In this document: piece by piece, positions 1 to 37,554 of the stretch
How positions within the stretch are numbered: the stretch's first letter is position 1
How the letters are laid out: the number at the start of each line of letters is the position of its first letter
Assembly (NCBI GenBank): GCA_013151875.1
Contig: JAADHL010000179.1
Span: 1 to 37,554, forward strand
From: Deltaproteobacteria bacterium
GTDB taxonomy: Bacteria; Myxococcota_A; UBA9042; DTJE01
DNA: 37,554 bases
Direction of reading: 5' to 3'
Notes under the pieces: generated by a model
Told to the model about the DNA's origin: nothing
What the model saw: the letters and a program-made list of their open reading frames with translations, nothing else
Database searches by the model: none
Translations under genes and position numbers: made by a program

Positions 1-379
1 GGTACAGTTCGTTCGTCGAATGAAGACGCCCTCCCTGGTCCGCGTCCAGGGCCTCCAGGCAGTACTTGGCCATCAGCGGGTTGAGCGAAATCAGTCGGTC
101 GGCCATCAGCTTTCGGATCGCCCGCTGGTCATCGGCATCGAGGATGTCGAAAGCAAATTGGCCCAGGGTGACAGCAGGTCCGCCCGTATCTATATCCAGG
201 AATTCCAGTAAGGTCCCGTGCGTCGGCTTGTCGAACAGGTTGTTCATCCTCATGAACTCCCTGAGGGCCTTCGGCGTGGGCGTGGAGGCGCGGATTTCCC
301 CCAGCAGAAGGGCCATTGCGTCCATGTAGGCCATGGGATCCGTGTTGGGTATCGGTGCAAACCTTGTTGCCTGAGCCAT
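1..379 (-). CDS. hypothetical protein, N-terminal part only (gene runs off the left edge)
   Basis: Absent from the ORF track because there is no stop inside the window. My own reverse-complement translation from ATG at 379 (MAQATRFAPIPNTDPMAYMDAMALLLGEIRAS...AKYCLEALDADQGGRLHSTNELY) is open for 126 codons down to position 2. GGAGG lies 6 nt upstream of the ATG (386..390 on the minus strand). I recognised no family motif. Confidence 0.55.
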   Translation of the reverse strand, partial: MAQATRFAPIPNTDPMAYMDAMALLLGEIRASTPTPKALREFMRMNNLFDKPTHGTLLEFLDIDTGGPAVTLGQFAFDILDADDQRAIRKLMADRLISLNPLMAKYCLEALDADQGGRLHSTNELY

Positions 380-490
380 GGTCTTCCTCCGTCGGTCGAT
401 AGTATACCTTTGATGTCCGATTGCGAAAATCTGCTAAAATGCGCGCCCCGGGTCGGATGGCCCGACAAAACAGGCAAGGGGGAACCGCCC

Positions 491-2761
491 ATGAGAATGC
501 GATTCACATTGTTCCTGGCCCTGTCCATAGGTATTGCCGCGCCCCTGGCCGCCCGGCCGGCGGACGTCTTTCCGGTGGTCTACCGCGCCACCAAGGTCAA
601 TCAGGCCGGCACATCCGTAATGGTGGTCCTGCCCGAGCCCTTCGAGGGGTTCGAGCCGTCCAGGATCAACGACTCTCTGCTGAGGGCTTTCGACGCCCTG
701 AAGGACGCCCACCCCTACGAATACGGAAACGCGACCCTGCTGCTGAACGGGGTGCAGAGCGGGGCCCGCCGGGCCACCCTCAACCTGGACCCCGAGCGAT
801 CCGACTACTGGGACCTGGTGGCATCCGAGGTCTATTACACGCTGCGGGGCCTGGGCGCGGCGGAGGTGCGGGCCCCGGCCATCCGGGCGACACCGTTGGA
901 CGCATCGTCCCTGCGCCTCCCCGTGGCCCGCCTGACCGTGCCTTACTACGATGCCCTGCCGCCGCACCGCTATGCAAACGTGCTGGTGGCCGTTTCGCCC
1001 CTGGAGGTGATGCCCGCCGATCTCTTCTACCTGAAGCTTCAGCGAGCCGATCGCGGCCTCATCGAAAAGGTCCTGGGCGGGCTGGTCCGGGGCGGCGAGG
1101 CGGCCCGTCTGGCGGTGCTGGCCGCGTTTCCCCACCTGCGGGTGGATCGCAGGGCTTCGCGCCTGATGCCTCTGTTGGACGACCCTTCACCAGGGGTGCG
1201 CCTCGCCGTATTGAAGCTGCTGGAGAACGAGAAGGGCAGCGAGGTCAACAACAGGCTTTCACGGGTGGTCGAGACCGATGACGACCCCAGCGTAAAGTTG
1301 GCCGCGGTGCACATTCTGTCGAGCCGCGGCATCCGCAGGTACGACGTGTTCATCGAAATGGGCAAACTGGGCGACCCGTCCGACCAGGTGGTTATTGGAG
1401 CCATCGAACGCCTGGTCTCGTCGCGCAATCCAGTGGTGGCAACGGCCCTGAACCGATCACTGAGGCACAAGAGCGCTGCCGTGCGCGAGGCCGCGCGCAA
1501 GGGGCTCATCTCTCTGGGGGCTGGGGCAGTCATGGTCAAGGCCCTGCACGACGACCGGGTGGACGCGCAGACGCGCGGGATACTTGCCCGCCACCTCGCC
1601 TCATCAAAAATCGCGAGCGAGAGGACCGAGGGACTGTCGTATCTGATCAAGTCCGGGGACGCGGCCCAGGCCGTGTGGGCCGCGGGCGTGCTGGGTGACA
1701 CGAGGCCCGGCGACGGACTGGGACTGCTGTACCAGGCCCTGCTCAGAAACGAGCCGGAGGTCAGGTCCGCGGCGGTCAAGGCCATAGGCGCTTACCACAA
1801 TCCAGTCAGCCTCAAGCCCCTTTTGGGCTCCATCCACGACGACCGCGAGAAGGCGCTGGTGGAACAGGTGGCGGTGGAGGTCATCGCGGCACAGAATCTG
1901 GACACCATCCTGGCGTTGATGGAGGGCCGGGACGTGACCATACGCCGCCTGGCCATGAAGGCCCTGGGTGACGCCCTGAAAGGGGCGCTTCCGCCGCCGA
2001 GGGCCATTTCAGTGCTCAAGGCGCGCCTGGGCGACAAGGACCTGGACGTGCGCCGCGCCGCGGTCTATGCCCTGGCCAGGGTGTCGGATCCCAAGGTCGC
2101 CACGTCCATCATGAAGCTGTCGGGCGACCCCGACGACGAGATTCGCGCCGCAGCGGTGGTGGCGGCGGCCGGTTCGAACGATCCAGCGGCCGCCGGGATA
2201 CTGGTGAAGGCCCTGTCCGACCCGTCCGACAAGGTCAAGTCCGCCGCGCTGGACGGCGTGGCCGCCAAGGGGATCCAGGCCGCGCGCGCGTCCCTGAAGA
2301 TGCTGGGCCAGCACCGCAACGTGGAGGTCAGACGCAAGGCTGTCACCACCTACCTGGGGCTTCTGAAACCCGGTGAGGCGGCCGGCGAACTGGACTTTCT
2401 GACCCGGCTCCTGTGGGATCGCGACCCGGACGTCAAGCTGGCCGCAATCGGGGCAGTAAAGCAGGTGCACGAGCGTCGGGCCATCATAGCGATATCCGGC
2501 CTGGTGATAGACCCGTCGCGCAAGGTCAAGGAGGCCGCCATTAAGGCCCTTGCCGGTACCCACGAGAAGGACGCGCTCGAAGGGATCGAAAAAGCGGTCT
2601 TTGACGACGATGGATCCATCCGGATGCTGGCCCTGGACGCACTGGCAACGCTTGGGCGCAGCGAGGCCCTGGACTTCCTGTCCGAGGTGATCAGGATGGA
2701 GAAGGACCCCCAGGTCAAGGCCCGCGCCGAGGCGACAAGAAAGATCCTCATGGAACGGTAA
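491..2761 (+). CDS. secreted HEAT-repeat (PBS-lyase-type HEAT) protein
   Basis: Part of ORF 218..2761. I chose the internal ATG at 491 (MRMRFTLFLALSIGIAAPLAARP) because it gives a classic signal peptide and has AGGGGGA upstream. From about residue 250 onward there are many repeats of the D-x-D/S-x-x-VR-x-x-A-x-x-AL type (DDPSPGVRLAVLKLL, DKDLDVRRAAVYALA, DRDPDVKLAAIGAV, DPSRKVKEAAIKALA). Confidence 0.8.
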   Translation: MRMRFTLFLALSIGIAAPLAARPADVFPVVYRATKVNQAGTSVMVVLPEPFEGFEPSRINDSLLRAFDALKDAHPYEYGNATLLLNGVQSGARRATLNLDPERSDYWDLVASEVYYTLRGLGAAEVRAPAIRATPLDASSLRLPVARLTVPYYDALPPHRYANVLVAVSPLEVMPADLFYLKLQRADRGLIEKVLGGLVRGGEAARLAVLAAFPHLRVDRRASRLMPLLDDPSPGVRLAVLKLLENEKGSEVNNRLSRVVETDDDPSVKLAAVHILSSRGIRRYDVFIEMGKLGDPSDQVVIGAIERLVSSRNPVVATALNRSLRHKSAAVREAARKGLISLGAGAVMVKALHDDRVDAQTRGILARHLASSKIASERTEGLSYLIKSGDAAQAVWAAGVLGDTRPGDGLGLLYQALLRNEPEVRSAAVKAIGAYHNPVSLKPLLGSIHDDREKALVEQVAVEVIAAQNLDTILALMEGRDVTIRRLAMKALGDALKGALPPPRAISVLKARLGDKDLDVRRAAVYALARVSDPKVATSIMKLSGDPDDEIRAAAVVAAAGSNDPAAAGILVKALSDPSDKVKSAALDGVAAKGIQAARASLKMLGQHRNVEVRRKAVTTYLGLLKPGEAAGELDFLTRLLWDRDPDVKLAAIGAVKQVHERRAIIAISGLVIDPSRKVKEAAIKALAGTHEKDALEGIEKAVFDDDGSIRMLALDALATLGRSEALDFLSEVIRMEKDPQVKARAEATRKILMER

Positions 2762-3202
2762 TCAGGCCTGATCCTTCTTGAAGTTGGCGAAAAAGTAGAA
2801 TAAGCCGAAACGCCCGCCCATGAACCCGGACTGGTTGATCCACTTGCTGCGGCCGGTTGCGGGGATCCAGTTTCCTGGGTCGCCGTCGTCTACGGACTGA
2901 GCCAGATCCACGGTGCTTTGGGTCCCACTGGTAAACGGTGTCTCGAACCTGAACGTGTAGCCCCGTGTAGGCTCGGGTCCCGCCACCTTCACGACCTCGT
3001 AGGTCTTGCCGGCCACCGTGTAGCCCGTAGGGTGGTTGCGCGTCGTGTACGGCGAGTAGAATCTCAGCCATATTGTCCCAGTAAACATCATGTCCGGAAT
3101 CTCCATCCGGAACTGTTTTCCCGAAATAGTGCAGACAATGGTCTGCGCCCCAGTCGGGATCGCCTTGGTGCAGGGCAGATAGGTGACATTGATTGTACCC
3201 AT
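2762..3202 (-). CDS. small hypothetical protein (146 aa), no recognisable family
   Basis: ORF 2762..3202. ATG is preceded by AAGGAGG (3211..3217 on the minus strand) with 8-nt spacing. It lies 47 nt downstream of, and co-oriented with, the kinase gene. Composition is beta-rich (T/G/Y/F) with no signal peptide. Its stop codon directly abuts the stop of the convergent HEAT gene. Confidence 0.6.
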   Translation of the reverse strand: MGTINVTYLPCTKAIPTGAQTIVCTISGKQFRMEIPDMMFTGTIWLRFYSPYTTRNHPTGYTVAGKTYEVVKVAGPEPTRGYTFRFETPFTSGTQSTVDLAQSVDDGDPGNWIPATGRSKWINQSGFMGGRFGLFYFFANFKKDQA

Positions 3203-3249
3203 GGCAGAAACCTCCTTGACTACGACCCTCTATCGATCACGCCGTGGTC

Positions 3250-6200
3250 TCAATTGACCACGGGTTGATCACTTCCGTCCCCGGGCGCCATGCGCAGGAC
3301 GCGCCTCAGGGCCTCGGCTTCCTCGTGCAGTTCCAGGTACTCATATACCAATATTCCATCCAGTCGATGTTGTACAGCGCCGTCCAGGTCGCCCCTGTCC
3401 TCGAGGATGCCGGCCAGCGCTTCATGGGCCCGCGCGACCGAGGGATTGACCCCTTTGTCCCGTTTCGTGGTGTCCAGGCATTCCCTGAAATACCGCTCGG
3501 CCTGGTCTATGTCGCCCTCGCCCCGACAGGCAAACCCGAGGTTGACCAGGCTGATCCTCTCGCCGAACACATAACCTGCGCGTCGGTACAGTTCCAGCGA
3601 CCTCAACGCCAGTTCCCGTGCGTTCTTCCATTCCTTCAGGTTGAGGCTCAGGTCGGCCAGACTTGTCAGGCATCCCGCCACCCCCCTGGAGTCTCCCATC
3701 TGTTCGCGGATGGCCTGCGCGCGCATGACGGCGTCCCTGGCCTCCTCGACGCGACCCATCGCCGTCAGCGTGGTGCCGAGGTTGTTGAGGTGCCCGGCCA
3801 GCCCCCTTGCGAAGCCTGTCTGCTCGCACAGCCCTACCCCGATACGGAAGATCTCTTCGGCCTCTGCCGTTCGGTTGCTTTCAAGCAACTTCGCGCCCTT
3901 GAAGAAAAGGGCCTCGGCCCTCTCGATGAAGTCGCGAGGGCCGCTCAGTATTTCGAGGGCCCGGTCCATGTGATCGAGGCATGCACTGGTGGAACCCACC
4001 TTGCGCATCAGCCTGCCCCTGGCGAGGTCGATCAGGCCCAACGTCCGTGTTTTGCCGTAGGAATGAACCAAGTCGTCGGCGTGGTCCATGAGTCGCGCCG
4101 CCTCGCCGTTTTCCCCCAGGTCCATCTTGATGTCCGCCATCTGGACCAGGGCGTTGGCCGCCCTGTGATGGTCGCCGCGCGCCTCGCAGGCTTCGACCAG
4201 CCCCTGGAGTATCGACAACGCCTCCGTCGGTCGTCGTCTGGCCTCGGCCACTCGGGCGGACAAGGCCACCGCAAGCAGCGTTTCCGGCGTATCACGTTCC
4301 CTGCGACGCGGCTTGCCCATGGCCTTGAGACGCTCATCGGCTTCCTCATAACGTCCCTCGCGCCAACTGAGTTCGGCCAGGGCCAGATGGACCCGCTTCA
4401 TACGCGAGTCCTTTTCCAGGCGCATCCTGACCATGGCGGCCTCGGCCTCCCGGTACAGGTCGCCCGCATCCCTGAAGCGCGCGTCCTCCATGGCTGCTTC
4501 GCCCGCGGTCAGCAGGTAGTCGGTGGCCGTGTCCAGGTAGCCGGTCTCGATATAATGACGGCCCAGGTCCGCGGCGACGCGTCCGATGTCCTCCGAATAG
4601 GCCGTTTCCAGGACCTGGGCGGTCAGAAGGTGCAGGCGGGCCGTGGTGGAATCCCTGGGTCGTCCGCGAATGGCCTCACCCATGAGGGGATGCGTGAAGA
4701 CCAGGGAATCGTCGTCGCCCCAGGGGACCCGATTCAGGAATCCGTCCCTGGTCAATCGGTCCACCAGCGGGTCCAGGGCATCCCGCAGGTCCTTGCGGCC
4801 CTCCCTGTCGACGAGCGACCATAGGTTGCCGACGGCGGCCCACCGCCCCAGCATGGCCACGCGCGTCAGCAGTTCCGCGGCCGCGGCCCCATCGGGAAGC
4901 TCGTGGGCCAGGTCCTCGATACGGGTCGTCAGCAGGTCCAGAAGGGCCTTGGGCACAGAAGTATCCGCGCCGGCCACCAGACGCACCATGCGGTTGACAA
5001 GTGCGATGGCGCCCCTGGACCCGAGGTGCCTGTACATGTGCACGGCGAACATGGGATTGCCCCCGGCGGCGCGGTGGATCAGCCGCCTGACCTGACCGCT
5101 GCACTGGGCCTGGGACATGCTCTCGATCAAGGCGACCACGTCACGTTCGGTCATCCGGGACAAGACACGATACCCGCCGGCCACTTTGACCGTTGACATG
5201 GCCCTGCGCAGGACTTTGTATTCGTCGTCCTTGGACCTGTTTACGGGCATTGAAGTCACAAGGACGACCAAAGAGCATGGGTAGGAGCCCATCTGCCTGC
5301 ACAGCCTGTCCAGAAATGCGATGCTGTATGTGTCGGCTTCGTGGAAATCGTCCAGGCGCAGCACCAGGCCCCTTTTTGCGGTAAGCCGGCGCAGGAAGCC
5401 CTCCACGGAGGCCTGTATGTAGTCCACGAACACGTCCTTGTCCATGTGGGCCATGTCGCGGGCTGCCGCGCCCGGGTACAGGAGGGCCGTCACTCCGTCG
5501 GTCATCGGGTCGTCGTGACTCACATCGGCCAGTTCGGTCAAACGGTCGCGCACCTGGGCCTGAGTCCTTCCCTCCACGCCCAGCAGGTCGCCCATCGCGG
5601 CCCGCCATGACCCCATCACCGAGCCCCTCGATCCGGTCGGAGAAGAAGCGGTGAGGAACCCCCGTTCGGTGGCCTTGTGCTGGAAGCGGATACCCAGGGT
5701 CGTCTTGCCCGATCCCCGTTCGCCGGTGAACCAGTTCACCGAACCCCGGCCTTCCTGGGCCGCGGTCAGCGCCTCGTCGAGCAGGCTCAGTTCCCTTTCG
5801 CGGCCGATGAAGTCCGGGTCGCGCAACCTGATGGCCCGGGGCAGCGTGTCGAACCATGAATCGTCCTCGTCGAACTCCGGTTCCCGCGCTCCTTCGGGCA
5901 CGGCGGGGGACGCAGGCAGCATGCGCTTGAACCTGCCGATCACCTCGTCCACGCTCGGCGGTCTTTGCGCCGGGGACTTGGCGAGCAGTCTCAACAGAAA
6001 GTCGTCCAGCGCGCGGGGGACCCGGGTCTGCGGACGGGCGATGCTGATGGGCGACGGCACGGATTTGAGGTGCTCCTCCAAGGGGTCTATGCCGCTGAAA
6101 ACCGGGTCGCCGGTTATCAGTTCGTAGGTGATGGCGCCCACCGCGTAGAGGTCGGAGCGTTCGTCCAGGGCCTTTCCCCGTATCTGTTCAGGGCTCATGT

Positions 6201-6831
6201 AAAGGGGTGTGCCGGCCTTGCCCAGCCCGCCGCCGAAAAACGCGGGCAGCCTGCGGATTCCGGTAGCCAGTCCGAAGTCCAGCAGCTTGACGAAGTCTTC
6301 CTGCCCTTCCGTCTGCATCAGGTAGAGATTTCCCGGTTTGAGGTCCCTGTGGATGACGCCGGCTTCGTGCACGGCATCCAGGGCTTCGCACACCTGCAGC
6401 ATGATGCGCAGCGCCCTGACCCAGCCTACCGGGCCTTCCTGGGCCAGTGCCCGCGCGACGGACTGCCCGTGCAGGAATTCCATTGCCAGGTAAAAGTGAT
6501 TCCCTTCGAACTCGCCGTGATCGAAGATCGAGACGATGTGGGGGTGATGAATCCGGCTCGCCAGGAACGCCTCGTTTTTCAGGGCGTCCACATCGCCCAG
6601 TTCGCCGCCATCGGGTACGGCCACCACTTTCAGGGCCACCTCGCGCTGGATGGATTCCTGTGACGCCAGGTACACTTGGGACATGCCCCCGCTGGCCACC
6701 AGGCGTTCCACCGTGAACTGACCGGCGATCACGGTCCCGCGGGCCAGGACCAACGGACGGCCGCACCTCGCGCATTCCCTCGCGAAAAGGGGAAAGTCGG
6801 CCTCGCATTCTGAACAATGCTTACGGTTCAT
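3250..6831 (-). CDS. multidomain Ser/Thr protein kinase: N-terminal zinc ribbon, Hanks-type kinase, STAND/AAA ATPase, C-terminal TPR array
   Basis: ORF 3250..6834 (first ATG at 6831). Zinc ribbon: CSECEADFPLFARECARCG. Kinase motifs: VALKVV, HRDLKPGNL, DFGLA, GTPLYMSPEQ. Walker A is FTGERGSGKTTL and a Walker B-like motif is LVLRLDDFHEAD. The long C-terminal region is TPR-like, with repeated A-x-x-x-Y/F-x-x-A-L/G helices. Confidence 0.9.
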   Translation of the reverse strand: MNRKHCSECEADFPLFARECARCGRPLVLARGTVIAGQFTVERLVASGGMSQVYLASQESIQREVALKVVAVPDGGELGDVDALKNEAFLASRIHHPHIVSIFDHGEFEGNHFYLAMEFLHGQSVARALAQEGPVGWVRALRIMLQVCEALDAVHEAGVIHRDLKPGNLYLMQTEGQEDFVKLLDFGLATGIRRLPAFFGGGLGKAGTPLYMSPEQIRGKALDERSDLYAVGAITYELITGDPVFSGIDPLEEHLKSVPSPISIARPQTRVPRALDDFLLRLLAKSPAQRPPSVDEVIGRFKRMLPASPAVPEGAREPEFDEDDSWFDTLPRAIRLRDPDFIGRERELSLLDEALTAAQEGRGSVNWFTGERGSGKTTLGIRFQHKATERGFLTASSPTGSRGSVMGSWRAAMGDLLGVEGRTQAQVRDRLTELADVSHDDPMTDGVTALLYPGAAARDMAHMDKDVFVDYIQASVEGFLRRLTAKRGLVLRLDDFHEADTYSIAFLDRLCRQMGSYPCSLVVLVTSMPVNRSKDDEYKVLRRAMSTVKVAGGYRVLSRMTERDVVALIESMSQAQCSGQVRRLIHRAAGGNPMFAVHMYRHLGSRGAIALVNRMVRLVAGADTSVPKALLDLLTTRIEDLAHELPDGAAAAELLTRVAMLGRWAAVGNLWSLVDREGRKDLRDALDPLVDRLTRDGFLNRVPWGDDDSLVFTHPLMGEAIRGRPRDSTTARLHLLTAQVLETAYSEDIGRVAADLGRHYIETGYLDTATDYLLTAGEAAMEDARFRDAGDLYREAEAAMVRMRLEKDSRMKRVHLALAELSWREGRYEEADERLKAMGKPRRRERDTPETLLAVALSARVAEARRRPTEALSILQGLVEACEARGDHHRAANALVQMADIKMDLGENGEAARLMDHADDLVHSYGKTRTLGLIDLARGRLMRKVGSTSACLDHMDRALEILSGPRDFIERAEALFFKGAKLLESNRTAEAEEIFRIGVGLCEQTGFARGLAGHLNNLGTTLTAMGRVEEARDAVMRAQAIREQMGDSRGVAGCLTSLADLSLNLKEWKNARELALRSLELYRRAGYVFGERISLVNLGFACRGEGDIDQAERYFRECLDTTKRDKGVNPSVARAHEALAGILEDRGDLDGAVQHRLDGILVYEYLELHEEAEALRRVLRMAPGDGSDQPVVN

Positions 6832-6862
6832 CACCCCGGCTCAGACTGGTCCGATAGGAAAT

Positions 6863-6890
6863 AGGTTAGTGGAAAATACTGGAAAGTCAA
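6863..6890 (-). promoter_or_regulatory. candidate sigma70-type promoter for the kinase gene
   Basis: On the minus strand, TTGACT (6890..6885), a 16-nt spacer, then TAACCT (6868..6863), about 32 nt upstream of the ATG at 6831. It sits in a locally AT-richer intergenic stretch. This is a pattern match only. Confidence 0.25.
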
Positions 6891-7067
6891 ATGGTTGACG
6901 ATGCGAGCAACCTAAGCCGCAAGGGTTGTTGAAACGTGCCTTCCGATTGCACTTTCCGGTTCGCGGTAATGGTTCGATACTGCTGAAGCCACCTCCAAAT
7001 CCGCGTCAAAGACGGCGGCTCGCCTTGTTTGCAGCCAATTTGCCCATTCGGCAGGTTAGGACGGAAA

Positions 7068-8444
7068 ATGGATCGGATGATGCGTCTTTTTTACCACAAA
7101 GCGGCCGTGGCTCTTGTCACCGCTAGTCTGACGCTTGCGTGCGGCGCCGGCATGACCCAGGTCCAGAATGCACGGTCACAGAAAGCACGGTCACTGCCCG
7201 TGGCCGGTTCATCGAAAGCGGCGGCCCCGTACAGGACTGGGGTCAAGGCGCCGGCCGACGGGATGCTGGGGATCCAGATTCCCATATATGACCCCAGCGG
7301 TCGCTCACTTGCCGCTTTCCACGACGCGCTGAGGCGTGCAAGGGATCAAAAGGGTCAGGCGCGCATTGTTTTCTACGGCGCGTCACACGTGGCCGGTGAC
7401 ATATTTACCGGATATATTCGACGCGAATTACAGCGCAGGTACGGCGATGCTGGGCACGGTTTCGTAATGCCCGCGAGGCCCTGGCGCACGTATCGACAGG
7501 CGGACGTCAACATCAGCTCGACCAACACCTGGCACACGGACAGGGTCAGCAAGCCGGACGACCGCAAGGACGGCTGGTACGGGCTGGCGGGCATGAGCGT
7601 TTCCTCCGGTTGGAAAAAGAACTGGGGCGAGGTCAGCACCACCAAAGACAACCGCGTGGGACGCAGGGTCAGCCGTTTTGAGCTGTTCTATTTAAAGCAG
7701 CCGCGCGGCGGCCGCCTGGACGTAAAGATCGACCACCGCAGGGTGAAGCGCCTGCGCACGTGGTCGAAACGGATTGAGCCGGGCTATGCGGTGTTCAAGG
7801 TCCGCGACGGCAGGCACACCTTCGGCATACGGCCGGTAGGCGACGGCGAGGTCCGGATCTTCGGCGTGGCCATGGAGAGGGACGTGCCGGGCGTCATCCT
7901 GGACACCCTGGGCATCCCAGGGTCGCGCGCCCGTTATCAGCTCGAATGGAACCCGGATCTGTACCGCGAGCATCTGCGTCGGCGCAGGCCCGACCTCGTT
8001 GTGCTGGCCTACGGCACCAACGAGTCGGGCGACGATGTCGTGCCGATTGAAAAGTACGAGGAGGATTTGCGAGCGGTGTTGGACAGGGTCAAGGACGCCG
8101 TGCCGTCTGCTTCGTGCCTGCTGATAGGCCCATCGGACCGTCCCATCCGCCAGAAAATCCAGAAAACCCAGAAAATCCGGGACAAGCGGGAAACTGAAAG
8201 CGAATATCGGTTCCTGCCCAGACCGAGGACCGCGCAGGTCATCGAAGTCCAGCGCCGTGTGGCCGAGGATTATGGTTGCGGGTTCTTTGACCTGGTGGCC
8301 TTCATGGGAGGCCCGATGTCCATGATTCAGTGGGTGAACGCGGACCCACCATACGCCGCGCAGGACTATGTGCACTTCAATCGCCTGGGCTATGAACGCC
8401 TGGGCGAGGTGCTGCTCAAGGACCTCCTGGACGGCTTCGAGTAG
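7068..8444 (+). CDS. SGNH/GDSL-family hydrolase or acyltransferase-like lipoprotein (paralogue of 19345..20928)
   Basis: ORF 7029..8444. ATG at 7068 gives MDRMMRLFYHKAAVALVTASLTLAC with the lipobox LTLAC. SGNH blocks: IVFYGASHVAGD (block I, GAS instead of GDS), VLAYGTNESGD (block III), DYVHFN (block V, DxxH). It aligns by eye along most of its length with the MBOAT-adjacent protein 19345..20928 (shared GDAGHGF, VSRFELFY, GDGEVRIFGV/GHGEVRMYGV, MERDVPGV/MERPGPGV). Confidence 0.7.
   Translation: MDRMMRLFYHKAAVALVTASLTLACGAGMTQVQNARSQKARSLPVAGSSKAAAPYRTGVKAPADGMLGIQIPIYDPSGRSLAAFHDALRRARDQKGQARIVFYGASHVAGDIFTGYIRRELQRRYGDAGHGFVMPARPWRTYRQADVNISSTNTWHTDRVSKPDDRKDGWYGLAGMSVSSGWKKNWGEVSTTKDNRVGRRVSRFELFYLKQPRGGRLDVKIDHRRVKRLRTWSKRIEPGYAVFKVRDGRHTFGIRPVGDGEVRIFGVAMERDVPGVILDTLGIPGSRARYQLEWNPDLYREHLRRRRPDLVVLAYGTNESGDDVVPIEKYEEDLRAVLDRVKDAVPSASCLLIGPSDRPIRQKIQKTQKIRDKRETESEYRFLPRPRTAQVIEVQRRVAEDYGCGFFDLVAFMGGPMSMIQWVNADPPYAAQDYVHFNRLGYERLGEVLLKDLLDGFE
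8151..8177 (+). repeat. in-frame 9-bp tandem repeat (CAGAAAAYC x3)
   Basis: CAGAAAATC CAGAAAACC CAGAAAATC encodes QKIQKTQKI. It lies in an insertion that the paralogue 19345..20928 lacks. Confidence 0.8.
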
Positions 8445-8465
8445 CGAGGGGGCCGCTGGTTTCAG

Positions 8466-9428
8466 CTACAGCCATCCCACTTCATGGGCAACGACGTATC
8501 CAGCAAGGGTTACCAGGAAGCTGACGGTGGGCGTCGAGATCCAGGCAAGCAGGATGTTGCGCAGGGTGCGGCGGTTGACGGTGCGGGCCCCTTTCACGAT
8601 GCCTATGCCCAGGACCCCTCCCACGACCGCCTGGCTGGTGGACACAGGGACGCCCAGCACGGCGTAGGCGTGGACCGTAACGCCCTCGGCCAGGATCACG
8701 ATGAACGCGCTGTATGCGTCGAGTTTGACCAGGCCGCGTCCCACGGTCATCATTACACCGCGACTGAAGGTCAGGCTCCCGGCCGCGATGGCCAGGCCCC
8801 CAACCAGGCAGGCGGCCGGCACAGACAGCATCCCTGGTCCGGTGAAAGGTCCCGTCACGTTGGCTACATTGTTGGCGCCCAGCGCGTATGCCCCGTAAGA
8901 GCCCGCGACTATCTGGGCCATGCGTAAAAGGCGGTCATACTGAAACACGTTCAGGGCCAGCCTGTTCATCAACTGCCCGATCACCACGTACAGGACCACT
9001 GCCGCCACGAGGGCCCCTATTGGAGTGCCCACCCAGCAGGCGACTACCTTGCCCAGGACGTCTAATTGCACGTTGGCGGTTGTCGCGGTCCCCACCAACA
9101 CCGGGGCCGTGCCGATCGCGATAAGAGCGCCCACCACGGCCTGGCTGGTGGATACCGGAAGCCTGAGAGAGGTCATCCCGGTCACGGTGAGCGCGGCGCC
9201 CAGACCCACCAGGAAAGCGGTATCCAGGGACGTGGAGGACAAGGCTGAATAGGTTTTCATGCCCGCGCCGCCTTCGACCAGCGCCCCGATCAAGGCGAAT
9301 ACCGCGCACAACGAAGCGGCGGTCCAGAACCGCAGCATGCGTGAAGACACGGCCGTGCCGAACACGTTGGCAGCGTCGTTGGAGCCCAGAGCCCAGCCCA
9401 TGTAGATCCCGGAAATGATCTGCCACAT
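8466..9428 (-). CDS. pit: inorganic phosphate transporter, PiT (PHO4) family
   Basis: ORF 8466..9428. It carries the duplicated signature GSNDAANVFGTAVSSR / GANNVANVTGPF and is polytopic and hydrophobic throughout. GAGGA lies upstream of the ATG. Confidence 0.9.
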   Translation of the reverse strand: MWQIISGIYMGWALGSNDAANVFGTAVSSRMLRFWTAASLCAVFALIGALVEGGAGMKTYSALSSTSLDTAFLVGLGAALTVTGMTSLRLPVSTSQAVVGALIAIGTAPVLVGTATTANVQLDVLGKVVACWVGTPIGALVAAVVLYVVIGQLMNRLALNVFQYDRLLRMAQIVAGSYGAYALGANNVANVTGPFTGPGMLSVPAACLVGGLAIAAGSLTFSRGVMMTVGRGLVKLDAYSAFIVILAEGVTVHAYAVLGVPVSTSQAVVGGVLGIGIVKGARTVNRRTLRNILLAWISTPTVSFLVTLAGYVVAHEVGWL

Positions 9429-9438
9429 AACCAGGTCC

Positions 9439-10086
9439 TCAGATGCGACGCTTCAGGGCGATGATCTCGATCCGGTAAGCCACGCGCTCGGCGTTGTCGG
9501 ATATGTCGCCTACCCGTTCGATAAGCTCCCGCAGCAGGATCCGATCCGACTTGTCCGTGTCGGAATCGTAGATCGAGGTTATCAGTGCCCGCTCGATCCT
9601 GTCCGATTCGCTTTCCTTCTCGTCGACCGGTTTCACGGCGGCGCCTACCGTGTCCGGATTGGCCAGCAGGCGATCCACGGCCTCGCGGACCTGGTGATAG
9701 GCATCCATGTTGCAGTCCAGCAGCCTGGAAAAATCGGGCCTGAACTGGGGCGGAACCTGGATCTTCTGGGTCACGATCATGAAGGTGACCGTTTCCGCCA
9801 GGTTGGGCATCTTGTCGAAGCTTTCCAGCAGCCCCAGGATGTCTCCGCGGGACTCCGGGAGCAGGGAATGGCTGTACATCATCTTTTCGATCTCGACCCT
9901 CAGGTCGTCGGCGCGTGACTCCGATGCGTGAATGCGGCCGTCGGCCTCGCGCAGTTTGTCGCAGATCCCATCTTTCAGGTAGCTTTTGAACGCGGCGTCG
10001 AACGCGTCCAATGTCTCATCGGCCACACGGAAGTACTCGTCGATCAGTTGGCGGACCTCTTTTTCTCTTTTGAAGAACAGGGACAT
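9439..10086 (-). CDS. DUF47 / PhoU-like phosphate transport regulator (Pit accessory protein)
   Basis: ORF 9439..10086, 10 nt upstream of pit in the same orientation, which is the classic pairing. The protein is a helical bundle of about 215 aa starting MSLFFKREKEV, typical of the TIGR00153/DUF47 family. GGAGGAGG lies upstream of the ATG. Confidence 0.85.
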   Translation of the reverse strand: MSLFFKREKEVRQLIDEYFRVADETLDAFDAAFKSYLKDGICDKLREADGRIHASESRADDLRVEIEKMMYSHSLLPESRGDILGLLESFDKMPNLAETVTFMIVTQKIQVPPQFRPDFSRLLDCNMDAYHQVREAVDRLLANPDTVGAAVKPVDEKESESDRIERALITSIYDSDTDKSDRILLRELIERVGDISDNAERVAYRIEIIALKRRI

Positions 10087-10251
10087 GTGCCTCCTCCCTG
10101 GATATCGATGGTGACAGTGCCCTTGGCCCCCGGGTCGTGCGGCGCATCCGGGCCCGACCGAGCGAAACGATTGTACATTAACCCATCATGATTATGATAA
10201 TTTCGAGGTGCGATCGCGCATGAGTCGTCGTTGAAGCGGCGATCGGGCGAC

Positions 10252-10283
10252 GAAATGCCAGGTGCCGGAACGCCAGGTGCCGG
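10252..10283. repeat. 15-bp-period direct repeat (GCCAGGTGCCGG x2) in a divergent promoter region
   Basis: gaaatGCCAGGTGCCGgaac-GCCAGGTGCCGgtaggaac. The two identical 12-mers are at 10257..10268 and 10272..10283, about 55-80 nt upstream of the start of the 10338 gene. Confidence 0.6.
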
Positions 10284-10337
10284 TAGGAACAGTTTGGCGG
10301 ACAGATACCACGCCGTCGGAATGGGGCTTTGTCAGGC

Positions 10338-11087
10338 ATGCGACATGACAGGACACTCGAGGAACTTTGGAACACTATTCCGGCGAGCCACGAGGTGTTT
10401 GACCCTGGTTCCATTGAAGGGCTTCCCCCTACGGCCCGCCGCTACCTTACCCACGCTCTCGCTCCGGGCGCAAAACTCTCGACCTGCGCGCGACTGAAGA
10501 TGTCGGGCACGATCAAGCTCGACCCTGGGTGGTGCGAATTCGTAGCTGAACAGGTCATTAGATGGGACCGTGGGTTCGTTTGGTCCGCGCGAGCGAAGGT
10601 AAACGGACTACCCGTCGTTGGATTTGATAGGCTTGTCGATGGCCATGGAGCCATGCGCTGGAAACTCCTCGGTCTTTTCCCTGTGATGAAAGCCGACGGT
10701 CGGGATATTGCTCGGGCTGCTGCAGGGCGCCTGCACGCAGAGGCGATCTGGCTTCCCGCTGTTCTGCTCGGTTCCGACGTCGTCTGGACCGACACAGATC
10801 AGAACCACACCACCGCCACAATCAACGCACATGGGGAACGCTCGGAACTCGACATCCAGATAGACGAAGACGGCCGGGTCCGAAGTTGTTGTCTTCAGCG
10901 CTGGGGTGACATGAACACCGGCGAGTTTTCTTTTCATCCGTTCGGCGGACTGGTTGAATCAGAACACACTTTCGAAGGCATCACGATCCCGACTCGACAT
11001 CGCGTCGGTTGGCTTTTCGGCACATCGCGTTTCGAGGACGAAGGCGAGTTTTTTCGCTGCATTCTTGAAGATGTTCAGTTCCGCTAG
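10338..11087 (+). CDS. conserved hypothetical protein (about 250 aa, soluble)
   Basis: ORF 10329..11087 (TTG at 10329, first ATG at 10338). Coding-like composition, with no motif I can name confidently. The start is uncertain. Confidence 0.6.
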   Translation: MRHDRTLEELWNTIPASHEVFDPGSIEGLPPTARRYLTHALAPGAKLSTCARLKMSGTIKLDPGWCEFVAEQVIRWDRGFVWSARAKVNGLPVVGFDRLVDGHGAMRWKLLGLFPVMKADGRDIARAAAGRLHAEAIWLPAVLLGSDVVWTDTDQNHTTATINAHGERSELDIQIDEDGRVRSCCLQRWGDMNTGEFSFHPFGGLVESEHTFEGITIPTRHRVGWLFGTSRFEDEGEFFRCILEDVQFR

Positions 11088-11120
11088 ACCATTCCAACTT
11101 TTGTCACGAGAGGTGTTCGG

Positions 11121-11741
11121 ATGAGCAGCAGATTTGACGAGGCGGCCGGGACCTGGGACGCCAGCGCGAGGCGGCGCGAGCTGGCCGGGGCCATTGGAAA
11201 GGCGATAGAGGCGGCGATTGCTCTGGACCAGGACATGGATCTGCTGGACGTGGGGGCCGGGACCGGGCTTCTGACCGGGGGGATCTGCGCGCGCGTGCGC
11301 TCGATTACGGCGCTGGACGATTCCGGCGGAATGATCGATGAATTGCGCGAGAAATCACGAAACTGGAGTGGCTGCCGGGTCGTCCCCATCAAGGCCGACA
11401 TCATGACGTTTCGCACTGATCAACGATTTCACGGGATCGTAAGTTCAATGACAATGCACCATATCAGGGACACTGACGCGTTTTTCGTAAAACTCGCGTC
11501 ACTGCTGGAACCGGGCGGCTTCGTGGCCATCGCGGACCTGGCCGACGACGACGGCACCTTCCATGAACACGGAAACGAAGGGGTCTGCCACTTCGGCTTT
11601 CCCCGGGAGGATCTGGATAGAGTCGCGCGTGGCGCGGGGTTCACCGGATGTTGCTGGGAAGTGGTCCACACCATCCGTAAGGAGGGCAGGGGCAGGTCCT
11701 ACGACGTGTTCCTGTTCACGGCCCGGCTTGAACCCGTGTAA
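11121..11741 (+). CDS. class I SAM-dependent methyltransferase
   Basis: ORF 11121..11741. Motif I is LLDVGAGTGLLT, followed by an acidic post-I residue (ITALDDSGGM) and LEPGGFVAIADL (motif IV-like). Confidence 0.8.
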   Translation: MSSRFDEAAGTWDASARRRELAGAIGKAIEAAIALDQDMDLLDVGAGTGLLTGGICARVRSITALDDSGGMIDELREKSRNWSGCRVVPIKADIMTFRTDQRFHGIVSSMTMHHIRDTDAFFVKLASLLEPGGFVAIADLADDDGTFHEHGNEGVCHFGFPREDLDRVARGAGFTGCCWEVVHTIRKEGRGRSYDVFLFTARLEPV

Positions 11742-11864
11742 CGATGGCATATTGACCCGGAAACTGATTTTGGGCCCGGTTTTTGCGGGTTACCTTCATG
11801 TCCAGGGGATTGAATAACAGGCCATGACGGGGCAGGATGTAGAGGATCAGTAGTGGAGGCCAGC

Positions 11865-12557
11865 ATGCCGAACGAAGGTGTCGAACAGATTGTCAATCGT
11901 CAGGTCGAGGTATGGAACAAAGAGCGCCGAACGCGGGATTCGGCCGGGTTGCAGGGGGATCTGAGGCCTTGCATCACGATCTCGCGGGAGTTCGGCTCCC
12001 TGGGGGCAAAGGTCGGCGAACAGGTCGCTGAGCGCCTGGGTTTTACGTTCGATGACCAGGACGTGATCACCCGCATTGCCGAAACAGAGCACGTACGCCG
12101 CGCTGTCCTGGAATCCGTTGACGAACGGGTGCGCGACCGGATGACCGAATGGATTGCCGAGCAATTCGGCGGTGGAAGGCTGACGTCGTCCAGGTTCCTG
12201 AAGGCCCTGACCAGCGTGATTCTGACGATCGGCCATCACGGAAAGGCGGTCATAATCGGTCGAGGGTCCCAGTTTCTCTTGAAACCAGAAAAGACCCTGC
12301 GCGTGCGGGCCTATGCCCCAACCGCGTTCAGGATCCAGCAGATCATGGCCGGCCGGGGCCTGTCCCGCAGTGAGGCGGAAGCCTTGGTCGACGAGGTGGA
12401 CAACCAACGACGGGACTTCTACGCAGAGCACTTCAACAAGGATTGGGCCGACCCCGGACACTACGATCTGCTCGTCAACATGGCGACGTACTCGGTGGAA
12501 CACGCGACGCAGATAGTGGTCGAGGCCTTCAATCTGCGATTCGGCCTACACGGGTGA
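11865..12557 (+). CDS. cytidylate kinase-like family (AAA/P-loop-like) protein
   Basis: ORF 11853..12557. ATG at 11865 is preceded by GGAGG with 5-nt spacing. The N-terminal ITISREFGSLGAKVGEQVAERLGFTFDDQDVI is typical of the Cytidylate_kin2-type family. Confidence 0.7.
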   Translation: MPNEGVEQIVNRQVEVWNKERRTRDSAGLQGDLRPCITISREFGSLGAKVGEQVAERLGFTFDDQDVITRIAETEHVRRAVLESVDERVRDRMTEWIAEQFGGGRLTSSRFLKALTSVILTIGHHGKAVIIGRGSQFLLKPEKTLRVRAYAPTAFRIQQIMAGRGLSRSEAEALVDEVDNQRRDFYAEHFNKDWADPGHYDLLVNMATYSVEHATQIVVEAFNLRFGLHG

Positions 12558-12570
12558 ATCCGGCGGGCGC

Positions 12571-14862
12571 TCAGTCGCCTTTGTCGTCAACAGGACCGTC
12601 CAGCAGGTAAAAACCGATTTCGAAGGGGCCGTCGACCCTTCCATAGGAAAACAGACCAGGGTCCAACCTTCCGTGGAGGGTGCGTGTCACGATGGGTTTG
12701 AGGACGTGGTCCCTGGCCGCCTCCATGCATTCGGGCCGCATCGGGCCGGTGGGCATTTGATCCTGGCTTTCTGGAAAGGTGTTGAAATAACAGCTCATAC
12801 CCAAATAGACGATCACATGGTGTTTCGGTGAAACGGCCTTTCGGTCGCCGGTCACTACTGAACCCAGGTCCACGGGTTCGAGCAGTTTTCCGGAACTCCA
12901 GATCAGGTCCACCGGAAAGGATCCGTACATATCCAGGCCGGCCAATTGCCAGCGGGGACCGTCGGGCAGGGTCGGCAACGCCTCTCTGATGAATCGCCAT
13001 TCCTGCTGGGACGCCATCATCTCAGTCACGAAACGGGCGTGCGTAAAGACCCCGGTCATCGGTGCGATCATGACCGCGGCCATCGCGATTTTGCGCAGGA
13101 AGGTCCTGCCGGTTCGCCAGTCAACGACGATCTGGAACGCCCCGGCAGCCACCATGGCGTGAAGAGGCGTTGAAAGGAGCTGGGATCGAAGATTGAACAG
13201 CGGGTTGTCGAACAGCAGTAAGGACCCGCCAGTCAGCAGCGCGACCGAAATCACGACCCACAGAGTCGCGCCGATCCGGTGCGTAAGCCCCCAGTAGAGC
13301 CCAAGCCCCCAAAGGACCCATAGCGCGACCGGAGTCGAAGCCGAATCGAACCAGACGATACCGCTAATTCCACGAAAACCGAGTTGGGGGCCGGCAACGA
13401 CGCGCGCCCTGAACTCAATAAACTGAAAGACAATCAGGGCGATCAGGACGAGTGCTCCCAGCAGGACCCTCCGGTCCTTCACGATGGATGGGATCTGTCC
13501 TGGTCGCGTCAGGGCCACGGCCAGGATTGCCATCACCGGGGCCGCCATGCCCTCCGGCCTCGACTGCGTCGCCAGGAACAGGGCAAGCAGCGCGGCCAGC
13601 AGTGTCGACAGGTTGCGCTTGTCCACGAACAGGATCACCAAAGCCACGGACCAGACAATGAACAGGGTCGCCGGCACATGGAGAACCTCCGAGCTGGAGT
13701 AACGGAGGTGCTGGGGCAGAAGGCACAGGACGAAACCCGCGAAAAGCGCCCTCGGCCAGCGACGAAACAGAGCGAAGTCCAGGGCAATCACGGCCCCCAG
13801 GGTCAGTGTGGACAGGACGGCGTTGGTCGCGAAGATGGCCTTTTCCTCGCCCCCGAAGGTCCTGTTTACGGCGGCGTACAGGACGGGACCGACGTCTCCG
13901 TACGGCAGGCTGACGTCCGCGAAGAGCCACCTGAATGGGGCCGAATAGTGGAAGAACTCGTGGATGAAGGCCCATGGGGACAAAGTCAGCCTGAGAATGA
14001 ATCCCAGGCACAGGATTCCAGCCACGCACGCCCATATCCAAAACGGCGGCGGAGCCTGCCTGATCAGGTCCCGCAGGATCCACAGCGTCGCCAGGGCCAG
14101 CGCCAGGATCATCGCCAGCAACGCCCAGTCGTAGATCAACCTGGGGTTTGGTCTGGGCTCGAACCTGTCCCTGGACACCAGTGCGCGGGCCAGGGCCTCT
14201 ACAGCGCCCTCATGTCCTTCAAGAGCCGAATCATCGGGCGGCGAACTTTTCAGCAGACAGTAGTTTTTCGTGGAAGCCATGCAGTCGCCACGTCTACCGG
14301 GCGGCACAGGGAAGATTATCGGCACCTTGACGGCGCGTCCGTTGCCGGAAAGCCGGATCGACAGGATCGCCGCTCCGGCCGGATACGTCCATGAATACCC
14401 TTTTACGACCCACCCGGCCTCCAGGTTTTCCCCGATCCTCAACGGTAGACGGCGTGTTTCGAGGGTGCGCCATATCCTGGTGCCGTCCATGCCCTCCAGT
14501 ACCGCCTTGAGCGATGCAATGATATCCGCGTCGGGCCGGGCCTTCGGCCATGTCACGCACCACGGGCCGGCCACGACGCCGTCGCAGCCCGTCAAGGGGT
14601 CCTGAAGCAATACTGAAAAGCACTGCTTGTCCGCGGTCGTACGACAGATGATGACATCATTATGGTCACGTCCGAACGACGCGCCCTGCAATCGTAGATC
14701 AGACGGTAGGCGCTTCAGTGCCCGGCCGATCTGTTCGCTCGCCTGTCTGGGAATGATCCTCCTGACGAATTCACCGTCATGGCCGCAGCCCGTCACCGTC
14801 ATCAGGATCATCAATCCAAGCGCTGCCCAAAGTCCCGCGCGCTCGGCGCCCGACATCACCAT
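12571..14862 (-). CDS. large polytopic membrane lipoprotein, candidate GT-C-fold (YfhO/ArnT/PMT-like) glycosyltransferase
   Basis: ORF 12571..14862 (ATG at 14862 or 14856; the latter overlaps the upstream stop as TGATG and has better GGAGG spacing). The N-terminal lipobox is LMTVTGC, followed by an extracytoplasmic domain of about 230 aa, about 11-12 hydrophobic helices and a soluble C-terminal domain of about 190 aa. It is the last gene of an operon with GtrA and a polyprenyl-phosphate-type GT2. The fold assignment is inferred from architecture and context only. Confidence 0.5.
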   Translation of the reverse strand: MVMSGAERAGLWAALGLMILMTVTGCGHDGEFVRRIIPRQASEQIGRALKRLPSDLRLQGASFGRDHNDVIICRTTADKQCFSVLLQDPLTGCDGVVAGPWCVTWPKARPDADIIASLKAVLEGMDGTRIWRTLETRRLPLRIGENLEAGWVVKGYSWTYPAGAAILSIRLSGNGRAVKVPIIFPVPPGRRGDCMASTKNYCLLKSSPPDDSALEGHEGAVEALARALVSRDRFEPRPNPRLIYDWALLAMILALALATLWILRDLIRQAPPPFWIWACVAGILCLGFILRLTLSPWAFIHEFFHYSAPFRWLFADVSLPYGDVGPVLYAAVNRTFGGEEKAIFATNAVLSTLTLGAVIALDFALFRRWPRALFAGFVLCLLPQHLRYSSSEVLHVPATLFIVWSVALVILFVDKRNLSTLLAALLALFLATQSRPEGMAAPVMAILAVALTRPGQIPSIVKDRRVLLGALVLIALIVFQFIEFRARVVAGPQLGFRGISGIVWFDSASTPVALWVLWGLGLYWGLTHRIGATLWVVISVALLTGGSLLLFDNPLFNLRSQLLSTPLHAMVAAGAFQIVVDWRTGRTFLRKIAMAAVMIAPMTGVFTHARFVTEMMASQQEWRFIREALPTLPDGPRWQLAGLDMYGSFPVDLIWSSGKLLEPVDLGSVVTGDRKAVSPKHHVIVYLGMSCYFNTFPESQDQMPTGPMRPECMEAARDHVLKPIVTRTLHGRLDPGLFSYGRVDGPFEIGFYLLDGPVDDKGD

Positions 14863-15488
14863 GCCTCCGGATGGCGGGTGCAGATGGCCTGGGCAAGTGG
14901 GAGCAGGTCACCAAACGCCGCGATGGCATGGACGGGCGCGCCCTGCAGCTCCGGCGAGACCAGGCATACCTTGAAGCCCTCGCCAGCGCGTTGAAGGAGT
15001 TCGCGGGACACCGGCAACCCGTGGAAGCAGTCCACCCAGAGCCAGCGGACCCGGCCGCGAAACGCATCAAGCAGTTCAGGCGGCTCGTACCTGGACAGCC
15101 TTACGGCAAATCGTTCCTCGCCTTGCCGTACCGTCCAGTGCACCAGGGTGGGCATCTGCGAATCCAGAAAGAACCAGTCTTCCAGGCCATGGTCCCGAAG
15201 CAGACGCATGACGACCGGCTCGACCCCGTCCACCTTGACATTGAGCACGATGGGACCCTTTAGGCCCAGCGCCGTGAACCGGTCCAGCCAGGCGTCGAAC
15301 GGATCGCCGGTTTCCCAGGGATCGTGCGCCAGGATGATGGAGCCTTTGCCGTCACCTGTCCTCAGGTCGATTTCAACGCCATGAGACGGGTCCACACCGC
15401 CCAGGTCCTTGATCCGGTTGACCCGATGGCGGATGAAGACGGGGTTGCTGCGGGCGGTCTTTTCACGATCTGATTGCCCTGCGTCCAT
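14856..15488 (-). CDS. glycerophosphodiester phosphodiesterase-like (GDPD / PI-PLC X-domain superfamily) protein
   Basis: ORF 14856..15488. FIRHRVN...GVEIDLRTGDGKGSIILAHDP matches the HR...E-x-D...HD pattern of GDPD-like enzymes. Confidence 0.55.
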   Translation of the reverse strand: MDAGQSDREKTARSNPVFIRHRVNRIKDLGGVDPSHGVEIDLRTGDGKGSIILAHDPWETGDPFDAWLDRFTALGLKGPIVLNVKVDGVEPVVMRLLRDHGLEDWFFLDSQMPTLVHWTVRQGEERFAVRLSRYEPPELLDAFRGRVRWLWVDCFHGLPVSRELLQRAGEGFKVCLVSPELQGAPVHAIAAFGDLLPLAQAICTRHPEAW

Positions 15489-15494
15489 GATGGC

Positions 15495-16214
15495 CTAGCC
15501 TTTTAGTCTGCGTTTCAAACCGGCGCTGTATTTGAGCGTGCGTAGGATGAATTTCCACTTGGAGCGCCAATCCACGTTCCATTTGGAATGGCCGTGAATC
15601 CGTTTGGGGAACCGCACGGGAAACCTGATCACGTCCAATCCCCGCTTCCGGGCGAGCACGAACGCGTACAGGTCCAATGAAAAGTCGTGAGGCGGGTCCT
15701 CCCAGGATTCAAAAAAGCTCCGGTGGAACAAGTTCGGCTGGGCATTGATGTCCCGCAGGTTCACGCCCAGATACAGCGATTCGAACAGACCCATGCCCAG
15801 CGTGAAGAACACATCGGAAACGGGGCGACCTTTGCGGTTTCCCTTGACGAACGACCTTTGCGGTTCCGGAGCGCTTTCGATGAGTCGCAGGGCCTTGATG
15901 GTGTCTTTGGGGTCGGTCTGCATGTCCGCGTGGGTCCAGCCCAGGAACTCTCCGTTGGCCTCTTGCAGGCCGCTCAGGATGCCGAATCCGTAGCCCTGAT
16001 TGACATCCACTCGAACGGTTCGTGCAAACGGGTATCCGGCAAGCAGGTCCCGCAGGACTTCCGGCGTGTCGTCCGTGGAGCCGTTGTCCACCAGGACCAC
16101 CTCGATATCTTTACTTTCCACCTCTTTGTCGCCCACGACTTCGCCGAACCTGTCGAGGATCAGCGGAATGTTCCTAGCCTCGTTGTAGCAGGGGATGACC
16201 ACGGACAGTTTCAT
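15495..16214 (-). CDS. family 2 glycosyltransferase, polyprenyl-phosphate sugar synthase type (DPM1/CsbB/GtrB-like, soluble form)
   Basis: Internal start of ORF 15495..16562. ATG at 16214 gives MKLSVVIPCYNEARNIP, followed by VLVDNGSTDDT, GYGFGILSGL and THADMQTDP. The start overlaps the GtrA stop (ATGA at 16211..16214). Confidence 0.85.
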   Translation of the reverse strand: MKLSVVIPCYNEARNIPLILDRFGEVVGDKEVESKDIEVVLVDNGSTDDTPEVLRDLLAGYPFARTVRVDVNQGYGFGILSGLQEANGEFLGWTHADMQTDPKDTIKALRLIESAPEPQRSFVKGNRKGRPVSDVFFTLGMGLFESLYLGVNLRDINAQPNLFHRSFFESWEDPPHDFSLDLYAFVLARKRGLDVIRFPVRFPKRIHGHSKWNVDWRSKWKFILRTLKYSAGLKRRLKG

Positions 16215-16633
16215 TGTGATTTGCCTCTGAATACCCAGAACTTCTGGCCCAGAAAGTTCAGGACCGTAGAACACCCGGTGGCCACCACGAAGGCCGGGAT
16301 CGTGGCGCCCTCGAACAGCATCAGGACCAGGTGGTTCATGCCCACGTTGACGCCCAGGGCGGCCGTGTACAGCGCGAAAAAGGACCCCATTTCGACGAAT
16401 GACCTTTGTCTCGATCCGAAGGTCCAGAACTTGTTCACCACATAGGCTACCAGTGTTCCGGTGACGAACGACGCGAATTTGGGTCCGTCGTGCCCCATGT
16501 CCCGCCCGACCATGGAAACGAGCAGGAAATAGACCAGGGCGTCCGCGCCGGTGGCGCAGCACCCGGCCACGATGAAACGGCGCACTTGACGAGCTGTGAC
16601 CTGATCAAAACGCTTCGAAGGAAGCCCTTTCAT
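16211..16633 (-). CDS. GtrA-family small membrane protein (candidate lipid-linked sugar flippase)
   Basis: ORF 16211..16633, 140 aa with 4 hydrophobic helices. RRFIVAGCCATGADALVYFLL, YVVNKFWTFG and LNFLGQKFWVF are typical GtrA-like motifs. Confidence 0.85.
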   Translation of the reverse strand: MKGLPSKRFDQVTARQVRRFIVAGCCATGADALVYFLLVSMVGRDMGHDGPKFASFVTGTLVAYVVNKFWTFGSRQRSFVEMGSFFALYTAALGVNVGMNHLVLMLFEGATIPAFVVATGCSTVLNFLGQKFWVFRGKSQ

Positions 16634-16641
16634 TACGTGTC

Positions 16642-17436
16642 TTAATCCGCCCGTTCGCCGTGGTCTCGGAAATCGCGAAGCACCTTTAGGAAATAGGATT
16701 CCCAGTACTCATATGTCCTCAGGTCGTCCGGCGTCCCCCAGCAGACGTAGTGGTCGACTTCGAACACCTTGACCCGAACGCCCGCCTTGATGAGCACCTC
16801 CATGGTCACGTCCACGTAATACTCGCCGTTGGTGCTGAGCCCCTCGGCCATCTGTCGCTTGACCGCGTCGAAAAAGAGGGACGCCTTTCGAAACCAGAAG
16901 GTGCCTACGATGGCATGGTCCTGAAGAGGATTGTCGCTGATTGGGATCTTGCACGAGATGCCCAGGGCATTGTCGTGTTCGTCCGTTCGGACCCATCCGT
17001 ATCCCCGCGGGTTTCGTGAGACTGCGGCGTTGTTCCTGAAGGTCCAGATCATGGCTTCGGTGTCGGGATCGGCCCTGAGGCGATCGAATGATTCGCGGTT
17101 CCACAGCATCGAGTTGTCGCACGCACCGATCGTCAGGGGCGCTTCACTGTCCACGAAGGCCTCGGCCTCCAGACATGTGCATGCCTGTCCCTGGGTCATA
17201 TGGTCCAGCACAACGACCCGGCACCCAGGAAAATGGCTTTCCAGCACGCGGTCCAGACCGAATCGGTCGACGTGGTCCCGTTGGCACACAAATACCATGT
17301 CGGCCGCGCTGGGCAACGCCTTGGTTGCCTGTACCGCCATAGGCAATCCGGACACCGGCAGCAGGGGCTTTGGAAGTTCGTAGCCTTCCCTGGAAAAACG
17401 GACCCCAGCGCCGGCCATGGGAACCAGGATGGTCAT
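16642..17436 (-). CDS. sugar-phosphate nucleotidyltransferase-like protein
   Basis: ORF 16642..17436. N-terminal MTILVPMAGAGVRFSREGYELPKPLLPV (G-x-G-x-R plus K-P-L signature). C-terminal CWGTPDDLRTYEYW resembles the W-x-D-x-GTP-x-D motif region of NDP-sugar pyrophosphorylases. The start overlaps the upstream stop (ATGA). Confidence 0.75.
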   Translation of the reverse strand: MTILVPMAGAGVRFSREGYELPKPLLPVSGLPMAVQATKALPSAADMVFVCQRDHVDRFGLDRVLESHFPGCRVVVLDHMTQGQACTCLEAEAFVDSEAPLTIGACDNSMLWNRESFDRLRADPDTEAMIWTFRNNAAVSRNPRGYGWVRTDEHDNALGISCKIPISDNPLQDHAIVGTFWFRKASLFFDAVKRQMAEGLSTNGEYYVDVTMEVLIKAGVRVKVFEVDHYVCWGTPDDLRTYEYWESYFLKVLRDFRDHGERAD

Positions 17437-18206
17437 GTCTGTCGCCCCCGTACCGCCTTGAAATATTTAGCCCACATGCGATACGCGGCCAAGTGTACCG
17501 GATTGCCCCAATGCAGGAAATAGTCGAGGTCCCAGGTGCGTATGTCCAGGCCGTCATCGATCAACAACTGGACGGCCATGCTCACGTAGACGCCCCCGTC
17601 AAGGGGGACGCACTCGTCCATGGCGCGCCGCATGCAACTGCGGGCGTCCCTCCATCTACGGAACCAGTACGCGCCCGCGGACCAGTGGCCTGATCGCGGG
17701 TCCTTGACAAAGGCATGCTTTTCACGGATTTCGAGCGCCCGCCCCCTGTCGTCGATCCGTAGCCCCGCGTACCGCCCGGGGCCGATCAGGTGGGGGTGAA
17801 ACCCGGAGCAGGTCAGGATGCAGCCGTCGCAGCGGCTTTTTGCGACGAATCGCTTGAATGCGGGGTAGTCCCACCAGGCCGAGAAGTCGCAATGAGACAC
17901 AAGGACAGATTCGTCGTCGTTGATGAACCCGTCCGCTTTCAACACGGTTTCCACGGGTCCCAGGTCATGGCGTTTTACGGCTATGATGGGCGCCCCGGGA
18001 CGCAGCCCGGACAGCACCTTGCCCAGATCGGATCGGTCCAGATGGTCCTTGCGGCACAGGAACACGAAATCGGTTTCGCCCGGATAAAGGTCCACGACGT
18101 GCGATACCATGGGCCGCCCGTCCACCTCGATCATGGGCACTATGTCGGTGTTCTGCGATTCGAGAAACCGATCACCGGGACCGGCCATTGCGATGACGAC
18201 CTTCAT
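17433..18206 (-). CDS. second, divergent nucleotidyltransferase-like protein
   Basis: ORF 17433..18206. MKVVIAMAGPGDRF...IVPMIEVDGRPM, with the same overall length and a similar C-terminal HWGNPVHLAAYRMW as the neighbour. The start overlaps the upstream stop (ATGA). Confidence 0.65.
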   Translation of the reverse strand: MKVVIAMAGPGDRFLESQNTDIVPMIEVDGRPMVSHVVDLYPGETDFVFLCRKDHLDRSDLGKVLSGLRPGAPIIAVKRHDLGPVETVLKADGFINDDESVLVSHCDFSAWWDYPAFKRFVAKSRCDGCILTCSGFHPHLIGPGRYAGLRIDDRGRALEIREKHAFVKDPRSGHWSAGAYWFRRWRDARSCMRRAMDECVPLDGGVYVSMAVQLLIDDGLDIRTWDLDYFLHWGNPVHLAAYRMWAKYFKAVRGRQT

Positions 18207-18709
18207 GCGCTTTCAACCCGGAATCGGCCCCATTCCCAGGATACAAGGTACCTGCACTCTTCATTGGGCAAGAATCTGATTCTGCTTGCGTCGCCGATCA
18301 GGCGAAGGACCCTTGCGTGGGCCGAGGCGAATTCTTCCCGCAGGCCCTGCTTCCCCTGGGTTTCGCCAGAAAGCAGAACTCCAAGGCCCCGCACGACTGC
18401 AAACCTGGGCAGGTATCCGTTCTTTTCCCTGAACCGCCCAACGCCCGAGCGAACCATGGCTTCGTCATCACCTGGTTCGACGGCCAGCGGCAATTCCCCC
18501 ATGTGCACCACATGGTCGGGGTGCAGGGAACCCTTCATGGTCGCGTCCAGAAGGGTCGGCTCGAAGGCCAATGAGCAGGCATCCCGATCTGAAGCCCAAC
18601 GCACGTCAACGTCGGAGGAGGTGTCGGACTCGGCAGCAAGCGCATTCCGCAGCCACTGGGCATGGGGCATGGGGTCCTGGTGAAGCGGTTGGCTGTTTCG
18701 CCCGGACAC
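18203..18709 (-). CDS. class II aldolase/adducin-type domain, C-terminal half (split from 18606..19361)
   Basis: ORF 18203..18709 (GTG start in the track). HPDHVVHMGELPL, PRFAVVRGLGVLLSGET and ECRYLVSWEWGRF match, from memory, the second half of the aldolase domain of YuxG/RhaD-type bifunctional aldolase/SDR proteins. Confidence 0.65.
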   Translation of the reverse strand: MSGRNSQPLHQDPMPHAQWLRNALAAESDTSSDVDVRWASDRDACSLAFEPTLLDATMKGSLHPDHVVHMGELPLAVEPGDDEAMVRSGVGRFREKNGYLPRFAVVRGLGVLLSGETQGKQGLREEFASAHARVLRLIGDASRIRFLPNEECRYLVSWEWGRFRVESA

Positions 18710-19361
18710 CTGCGTCGCCGAAATGATCGCGCAGCACGGAAAAGACCTCCCGGCGCAACTTTTCGATGTTTTCGGGGGAATCTCCAGTCAATATCAGGCC
18801 GTGGTTCTGCATGAAAAACCACTGCGGCTTTGTCCCCGTGCGCCGCGCGTGTTCCTCGATGCCGCGCACGAACTCGATTGTCAGGAAAAGACCCGGCTTG
18901 GCGTAAGGTATCCACAGGAAACGCCTGTCGTCGAAAAGCCGTGCGGCGACCTCCGGTCCGTCACGCAGGCAGACAAGGGCCAAGGCATGTACTGGGTGCG
19001 TATGAATTGCCAGCCGCCCCGGCAGCATCGCGTGGATCATGGTTTCGATGGAAGGTCGCCCGGATGTCGGGCTGGTGCGGGACTCTAGCACGCGCCGCAG
19101 GACTGCCTGGTCCAGACGTGCTTGAGGAAGCCCGGACAAAGAACGATCGCTCACGATGGATCGGATGGCGTCCAGGTCCACTTGGACGAACCCTTCGGGA
19201 AAACGGGCGGATTTCAGCCTGACACCGGACAGCGTCACCCACATTCCGCCGTTGCCGGGCTTGAACGAGGCGTTCCCGCCCCCGCCTTGCACCATGTCGG
19301 GGTCCGCCCCATGACTCCGGCACATCTCTTCCAGTTGAGTCTGTTCACGATTGACGGACAT
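18606..19361 (-). CDS. class II aldolase/adducin-type domain, N-terminal half
   Basis: ORF 18606..19403. I prefer ATG at 19361 (AAGGAAG upstream; 17-nt overlap with the SGNH gene). Motifs: QGGGGNASFK, RPSIETMIHAMLP, HTHPVHALAL, FLWIPYAKPG, MQNHGLILTG. After DHFGDAGV the frame runs into a non-homologous Pro/Ala/Cys tail that overlaps ORF 18203..18709 by 104 nt. Confidence 0.7.
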   Translation of the reverse strand: MSVNREQTQLEEMCRSHGADPDMVQGGGGNASFKPGNGGMWVTLSGVRLKSARFPEGFVQVDLDAIRSIVSDRSLSGLPQARLDQAVLRRVLESRTSPTSGRPSIETMIHAMLPGRLAIHTHPVHALALVCLRDGPEVAARLFDDRRFLWIPYAKPGLFLTIEFVRGIEEHARRTGTKPQWFFMQNHGLILTGDSPENIEKLRREVFSVLRDHFGDAGVRAKQPTASPGPHAPCPVAAECACCRVRHLLRR

Positions 19362-20928
19362 GGCTTCCTTCAACATCCTCGCGGCGCTCCAGGTAGTCGG
19401 CAAAGCCCTTGAGAAGGGCCTTGTAGAAGAGGTTGCCGATCACCTCGTAGCCCGCGGGGGTGGCGTGCCGGTAGTCGCCCCAGCCGAGGCGGGGTTTCGA
19501 CTTGTACCAGCGGCCCATGGCGCCGGGTCCTCCCATTGCGCTGAACGTGTCGAAGAAGGCGCAGCCCTGGGCCATGGCCACCTTGCGCTGGACCTTGACG
19601 ATCCGCCTCAGCACGGGAATCGTCCTGACCCTGCCCCTGGGCCCGACCTCCCCCTGGTCAAGGGGAGCCATCAACAGACAGGCCGCCCCGGGCTTTCCCC
19701 GTCGCATGAATTGCACGACTTCAGTGAGGTTCTTTTCGTACCACTTGCTGCTCATCTTCCTGTCGCCCGCCTCGTTGCCCCCGAAAGCGAGTATCAGGAG
19801 GTCGGGGTCGCGGTGTCTTACCTGGGCGTCGAAGTGGTCCGGGTCGGCGTTCAGCATGCGGGCCGCGCGCGCCCCCACGATGCCCAGCGAGTCATAGACC
19901 ACGCCTGGGCCGGGCCTCTCCATTACCACCCCGTACATGCGGACCTCGCCGTGACCGATGGCCCTGATGGATAGTTCGTGCGGGCCGTCGTCCACGTCGA
20001 TCCGCTTCCAGCGGTCCTCGGTCGAGGGGGCCTTTGTGGACAGCACGTTCGCCTTGCCTCCATCCACCTTCCATTCCAGATCGCCCCCGCCCTTGTGGGC
20101 CTGATAGAACAGCTCGAAACGGCTCACGCTGGTGCCGATTGGGCCTTCCTTTACCGTTCCGTAGGTGGCCCGGCCGCCGCCCCAGGAACCATAGGACACG
20201 CCCCCGTAACCGTAGCGCCCGTCACGCCTTTGGCCCCGGATGATTGGATACAGCTTCCACCCGCTGCTTTTGAAGACCACGTCCTTGTGGCGGTAGGGCA
20301 TGTAGCCCTTGGCCGTGAGAATGAACCCATGGCCCGCGTCGCCGAAGCGCTTTTGCAGCCTGCGGCGCAGGGTGGCTGTTATGTCGTCCGCCGCTATGGT
20401 CGAGTCCCCCCAGTGCGCGATCCGGGTTATGGCGCCGGCGCGGCCCTCGGCCGTCCTTTTCAGGGCCTTGTAGAAGGGACGCATGGCAACGCCGCCCGGG
20501 TCCTCGATTTCACGAACCAGGCCCTTCAGTTCCCTGGGCTCGACCGACACCTCAACGGAGACACCGGCCTGATCCGCCACGGAGTCATCCCCCAGGTTCT
20601 GGGCCAGGGCCGCGCCCAGTTCCGCGGCCAGGGACTCCCGCGCCCTGTCGCCCGTGAGCGCCTCTTTTCCGGTCCCGCCGATCCCGGGCGCGCCTCCGTC
20701 GCCCGCGGCGTTCCCATCCTCGAACGTGAACAGGCGCAAAAGGGGCACCGGCTCACCGGGCACCCACGGGCGGTAGTCCGACAGGAACGGCAATACGTAC
20801 GTCAGACCGGCGCATGCCAGCAGGGTGACCCCCACCACCGCCAGACGGGGCAGACCCGGCCGGTCCGTCTCGTCAACCTCGTCACGCCTCTCCGGTCGGC
20901 TGCTCCAGTTTTCCCACCACAGGTCCAT
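19345..20928 (-). CDS. membrane-anchored SGNH/GDSL-family protein, partner of the MBOAT acyltransferase (PatB/AlgJ-X/DltD-like role)
   Basis: ORF 19345..20928. N-terminal anchor LAVVGVTLLACAGLTYVLPFL. SGNH blocks: IAHWGDSTIAAD, ILAFGGNEAGD, GDYRHAT. It lies 16 nt downstream of the MBOAT gene. Confidence 0.75.
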   Translation of the reverse strand: MDLWWENWSSRPERRDEVDETDRPGLPRLAVVGVTLLACAGLTYVLPFLSDYRPWVPGEPVPLLRLFTFEDGNAAGDGGAPGIGGTGKEALTGDRARESLAAELGAALAQNLGDDSVADQAGVSVEVSVEPRELKGLVREIEDPGGVAMRPFYKALKRTAEGRAGAITRIAHWGDSTIAADDITATLRRRLQKRFGDAGHGFILTAKGYMPYRHKDVVFKSSGWKLYPIIRGQRRDGRYGYGGVSYGSWGGGRATYGTVKEGPIGTSVSRFELFYQAHKGGGDLEWKVDGGKANVLSTKAPSTEDRWKRIDVDDGPHELSIRAIGHGEVRMYGVVMERPGPGVVYDSLGIVGARAARMLNADPDHFDAQVRHRDPDLLILAFGGNEAGDRKMSSKWYEKNLTEVVQFMRRGKPGAACLLMAPLDQGEVGPRGRVRTIPVLRRIVKVQRKVAMAQGCAFFDTFSAMGGPGAMGRWYKSKPRLGWGDYRHATPAGYEVIGNLFYKALLKGFADYLERREDVEGSHVRQS

Positions 20929-20944
20929 TGACTTCCTTTTTCCC

Positions 20945-22366
20945 TCAGAACTGGAAATAGATATACGGAACCACCTGCGTGGAGGCGATTTCCATCAACG
21001 CTCCGCCCAGGACGGCCAGGATCACCCCCTGGGCCACGGCAGGCAGCCTCATGAAACCATGCTTCACGAAATCCACCAGAGCCTGGGGCGTCCAGTGGAT
21101 CAGGTAAGCGATCGCCAGCACGGCCCAGACCCCTGCCGAGACCTGGGCCACGGAGGACGTGCCCTGAAACAACTGGGCCGTGACCTTGCCCGCGGTCGTC
21201 AGGTCCGGCGACCTGAACAGGATCCTCGACAGGACCGTGAAATGGAACATCGCAGCCACCTTGATGACATGCATCCACCTGGGGTCCAGGGTCCTGGAGG
21301 TCCGGCCGGATCGCTTGTAGAAGAATCGGTGCGCCACCATTGCGCAACCATGGATCGCCCCATAGACCACGAAGGTCCAGCCCGCCCCGTGCCACAGTCC
21401 AATCAGGAACAGGGTCAGCCACAGATTGAAATACGTGCGGGCGGGGCTGCCCCTGGAGCCTCCCAGGGGAAAATAGAGGTAGTCGCGAAGCCACGACGAA
21501 AGGGTCATGTGCCAGCGCCTCCAGAACTCGGCCGGGCTGCTGGCCTGGTACGGGCGCTCGAAGTTTTCGGGCAGGCGGAACCCCATGAGCCTGGCCGAGC
21601 CCCGCGCCACGTCCGTGTACCCCGAGAAGTCGCAGTACAGTTGCATGGTGTAGGCATAGAGGCCGATCATCACCTCCACGGACGTGAAGGCCGCGGGGTT
21701 GTCGAACACACGGTCGGCGAGGTTTATCGCCAGGAAATCGGCCACGATCACCTTCTTGACCAGACCGCGCAGTATCAGGAACAGGCCCTCGCCCACCATG
21801 TCCGAGTTGATGTACGGGCGCTTGATTATCTGCGGCAGGAAGTCGCGGGCGCGCACGATGGGGCCGGCCACTAGCTGGGGAAAGTACGTGACGTAAAAGG
21901 CGTAGCGCAGGAAGTTGCGTTCGGGCTCGATGACGCCTCGGTACACGTCTATTGTGTAGCTGAGAGTCTGGAACGTGTAGAACGAGATCCCCACCGGCAG
22001 CAGCAGGGCCAGATGCGCCTCGGGGATCTGGATGCCCACCACGGACAGTGTGTCATGGACCGCGGACGCGAAGAAGTTGAAGTACTTGAAGGTCCCCAGC
22101 ATCCCGAGGTTGCCCACCAGGCTGACCATGAGCCAGGCCTTCTTCGCGCGCCGGCCGTTCGCCCGGTGCAGCATCAGGGCGACCGTGTAGTCGAGGACCG
22201 TGGAGGCAAGGATCAGGGTGATGTATTTGACGTTCCACGCCATGTAAAAGCGGCACGAAGCCAGAAATGTGAAAAGGATCCGCGTCCGTTGCATTCGCGC
22301 GAGGGCCCAATAGACCACCAGCACGACCATCAGAAACAGGATGTATTCGAGGCTGTGGAAAAGCAT
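20945..22366 (-). CDS. MBOAT-family membrane-bound O-acyltransferase (AlgI/PatA/DltB-like)
   Basis: ORF 20945..22366, 473 aa and polytopic. MLFHSLEYILFL is a typical N-terminus. FWRRWHMTLSSWLRDYLYFPLGG and LIGLWHGAGW carry the conserved MBOAT histidine region. Confidence 0.9.
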   Translation of the reverse strand: MLFHSLEYILFLMVVLVVYWALARMQRTRILFTFLASCRFYMAWNVKYITLILASTVLDYTVALMLHRANGRRAKKAWLMVSLVGNLGMLGTFKYFNFFASAVHDTLSVVGIQIPEAHLALLLPVGISFYTFQTLSYTIDVYRGVIEPERNFLRYAFYVTYFPQLVAGPIVRARDFLPQIIKRPYINSDMVGEGLFLILRGLVKKVIVADFLAINLADRVFDNPAAFTSVEVMIGLYAYTMQLYCDFSGYTDVARGSARLMGFRLPENFERPYQASSPAEFWRRWHMTLSSWLRDYLYFPLGGSRGSPARTYFNLWLTLFLIGLWHGAGWTFVVYGAIHGCAMVAHRFFYKRSGRTSRTLDPRWMHVIKVAAMFHFTVLSRILFRSPDLTTAGKVTAQLFQGTSSVAQVSAGVWAVLAIAYLIHWTPQALVDFVKHGFMRLPAVAQGVILAVLGGALMEIASTQVVPYIYFQF

Positions 22367-22487
22367 TTCGTCCGTACCGTACCGGCAATCATCTTATCAG
22401 CGCCGGGAAGGGCGCACAAAGAGAACGCAACCTGGGCTATTATTCCGGCAGTTCGAGCCTTGTCGGATTCTTTATGCGGTACCTGAA

Positions 22488-23405
22488 ATGAAACGCTTGT
22501 TCATGTCGATGCTGATCGGATTTGCCGTCGTTCCCGTCACTTTATCCGCCAGGACCATGGAAAGCGCCGTGGGGTGGAAGACTGCTCGCCCGGTCAAGGC
22601 CGTGGTGGTCGGGGCCTCGATCGCGGCCTATTACGCAGGCAACTTCGGGGAACAGCTCCAGGGGGCCTGCTCGAACCTGGAGGTCGTCAACCTGGCCCAC
22701 CAGAAGGACAAGGCCCGCGAGATAAGGCACCGGTTCGAGGAAAAATTCCTGAAAAACCGCGGCCTGTTCAGGCGCGCGCCCGGACGGGAATACTGGGCCC
22801 TGGTGCTGGGCGGGCTCAATGAGATATGGGCCCCCGAGCGCGTGAACCTGCAACTGTTGGTGATGTTTCGCAAGGCCCATGCTGCGGGCGTGAAGGTGGC
22901 GGGGCTGAGCCTGACGCCGTGGGGCAGCGACGGGGACCGCAGGAGGTGGCGGGGAATCGCCGGACTGCAGACCCACCTGGACACCCGCAAGGTAGTGGAT
23001 TTCGTCCTGGGACGCCTGTCGCCGAAGGAGGCCCTGGGCCGGTACGCGGGCGACATGCGGCAGTGGGCCGATGGCGATCTGCCCGATTTGAAGGTGGACC
23101 TGTGGGACTCCGATCTGCGTGATCGCAATGCGCGGATCCGTCCAGCGGCGCCCCTGAAAAAGGCATTGCATCGCAGCCTGAAATGGAGGCGTCGGGTGGG
23201 GCGTCTGCCCAAAAATGAACGTAAGGCCCAGTGGAACAGGCTGCTGGACACCGCGCGCAAGGTCCCCAGGCACTACCTGCGTCGCGACCTGCGCTCTTTT
23301 GACAGCACCCACCCCAATCGCGAGGGCCACCGCATCATCGCCGCTCGCATCTGCGCTCATGCACCGGCCTCGTGGGGCTGCGACTGCTCGGCACTGGACA
23401 GATAA
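22488..23405 (+). CDS. secreted SGNH-like protein, divergent from the MBOAT operon
   Basis: Internal ATG at 22488 of ORF 22341..23405 gives the signal peptide MKRLFMSMLIGFAVVPVTLSA. Motifs: VVVGASIAAYY (block I-like, GAS), LGGLNE (block III-like), DSTHPNREGH (DxxH). Confidence 0.55.
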   Translation: MKRLFMSMLIGFAVVPVTLSARTMESAVGWKTARPVKAVVVGASIAAYYAGNFGEQLQGACSNLEVVNLAHQKDKAREIRHRFEEKFLKNRGLFRRAPGREYWALVLGGLNEIWAPERVNLQLLVMFRKAHAAGVKVAGLSLTPWGSDGDRRRWRGIAGLQTHLDTRKVVDFVLGRLSPKEALGRYAGDMRQWADGDLPDLKVDLWDSDLRDRNARIRPAAPLKKALHRSLKWRRRVGRLPKNERKAQWNRLLDTARKVPRHYLRRDLRSFDSTHPNREGHRIIAARICAHAPASWGCDCSALDR

Positions 23406-23487
23406 AAGGATGACGCACGCTCTGGACGTCGCGGCAGATGCGGACTAAGTTACGGGCAGTTTTTTGCGCACCGGCAAGGAGGGTTTC

Positions 23488-24252
23488 ATGGAAATCAAAG
23501 ACAAGGTAGCGGTGGTAACTGGAGGCGCTTCGGGCATTGGCTTGTCAATCTGCAAGCTGTTCGCCTCGAAGGGCGCCAAGGTCGTGGTGGCGGATATCCA
23601 GGGCGTGGACGAGGCCGTGGAGGGGCTGAAGGCGGCCGGCGGAACTGCCGCAGGAAAGGTCTGCAACGTGGCCAAGGAAGACGACGTGGTGGCCCTGATG
23701 CAGTTCGCGGTGGATACCTTTGGCGGGCTGGACGTGGCAGTGGCCAACGCGGGCATCCTGCGCGACGGCCTGTTGTTGAAGGTGGACCGGGAAACAAAGA
23801 AGGTGGCGGCCACCCTGACCCTGGACAAGTGGCAGCAGGTCATCGACGTCAACCTGACCGGCGTGTTCCTGACCGGCCGGGAGGCCGCGAAACAGATGGT
23901 GAACCTGGGCACCGGCGGCGTCATGATCCTGATGAGCAGCATATCCAGGGAAGGCAACTTCGGCCAGACCAACTATTCGGCAGCCAAGGCGGGTGTCGCC
24001 TCGATGGCGGTTGCATGGTCCAAGGAACTGGCCCGGTTCAAGATCAGGGTCAACTCCATCGCCCCTGGGTTCATAGGCACGCCCATGGTGCTGAAGGACA
24101 TGAAGCCCGAGGCCCTGGAAAAATTCAAGAAGATCATTCCCATCGGCCGCTTGGGCGAGCCGGAAGAGATAGCGCAGACAGCCGCCTACATCGTCGACTG
24201 CGACCTGGTTACCGGCGTGTGCGTCGAGGCCACCGGTGGCATGAGGCTGTAG
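23488..24252 (+). CDS. short-chain dehydrogenase/reductase (3-oxoacyl-ACP reductase-like)
   Basis: ATG at 23488 (AAGGAGGG upstream) within ORF 23464..24252. Motifs: [14 protein letters not shown], catalytic S...YSAAK, and [15 protein letters not shown]. Confidence 0.9.
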
Positions 24253-24284
24253 GAGGATCGCCAGCGGCGCCACGGAGATTCGAA

Positions 24285-25337
24285 ATGACTGACGACCCGG
24301 TCCGTGGATGGGCGTTCGCCCGATACTGCATCCCCCTGGTCGTGTTGCTGGCGACCGTCGCCGGATGCAGGGACCATGTCGGGGCCGGACTCAAGATGCC
24401 GCCCGTGCTCGTGGCCACCCAGAAGGCAGCCCGGTCCACCATGGAGGACACCAGGCGCTTTACCGGCTTTACCTACCCGTGGGAGGCCCGCGGCGTGGGG
24501 TTCATGGTGGCCGGTCGCGTGACCTCCATCAAGGTGGACGAAGGGGACCACGTAAAAAAGGGTCAGACCCTGGCCACGCTGGACCCCAGCGACTACGCCC
24601 TTCAGGAACAGCTTGCGCGAATCCAGGTCGAGGCCCTGGAGCCGAACTTCCAGCGCGTCGACGGCCTGGTGAAGGAAAAGGCCCTCTCCGAGGCAAAGCT
24701 GGATGAACTCAGGGGAAAGTACCAGGCCGCTCTCACCCAGCGCAAACAGGCCCGCCGCCAGGTGGAGTACACGCGACTCGCGGCGCCGTCGGACGGCGTG
24801 GTCATGGAGCGCAAGACCAGCGTCGGTCAGGTGATCGGCGCGGGGATGCCAGCGGTAGTCCTGCTGGACCTGTCCAGGCTCAAGGTGAAATTCGGCGTCA
24901 CGCAGCAGGACCTGCACCTGTTCGAAAAGGGCCGCGAACTGCCGCTGACATTCCCCGGAGTAGAGCGGGAATACACCGGCCGCATCGACGGCGTGTCGGT
25001 GGTCCCGGATCCAAAGACCAGGACCTACGAGGTGAGCGTCGCGGTGGATAACGGCGATGGTCAACTCAGGGCCGGCATGCTTTCGCACGTGAGTGTCGCC
25101 ACCAGGAAGGTAAGCGGCATCTTCGTGCCCCTGCTCGCCGTCAAGCGGGACAGGGGCCAAGGGACCGTGGTCTACTTGTTCGACCCTGACACCCGCAAAG
25201 TGGTTCAGCGGCCAGTGAAACTGGGTGCAAGGTTCAAGGACCGCGTCCTTGTGACCGAGGGTCTGAAGGACGGCGATGAGTTGATCGTCGAGGGCCAGGG
25301 CTTCGTCAACCCGGGCGACGAGGTCAGAGCCAGATGA
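24285..25337 (+). CDS. efflux RND transporter periplasmic adaptor (membrane fusion protein), lipoprotein
   Basis: Internal ATG at 24285 of ORF 23829..25337. Lipobox LLATVAGC. A biotinyl/lipoyl-like hairpin (VDEGDHVKKGQTLATLDPSDY), a coiled-coil and beta-barrel segments are typical of the HlyD/AcrA family. The stop overlaps the pump start (ATGA). Confidence 0.9.
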   Translation: MTDDPVRGWAFARYCIPLVVLLATVAGCRDHVGAGLKMPPVLVATQKAARSTMEDTRRFTGFTYPWEARGVGFMVAGRVTSIKVDEGDHVKKGQTLATLDPSDYALQEQLARIQVEALEPNFQRVDGLVKEKALSEAKLDELRGKYQAALTQRKQARRQVEYTRLAAPSDGVVMERKTSVGQVIGAGMPAVVLLDLSRLKVKFGVTQQDLHLFEKGRELPLTFPGVEREYTGRIDGVSVVPDPKTRTYEVSVAVDNGDGQLRAGMLSHVSVATRKVSGIFVPLLAVKRDRGQGTVVYLFDPDTRKVVQRPVKLGARFKDRVLVTEGLKDGDELIVEGQGFVNPGDEVRAR

Positions 25338-28300
25338 ATCTTGCGCGGTTTTCCCTCAACCACCGCTCGCTGATCTGGATGCTGGTGGTGGCCAGCACGG
25401 CCTGGGGGATCTACAACTACCGGACAATCAGCCGCCGCGAGGACCCCGACATCAAGATTTCGGTTGCCATGGTCATCACGGTCTGGCCCGGCAAGGGCGC
25501 CGACGACATAGAGCGCCTGGTCACCAAGAAGCTGGAAGACGAAATCGAAAAGATGGGCGGGATCCGGGAACTCAAGTCCACCACCCGGGAAAACGTCTCG
25601 ATGATCTTTGTGAAGGTCAACTACGATACCGACATCGACATGGCGTGGCAGAAGCTGCGAAACCGCATCGATGAGGCGCGTCCCAACCTGCCGGATGGGA
25701 TCATCGGCCCCGAGGTCAAGGACGACTTCGGCGACGTGACGTCCATGGTGTGGTCCCTTTCGTCAAAGACGGCCGAGCCCAGGGAACTCAGGAAATGGGC
25801 GCGTGAGTTGAAGTCCAGGATCCAGGAACTGGACTCGGTGGGCAAGGTGAACCTGATCGGCGAGCAGCAGGAGATCATCTATATCGAAGGCCCCCTGGAC
25901 AGCTTCACCATGTACGGTTTCTCCCCTTTGACGGCCTCGAAGATCCTGGACTATCACAACGTGAACATGCCCGCGGGCTACGTGCGCACCGCGGACCGCA
26001 ACTTCAGGCTGGACGCAAGCGGCAGTTTCGAGATCCTGGACCAGATACGCAACGCGGTGCTGGACGTGTCGCGGGACACCGGCCACCCCTTGAGGGTCAG
26101 GGACGTGTTCACGGTGCGCAGGGCCTACAGGGAACCGCCCTACAGCAGGATGCTGACCAACGGCGACCTGTCCATCGGGCTCGACGTACGCATGAAGAAG
26201 GGCCGCAACATCGTGGCCATGGGTGCTCAGGTAAAGGCGGCCGCCAAGGAATTCAGGCGCATGCTGCCCCCAGGCATCGAATTGGGCCTGCTCCACGACC
26301 AGCCCAGGCAGGTGGACCTGTTCATCGACAACTTCATGAACAACCTGTTCGAGGGCCTGGCGATCGTCATCGTGGTGATGTTCCTGGCCATGGGGTTCAG
26401 ATCGACCGTGATAGTGGCTGTAAGCCTGCCCTTGTCCATCCTGTTGACCATCGCGCTCATGCCCTCGTTCGACGTGAACCTGGAGTCCATCTCGATCGCG
26501 GCCTTCATCATCGCCCTGGGCATGCTGGTGGACAACGCGATCATCGTCACGGACAACATCTACCGCTATCGCGAGTCCGGCGCGGACAGCAAAACCGCGT
26601 CGATAAACGGCGCTCATGACCTGATCAAGCCGGTGCTGACAGGCACACTGGCAACCGTCCTGGCATTTCTGCCTCTGCGACTCCTACAGAATGAAATGGG
26701 CGCCTACATCAGGGCCCTGCCCATCGTGGTGTCGATATCCATGCTGGCCTCGTTCGTGCTTTCCATGACCCTGACCCCGATTCTTACTTCTTCGCGGTTG
26801 CTCAAGATTCGCCGCCAGGACCCTTCGGAGAAGAAAGGGCCGGGTGTCGTGGCGCGGACCTATGCCCGGATGATGCGCGGCGGAATGAGGCTCAGATACG
26901 TGGTGGTGCTGCTGGCGCTGGCGGCCCTCGTGGGCGCCGTGGCCTTGCTGCCCAGCGTGGGTTTTTCGTTCTTCCCCAGGGTGGACCGGGACCAGTTCAC
27001 GATCGACATCTGGCTTCCGGAGGGCTCGGGGATAGAACGCACCGAGAGGACCGTACGCGAGGTCGAGCGGATCCTGAAAACCGAGGACCAGGTGGTATCG
27101 TGGGCGACCTACGTGGGGGAGGGCGGCCCCCGTTTCCACATCACCGTCGTGCCCCAGTTCAATACGCTGAATTACGCCCGTTTCATGGTCAACACAAAGG
27201 ACAAGAACGCCACGCGGGCCCTTGCGGCTCATCTAAACCAACGTTTTCGCAAAGAGATAGCGGGCGCCCGCGTCAGCGCGAAATCCATCCTGTTGGGAAT
27301 ACCGGTCGAGGCGCCCATCGCCATCAAGGTGACTGGACCGGACCTCGACGTCATGAAGACGATATCCGAGCAGATACAGCAGATCCTGCGATCCGTGCCG
27401 GGAACCGACATGGTCAGGGACAACATGGGCCAGGAAGTGGAGAGCATCAAGGTGCGCATCGATTCCGAGGCGGCCTCCATGGCCGGTCTGTCCAACACGG
27501 AGGTCGCCCTGGCCCTCCTGACCGCCAACGAGGGTCTGCCCGTAACCGATTTCAGGGAGGAAGAGGACAAGATCCCGATCATCCTGAGGGTTTCGAAAGA
27601 GGACAGGCGTTCATGGCGGTCCCTGGAGGACCTGCGGGTGCCCTCCCAGGCCACTGGTGACAAGGTGCCCCTGAAGGCATTCGCGACCCAGGAGATCGAG
27701 TGGTCCCCAGGCGTCATCCATCGGGTCGGCAACCGGCGCACCATCACGGTCATGTCGGACGTGTCGGGCAGGCTGGCCGACGACGTCATGCGCGAGGCCA
27801 GGCCCATGATAAACGCGTTGAAACTCCCCCCGGGCTACTCCCTGCGCTCGGAAGGCGAGGAAAAAGAACGCAACAAGGCCTTTGGAGAGCTGATTGTGAT
27901 CTTTGCGCTGATCATCGGTGGACTCTTGGTGATGATGGTGATCCAGTTCAACTCGATCAAGCGCGCGCTTACAATCCTTTTCAGCGTGCCGCTGGCCCTC
28001 ATAGGCGCGGTTCTGGGCCTCTATTTCAGCGGCAACAGCTTCAGTTTCATGGCCTTTCTGGGCGTGGTGTCCCTGGCGGGCATGGTGATCAAGAACGCCG
28101 TGGTCTGGGTCGAATTCGTGGACAGGGCGCTGGAAAAAGGGGAGGACCTGGCGGACGCCATTGTTGACGCGGGCCTCAAGCGTGCCCGACCCATCCTGCT
28201 GACCGCCGGCACCACCATCGGAGGCCTGTTGCCCCTGGCCCTGTTCGGCGGGGTCCTGTGGGAGGGCATGGCCTGGGCAATGGCCGCGGGTCTGGCCCTG

Positions 28301-28369
28301 GCCACGGTACTGACGCTGGTGGTGATTCCCATCGTGTTCTACTTGATGTTTCGGCGCACCGCTGTATAA
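25334..28369 (+). CDS. RND efflux pump inner-membrane permease (AcrB/AcrD/AcrF family)
   Basis: ORF 25334..28369, 1011 aa. N-terminus MNLARFSLNHRSLIWMLVV. It has the 12-TM arrangement with two large periplasmic loops, plus GMLVDNAIIV and VSLAGMVIKNAV motifs in TM4/TM10. Confidence 0.95.
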   Translation: MNLARFSLNHRSLIWMLVVASTAWGIYNYRTISRREDPDIKISVAMVITVWPGKGADDIERLVTKKLEDEIEKMGGIRELKSTTRENVSMIFVKVNYDTDIDMAWQKLRNRIDEARPNLPDGIIGPEVKDDFGDVTSMVWSLSSKTAEPRELRKWARELKSRIQELDSVGKVNLIGEQQEIIYIEGPLDSFTMYGFSPLTASKILDYHNVNMPAGYVRTADRNFRLDASGSFEILDQIRNAVLDVSRDTGHPLRVRDVFTVRRAYREPPYSRMLTNGDLSIGLDVRMKKGRNIVAMGAQVKAAAKEFRRMLPPGIELGLLHDQPRQVDLFIDNFMNNLFEGLAIVIVVMFLAMGFRSTVIVAVSLPLSILLTIALMPSFDVNLESISIAAFIIALGMLVDNAIIVTDNIYRYRESGADSKTASINGAHDLIKPVLTGTLATVLAFLPLRLLQNEMGAYIRALPIVVSISMLASFVLSMTLTPILTSSRLLKIRRQDPSEKKGPGVVARTYARMMRGGMRLRYVVVLLALAALVGAVALLPSVGFSFFPRVDRDQFTIDIWLPEGSGIERTERTVREVERILKTEDQVVSWATYVGEGGPRFHITVVPQFNTLNYARFMVNTKDKNATRALAAHLNQRFRKEIAGARVSAKSILLGIPVEAPIAIKVTGPDLDVMKTISEQIQQILRSVPGTDMVRDNMGQEVESIKVRIDSEAASMAGLSNTEVALALLTANEGLPVTDFREEEDKIPIILRVSKEDRRSWRSLEDLRVPSQATGDKVPLKAFATQEIEWSPGVIHRVGNRRTITVMSDVSGRLADDVMREARPMINALKLPPGYSLRSEGEEKERNKAFGELIVIFALIIGGLLVMMVIQFNSIKRALTILFSVPLALIGAVLGLYFSGNSFSFMAFLGVVSLAGMVIKNAVVWVEFVDRALEKGEDLADAIVDAGLKRARPILLTAGTTIGGLLPLALFGGVLWEGMAWAMAAGLALATVLTLVVIPIVFYLMFRRTAV

Positions 28370-28411
28370 CCTATTGGGTGCAAGTCGACTTTTCGTCACG
28401 AGGAGGACTCC

Positions 28412-28804
28412 ATGAGTCATCACGACCATTTTGATCGTCATCACCACCATGGCCGCCGTCACGATCGTCATCATCATCACCACGATGATCGGTGCTGCTG
28501 CGGCCACGGGGAACGTGACCGGCATCACGACTTTCACGGGGAACGATGTCGTGACGAAGGCCGTGAACGGGACCGGGGCGACGACTTCAATCCGTTCGAC
28601 TTTCAAAGGCACTTCGTCAGCGAACGGGAGGTCATCGAGGTCCTGCAGGACTATTTGACCGACCTGGAAAACGAGGCTCAGGGCGTGCGCGAGGCCATCG
28701 CCGAGATGAAGTCGGCCATGGCCGAGGCCGAACTGACCGCGGATTCCATTCAGACCGGCCCGGTGGACATCAAGCCCGAAAAAAAGAAGAAAAAGAAAAA
28801 ATAG
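28412..28804 (+). CDS. His/Cys-rich small protein with C-terminal coiled-coil and poly-lysine tail (putative metal-binding)
   Basis: ORF 28412..28804. AGGAGG lies 6 nt upstream of the ATG, and the gene starts 42 nt after the RND pump. MSHHDHFDRHHHHGRRHDRHHHHHDDRCCCGHGERDRHHDFHGERC is followed by an amphipathic helix (EVIEVLQDYLTDLENEAQGVREAIAEMK) and EKKKKKKK at the C-terminus. Confidence 0.7.
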   Translation: MSHHDHFDRHHHHGRRHDRHHHHHDDRCCCGHGERDRHHDFHGERCRDEGRERDRGDDFNPFDFQRHFVSEREVIEVLQDYLTDLENEAQGVREAIAEMKSAMAEAELTADSIQTGPVDIKPEKKKKKKK

Positions 28805-28964
28805 GCAGATGTTCGCCCGTCCAGCGACCGACTATCGACGGCAATCCGCGTCGCGTACCCCATTGCTCCTTGACGACCACTGGGCGTTGGTCTAAGAAAT
28901 CACCGGTTATTCCTTGTTTGAAATCAGGGGTCGTACGGCCCCTAAAGCCATGGAGGTCACTGAG

Positions 28965-29969
28965 ATGCTGAACAAAATCGGAGTCATCGGCGGTGGTTAC
29001 ATCGGCGGCGTGCTCGCCCAGGAGATCGCCAAGCGGCGTCTGGCCCGTGAGGTGGGACTGGTGGACCCGGCGCCATTCGTCAATCCCGACGACCCGCCGG
29101 AGAGGCAGGAGGTGGTCGGCAAGCAGTCGGTAGCCATCGGTAAGTGCCTGGACATTTCCGAGGGCCTGCCCACCATCGGCAAGGATGTGAAGCTGACGGG
29201 TTCCAAGGACTATTCGGCGATCAAGGACGCGGACCTGATCATCAACACCGCCGGCGTGCCGCGCAAGGCCCGTCCGGACGGGACCTTCCCCACCCGGGAA
29301 GAACTGTTGACGATCAACCTCAAGGTCACGAATCAGGTTGCGGCCGGCATCAAGGAGATGTGCCCAAATGCCACGGTCATCTCGATCGCCAACCCGCTGG
29401 ACGCGATCGTTTACACTCTGAACAAGGCCCTGAAGCCTGCCAAGAACAAGCTCATGGGCATGGCCGGCCAGCTTGATTCCGGCCGGTATTGCTATTTTGT
29501 CGCTGAAGCGGCCAACGTGTCGGTAGAGAACGTGAACGCCATGGTCATGGGCGGTCACGGCGACACCATGGTCCCGGTCCGCAGCTCCTGCCAGATCGCG
29601 GGCATCCCGGTCGAAAAGTTCCTCGACGACGAGACGCTCAAGGCCATTGAGGCCCGCACCCGTAAGGCGGGCGGCGAGGTCGTGGGTCTGCTGGGCTTCG
29701 GCTCGGCGTTCGTGTCGCCGGCGTGGGCCGCCCTGGAAATGGCCGAGGCCATCGCCTACGACAAGCGCAAGGTCCTGCCGGTATGCGCCAAGCTCGAGGG
29801 TGAGTACGGCGTCGACGGTCTGTTCGTGGGCGTGCCCTGCATCCTGGGCAAGAACGGCATCGAGAAGGTCCTCGAGATCGACCTGACCGCGGACGAGAAG
29901 GCCGCTTTCGAGCGCTCGGTAGGCGCTGTGCGCAAGACCTGCGACGAAGTCGAAGCGATGTCCGTGTAA
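28965..29969 (+). CDS. mdh: malate dehydrogenase (LDH/MDH superfamily, LDH-like MDH type) with elongated loops
   Basis: ATG at 28965 (GGAGG 8 nt upstream) within ORF 28914..29969. Motifs: IGVIGGGYIGG (Rossmann), GVPRK...TREELL (arginine at the specificity position), IANPLD, MGGHGDTMVP, GSAFVSPA. Confidence 0.85.
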   Translation: MLNKIGVIGGGYIGGVLAQEIAKRRLAREVGLVDPAPFVNPDDPPERQEVVGKQSVAIGKCLDISEGLPTIGKDVKLTGSKDYSAIKDADLIINTAGVPRKARPDGTFPTREELLTINLKVTNQVAAGIKEMCPNATVISIANPLDAIVYTLNKALKPAKNKLMGMAGQLDSGRYCYFVAEAANVSVENVNAMVMGGHGDTMVPVRSSCQIAGIPVEKFLDDETLKAIEARTRKAGGEVVGLLGFGSAFVSPAWAALEMAEAIAYDKRKVLPVCAKLEGEYGVDGLFVGVPCILGKNGIEKVLEIDLTADEKAAFERSVGAVRKTCDEVEAMSV

Positions 29970-30027
29970 AACGGGACCCGCGCAAGGACAACCGCCCGGG
30001 AACAACCCCCCGTCGGCAAACGCCGAT

Positions 30028-31923
30028 TCAAGTCAAATAGCGTGACAGCCATAATTCAAAGACCATCAGGCTGAATATCTCCTTGCGCATGTTGGCCCGG
30101 CCCGACATGTGGGCTTCAACCATCCGTGAAACCGCCGACGGCCGGAGAAATCCCTCCCGCGCCAGTTTTTCCGGGGCCAGTACTTCATGGACCAGGGGCT
30201 TCAGGTCCGTCCTCAGCCATCGGGCAAGCGGCATCCCGAACCCCTTCTTGGGACGCTGGATGATCCGGTCGGGGACCCTGCCCTTCAGCGCCTTTCTCAA
30301 CAGAATCTTGGTCCGTCTTCCCTTCAGGGACATGCCGGCGGGCAGGGCGAAGGCCAGCGCGACCATGTCCGGGTCCAGGAAAGGTGAACGGACCTCCAGC
30401 CCCACGGCCATGGACGCCCGGTCCGCCTTCACCAGCACCCCGTCCTGGAGATACAGCCTCGCATAGAGGTAGGACAGGGCCTTGAGGTCGGGCCAGCCCC
30501 GGCAATGTGACAGGCGGGCCTCGCAGTCCGGATACGGGCCGAGCCCTTGAAGCGACGGGGTCAACTCTGGGTTCATTACGTGACGGGCCATGGCCGGGTC
30601 CATGCCTCCGATCCATGTGAAGTGTCTTTCGAAATCGCCGTATTTGAGCCCCTTGGCGAACCTCAGCAGCTTATAGTCAAGGCTCCAATTGCCTGCCCCT
30701 GCGGGGATCATGGACATGAGTCCCGGCAACCACCTTTCGCGCGCTGCTCGCGGCAGCAGTCGCGCGGCCAGCTTTGCGGCGCGATGGGCCGAAAAGGTCG
30801 GGTATCCATAAAAGAGTTCGTCGCCGCCGTCCCCGGACAGGGCCACGGTCACACGGTCGCGCGTGAACCGGGACAGCATGTAGGTGGGGATGATCGAGTA
30901 GTCGCCCAGGGGTTCGTCCGCGATGAAGGCGCTGTTTTGCACCAGGTCCAGGGCATCGCGGCCGGTAAGGATGCGTTCGTGATGGTCGGTGCCGAGATGC
31001 CTGGCCACGGTCCTGGCCGGGCCGGATTCATCGAATGAGGGGTCGTCGAAGCCGATGGTGAACGTGCTGATCTCGGACGGCGGCACGTGCTCGGCCATGG
31101 CAGCGACGACGGCGGTCGAATCCAGACCGCCGGACAGGAACACGCCAAGGGGCACGTCGGACTCCAGGCGGGCGCCTGTCGTCCTGACCAGGGTTTCCCA
31201 TACACGAGTGGCCGCATCCCGCGGGTTCAGGTCCAACGGCCTTTCCGGGAGCCGGATTTCAGAGTGCCGTCCCTCGCGCGCCTCGCCCTCCCTTATCAGC
31301 ACGTACCCGCCGGCCTCGACCTTACGCACCCCTTCCAGGATGGACAGCGGCGTGGGCACGTAGTCCAGGGTCAGAAAACGGTACAGGGAGGCCGGGTCCA
31401 CACGTCGCGGCACTGCGGGGTGCTTCAGCATTGCCCGCATCTCAGAGGCAAATACGGGCAGGCCGTCGAACATGCCCCAGAACAGGGGTTTCTTGCCCAT
31501 GAGATCCCTGGCCAGCAGCAGGGTGCGGTCCCGGTCGTCCCACAGGGCCAGGGCGAACATCCCGTTCAGCCTGCCCAGCATGGCCTCCGCCTCTTCCTCC
31601 CACAGGTGCACCAGCACCTCGGTGTCGGAGCGGGAGGCGAACACGTGGCCCTTGGCGGTCAGTTCCCGCCTCAATTGATGGTGGTTGTAGATCTCGCCGT
31701 TGAAGACCACGCGGACCCGGCCGTCCTCGTTGGCCATGGGCTGGCGTCCGTCCTTCAGATCTATGATTGACAGACGCCGATGCCCCAGAAACGCGCCGGA
31801 TCCGGACCACATGCCCTCTTGATCCGGGCCCCGGTGCTCCAGCGACCGTGTCATTCGGCGCAGAATCCCGTCGTCGGCCGGTTCTGCCGGGCCGTCCTTC
31901 AGGAAACCGGCGATTCCGCACAT
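30028..31923 (-). CDS. asnB: asparagine synthase (glutamine-hydrolysing)-family amidotransferase
   Basis: Internal ATG at 31923 of ORF 30028..32553 gives MCGIAGF (N-terminal Cys nucleophile). Other motifs: HRGPD, RLSIIDL, and the PP-loop FLSGGLDST. The 5-prime extension in the track has no family support. Confidence 0.9.
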   Translation of the reverse strand: MCGIAGFLKDGPAEPADDGILRRMTRSLEHRGPDQEGMWSGSGAFLGHRRLSIIDLKDGRQPMANEDGRVRVVFNGEIYNHHQLRRELTAKGHVFASRSDTEVLVHLWEEEAEAMLGRLNGMFALALWDDRDRTLLLARDLMGKKPLFWGMFDGLPVFASEMRAMLKHPAVPRRVDPASLYRFLTLDYVPTPLSILEGVRKVEAGGYVLIREGEAREGRHSEIRLPERPLDLNPRDAATRVWETLVRTTGARLESDVPLGVFLSGGLDSTAVVAAMAEHVPPSEISTFTIGFDDPSFDESGPARTVARHLGTDHHERILTGRDALDLVQNSAFIADEPLGDYSIIPTYMLSRFTRDRVTVALSGDGGDELFYGYPTFSAHRAAKLAARLLPRAARERWLPGLMSMIPAGAGNWSLDYKLLRFAKGLKYGDFERHFTWIGGMDPAMARHVMNPELTPSLQGLGPYPDCEARLSHCRGWPDLKALSYLYARLYLQDGVLVKADRASMAVGLEVRSPFLDPDMVALAFALPAGMSLKGRRTKILLRKALKGRVPDRIIQRPKKGFGMPLARWLRTDLKPLVHEVLAPEKLAREGFLRPSAVSRMVEAHMSGRANMRKEIFSLMVFELWLSRYLT

Positions 31924-31925
31924 GG

Positions 31926-32921
31926 TCAGGCCTCGGGGTCCGGGGGTGCCTTCCCGTCCGATTCGGGCAGGTTGATGGTGGTCTTGATCAGGTACGGGGG
32001 CTTGTTCTGTCCCTCGAAGTAGGTGCGCATGGACATCTCGGCCAGCAGGCCGAACAAAAGGAACTGGAATCCCGTCAGGAAAAGAAAAATCGATATCAGA
32101 AAGAACGGGTCCGTGAACAGGGGAAGGCCCCACCACAGGCGCTTGAAAATGGTCCACGCCAGGGTCAATGTGCCCAGGGCGCACGCCATAAGGCCGTACT
32201 TGCCGATAAAGTACAGGGGTTTGGTCGAGTAGGACAGCAGGAAACGCACGGTGAGCAGGTCCAGGATGAGTCGGATGGACTTTGTGAGCGTGTACTTCGA
32301 CCTTCCCGCCCGTCGCGGGCGGTGGTTTACCGGCTCCTCGACCACGGATCCGCCGGCCCATTTCACGTACGCGGGGATGAGCCGGTGCATCTCGCCGTAC
32401 AGGCGGAAGTCCCTCAGTATGTCGGCCCTGTACACCTTCAGGGTGCATCCGTAGTCGTGCAGCTTTACGCCCGTCACCAGAGACACCAGGCGATTTGCGA
32501 TACGCGAAGGCAGGGTCTTGGTCCAGAACGCGTCCCTGCGTCGAAGGCGCCATCCGGATACCACGTCGAAGCCCTCATCCAGCCTCTTCAGCAACCTGGG
32601 TATGTCGGCCGGGTCATTCTGGAGGTCGGCGTCCATGGGCACGATCACCTTGCCCGTGGCGGTACGGAATCCCGCGTCAAGAGCCGCTGTCTGACCGAAG
32701 TTGCGCGCGAATGCGACCACCTTGACCCGGGGGTCCTCGGCGGCCAGTTCACGCAGGATTTCCATGGAGCCGTCCGTGCTGCCGTCGTCGCACGCGATTA
32801 TCTCGAAGCTGCGCCCGGTTTCCTCCAGGGCCTTGACCGTCTCGCGATACATGTCGCGCAGGTTGTCGACTTCGTTGAACACGGGCAGCACGACGGAAAT
32901 GTCCGGGACGTGTCTCTCCAT
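31926..32921 (-). CDS. family 2 glycosyltransferase, membrane-anchored polyprenyl-phosphate glycosyltransferase type (GtrB/ArnC-like)
   Basis: Internal ATG at 32921 of ORF 31926..33032 gives MERHVPDISVVLPVFNE. Other motifs: CDDGSTDGS, MDADLQNDP, and two C-terminal TM helices (YFIGKYGLMACALGTLTLAW, FFLISIFLFLTGFQFLLFGLLAEM). Its stop lies 2 nt before the asnB start. Confidence 0.85.
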   Translation of the reverse strand: MERHVPDISVVLPVFNEVDNLRDMYRETVKALEETGRSFEIIACDDGSTDGSMEILRELAAEDPRVKVVAFARNFGQTAALDAGFRTATGKVIVPMDADLQNDPADIPRLLKRLDEGFDVVSGWRLRRRDAFWTKTLPSRIANRLVSLVTGVKLHDYGCTLKVYRADILRDFRLYGEMHRLIPAYVKWAGGSVVEEPVNHRPRRAGRSKYTLTKSIRLILDLLTVRFLLSYSTKPLYFIGKYGLMACALGTLTLAWTIFKRLWWGLPLFTDPFFLISIFLFLTGFQFLLFGLLAEMSMRTYFEGQNKPPYLIKTTINLPESDGKAPPDPEA

Positions 32922-32968
32922 GGCTGAACATGATAACATGGTTGATGTGATCGAAGCCGGAGGAACCA

Positions 32969-34081
32969 TTGCCTCAGGCAAGCAGAAAAGGCCCTTATCG
33001 TCCCCGCAATCCCAAAGCCTCACCCAATCCAAGATACCGTCCCAGGGACCCTAAGAGGGCCAAATACTACAAGGCGTCGCTGGTGGCCGCGTCCGTGTTT
33101 CTGGTGTTGGCCGTTTTGTTTCCATTCTGGCTGGACCATGTGAAGAGGTCCCGGGACAGAGCCGATATCGAGGCCAGCGCGGCGGTATCGTTCGTGCCTC
33201 CAAAGACCCAGGTCGCGGCGCCGGTCAAGCGCATCAGATCCCCGGTGGCGACCGTGCCCTATTCGAACATGCCGAACGCCGGGTGTCAGGCATACGTCAA
33301 CGCCAGGTGCAACGCCTTGGGGATCCGCCCGGGAATATGCGGCGAGATCGAAGGGGTGGCCGCGCGGGTTCCGTCCAGTGAGGGGATGCCAGGGTGCAGG
33401 AAGGCGGTCGAGGCGAGGCTGAAAGAGGCCGCCAGCTATTCCATGGTGGACGAAAAGGAAGATACAGAGGCCGAATTCGCGGGGGCGGGCGATGGAACGG
33501 CAACAGCCCCCCTTGTGGTTGCCGCGGGCGGCAAAGGGACTCAGGAAGAAAAAGATTCAGAAGAAAAAGATTCAGAGGAACAGGGGAAGCAGGATGTCGA
33601 TAAAAAGAAGGTCAAGGAGGGGTCCGGAAAGTCTGATCTGACCCCCGCCGAGAAGGCTGACAATCTGGAGAGGATTCACATCCTGGTGGAAGAGCTGCAA
33701 CGCGCCTCTCTGAATTATTCCACCCTGCCCGCCGCCCAGAGGGTGCGCTTCATGGAGCTGCAAAAACGCGTCGAGAAGGACGGAAGCCCCGAACTGCGCA
33801 AGCTTTATAACGTGCTGCTCAGGCAGCATGGGCGAACCGCGTGGTACGACGTGGGCAAGGCTGGACTCAACGCCACGGAATCAAAGAGGATCGAGACGGG
33901 ATCCAGGACCGAACCGGCCCCTACCACCACGCCCCAGATGGACGAGGTGCGCAAGATGATGAATCAGGCCCGCCGTGAGGCCGGCAGACCGACCGGACCG
34001 CCGCCGTCACTGGGCCCATCATCTCCGCCGACCTCGATCGAACCGTCGTCCGTGGAAGCGCCCCCGGCGAGAAGTCTATAG
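32969..34081 (+). CDS. hypothetical single-pass membrane protein with basic Pro-rich N-terminus and acidic low-complexity ectodomain
   Basis: ORF 32969..34081. The TTG start is preceded by GGAGG (32959..32963) with 5-nt spacing, and there is no in-frame ATG before the TM helix (LVAASVFLVLAVLFPFWL). It has 4 Cys after the TM, an EEKDSEEKDSEE stretch and a Pro-rich C-terminus. Confidence 0.5.
   Translation: MPQASRKGPYRPRNPKASPNPRYRPRDPKRAKYYKASLVAASVFLVLAVLFPFWLDHVKRSRDRADIEASAAVSFVPPKTQVAAPVKRIRSPVATVPYSNMPNAGCQAYVNARCNALGIRPGICGEIEGVAARVPSSEGMPGCRKAVEARLKEAASYSMVDEKEDTEAEFAGAGDGTATAPLVVAAGGKGTQEEKDSEEKDSEEQGKQDVDKKKVKEGSGKSDLTPAEKADNLERIHILVEELQRASLNYSTLPAAQRVRFMELQKRVEKDGSPELRKLYNVLLRQHGRTAWYDVGKAGLNATESKRIETGSRTEPAPTTTPQMDEVRKMMNQARREAGRPTGPPPSLGPSSPPTSIEPSSVEAPPARSL
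33545..33574 (+). repeat. in-frame 15-bp tandem duplication (GAAGAAAAAGATTCA x2)
   Basis: Two exact 15-mers at 33545..33559 and 33560..33574 encode EEKDS EEKDS. Confidence 0.85.
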
Positions 34082-34151
34082 GCAAACAGTAATTTCGGTC
34101 GCTCGAGCGCGTCGGTCACCATCCGGCGGCGGCAACGGGCTACGCCCGCCA

Positions 34152-34862
34152 TTACAATTGCCACCATAGATCTATTACGGGATACACGGGGAGTTCCCTG
34201 TTGTCCGGGACGATGTCGCCGTTGGTGCGGGTGGTGGTGCCTACCTGGATCGGAAACCGTCCCACGGCAAGGCCCACCTTGAGCCTCATTCGGTAAAACG
34301 CGTGGCTGTAGGCCAGGATGATGGTAGGCGTGGTCAGACCGCCGCCGTCCCAGTAGTACTCGTCCTGGACATGCAGGCTCAGCAGGTCCGAGTCGGTGAT
34401 CAGTACCGAAAAGCTGCTGCCGAACATTACCCCGTGCGTGATGGGCGAGAGGTCCAGCAGGTATCCGGCCTCGGCGGAAATGACTACCCGCCAGTTTATC
34501 GGGAAGGACACCGTCGGAAAGAAGGACACCGTTCCGGGGAAGGACTTGCTGTCCAGAAACGTCTGGATGTAACCCAGGTTGAAAGCCAGGGCGGCATCCC
34601 CGTCGTATGCCTTCCACTTCAGCAGCGCGTTCGGGGTCAGAAGAAGGTGCAGGACGGGATGGGTTACGATCATCAACTGATCCAGCAGGCCGTAACGGAT
34701 GGGTCCCAGTATGCCGACCGTGAGGTCGCCTTCCTCCAGGGTATAGGCGGTCCCGTCCAGTACCTGCCTCACTTCGCCGAAACCGGCCTGGGCCCGGGCC
34801 GGTCGCGGGATCGCCGCCGCCGCGATCAGCGTGAATGCCAACAGTGTTTTGCGCCACCCCAT
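34152..34862 (-). CDS. hypothetical secreted protein, possibly a small outer-membrane beta-barrel
   Basis: ORF 34152..34862. Signal peptide MGWRKTLLAFTLIAAAAIPRPARAQA. It shows alternating hydrophobic/polar beta-strand-like segments with frequent G/Y/F and an aromatic-rich C-terminus (DLWWQL). I recognised no named family. Confidence 0.5.
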   Translation of the reverse strand: MGWRKTLLAFTLIAAAAIPRPARAQAGFGEVRQVLDGTAYTLEEGDLTVGILGPIRYGLLDQLMIVTHPVLHLLLTPNALLKWKAYDGDAALAFNLGYIQTFLDSKSFPGTVSFFPTVSFPINWRVVISAEAGYLLDLSPITHGVMFGSSFSVLITDSDLLSLHVQDEYYWDGGGLTTPTIILAYSHAFYRMRLKVGLAVGRFPIQVGTTTRTNGDIVPDNRELPVYPVIDLWWQL

Positions 34863-34995
34863 CGGGAAAGCCTGACCAACGCCCGTTTACGACGGACGAG
34901 GCTAACCCCCCGGTCCGGTGTTGGCAAGGTCGCCGATATGATTGTAGCCGGCGGATCGCGAAATACGGGTGGCGAAAGACAGGTTGCGAAAGCAG

Positions 34996-35025
34996 TGGAA
35001 ACAGTAAAGACAAAACTGCTACAAT
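34996..35025 (+). promoter_or_regulatory. candidate sigma70-type promoter for the cysteine-rich lipoprotein gene
   Basis: TGGAAA (34996..35001), an 18-nt spacer, then TACAAT (35020..35025), in a locally AT-rich stretch 35 nt upstream of the ATG at 35060, which has GGAGGAAG as RBS. This is a pattern match only. Confidence 0.3.
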
Positions 35026-35059
35026 CTTTTTCAAGTTTTCGAAAGTCTTGGAGGAAGTC

Positions 35060-37048
35060 ATGTCTCGCGCATCCGGAAAACTGCCGCGGCTGTCTACGGT
35101 GGCCATGCTGGTTGGTCTGGCGGCCCTCTTTACCGCCTGCCCGGATTCGTCCCCACCCGGGGACCTGATCCAGACCGACCTGGCCGTTCCGGACGTTGAC
35201 GCCGCGTCTGATGTTTTGACCGACACCCCCGGGGAGGTGGGCCCCTCGCCATGCATAGTAGACGCGGACTGCCCTGACGGCATGGTGTGCGACCCCGACC
35301 TGAACGTGTGCGTGCAGTGTCTGAGCGACGACGATTGCCCCGAGGGGTTCAGGTGCAACCAGGACCGATGCGTGGAGGTCATACTCTGCGCGGACCTGAC
35401 CTGTCCCGTACCCCTGGTATGCGATCCGGGTACGATGACCTGCGTGGACTGCCTGGTTGACCAGGATTGTCCCGAGGGTTTCGAGTGCAAGGACAAAGCC
35501 TGCGTCGAAAAGGCCAAGCCCTGCAGTGAGGGCGGCGAGTGCCCGCCGGGGACCGTGTGCAACGTGGACGCGAACACCTGCGTCGAGTGCCTCGGCGACG
35601 GGGACTGCCCCGAGAATTCCTACTGCGACCCGGCGACAATGACCTGCGAAAAAATGCTTTGCGAGCCGGGCGTCACCGATTGCGTGGGCAACGCAGTGGT
35701 CGTGTGTCGCGATAACGGCGGGGGCCGGGACTTGCTCCAGACCTGCCCCACGAGCTGGGTCTGCGTGGACGGCGAGTGCGTCGAAAACTGCGAGGCGGAC
35801 TGCGAGGGCAAGGAATGCGGGTCCGATGGGTGCGGCGGCGATTGCGGCGCCTGTCCGGACGGCACTTTTTGCGAGGATTACACCTGCAAGAAGGAATGCG
35901 TCCCGGAGTGCGGCGGCAAGGAGTGCGGCGCAAACGGCTGCGGCGGCGTGTGCGGGACCTGCGCCGACCAGCAGACCTGCTCCGACGGCCAGTGCCTGTC
36001 GTTGATCTCGTGCGCCAAGGGCATCGACTGTATGTTCCTGTGCAGCATGCCTTTTGATGAGTGCTGGGATCAGTGCTCCGGTAAGGTCGCCCCCGGCGCT
36101 GAACACGAGCAGTTCCTCAAGCTGTTCGATTGTGTAAGCGGGGCCTGCCAGGACACTGCCGGCGGTGGAATCGACCCCGGCTGTTTTGAAAAGGTCACGA
36201 AAGCCGTGTGCCTCGACATCTATAACGAGTGCATCGAGTGCAAATCCGACTGCACGGGCAAGGAATGCGGTCCTGATGGGTGCTCAGGGACCTGCGGAAT
36301 CTGTCCCGCGGACTCGTATTGCGAGGACTTCAAGTGCAAGACCGTCTGCCTGCCGCAGTGCACCGGCAAGGAGTGCGGGACGGATGGGTGCGGGGGCGTT
36401 TGCGGGTCCTGCCCGGACGGGTTCGACTGCGTGGGCGGGTTGTGCAACTGCGTCCCGGACTGCGCGGGCAAGGTCTGCGGAGCCGATGGTGGCGGCGGCA
36501 CCTGCGGTACGTGCGCCAATTCCTGCACGGGTGACACCGACGACCCATCGCTGTGCGTGGGCGGCGCCTGCATGCAGGTTTGCTGTCCGTACTGTGACGG
36601 CAAGGAATGCGGCGACGACGGTTGCGGTGGGGTGTGCGGGTTCTGTCCCGACGGGTCGGGGTGCGAGGACGGCCAGTGCATTGGCGTGTGCCTGCCGGAT
36701 TGCATCGGCAAGCAATGCGGCCCCGACGGCTGCGGCGACTCTTGCGGAACGTGCGCGGACGGGTTTTTCTGCAACATGAAGGGCCTGTGCCAGCCCCTGT
36801 GCGTGCCCCAGTGCAAGGGCAGGGACTGCGGGGCGGACGGGTGCGGCGGCGATTGCGGGATCTGTTCCAGTGTCGAGTATTGCGATTTCGGGGTTTGCAA
36901 GCCGTTCCATTCCTGCCTGGACATGGTCGAATGCTTTCAGACATGCGGCTACAACGAACAGTGTTACAACAAGTGCTGGCTGGACGCGGCGCCGGAGTCC
37001 AAGCAGCAATACAATGACTTGTGGCAGTGCCTGCTGGACGCCTGTTGA
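35060..37048 (+). CDS. modular cysteine-rich repeat lipoprotein (662 codons up to an in-frame TGA)
   Basis: Internal ATG at 35060 of ORF 34835..37048. Signal peptide with lipobox-like LFTAC (MSRASGKLPRLSTVAMLVGLAALFTAC). It has 4 copies of C-x-x-D-x-DCP-x-G-x-x-C modules (35252..35659) and 8 copies of C-x-GKECG-x-DGCGG-x-CG-x-C units, separated by two spacer modules of about 80 aa. Confidence 0.8.
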   Translation: MSRASGKLPRLSTVAMLVGLAALFTACPDSSPPGDLIQTDLAVPDVDAASDVLTDTPGEVGPSPCIVDADCPDGMVCDPDLNVCVQCLSDDDCPEGFRCNQDRCVEVILCADLTCPVPLVCDPGTMTCVDCLVDQDCPEGFECKDKACVEKAKPCSEGGECPPGTVCNVDANTCVECLGDGDCPENSYCDPATMTCEKMLCEPGVTDCVGNAVVVCRDNGGGRDLLQTCPTSWVCVDGECVENCEADCEGKECGSDGCGGDCGACPDGTFCEDYTCKKECVPECGGKECGANGCGGVCGTCADQQTCSDGQCLSLISCAKGIDCMFLCSMPFDECWDQCSGKVAPGAEHEQFLKLFDCVSGACQDTAGGGIDPGCFEKVTKAVCLDIYNECIECKSDCTGKECGPDGCSGTCGICPADSYCEDFKCKTVCLPQCTGKECGTDGCGGVCGSCPDGFDCVGGLCNCVPDCAGKVCGADGGGGTCGTCANSCTGDTDDPSLCVGGACMQVCCPYCDGKECGDDGCGGVCGFCPDGSGCEDGQCIGVCLPDCIGKQCGPDGCGDSCGTCADGFFCNMKGLCQPLCVPQCKGRDCGADGCGGDCGICSSVEYCDFGVCKPFHSCLDMVECFQTCGYNEQCYNKCWLDAAPESKQQYNDLWQCLLDAC

Positions 37049-37554
37049 CAGGACGGTTCGGACCAGTGCTATCAGAACGCCTACCTTGGGGCCTGCAAGG
37101 AACAGTATTACGCCTGCATGAACTGCACCCCCAACTGTACCGGCAAGGAATGCGGCGACGACGGTTGCGGTGGTTCGTGCGGCGCCTGCGTGGGCGGCGG
37201 GCAGTGTTCGCCGGCCGGACTGTGCCCCTGTGTCCCGAGTTGCGGCAACAAGGAATGCGGCCCCAACGGTTGCGGTGGTTCGTGCGGCGAGTGCCCGGAC
37301 AACAAGGTATGCAGCATCTGGGGACAGTGCACGTGCATCCCCAACTGCCTGGACAAACAGTGCGGAAACGACGGTTGCGGCGGTTCGTGCGGCAAGTGTC
37401 CGACCGGATACGTATGCGCCTCCGGCAAGTGCCAGCAGAACTGCACCCCGAGTTGCGCGGGCAAGGAATGCGGCGGGGACGGATGTGGTGGTGTGTGTGG
37501 GGTCTGCAAGGATGGGTACGACTGTCAGAACGGCAAGTGCGTGAACACGTGCAC
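35789..37554 (+). repeat. intragenic array of imperfect coding repeats of about 100 nt (12 or more CxGKECGxDGCGGxCGxC units in three blocks)
   Basis: Unit blocks lie at about 35789..35995 (2 units), 36242..36907 (6 units) and 37127..37554 (4 or more units). Recurring DNA strings are GGCAAGGAATGCGG and GACGG(T/G)TGCGG(T/C)GG. The blocks are separated by two related spacer modules (35996..36241 and 36908..37126). Confidence 0.85.
37049..37554 (+). CDS. continuation of the cysteine-rich repeat protein in the same frame after TGA 37046..37048 (open to the window edge)
   Basis: My own translation of the frame of 35060..37048 beyond the TGA: QDGSDQCYQNAYLGACKEQYYACMNCTPNCTGKECGDDGCGGSCGAC...CGNKECGPNGCGGSCGEC...CLDKQCGNDGCGGSCGKC...CAGKECGGDGCGGVCGVCKDGYDCQNGKCVNTC. 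No stop occurs up to 37554. It is absent from the ORF track because it is open-ended. Whether it is translated depends on how the TGA is interpreted. Confidence 0.55.

Follow-up and report, generated by a model that had tools for sequence, protein, structure and literature searches.

The minus-strand block described here lies in a window of 37,554 nt and appears to be an operon that glycosylates an envelope polymer outside the cytoplasm through a three-component pathway and also carries an O-acyltransferase pair; we put the probability of this reading at about 0.6. The core genes of the block belong to a widespread, uncharacterised cassette of aldolase, twin nucleotidyltransferases (NTases), GtrA, GT2 and GDPD-like protein, which is present at at least 575 loci in a genome collection that represents each species once. 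The MBOAT and SGNH genes are outside the conserved core and form an occasional add-on to the cassette, adjoining it in three of 84 other loci and in four of 88 loci overall. Features are listed in Table 1.

Table 1. Features of the block and its upstream region.
Feature	Coordinates	Strand	Basis or remark
Co-directional block	12571-22366	minus	ORFs as listed below
Intergenic region, divergent, 121 nt	22367..22487	.	Sole stretch that could hold a promoter of the block
MBOAT-family membrane O-acyltransferase, 473 aa	20945..22366	-	Pfam MBOAT; first gene of the block
SGNH protein, membrane-anchored, periplasmic, 527 aa, with inserted beta-rich domain	19345..20928	-	Lipase_GDSL_2
N-terminal, catalytic portion of the class II aldolase-like protein, 251 aa, start at ATG 19361	18606..19361	-	Aldolase_II
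Aldolase-like protein, C-terminal part, 168-aa ORF	18203..18709	-	Other reading frame
NT1, nucleotidyltransferase-like paralogue, 257 aa	17433..18206	-	NTP_transf_3 21.6 bits, degenerate signature
NT2, nucleotidyltransferase-like, 264 aa	16642..17436	-	NTP_transf_3 24.4 bits, GxGxR...PKPL signature intact
GtrA-family small membrane protein, 140 aa	16211..16633	-	GtrA_DPMS_TM 1.9e-19, full-length
GT2, soluble, 239 aa, polyprenyl-phosphate glycosyltransferase type	15495..16214	-	Glycos_transf_2 5.6e-21
GDPD/PI-PLC-like TIM-barrel protein, cytoplasmic, 210 aa	14856..15488	-	AlphaFold model and Foldseek
Polytopic membrane protein, 763 aa, lipobox	12571..14862	-	AlphaFold model, GT-C-fold core

Tight packing on the minus strand, as described in an earlier note on this DNA, is borne out by the ORF coordinates and by the junctions read from the sequence, all of which overlap or have gaps of at most 16 nt. 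The MBOAT stop (20945) and the SGNH ATG (20928) are separated by 16 nt that contain an AGGAAG Shine-Dalgarno sequence, and the aldolase ATG (19361) overlaps the SGNH stop (19345) by 17 nt. ATGA overlaps are found at 18203/18206, 17433/17436 and 16211/16214, the last joining GtrA to the GT2 start. GtrA begins (ATG 16633) after an 8-nt gap from the NT2 stop (16642), and the 210-aa gene (ATG 15488) after a 6-nt gap from the GT2 stop (15495); the 763-aa gene starts at a TGATG at 14856 or at an ATG at 14862. The gene downstream of the block is convergent. On its minus strand the upstream intergenic region has a single sigma-70-like match (22466-22439), which is weak and does not rise above shuffled sequences; the region contains no Rfam family. 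The count of nine genes stands, but there are ten ORFs, with the aldolase-like gene spanning two frames.

Domain matches were judged by Pfam gathering cut-offs, and NCBIfam models were searched as well. MBOAT, SGNH, Aldolase_II, GtrA and GT2 are above cut-off, but the NTases are below it and the 210-aa and 763-aa proteins have no match. The 140-aa protein matches Pfam GtrA over its full length (70.5 bits), as had been proposed, and is a candidate flippase or membrane partner of GT2. The 239-aa protein scores 75.6 bits against Glycos_transf_2. Its best solved relative is the P. furiosus DPMS (5mlz; 2.2e-10 over the whole catalytic domain), followed by ArnC and GtrB sll0501, in agreement with the polyprenyl-phosphate type first assigned to it.

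The 763-aa protein begins with a lipobox and a periplasmic N-domain, has a core of GT-C fold and ends in a C-terminal domain with two invariant Cys residues. It has no match among Pfam and NCBIfam HMMs, but its AlphaFold2 model (pLDDT 72, pTM 0.69; built on seven sequences) supports a GT-C fold. The earlier note made its reading depend on this fold, and the model agrees with it: the top 31 Foldseek matches in the PDB are all GT-C proteins. Among these are STT3/PglB (5e-7), ArnT (TMt 0.53), AftA, ALG9/12 and Emb, but query-normalised TM-scores are only 0.34-0.40. The family has 1679 representatives, with E300, H303, Y319, G320, P381, H383, R385, S387, E390, Q431, R433 and E435 invariant. The lipoprotein reading is favoured by the N-terminus (...LMILMTVTGC) and by a Cys-containing lipobox in the two closest homologues.

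The 210-aa protein, the cassette's most conserved marker, likewise has a GDPD-like assignment that stands at the level of fold but is without any HMM match; searches of Pfam, NCBIfam and PDB sequences gave none. The AlphaFold2 model has a pLDDT of 95, and its top 17 Foldseek matches are all GDPDs (2o55 at TMq 0.73). There are 1524 homologues, with H21 R22, E39 D41 and H55 D56 (HR / ExD / HD) invariant, and PGAP names relatives 'PI-PLC/GDPD family protein'. We know of no Gtr-type route in which a phosphodiesterase of the cytoplasm has a role.

The joining of an activation branch to GT2, GtrA and a phosphodiesterase is not a one-off. The cassette recurs, and gene fusions tie its parts together: NTase-NTase-GT2 at loci L049, L052, L054 and L037, GtrA::Aldolase_II at L056, and GT-C-like::PRK at 58 loci. 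Within 10 kb on either side of the 210-aa gene at 84 loci, GT2 is found at 70, NTases at 66, the PRK fusion at 62, aldolase at 58, HAD at 56 and GtrA at 17. Between phyla the gene order is shuffled and the content retained; the core cassette is kept, with MBOAT/SGNH seldom alongside. Elsewhere the full cassette usually adds a HAD phosphatase and a GT-C-like membrane domain fused to phosphoribulokinase (PRK). Bit scores stay below the equivalog cut-offs, at 212 for the PRK domain with phosphoribulokinase (cut-off 236) and 167 for the HAD with RuBP 5-phosphatase. On Azospirillum plasmid p5 the order Ald-NT-NT-GtrA-GT2-GDPD-like is that of the window, and the PRK fusion replaces the window's GT-C. 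Neither the kinase nor the HAD is found in the 37.5-kb window, and the precursor branch may therefore be incomplete there.

From the arrangement, the family and fold assignments, the conservation of the cassette and its fusions, we infer the chemical steps, donor and acceptor as follows. NT2 would form a nucleotide-activated donor in the cytoplasm, perhaps with help from the aldolase/epimerase-like protein and from the degenerate NT1, and the cytoplasmic GDPD-like enzyme would act on a phosphodiester intermediate. The soluble GT2, translationally coupled to GtrA, would move the sugar onto undecaprenyl phosphate, the two together resembling a split DPMS-type synthase. GtrA would flip the lipid-linked sugar or help its presentation, and the lipoprotein-anchored GT-C would pass the sugar to a periplasmic acceptor. 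MBOAT would carry an acyl, probably acetyl, group over the membrane, and the Ape1-like SGNH protein would add the acyl group to an extracytoplasmic glycan or take it off.

The presence of an MBOAT with an SGNH partner is borne out by the domain scores. The 473-aa protein matches Pfam MBOAT (83.8 bits, 1.8e-23) and contains RWH and LWHG motifs. Its best solved relative is DltB (6bug, 2.3e-26), and it scores 183.7 bits with the DltB equivalog HMM, whose cut-off is 375. The SGNH protein matches Lipase_GDSL_2 (55.1 bits, 1.8e-14), has GDS, GGNE and DxxH blocks and a single N-terminal transmembrane segment (residues 25-43), and is probably the partner of MBOAT. Among solved structures it is nearest to the peptidoglycan O-acetylesterase Ape1 of N. 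meningitidis (4k3u, 1.1e-17, residues 135-494); the alignment spans the catalytic and inserted domains. The window also has an SGNH paralogue, 38% identical, at 7029-8444, and weak SGNH similarity in a third ORF, which runs divergently from the MBOAT gene.

One can tentatively envisage two independent systems in one transcription unit. The MBOAT and Ape1-like proteins would O-acetylate or de-O-acetylate peptidoglycan in the manner of PatA/PatB/Ape1, perhaps with the other SGNH genes of the window, and the downstream genes would glycosylate another polymer. Although the extent of the Ape1 alignment, the two additional SGNH genes and the 84 of 88 cassette loci without MBOAT/SGNH are consistent with this, the aldolase start overlaps the SGNH stop, and a clear PatB orthologue was not found. 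Moreover, MBOAT and a partner directly abut or lie inside the cassette at three Bdellovibrionota loci (L012, with an AlgX-like partner, L014 and L031), the partner types differing, and AT3 acyltransferases are near the cassette in six more. These pairs and acyltransferases suggest that the cassette product or target is often O-acylated.

The two nucleotidyltransferase-like proteins are clear homologues of fused proteins that are positive for NTP_transf_3, and to this extent their assignment holds, but both are under the Pfam cut-off of 27. NT2 departs at one of 29 conserved positions, scores 354 bits with the stand-alone NTase of L004, and matches RmlA, AglF and GlmU-type enzymes full-length but weakly. 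NT1 is 35% identical to the N-terminal half of the fused NTase of L001. Of 49 positions with at least 90% conservation among 34 NT1-type orthologues, it has a different residue at 13, the signature Lys (K23V) included.

The aldolase-like gene had been taken as a single intact ORF; two ORFs in different frames are found instead, and these match single-ORF homologues of ~340 aa, residues ~6-203 in the upstream frame and 213-342 in ORF 18709-18203. ORF 19361-18606 (Aldolase_II, 61.7 bits, 1.1e-16) retains GGN.S.K, PSxET..H, HxH and NHG, all of them motifs that are conserved across 33 orthologues. The C-terminal ORF has no Pfam match and keeps a conserved PD..V motif and a conserved Arg. The sequence thus reads as a frameshifted or split gene, with the break between ~18708 and 18619. 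Because both halves keep conserved motifs, the frame change may have arisen in the assembly or may be a split that the gene tolerates.

The window copy of the cassette is reduced: it lacks kinase and HAD, its aldolase is frame-split, its NT1 degenerate and its GT-C a different one. That it is partly decayed, with only NT2, GtrA, GT2, GDPD-like protein and GT-C at work and the aldolase and NT1 as relics, seems doubtful to us. The frame split, the many departures of NT1 compared with NT2 and the missing PRK and HAD agree with decay, as does the minimal NT2-GtrA-GT2-GT-C-GDPD-like set, exactly this one, in the closest relatives (L004, L007). However, both aldolase halves keep their motifs, the NT1 ORF is intact and ATGA-coupled on both sides, and PRK and HAD could sit beyond the window.

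It is improbable that a teichoic-acid-like, phosphodiester-linked substituent (polyol or ketose phosphate) is added in place of a plain glycosyl residue, with the NTases making a CDP-alcohol-type donor and the GDPD-like enzyme forming or trimming the phosphodiester: the fused NTases do show faint IspD/TarI-like matches, the GDPD fold has a conserved metal and acid-base motif, and ribulose-1-phosphate, expected from PRK and the RuBP 5-phosphatase-like HAD in the full cassette, has a non-anomeric phosphate, but the transferase beside GtrA is a GT-A-fold GT2 nearest DPMS and ArnC, not a phosphotransferase of TagF, LicD or LtaS type, and there is no match to a teichoic-acid polymerase or CDP-glycerol/ribitol synthase equivalog. 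Nothing favours the teichoic-acid-type polymer of the earlier note.

The view that glycosylation and O-acylation machineries together form no described system is upheld, in that we found no paper or annotation in which the gene set is assigned to a characterised pathway. GtrA/GtrB/GtrC-type systems include those of Shigella/Salmonella O-antigen, CsbB-GtcA-YfhO of lipoteichoic acid and PpgS-Rv3789-Rv3779 of mycobacteria. In the block, as in these systems, a GtrA-family protein is encoded together with a GT2 of the polyprenyl-phosphate sugar synthase type and a transferase of GT-C fold, and the GT2 of the block is short and soluble, as is PpgS. Unlike these systems, the block has twin NTases, an aldolase-like protein and a cytoplasmic GDPD-like protein, and its GT-C has no Pfam GT-C family match and begins with a lipobox and periplasmic domain. 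The arnBCADTEF operon (lipid A Ara4N) likewise brings together a dedicated branch for donor synthesis, the GT2 ArnC, a flippase and the GT-C ArnT, and the best matches include ArnC and ArnT. However, the block has no ArnA, ArnB or ArnD homologues, GtrA takes the place of ArnE/F as flippase, and GT2 scores 45.7 bits with the ArnC equivalog HMM (cut-off 529). An MBOAT followed by a periplasmic SGNH is common to the block and to PatA/PatB/Ape1, AlgI/AlgJ/AlgX and DltB/DltD, but here the pair shares its operon with a glycosylation cassette; DltA and DltC are absent, and the MBOAT stays under the DltB equivalog cut-off.

Cassettes on plasmids of E. coli (NZ_CP145712.1, 6022-14984), Azospirillum brasilense (NZ_CP032350.1, 42469-49853) and Hirschia baltica (pHbal01) have NTases, GtrA, GT2, GDPD-like and aldolase-like genes homologous to those of the block. 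The A. brasilense order from aldolase to GDPD-like is that of the block, and in E. coli the aldolase is downstream. The plasmid cassettes differ in having a GT-C-like::PRK fusion, a HAD hydrolase and fused NTases and no MBOAT/SGNH. Their annotation is generic only and so does not reveal function.

The pentofuranose three-component systems PPPRS-MATE-GT136 (Kelly et al., 2024; PMC11127046) and the mycobacterial DPA routes start from PRPP and use a UbiA-type synthase and MATE or Rv3789. In these, a lipid-linked pentose is made in the cytoplasm with an auxiliary phosphatase and epimerase, and after flipping it serves a GT-C as donor. The PRK, HAD and aldolase-like genes of the full cassette hint at similar pentose chemistry, but the entry enzyme of the block is a GT2 fed by NTases, and no PRPP transferase is present. 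The haloarchaeal non-carboxylating pentose bisphosphate pathway, which is catabolic and soluble, uses RuBP 5-phosphatase and ribulose-1-phosphate aldolase (PMC9700705). The full cassette resembles it in its RuBP 5-phosphatase-like HAD, phosphoribulokinase-like kinase and class II aldolase-family protein. However, the cassette enzymes all score below equivalog cut-offs and are either fused to membrane components of glycosylation or genetically linked to them, and the window lacks the kinase and HAD. For the full cassette, the PRK fusion together with the RuBP 5-phosphatase-like HAD points to a donor derived from pentulose phosphate.

The minus-strand genes from position 22366 down to 12571 form a co-directional series without a break in the ORF map, as the earlier note had proposed. 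The ATGA overlaps at 18203/18206, 17433/17436 and 16211/16214 are present in the sequence, as is the TGATG at 14856 that leads into the gene for the 763-aa protein. Read from the sequence, the junction between the MBOAT stop (20945) and the SGNH ATG (20928) is a 16-nt gap that holds an AGGAAG Shine-Dalgarno, and the aldolase ATG (19361) overlaps the SGNH stop (19345) by 17 nt. Gaps of 8 and 6 nt separate the second nucleotidyltransferase-like gene (NT2) from GtrA and GT2 from the 210-aa gene, respectively. The block is bordered upstream by a 121-nt divergent intergenic region and downstream by a convergent Cytidylate_kin2 gene, and its GC content is that of its surroundings. A promoter and terminator consensus scan performed no better than shuffles, and an Rfam search of the window gave zero matches.

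Five of the block proteins score above Pfam cut-offs (MBOAT, Lipase_GDSL_2, Aldolase_II, GtrA_DPMS_TM and Glycos_transf_2). The GT2 (Pfam GT2, 5.6e-21) is of the polyprenyl-phosphate type, as suggested previously; its best solved relatives are the P. furiosus dolichol-phosphate mannose synthase, over the whole catalytic domain, ArnC and GtrB. To judge from sequence it would qualify as the polyprenyl-phosphate sugar synthase of a Gtr system. The GtrA protein covers model positions 1-117 of 117 in GtrA_DPMS_TM (1.9e-19), and its gene shares an ATGA overlap with that of GT2. The 763-aa protein has zero HMM matches, including zero to the Pfam GT-C families. Nevertheless, the GT-C fold predicted for it in the earlier note is borne out by an AF2 model (pLDDT 72, built from a 7-sequence alignment), whose top 31 Foldseek PDB matches are all GT-C proteins at probability 1.0: STT3, PglB, ArnT, AftA, DPY19, ALG9/12, Emb and AftD, with TM values, normalised to the target, of up to 0.55. 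The protein has an N-terminal lipobox common to its two closest relatives, a periplasmic N-domain, and a C-terminal domain bearing two invariant cysteines. There are only six close homologues, and its profile retrieves 1679 representatives. On the model, it would be the GT-C transferase of a Gtr-type system.

In its working mode the operon can be likened to GtrABC, CsbB-GtcA-YfhO, PpgS-Rv3789-Rv3779 and the arn operon, and it recalls the pentofuranose three-component systems (Kelly et al., PMC11127046). It differs from Arn (Ara4N) in that the ArnC equivalog NF007986 scores 45.7 bits against a cut-off of 529, and there are zero ArnA, ArnB or ArnD matches; by their own HMM criteria the operon lies outside the Arn, Dlt and Pfam GDPD families. 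From protein families, folds and linkage, with the chemistry deduced from these, we consider it about 60% probable that the block encodes a Gtr/Arn-like three-component glycosylation route. NT2 would activate a sugar, and GT2, which together with GtrA resembles a split DPMS-type synthase, would put it onto undecaprenyl phosphate. GtrA would flip the lipid-linked sugar, and the GT-C would pass the sugar to a periplasmic acceptor. The MBOAT and SGNH proteins may O-acylate an extracytoplasmic glycan, or the SGNH protein may de-acylate it. Three-component periplasmic glycosylation is a driver of surface-antigen diversity, phage resistance and antimicrobial resistance. In the examples known to us the donors are ordinary nucleotide sugars or PRPP.

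The 210-aa protein had been called GDPD-like. The fold agrees with this; a family match does not, as searches with Pfam and NCBIfam HMMs gave zero matches, with none to Pfam GDPD (PF03009) even at E<=1, and PDB searches by sequence and by family profile gave no meaningful match. The AF2 model (pLDDT 95) is a TIM barrel whose top 17 Foldseek PDB matches are all GDPDs (TMq 0.62-0.73). Across 64 family sequences H21 R22, E39 D41 and H55 D56 show little or no variation, and VEIDLR..LAHD aligns to IEIDLR..LVHD of one GDPD at low hhalign probability. The HR, ExD and HD residues appear compatible with the GDPD family. The protein has no signal peptide, and we know of no precedent for a cytoplasmic GDPD-like enzyme in Gtr/Arn-like routes. 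To judge from the model, it probably handles a phosphodiester with a neighbouring hydroxyl. There are 1524 homologues, none of them named.

This enzyme is the most conserved member of a gene cassette. In a genome collection that represents each species once, its gene has at least 575 loci, from Bdellovibrionota, Myxococcota, Elusimicrobiota, Bacteroidota, Burkholderiales, Planctomycetota, Acidobacteriota and others, and the core recurs with it; cassette content is kept between phyla while gene order varies. Within 10 kb of the gene, 84 loci were surveyed for neighbours. GT2 genes are found at 70 of these, NTases at 66, a kinase protein of ~680 aa at 62, aldolase-like genes at 58 and HAD hydrolases at 56, and by all-against-all clustering these families are its sole near-universal neighbours. 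GtrA (17/84) and MBOAT (3/84) were also counted. The earlier note saw the main novelty in the combination of three envelope functions in one operon; the interest lies less there than in this widespread, uncharacterised cassette. Literature searches found no account of this gene set, and we know of no role assigned in any glycosylation route to the GDPD-like, paired NTase, aldolase-like, HAD or kinase fusion proteins.

The kinase protein is a fusion of an N-terminal domain of 9-10 TM helices, whose weak matches are confined to GT-C clan families (PIG-U, GT87, ALG3, Alg6/8), to a C-terminal phosphoribulokinase (PRK)-like domain (212 bits against a cut-off of 236). This GT-C-like::PRK fusion is present in 58 loci. 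PGAP names such proteins 'uridine kinase' or 'phosphoribulokinase', and the hosts include non-autotrophs. The cassette HAD scores 167 bits against the haloarchaeal RuBP 5-phosphatase, the pathway of which has been described (PMC9700705). Other fusions join NTase, NTase and GT2 (~760-790 aa, four loci) and GtrA and Aldolase_II (442 aa, one locus); the latter puts an aldolase/epimerase-like domain on a membrane protein. Two further candidates were longest-ORF artefacts: in a GDPD-like::aldolase fusion (L046) the parts are in different frames, and the ORF of a GT2::GT-C fusion (L050) has no GT2 by Pfam. A further large polytopic protein without a Pfam match occurs in 60 of 88 loci, and such proteins could plausibly be acceptor-specific GT-Cs. 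Pfam-less proteins of ~530-590 aa beside many cassettes were undetected by the HMM of alignment A1; a broader HMM gave weak matches to other polytopic proteins of ~560-700 aa in four loci (L035, L054, L072 and L081).

The cassette is also found on plasmids. All eight genes are present, beside IS26, on a 33-kb IncR plasmid of E. coli (p5-S1-CAM-01-A, NZ_CP145712.1), and only two of 5426 complete E. coli genomes carry the cassette. Further copies are on Hirschia baltica pHbal01 and, beside O-antigen-type genes, on Azospirillum brasilense plasmid p5. The annotated records all use generic product names. In Hirschia a UDP-glucuronic acid decarboxylase family gene lies between GtrA and GT2, which hints at pentose (xylose-type) chemistry at this single locus.

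With respect to O-acylation, the MBOAT is closest to DltB, scoring 183.7 bits against the DltB equivalog TIGR04091 (cut-off 375), and no AMP-binding or carrier-protein gene that could represent DltA or DltC was found among the window ORFs scanned. The SGNH protein has a single N-terminal TM and aligns with N. meningitidis Ape1 (1.1e-17) through the catalytic as well as the inserted domain, and its catalytic blocks are retained. No orthologue of PatB was identified. Elsewhere, three Bdellovibrionota loci have an MBOAT and a partner, AlgX-like in one case, immediately next to the cassette, and AT3 acyltransferases are near six other cassette loci; the link to O-acylation is therefore recurrent yet infrequent. 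The alternative that the MBOAT/SGNH pair is an independent module for peptidoglycan O-acetylation is possible, if somewhat unlikely. The window encodes a paralogue of the SGNH protein with GAS instead of GDS in block I and no adjoining MBOAT, and, next to the MBOAT gene, a divergent secreted ORF that is possibly a third enzyme of SGNH type (see the table).

Other genes in the window include a Ser/Thr kinase with TPR and an RND pump; together with the nearest relatives, this context hints at a diderm of Myxococcota/'Deltaproteobacteria'-like affinity. Asparagine-synthase-like genes, one of which is present here, are near the cassette in 10 other loci too. A short-chain dehydrogenase (SDR) ORF overlaps an HlyD-family call, and the HlyD start is therefore likely to lie further downstream. 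Class II aldolase domains of the type in the operon are frequently fused to SDRs elsewhere.

Features of the window and of cassette loci in other genomes
Sequence	Coordinates	Strand	Feature	Remark
Window	7029-8444	+	second Ape1-like SGNH protein, 471 aa	38% identical over 394 aa to operon SGNH
Window	10329-11741	+	DUF6544/DUF6920 protein, then SAM methyltransferase	between phosphate-transporter genes and operon
Window	11853-12557	+	Cytidylate_kin2-family P-loop kinase	converges on operon end
Window	12571-14862	-	763-aa GT-C candidate	
Window	14856-15488	-	210-aa GDPD-like protein	
Window	16642-17436	-	NT2	
Window	17433-18206	-	NT1	
Window	18709-18203	-	second aldolase ORF	
Window	19361-18606	-	first aldolase ORF	
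Window	22488-23405	+	secreted 305-aa ORF, divergent	sub-threshold GDSL matches (E 1.3e-3); C-terminal DSTHPNREGH motif
Window	23464-24252	+	short-chain dehydrogenase ORF	overlaps longest-ORF call of HlyD-family gene (23829-25337)
Window	30028-33032	-	asparagine-synthase-like amidotransferase, 841 aa	long N-terminal extension; adjoins second GT2
L049	7755-10031		NTase-NTase-GT2 fusion	
L052	782-3148		NTase-NTase-GT2 fusion	
L054	7596-9935		NTase-NTase-GT2 fusion	
L056	11226-12554		GtrA::Aldolase_II fusion	
L058	10594-12672		GT-C-like::PRK fusion	
L087 (E. coli plasmid)	6022-14984		full cassette	
L087 (E. coli plasmid)	9456-11438		GT-C-like::PRK fusion	
L089 (H. baltica pHbal01)	10229-11182		UDP-glucuronic acid decarboxylase family gene	

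In the donor branch, both NTase-like proteins (~260 aa) match NTP_transf_3 slightly below the Pfam cut-off. NT1 and NT2 are homologues of the two halves of fused NTases, and the fused orthologues clear that cut-off. In NT2 the GxGxR...PKPL signature is intact, and just one of 29 conserved positions differs. NT1 has lost the signature Lys, reads DIVPMI for DIKPLI and GPGDRF for GLGKRF, and differs at 13 of the 49 positions conserved among orthologues; its gene may be decaying, or the protein may serve as a partner without catalytic activity. The aldolase-like gene was previously taken to be one intact ORF. It consists instead of two ORFs in different frames that overlap by ~100 nt (18606-18709), and single ~340-aa homologues align to the first frame with residues ~6-203 and to the other with residues 213-342. 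The family assignment stands, as the Aldolase_II match (1.1e-16) with its zinc-binding HxH and NHG retained places the protein in the class II aldolase/adducin family, and conserved motifs are kept in both halves. The gene is either frameshifted or split, perhaps through an error in the assembly. The change of frame sits in a linker of low conservation, and the protein encoded in the window would be ~45 aa longer than its orthologues.

The gene order on Azospirillum p5, Ald-NT-NT-GtrA-GT2-GDPD-like, is that of the window, with the PRK fusion in the position of the window GT-C. No PRK or HAD homologue was found anywhere in the 37.5-kb window; the convergent Cytidylate_kin2 gene might have stood in for the kinase but was set aside, being without any tie to the cassette in other loci. 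Members of the window GT-C family adjoin the 210-aa gene in just four loci (L001, L004, L007 and L050); weak relatives are seen in a handful of others. A profile-profile comparison of this family with the membrane domain of the PRK fusion gave nothing (hhalign E 0.6), and the two components are therefore not detectably related. In the nearest relatives of the window version, L004 and L007, the set consists of NT2-GtrA-GT2-GT-C-GDPD-like alone. Given the missing PRK and HAD, the frame-split aldolase and degenerate NT1, the different GT-C and these minimal relatives, the window looks like an intermediate between the full and minimal cassettes, with MBOAT and SGNH added in front. That the precursor branch of the window has decayed, so that the minimal set alone works, fits the state of NT1 and the gene content of L004 and L007; with the aldolase motifs kept in both halves, we regard it as unlikely.

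One lead comes from the trio of PRK, RuBP-phosphatase-like and aldolase-like proteins in the full cassette, which suggests a donor made from ribulose-5-phosphate. A broader proposal, speculative and as a whole quite improbable, is that the full cassette (GDPD-like, twin NTases, GT2, GtrA, aldolase-like, HAD and GT-C-like::PRK) is an unrecognised, widespread and mobile pathway. Starting from ribulose-5-phosphate, and by way of RuBP and ribulose-1-phosphate, it would make a lipid-linked donor, possibly an activated ketopentose or a derivative. The GDPD-like enzyme would catalyse a new type of reaction on an intermediate that is a phosphodiester or cyclic phosphate, part of the route would run on the membrane-bound carrier, and in the window operon the pathway would be reduced in a lineage-specific manner, with its GT-C exchanged and an O-acylation pair added. 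That the added group is phosphodiester-linked and teichoic-like would suit the GDPD-like fold, but is quite unlikely.

The E. coli plasmid cassette would be a ready experimental model. The cassette product, once known, would give a name to more than 1500 'hypothetical' proteins, would probably be a new activated sugar or substituent, and would account for the phosphoribulokinase-like genes of non-autotrophs. The window illustrates that such a cassette can lose genes and be recombined with another GT-C and with an O-acyltransferase pair.

Follow-up and report, generated by a model that had tools for sequence, protein, structure and literature searches.

The locus and its gene

The window analysed here is the whole of a 37554-bp contig of about 63% GC, which belongs to the MAG of a Deltaproteobacteria bacterium. 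The NCBI annotation of 35060..37048 is a 662-aa product, GXP54_06185. The ATG at 35060 agrees as a start with this product and with the start of the orthologue L001 (MSRLSENL...). The gene and the signals that precede it are as follows:

34996..35025, + strand: promoter-like site, matching the sigma-70-type consensus at 9 of 12 positions, a consensus match only that says nothing on function
35050..35055, + strand: putative ribosome-binding site GGAGGA, read from the sequence, 4 nt 5' of the ATG at 35060
35060..35140, + strand: putative signal peptide with a lipobox-like ...LFTA-C (Cys27), from the translation and its hydrophobic N-terminus
35060..37045, + strand: the upstream 662 codons of a Cys-rich repeat lipoprotein gene, from the translation and the homologues

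The N-terminus of GXP54_06185 looks like a lipoprotein signal, judging from its hydrophobic stretch and lipobox-like Cys. The homologues P0002, P0003, P0004, P0009, and P0012 share with it a hydrophobic stretch and, after this, a conserved Cys-P-(D/G/S)-S-S. The 662 codons comprise, in order, an N-terminal Cys-rich region, CxGKECG units, a first copy of a helical module, more units, and helices 1-3 of a second copy of the module. By comparison with L001 and P0003, the intact gene is probably about 1500 codons long.

The GXP54_06185 protein has 1737 homologues at E <= 1e-5. The CxGKxCGxDGCGGxCGxC unit is present in over 1700 database proteins and is frequently joined to agmatine deiminase/PAD (PF04371), PPC (PF04151), or further domains, and the read-through protein itself has no family match in Pfam or NCBIfam even at E <= 1. 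With its lipoprotein-type signal, tandem units, and interspersed helical modules of 70-78 aa, the gene has the architecture of the Cys-rich repeat lipoproteins of Myxococcota-like bacteria, as do P0002-P0012.

Five sizeable ORFs of the contig have no Pfam match at E <= 0.001, namely 12571-14862 (-), 14856-15488 (-), 22341-23405 (+), 28770-30005 (-), and 34152-34862 (-). The 236-aa one among these five, which adjoins the Cys-rich gene, is conserved and syntenic in L001.

The in-frame TGA and the frame beyond it

The annotated gene ends at a TGA, beyond which the same frame continues to the end of the contig:

37046..37048, + strand: in-frame TGA, in the sequence GAC GCC TGT TGA CAG GAC GGT; the orthologous codon is GGG/GGC (Gly)
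37049..37552, + strand: same-frame continuation of 168 codons, which encodes helices 4-5 of the second module and four CxGKECGxDGCGGxCGxC units and runs off the contig end

When 35060-37552 is translated in one frame, 662 codons are followed by one stop and then by 168 stop-free codons up to the contig end, just as the earlier note had described for the ORF 35060..37048. The four additional CxGKECGxDGCGGxCGxC units that it had placed downstream are also recovered by the repeat analysis, in which the four downstream copies of the 70-nt repeat unit start at 37120, 37225, 37330, and 37438. An open frame alone carries little weight here because the 63% GC contig holds many long spurious ORFs. The 168 codons after the TGA are taken as coding, and not as a chance open frame, because they are homologous to the orthologue (75% identical to the L001 protein) and to the repeat units. 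GC3 is 0.78 after the TGA and 0.82 before it.

The first in-frame start after the TGA is the ATG at 37118, which lies inside the module, and the sequence provides neither a ribosome-binding site nor a signal peptide for the part downstream of the TGA, in line with the earlier reading of this region. Since there is no start before 37118, no ribosome-binding site, and no signal peptide, the downstream part cannot be a separate exported protein, and a separate downstream gene was ruled out on the same grounds. A natural gene end at the TGA was also rejected, as no terminator-like site was found after it and the frame of the orthologue continues.

A perfect 5-bp inverted repeat, CCTGT-TG-ACAGG, occupies 37042-37053, and the TGA falls within its 2-nt spacer. 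Inverted repeats have been reported to trigger sequence-specific Illumina errors.

The helical Cys-rich module

The spacer between the repeat units recurs as a module of about 70-78 aa in which ten Cys are conserved, as established by alignment and by a module HMM that was built from the two copies on the contig and six homologous copies. The two copies on the contig are:

36008..36241, + strand: helical Cys-rich module, copy 1, intact; HMM match at residues 317-394 and alignment
36911..37126, + strand: helical Cys-rich module, copy 2, with the stop after helix 3; six-frame HMM match that spans the stop, and alignments

The TGA had previously been placed inside the second copy of a spacer module of about 80 aa. 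The HMM agrees with this placement and gives the module a length of about 72-78 aa and the boundaries 36911-37126.

AlphaFold2 was run on residues 625-698 of P0011, a homologous copy whose loop is equally long, with an alignment of 35 other copies as input. The P0011 copy is predicted to form a five-helix bundle (mean pLDDT 94.1) with helices at 2-10, 17-26, 29-46, 52-61, and 65-72. In the alignment, the Cys before the stop pairs with C46, where helix 3 ends, and the stop itself pairs with G47, where the following loop begins. On this model, the TGA deletes helices 4 and 5 of the second module together with their conserved cysteines and bisects the predicted fold. The alignment and the five-helix model are thus consistent with the earlier statement that the stop cuts through a structural unit.

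A Foldseek search of the module model against the PDB gave a best match of only E = 4.7. The five-helix Cys module appears to be an undescribed domain, with no Pfam or NCBIfam model and no fold neighbour in the PDB. Hundreds of proteins from Myxococcota-like MAGs contain the module, in up to eight copies each.

Orthologues and the residue at the stop column

Related loci were collected by a DNA-level search of one genome per species, which is independent of gene calling and gave 80 loci, nearly all of them in MAGs. The closest orthologue is L001 (JADHTP010000082.1), from the Black Sea 150 m MAG BS150m-G23. It is syntenic, with the same two upstream genes as the contig, and its gene is collinear with the GXP54_06185 gene over 829 of 831 codons. 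The codon at the TGA position is GGG in L001 and GGC in both L002 and L003, and all of these encode Gly. Moreover, the full-length homologues P0002-P0009 read through the equivalent module and have Gly or Val after the CxxxxC motif.

For a count over the whole column, 240 proteins, the six-frame translations of the 80 loci, and the contig were pooled, which gave 149 distinct module copies. The residue at the stop column is Gly in 91 of them, Pro in 16, Asp in 8, Ala in 5, Thr in 5, and others in the rest, and it is never Cys. Across these 149 copies, the only in-frame stop in any module is the one in copy 2 of the contig; an apparent second in-module stop in L009 turned out to be a run of N and was discarded. 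The alignment of orthologues that the earlier note had proposed as a check thus finds a sense codon for Gly (GGG/GGC) in this column, and not Cys or Sec.

Sense codons in the orthologues and same-frame homology that is unbroken on both sides of the TGA form the pattern of a premature stop by substitution, and GGA differs from TGA by a single G-to-T change at 37046. Amino-acid identity to L001 is 71% upstream of the TGA and 75% downstream. The dN/dS relative to L001 is 0.17 upstream and 0.15 downstream, with dS between the contig and L001 saturated at about 1.1-1.3 and the ratio giving no fine dating of the stop. The lack of relaxation downstream (dN/dS 0.15) implies that the stop is either recent relative to the divergence or absent from the cells.

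P0003 (ENA, 1044 aa) and the L001 gene (L001 1330-4035) agree in their N-terminus. P0003 jumps from the first CxGKECG unit to the L001 unit that follows module 2, so that about 470 aa are missing; this gap is either a repeat-mediated assembly collapse or a real variation in repeat number. The contig and L001 both end inside the gene, which indicates that short-read assemblies break there.

Possible recoding of the UGA codon

Two of the explanations put forward in the earlier note, selenocysteine and programmed readthrough, did not hold up. Decoding of the UGA as selenocysteine would give a vicinal Cys-Sec pair in an extracytoplasmic Cys-rich protein. Many Deltaproteobacteria use Sec, and the in-frame UGA adjoins an invariant Cys, with a frame that stays open and homologous after it. 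In this respect the gene resembles selenoprotein genes of the E. coli fdhF type, in which the UGA and an adjacent SECIS hairpin are read by SelB. Unlike these genes, GXP54_06185 has no SECIS-like hairpin, its column holds Gly, Pro, or Asp, its UGA is not conserved, and the position corresponds to a turn after a helix and not to a redox site. The homologous column has Cys in 0 of the 149 copies and mostly Gly, which directly follows helix 3 in the model, and the orthologue codons are GGG/GGC instead of TGA or TGY. The criteria of bSECISearch are said to include a stable stem whose apical loop lies about 16-37 nt past the UGA and has a G among its first positions. No hairpin with its apical loop in this range reached dG <= -7.5 kcal/mol, none combined such a loop and an initial G with useful stability, and the best candidates after the UGA have a dG of -4.6 or weaker or lie outside the 16-37 nt loop range. 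The small hairpin GGT-TCGG-ACC at 37055-37064 is present, and the earlier opinion that it makes no convincing SECIS is shared here. Rfam holds SECIS families, and its searches in e-value mode around the TGA and in gathering mode over the whole contig returned nothing relevant. The TGA plus 60 nt has an MFE of -13.0 kcal/mol against a gene mean of -20.2, which is weaker than at 94% of codon positions, and the 81-nt region at the TGA has a folding z-score of +1.83 relative to shuffles. In addition, the contig has no tRNA genes, tRNA-Sec included, and no sel genes among its Pfam-annotated genes. Selenocysteine at this codon is extremely improbable. Leaky or programmed readthrough, for example by a near-cognate tRNA (Trp), would instead yield a 662-aa short isoform beside a full-length one, and is very unlikely. 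The stop context is UGA-C, which Poole et al. are said to have described in 1995 as the weakest termination context, and the frame downstream of the TGA is open and homologous; the same UGA-C context is also found at three other TGA-C stops among the listed ORFs of the contig. In E. coli, UGA is read through more often than the other stops, and the fourth base modulates termination (PMC5373646). The present stop is similar to leaky E. coli UGA termination in combining UGA with a possibly weakening fourth base, and a low-level extended product is conceivable. In contrast to the E. coli case (PMC5373646), there is neither conservation nor a stimulatory element here, and any readthrough would amount to incidental leakage at a mutated codon, not to a system designed for two isoforms. 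Even L001, the closest and syntenic orthologue, lacks the stop and carries a sense codon, as do the 148 other module copies, and no stimulatory RNA structure follows the stop, the folding being weaker than at 94% of gene positions. Moreover, the model suggests that a bulky Trp-like residue would fit poorly at a mostly-Gly turn, and a passive leak of a few percent at most would be no programmed system.

A third form of recoding is the use of UGA for glycine, as in genetic code 25 of the Gracilibacteria/Absconditabacteria. The orthologous residue at the TGA is Gly, so the contig has UGA where its relatives have Gly, and in this it resembles code 25. On the other hand, TGA ends 14 of the 26 ORFs of the contig, several of which are well bounded: the Pfam match of the Asn synthase reaches model position 354 of 354 four residues before its TGA, that of PhoU_div reaches 213 of 214 before the TGA, and the TGA of the HlyD adaptor (25335-25337) overlaps the ATG of the AcrB gene. 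The earlier note had already named TGA as a normal stop of the kinase at 3250, the SGNH/GDSL gene at 19345, and the HlyD (RND) adaptor at 25335, and these examples stand. No other in-frame TGA occurs in the 831-codon gene. Whereas code 25 belongs to Gracilibacteria/Absconditabacteria, the contig has about 63% GC, ends most of its genes with an ordinary TGA, and has Myxococcota-like and not Patescibacteria relatives, in keeping with a high-GC Myxococcota-like deltaproteobacterium. GGA to TGA is simply one mutational step. The probability of code 25 is practically nil, and UGA as a sense codon under codes 4 and 25 was as good as ruled out by the ordinary TGA stops on the contig and the single in-frame TGA in the gene. 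Sense decoding confined to GXP54_06185, either as Sec through a non-canonical signal or as Gly through a suppressor tRNA, has a minute chance of being correct; if true, the stop would not keep the cell from producing the entire protein of about 1500 aa.

Real allele or base error

The TGA is very probably a one-base premature stop at a Gly codon, the real allele and the error being taken together, and it is an ordinary feature of an already known kind. Nonsense-mutation pseudogenes and truncated alleles of bacterial genomes and MAGs likewise have a premature stop one step from the sense codon of the orthologues, undisturbed same-frame homology downstream, and no expression signals of its own for the downstream part. 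Nothing of substance differs, and the choice that remains is between a change in the cells and a change only in the assembly. A recent nonsense mutation and a base or assembly error were both among the explanations listed previously, and both are supported by the Gly codon of the orthologues and the uniqueness of the stop. The part that was rejected is a repeat-collapse misassembly at 37046, which is unlikely because the surrounding DNA is not repeated. The DNA around the TGA is unrepeated in the gene, the repeat units elsewhere are only 61-79% identical, and none of them covers 36880-37119; repeat collapse was therefore rejected as the cause of the TGA.

With modest confidence, the TGA is regarded here as real and the gene as a young nonsense allele, in other words a pseudogene or truncated variant. 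The ancestral codon would have been GGA, and a G-to-T change at 37046 would have turned this Gly codon into TGA. The altered Gly would come after helix 3 in one of the small, disulfide-rich modules of five helices within a very large Cys-rich repeat protein that is secreted or lipid-anchored. The change would be real in the sampled population, and translation would end at codon 662 of an estimated 1500. The truncated product would carry a broken module without helices 4-5 and their conserved cysteines, and may well be impaired. The 168 or more downstream codons would still look coding, as there would have been too little time for decay, and no recoding machinery would be needed. The event may be considered recent because dN/dS, identity, and GC3 are kept downstream and neither another stop nor a frameshift interrupts the 168 codons. 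Elsewhere on the contig, the remaining 25 ORFs look intact, several of them with Pfam matches that run from end to end.

The T at 37046 could also stem from a sequencing or consensus artefact, or from a minority strain variant that the assembler picked up, in which case the organism would keep GGA and an intact gene of about 1500 codons. This is a serious, if doubtful, possibility. The downstream sequence is as constrained as the upstream sequence. The distance from the TGA to the contig end is 500 bp, and the gene is rich in repeats and of a kind that breaks assemblies. Related assemblies have difficulties of their own, since the gene likewise runs off the end of the L001 contig, about 470 aa of the L001 protein are missing from P0003, and L009 has at about 3385-3400 a run of N (scaffold gap) in mid-module with a frame change across it. 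Moreover, a near-identical sequence from an independent assembly, by which the base could be confirmed, was absent from the JGI metagenome contigs, the protein database, and the exact-protein index of gene positions in public assemblies (ENA, JGI, NCBI, Logan). Among the metagenome contigs, a degenerate DNA pattern across the TGA with an NNN codon had 0 matches, and a module-only protein query had 30 pattern matches, none of them a relative. A protein search with the junction and the downstream part (224 aa) returned no near-identical protein from an independent assembly. Against an artefact, the module DNA at the TGA is unique in the gene, so that repeat confusion is no explanation for a one-base change, and there are no disrupted genes elsewhere on the contig. 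Short-read consensus substitution errors at normal coverage are also rarer than genuine nonsense alleles.

Meaning for the gene and its family

As a case, the young nonsense allele or base error at 37046 shows that one in-frame TGA of a MAG can look like a sign of recoding, and it carries little biological weight. In such cases, a check of the aligned column in the orthologues, here Gly instead of Cys, quickly gives the answer. It is advisable to regard GXP54_06185 as truncated or disrupted, or else as the site of a candidate base error. The family to which it belongs is large, uncharacterised, and without a relative in Pfam, NCBIfam, or the PDB, and its combination of Cys-rich repeats and five-helix modules could merit a family description of its own.
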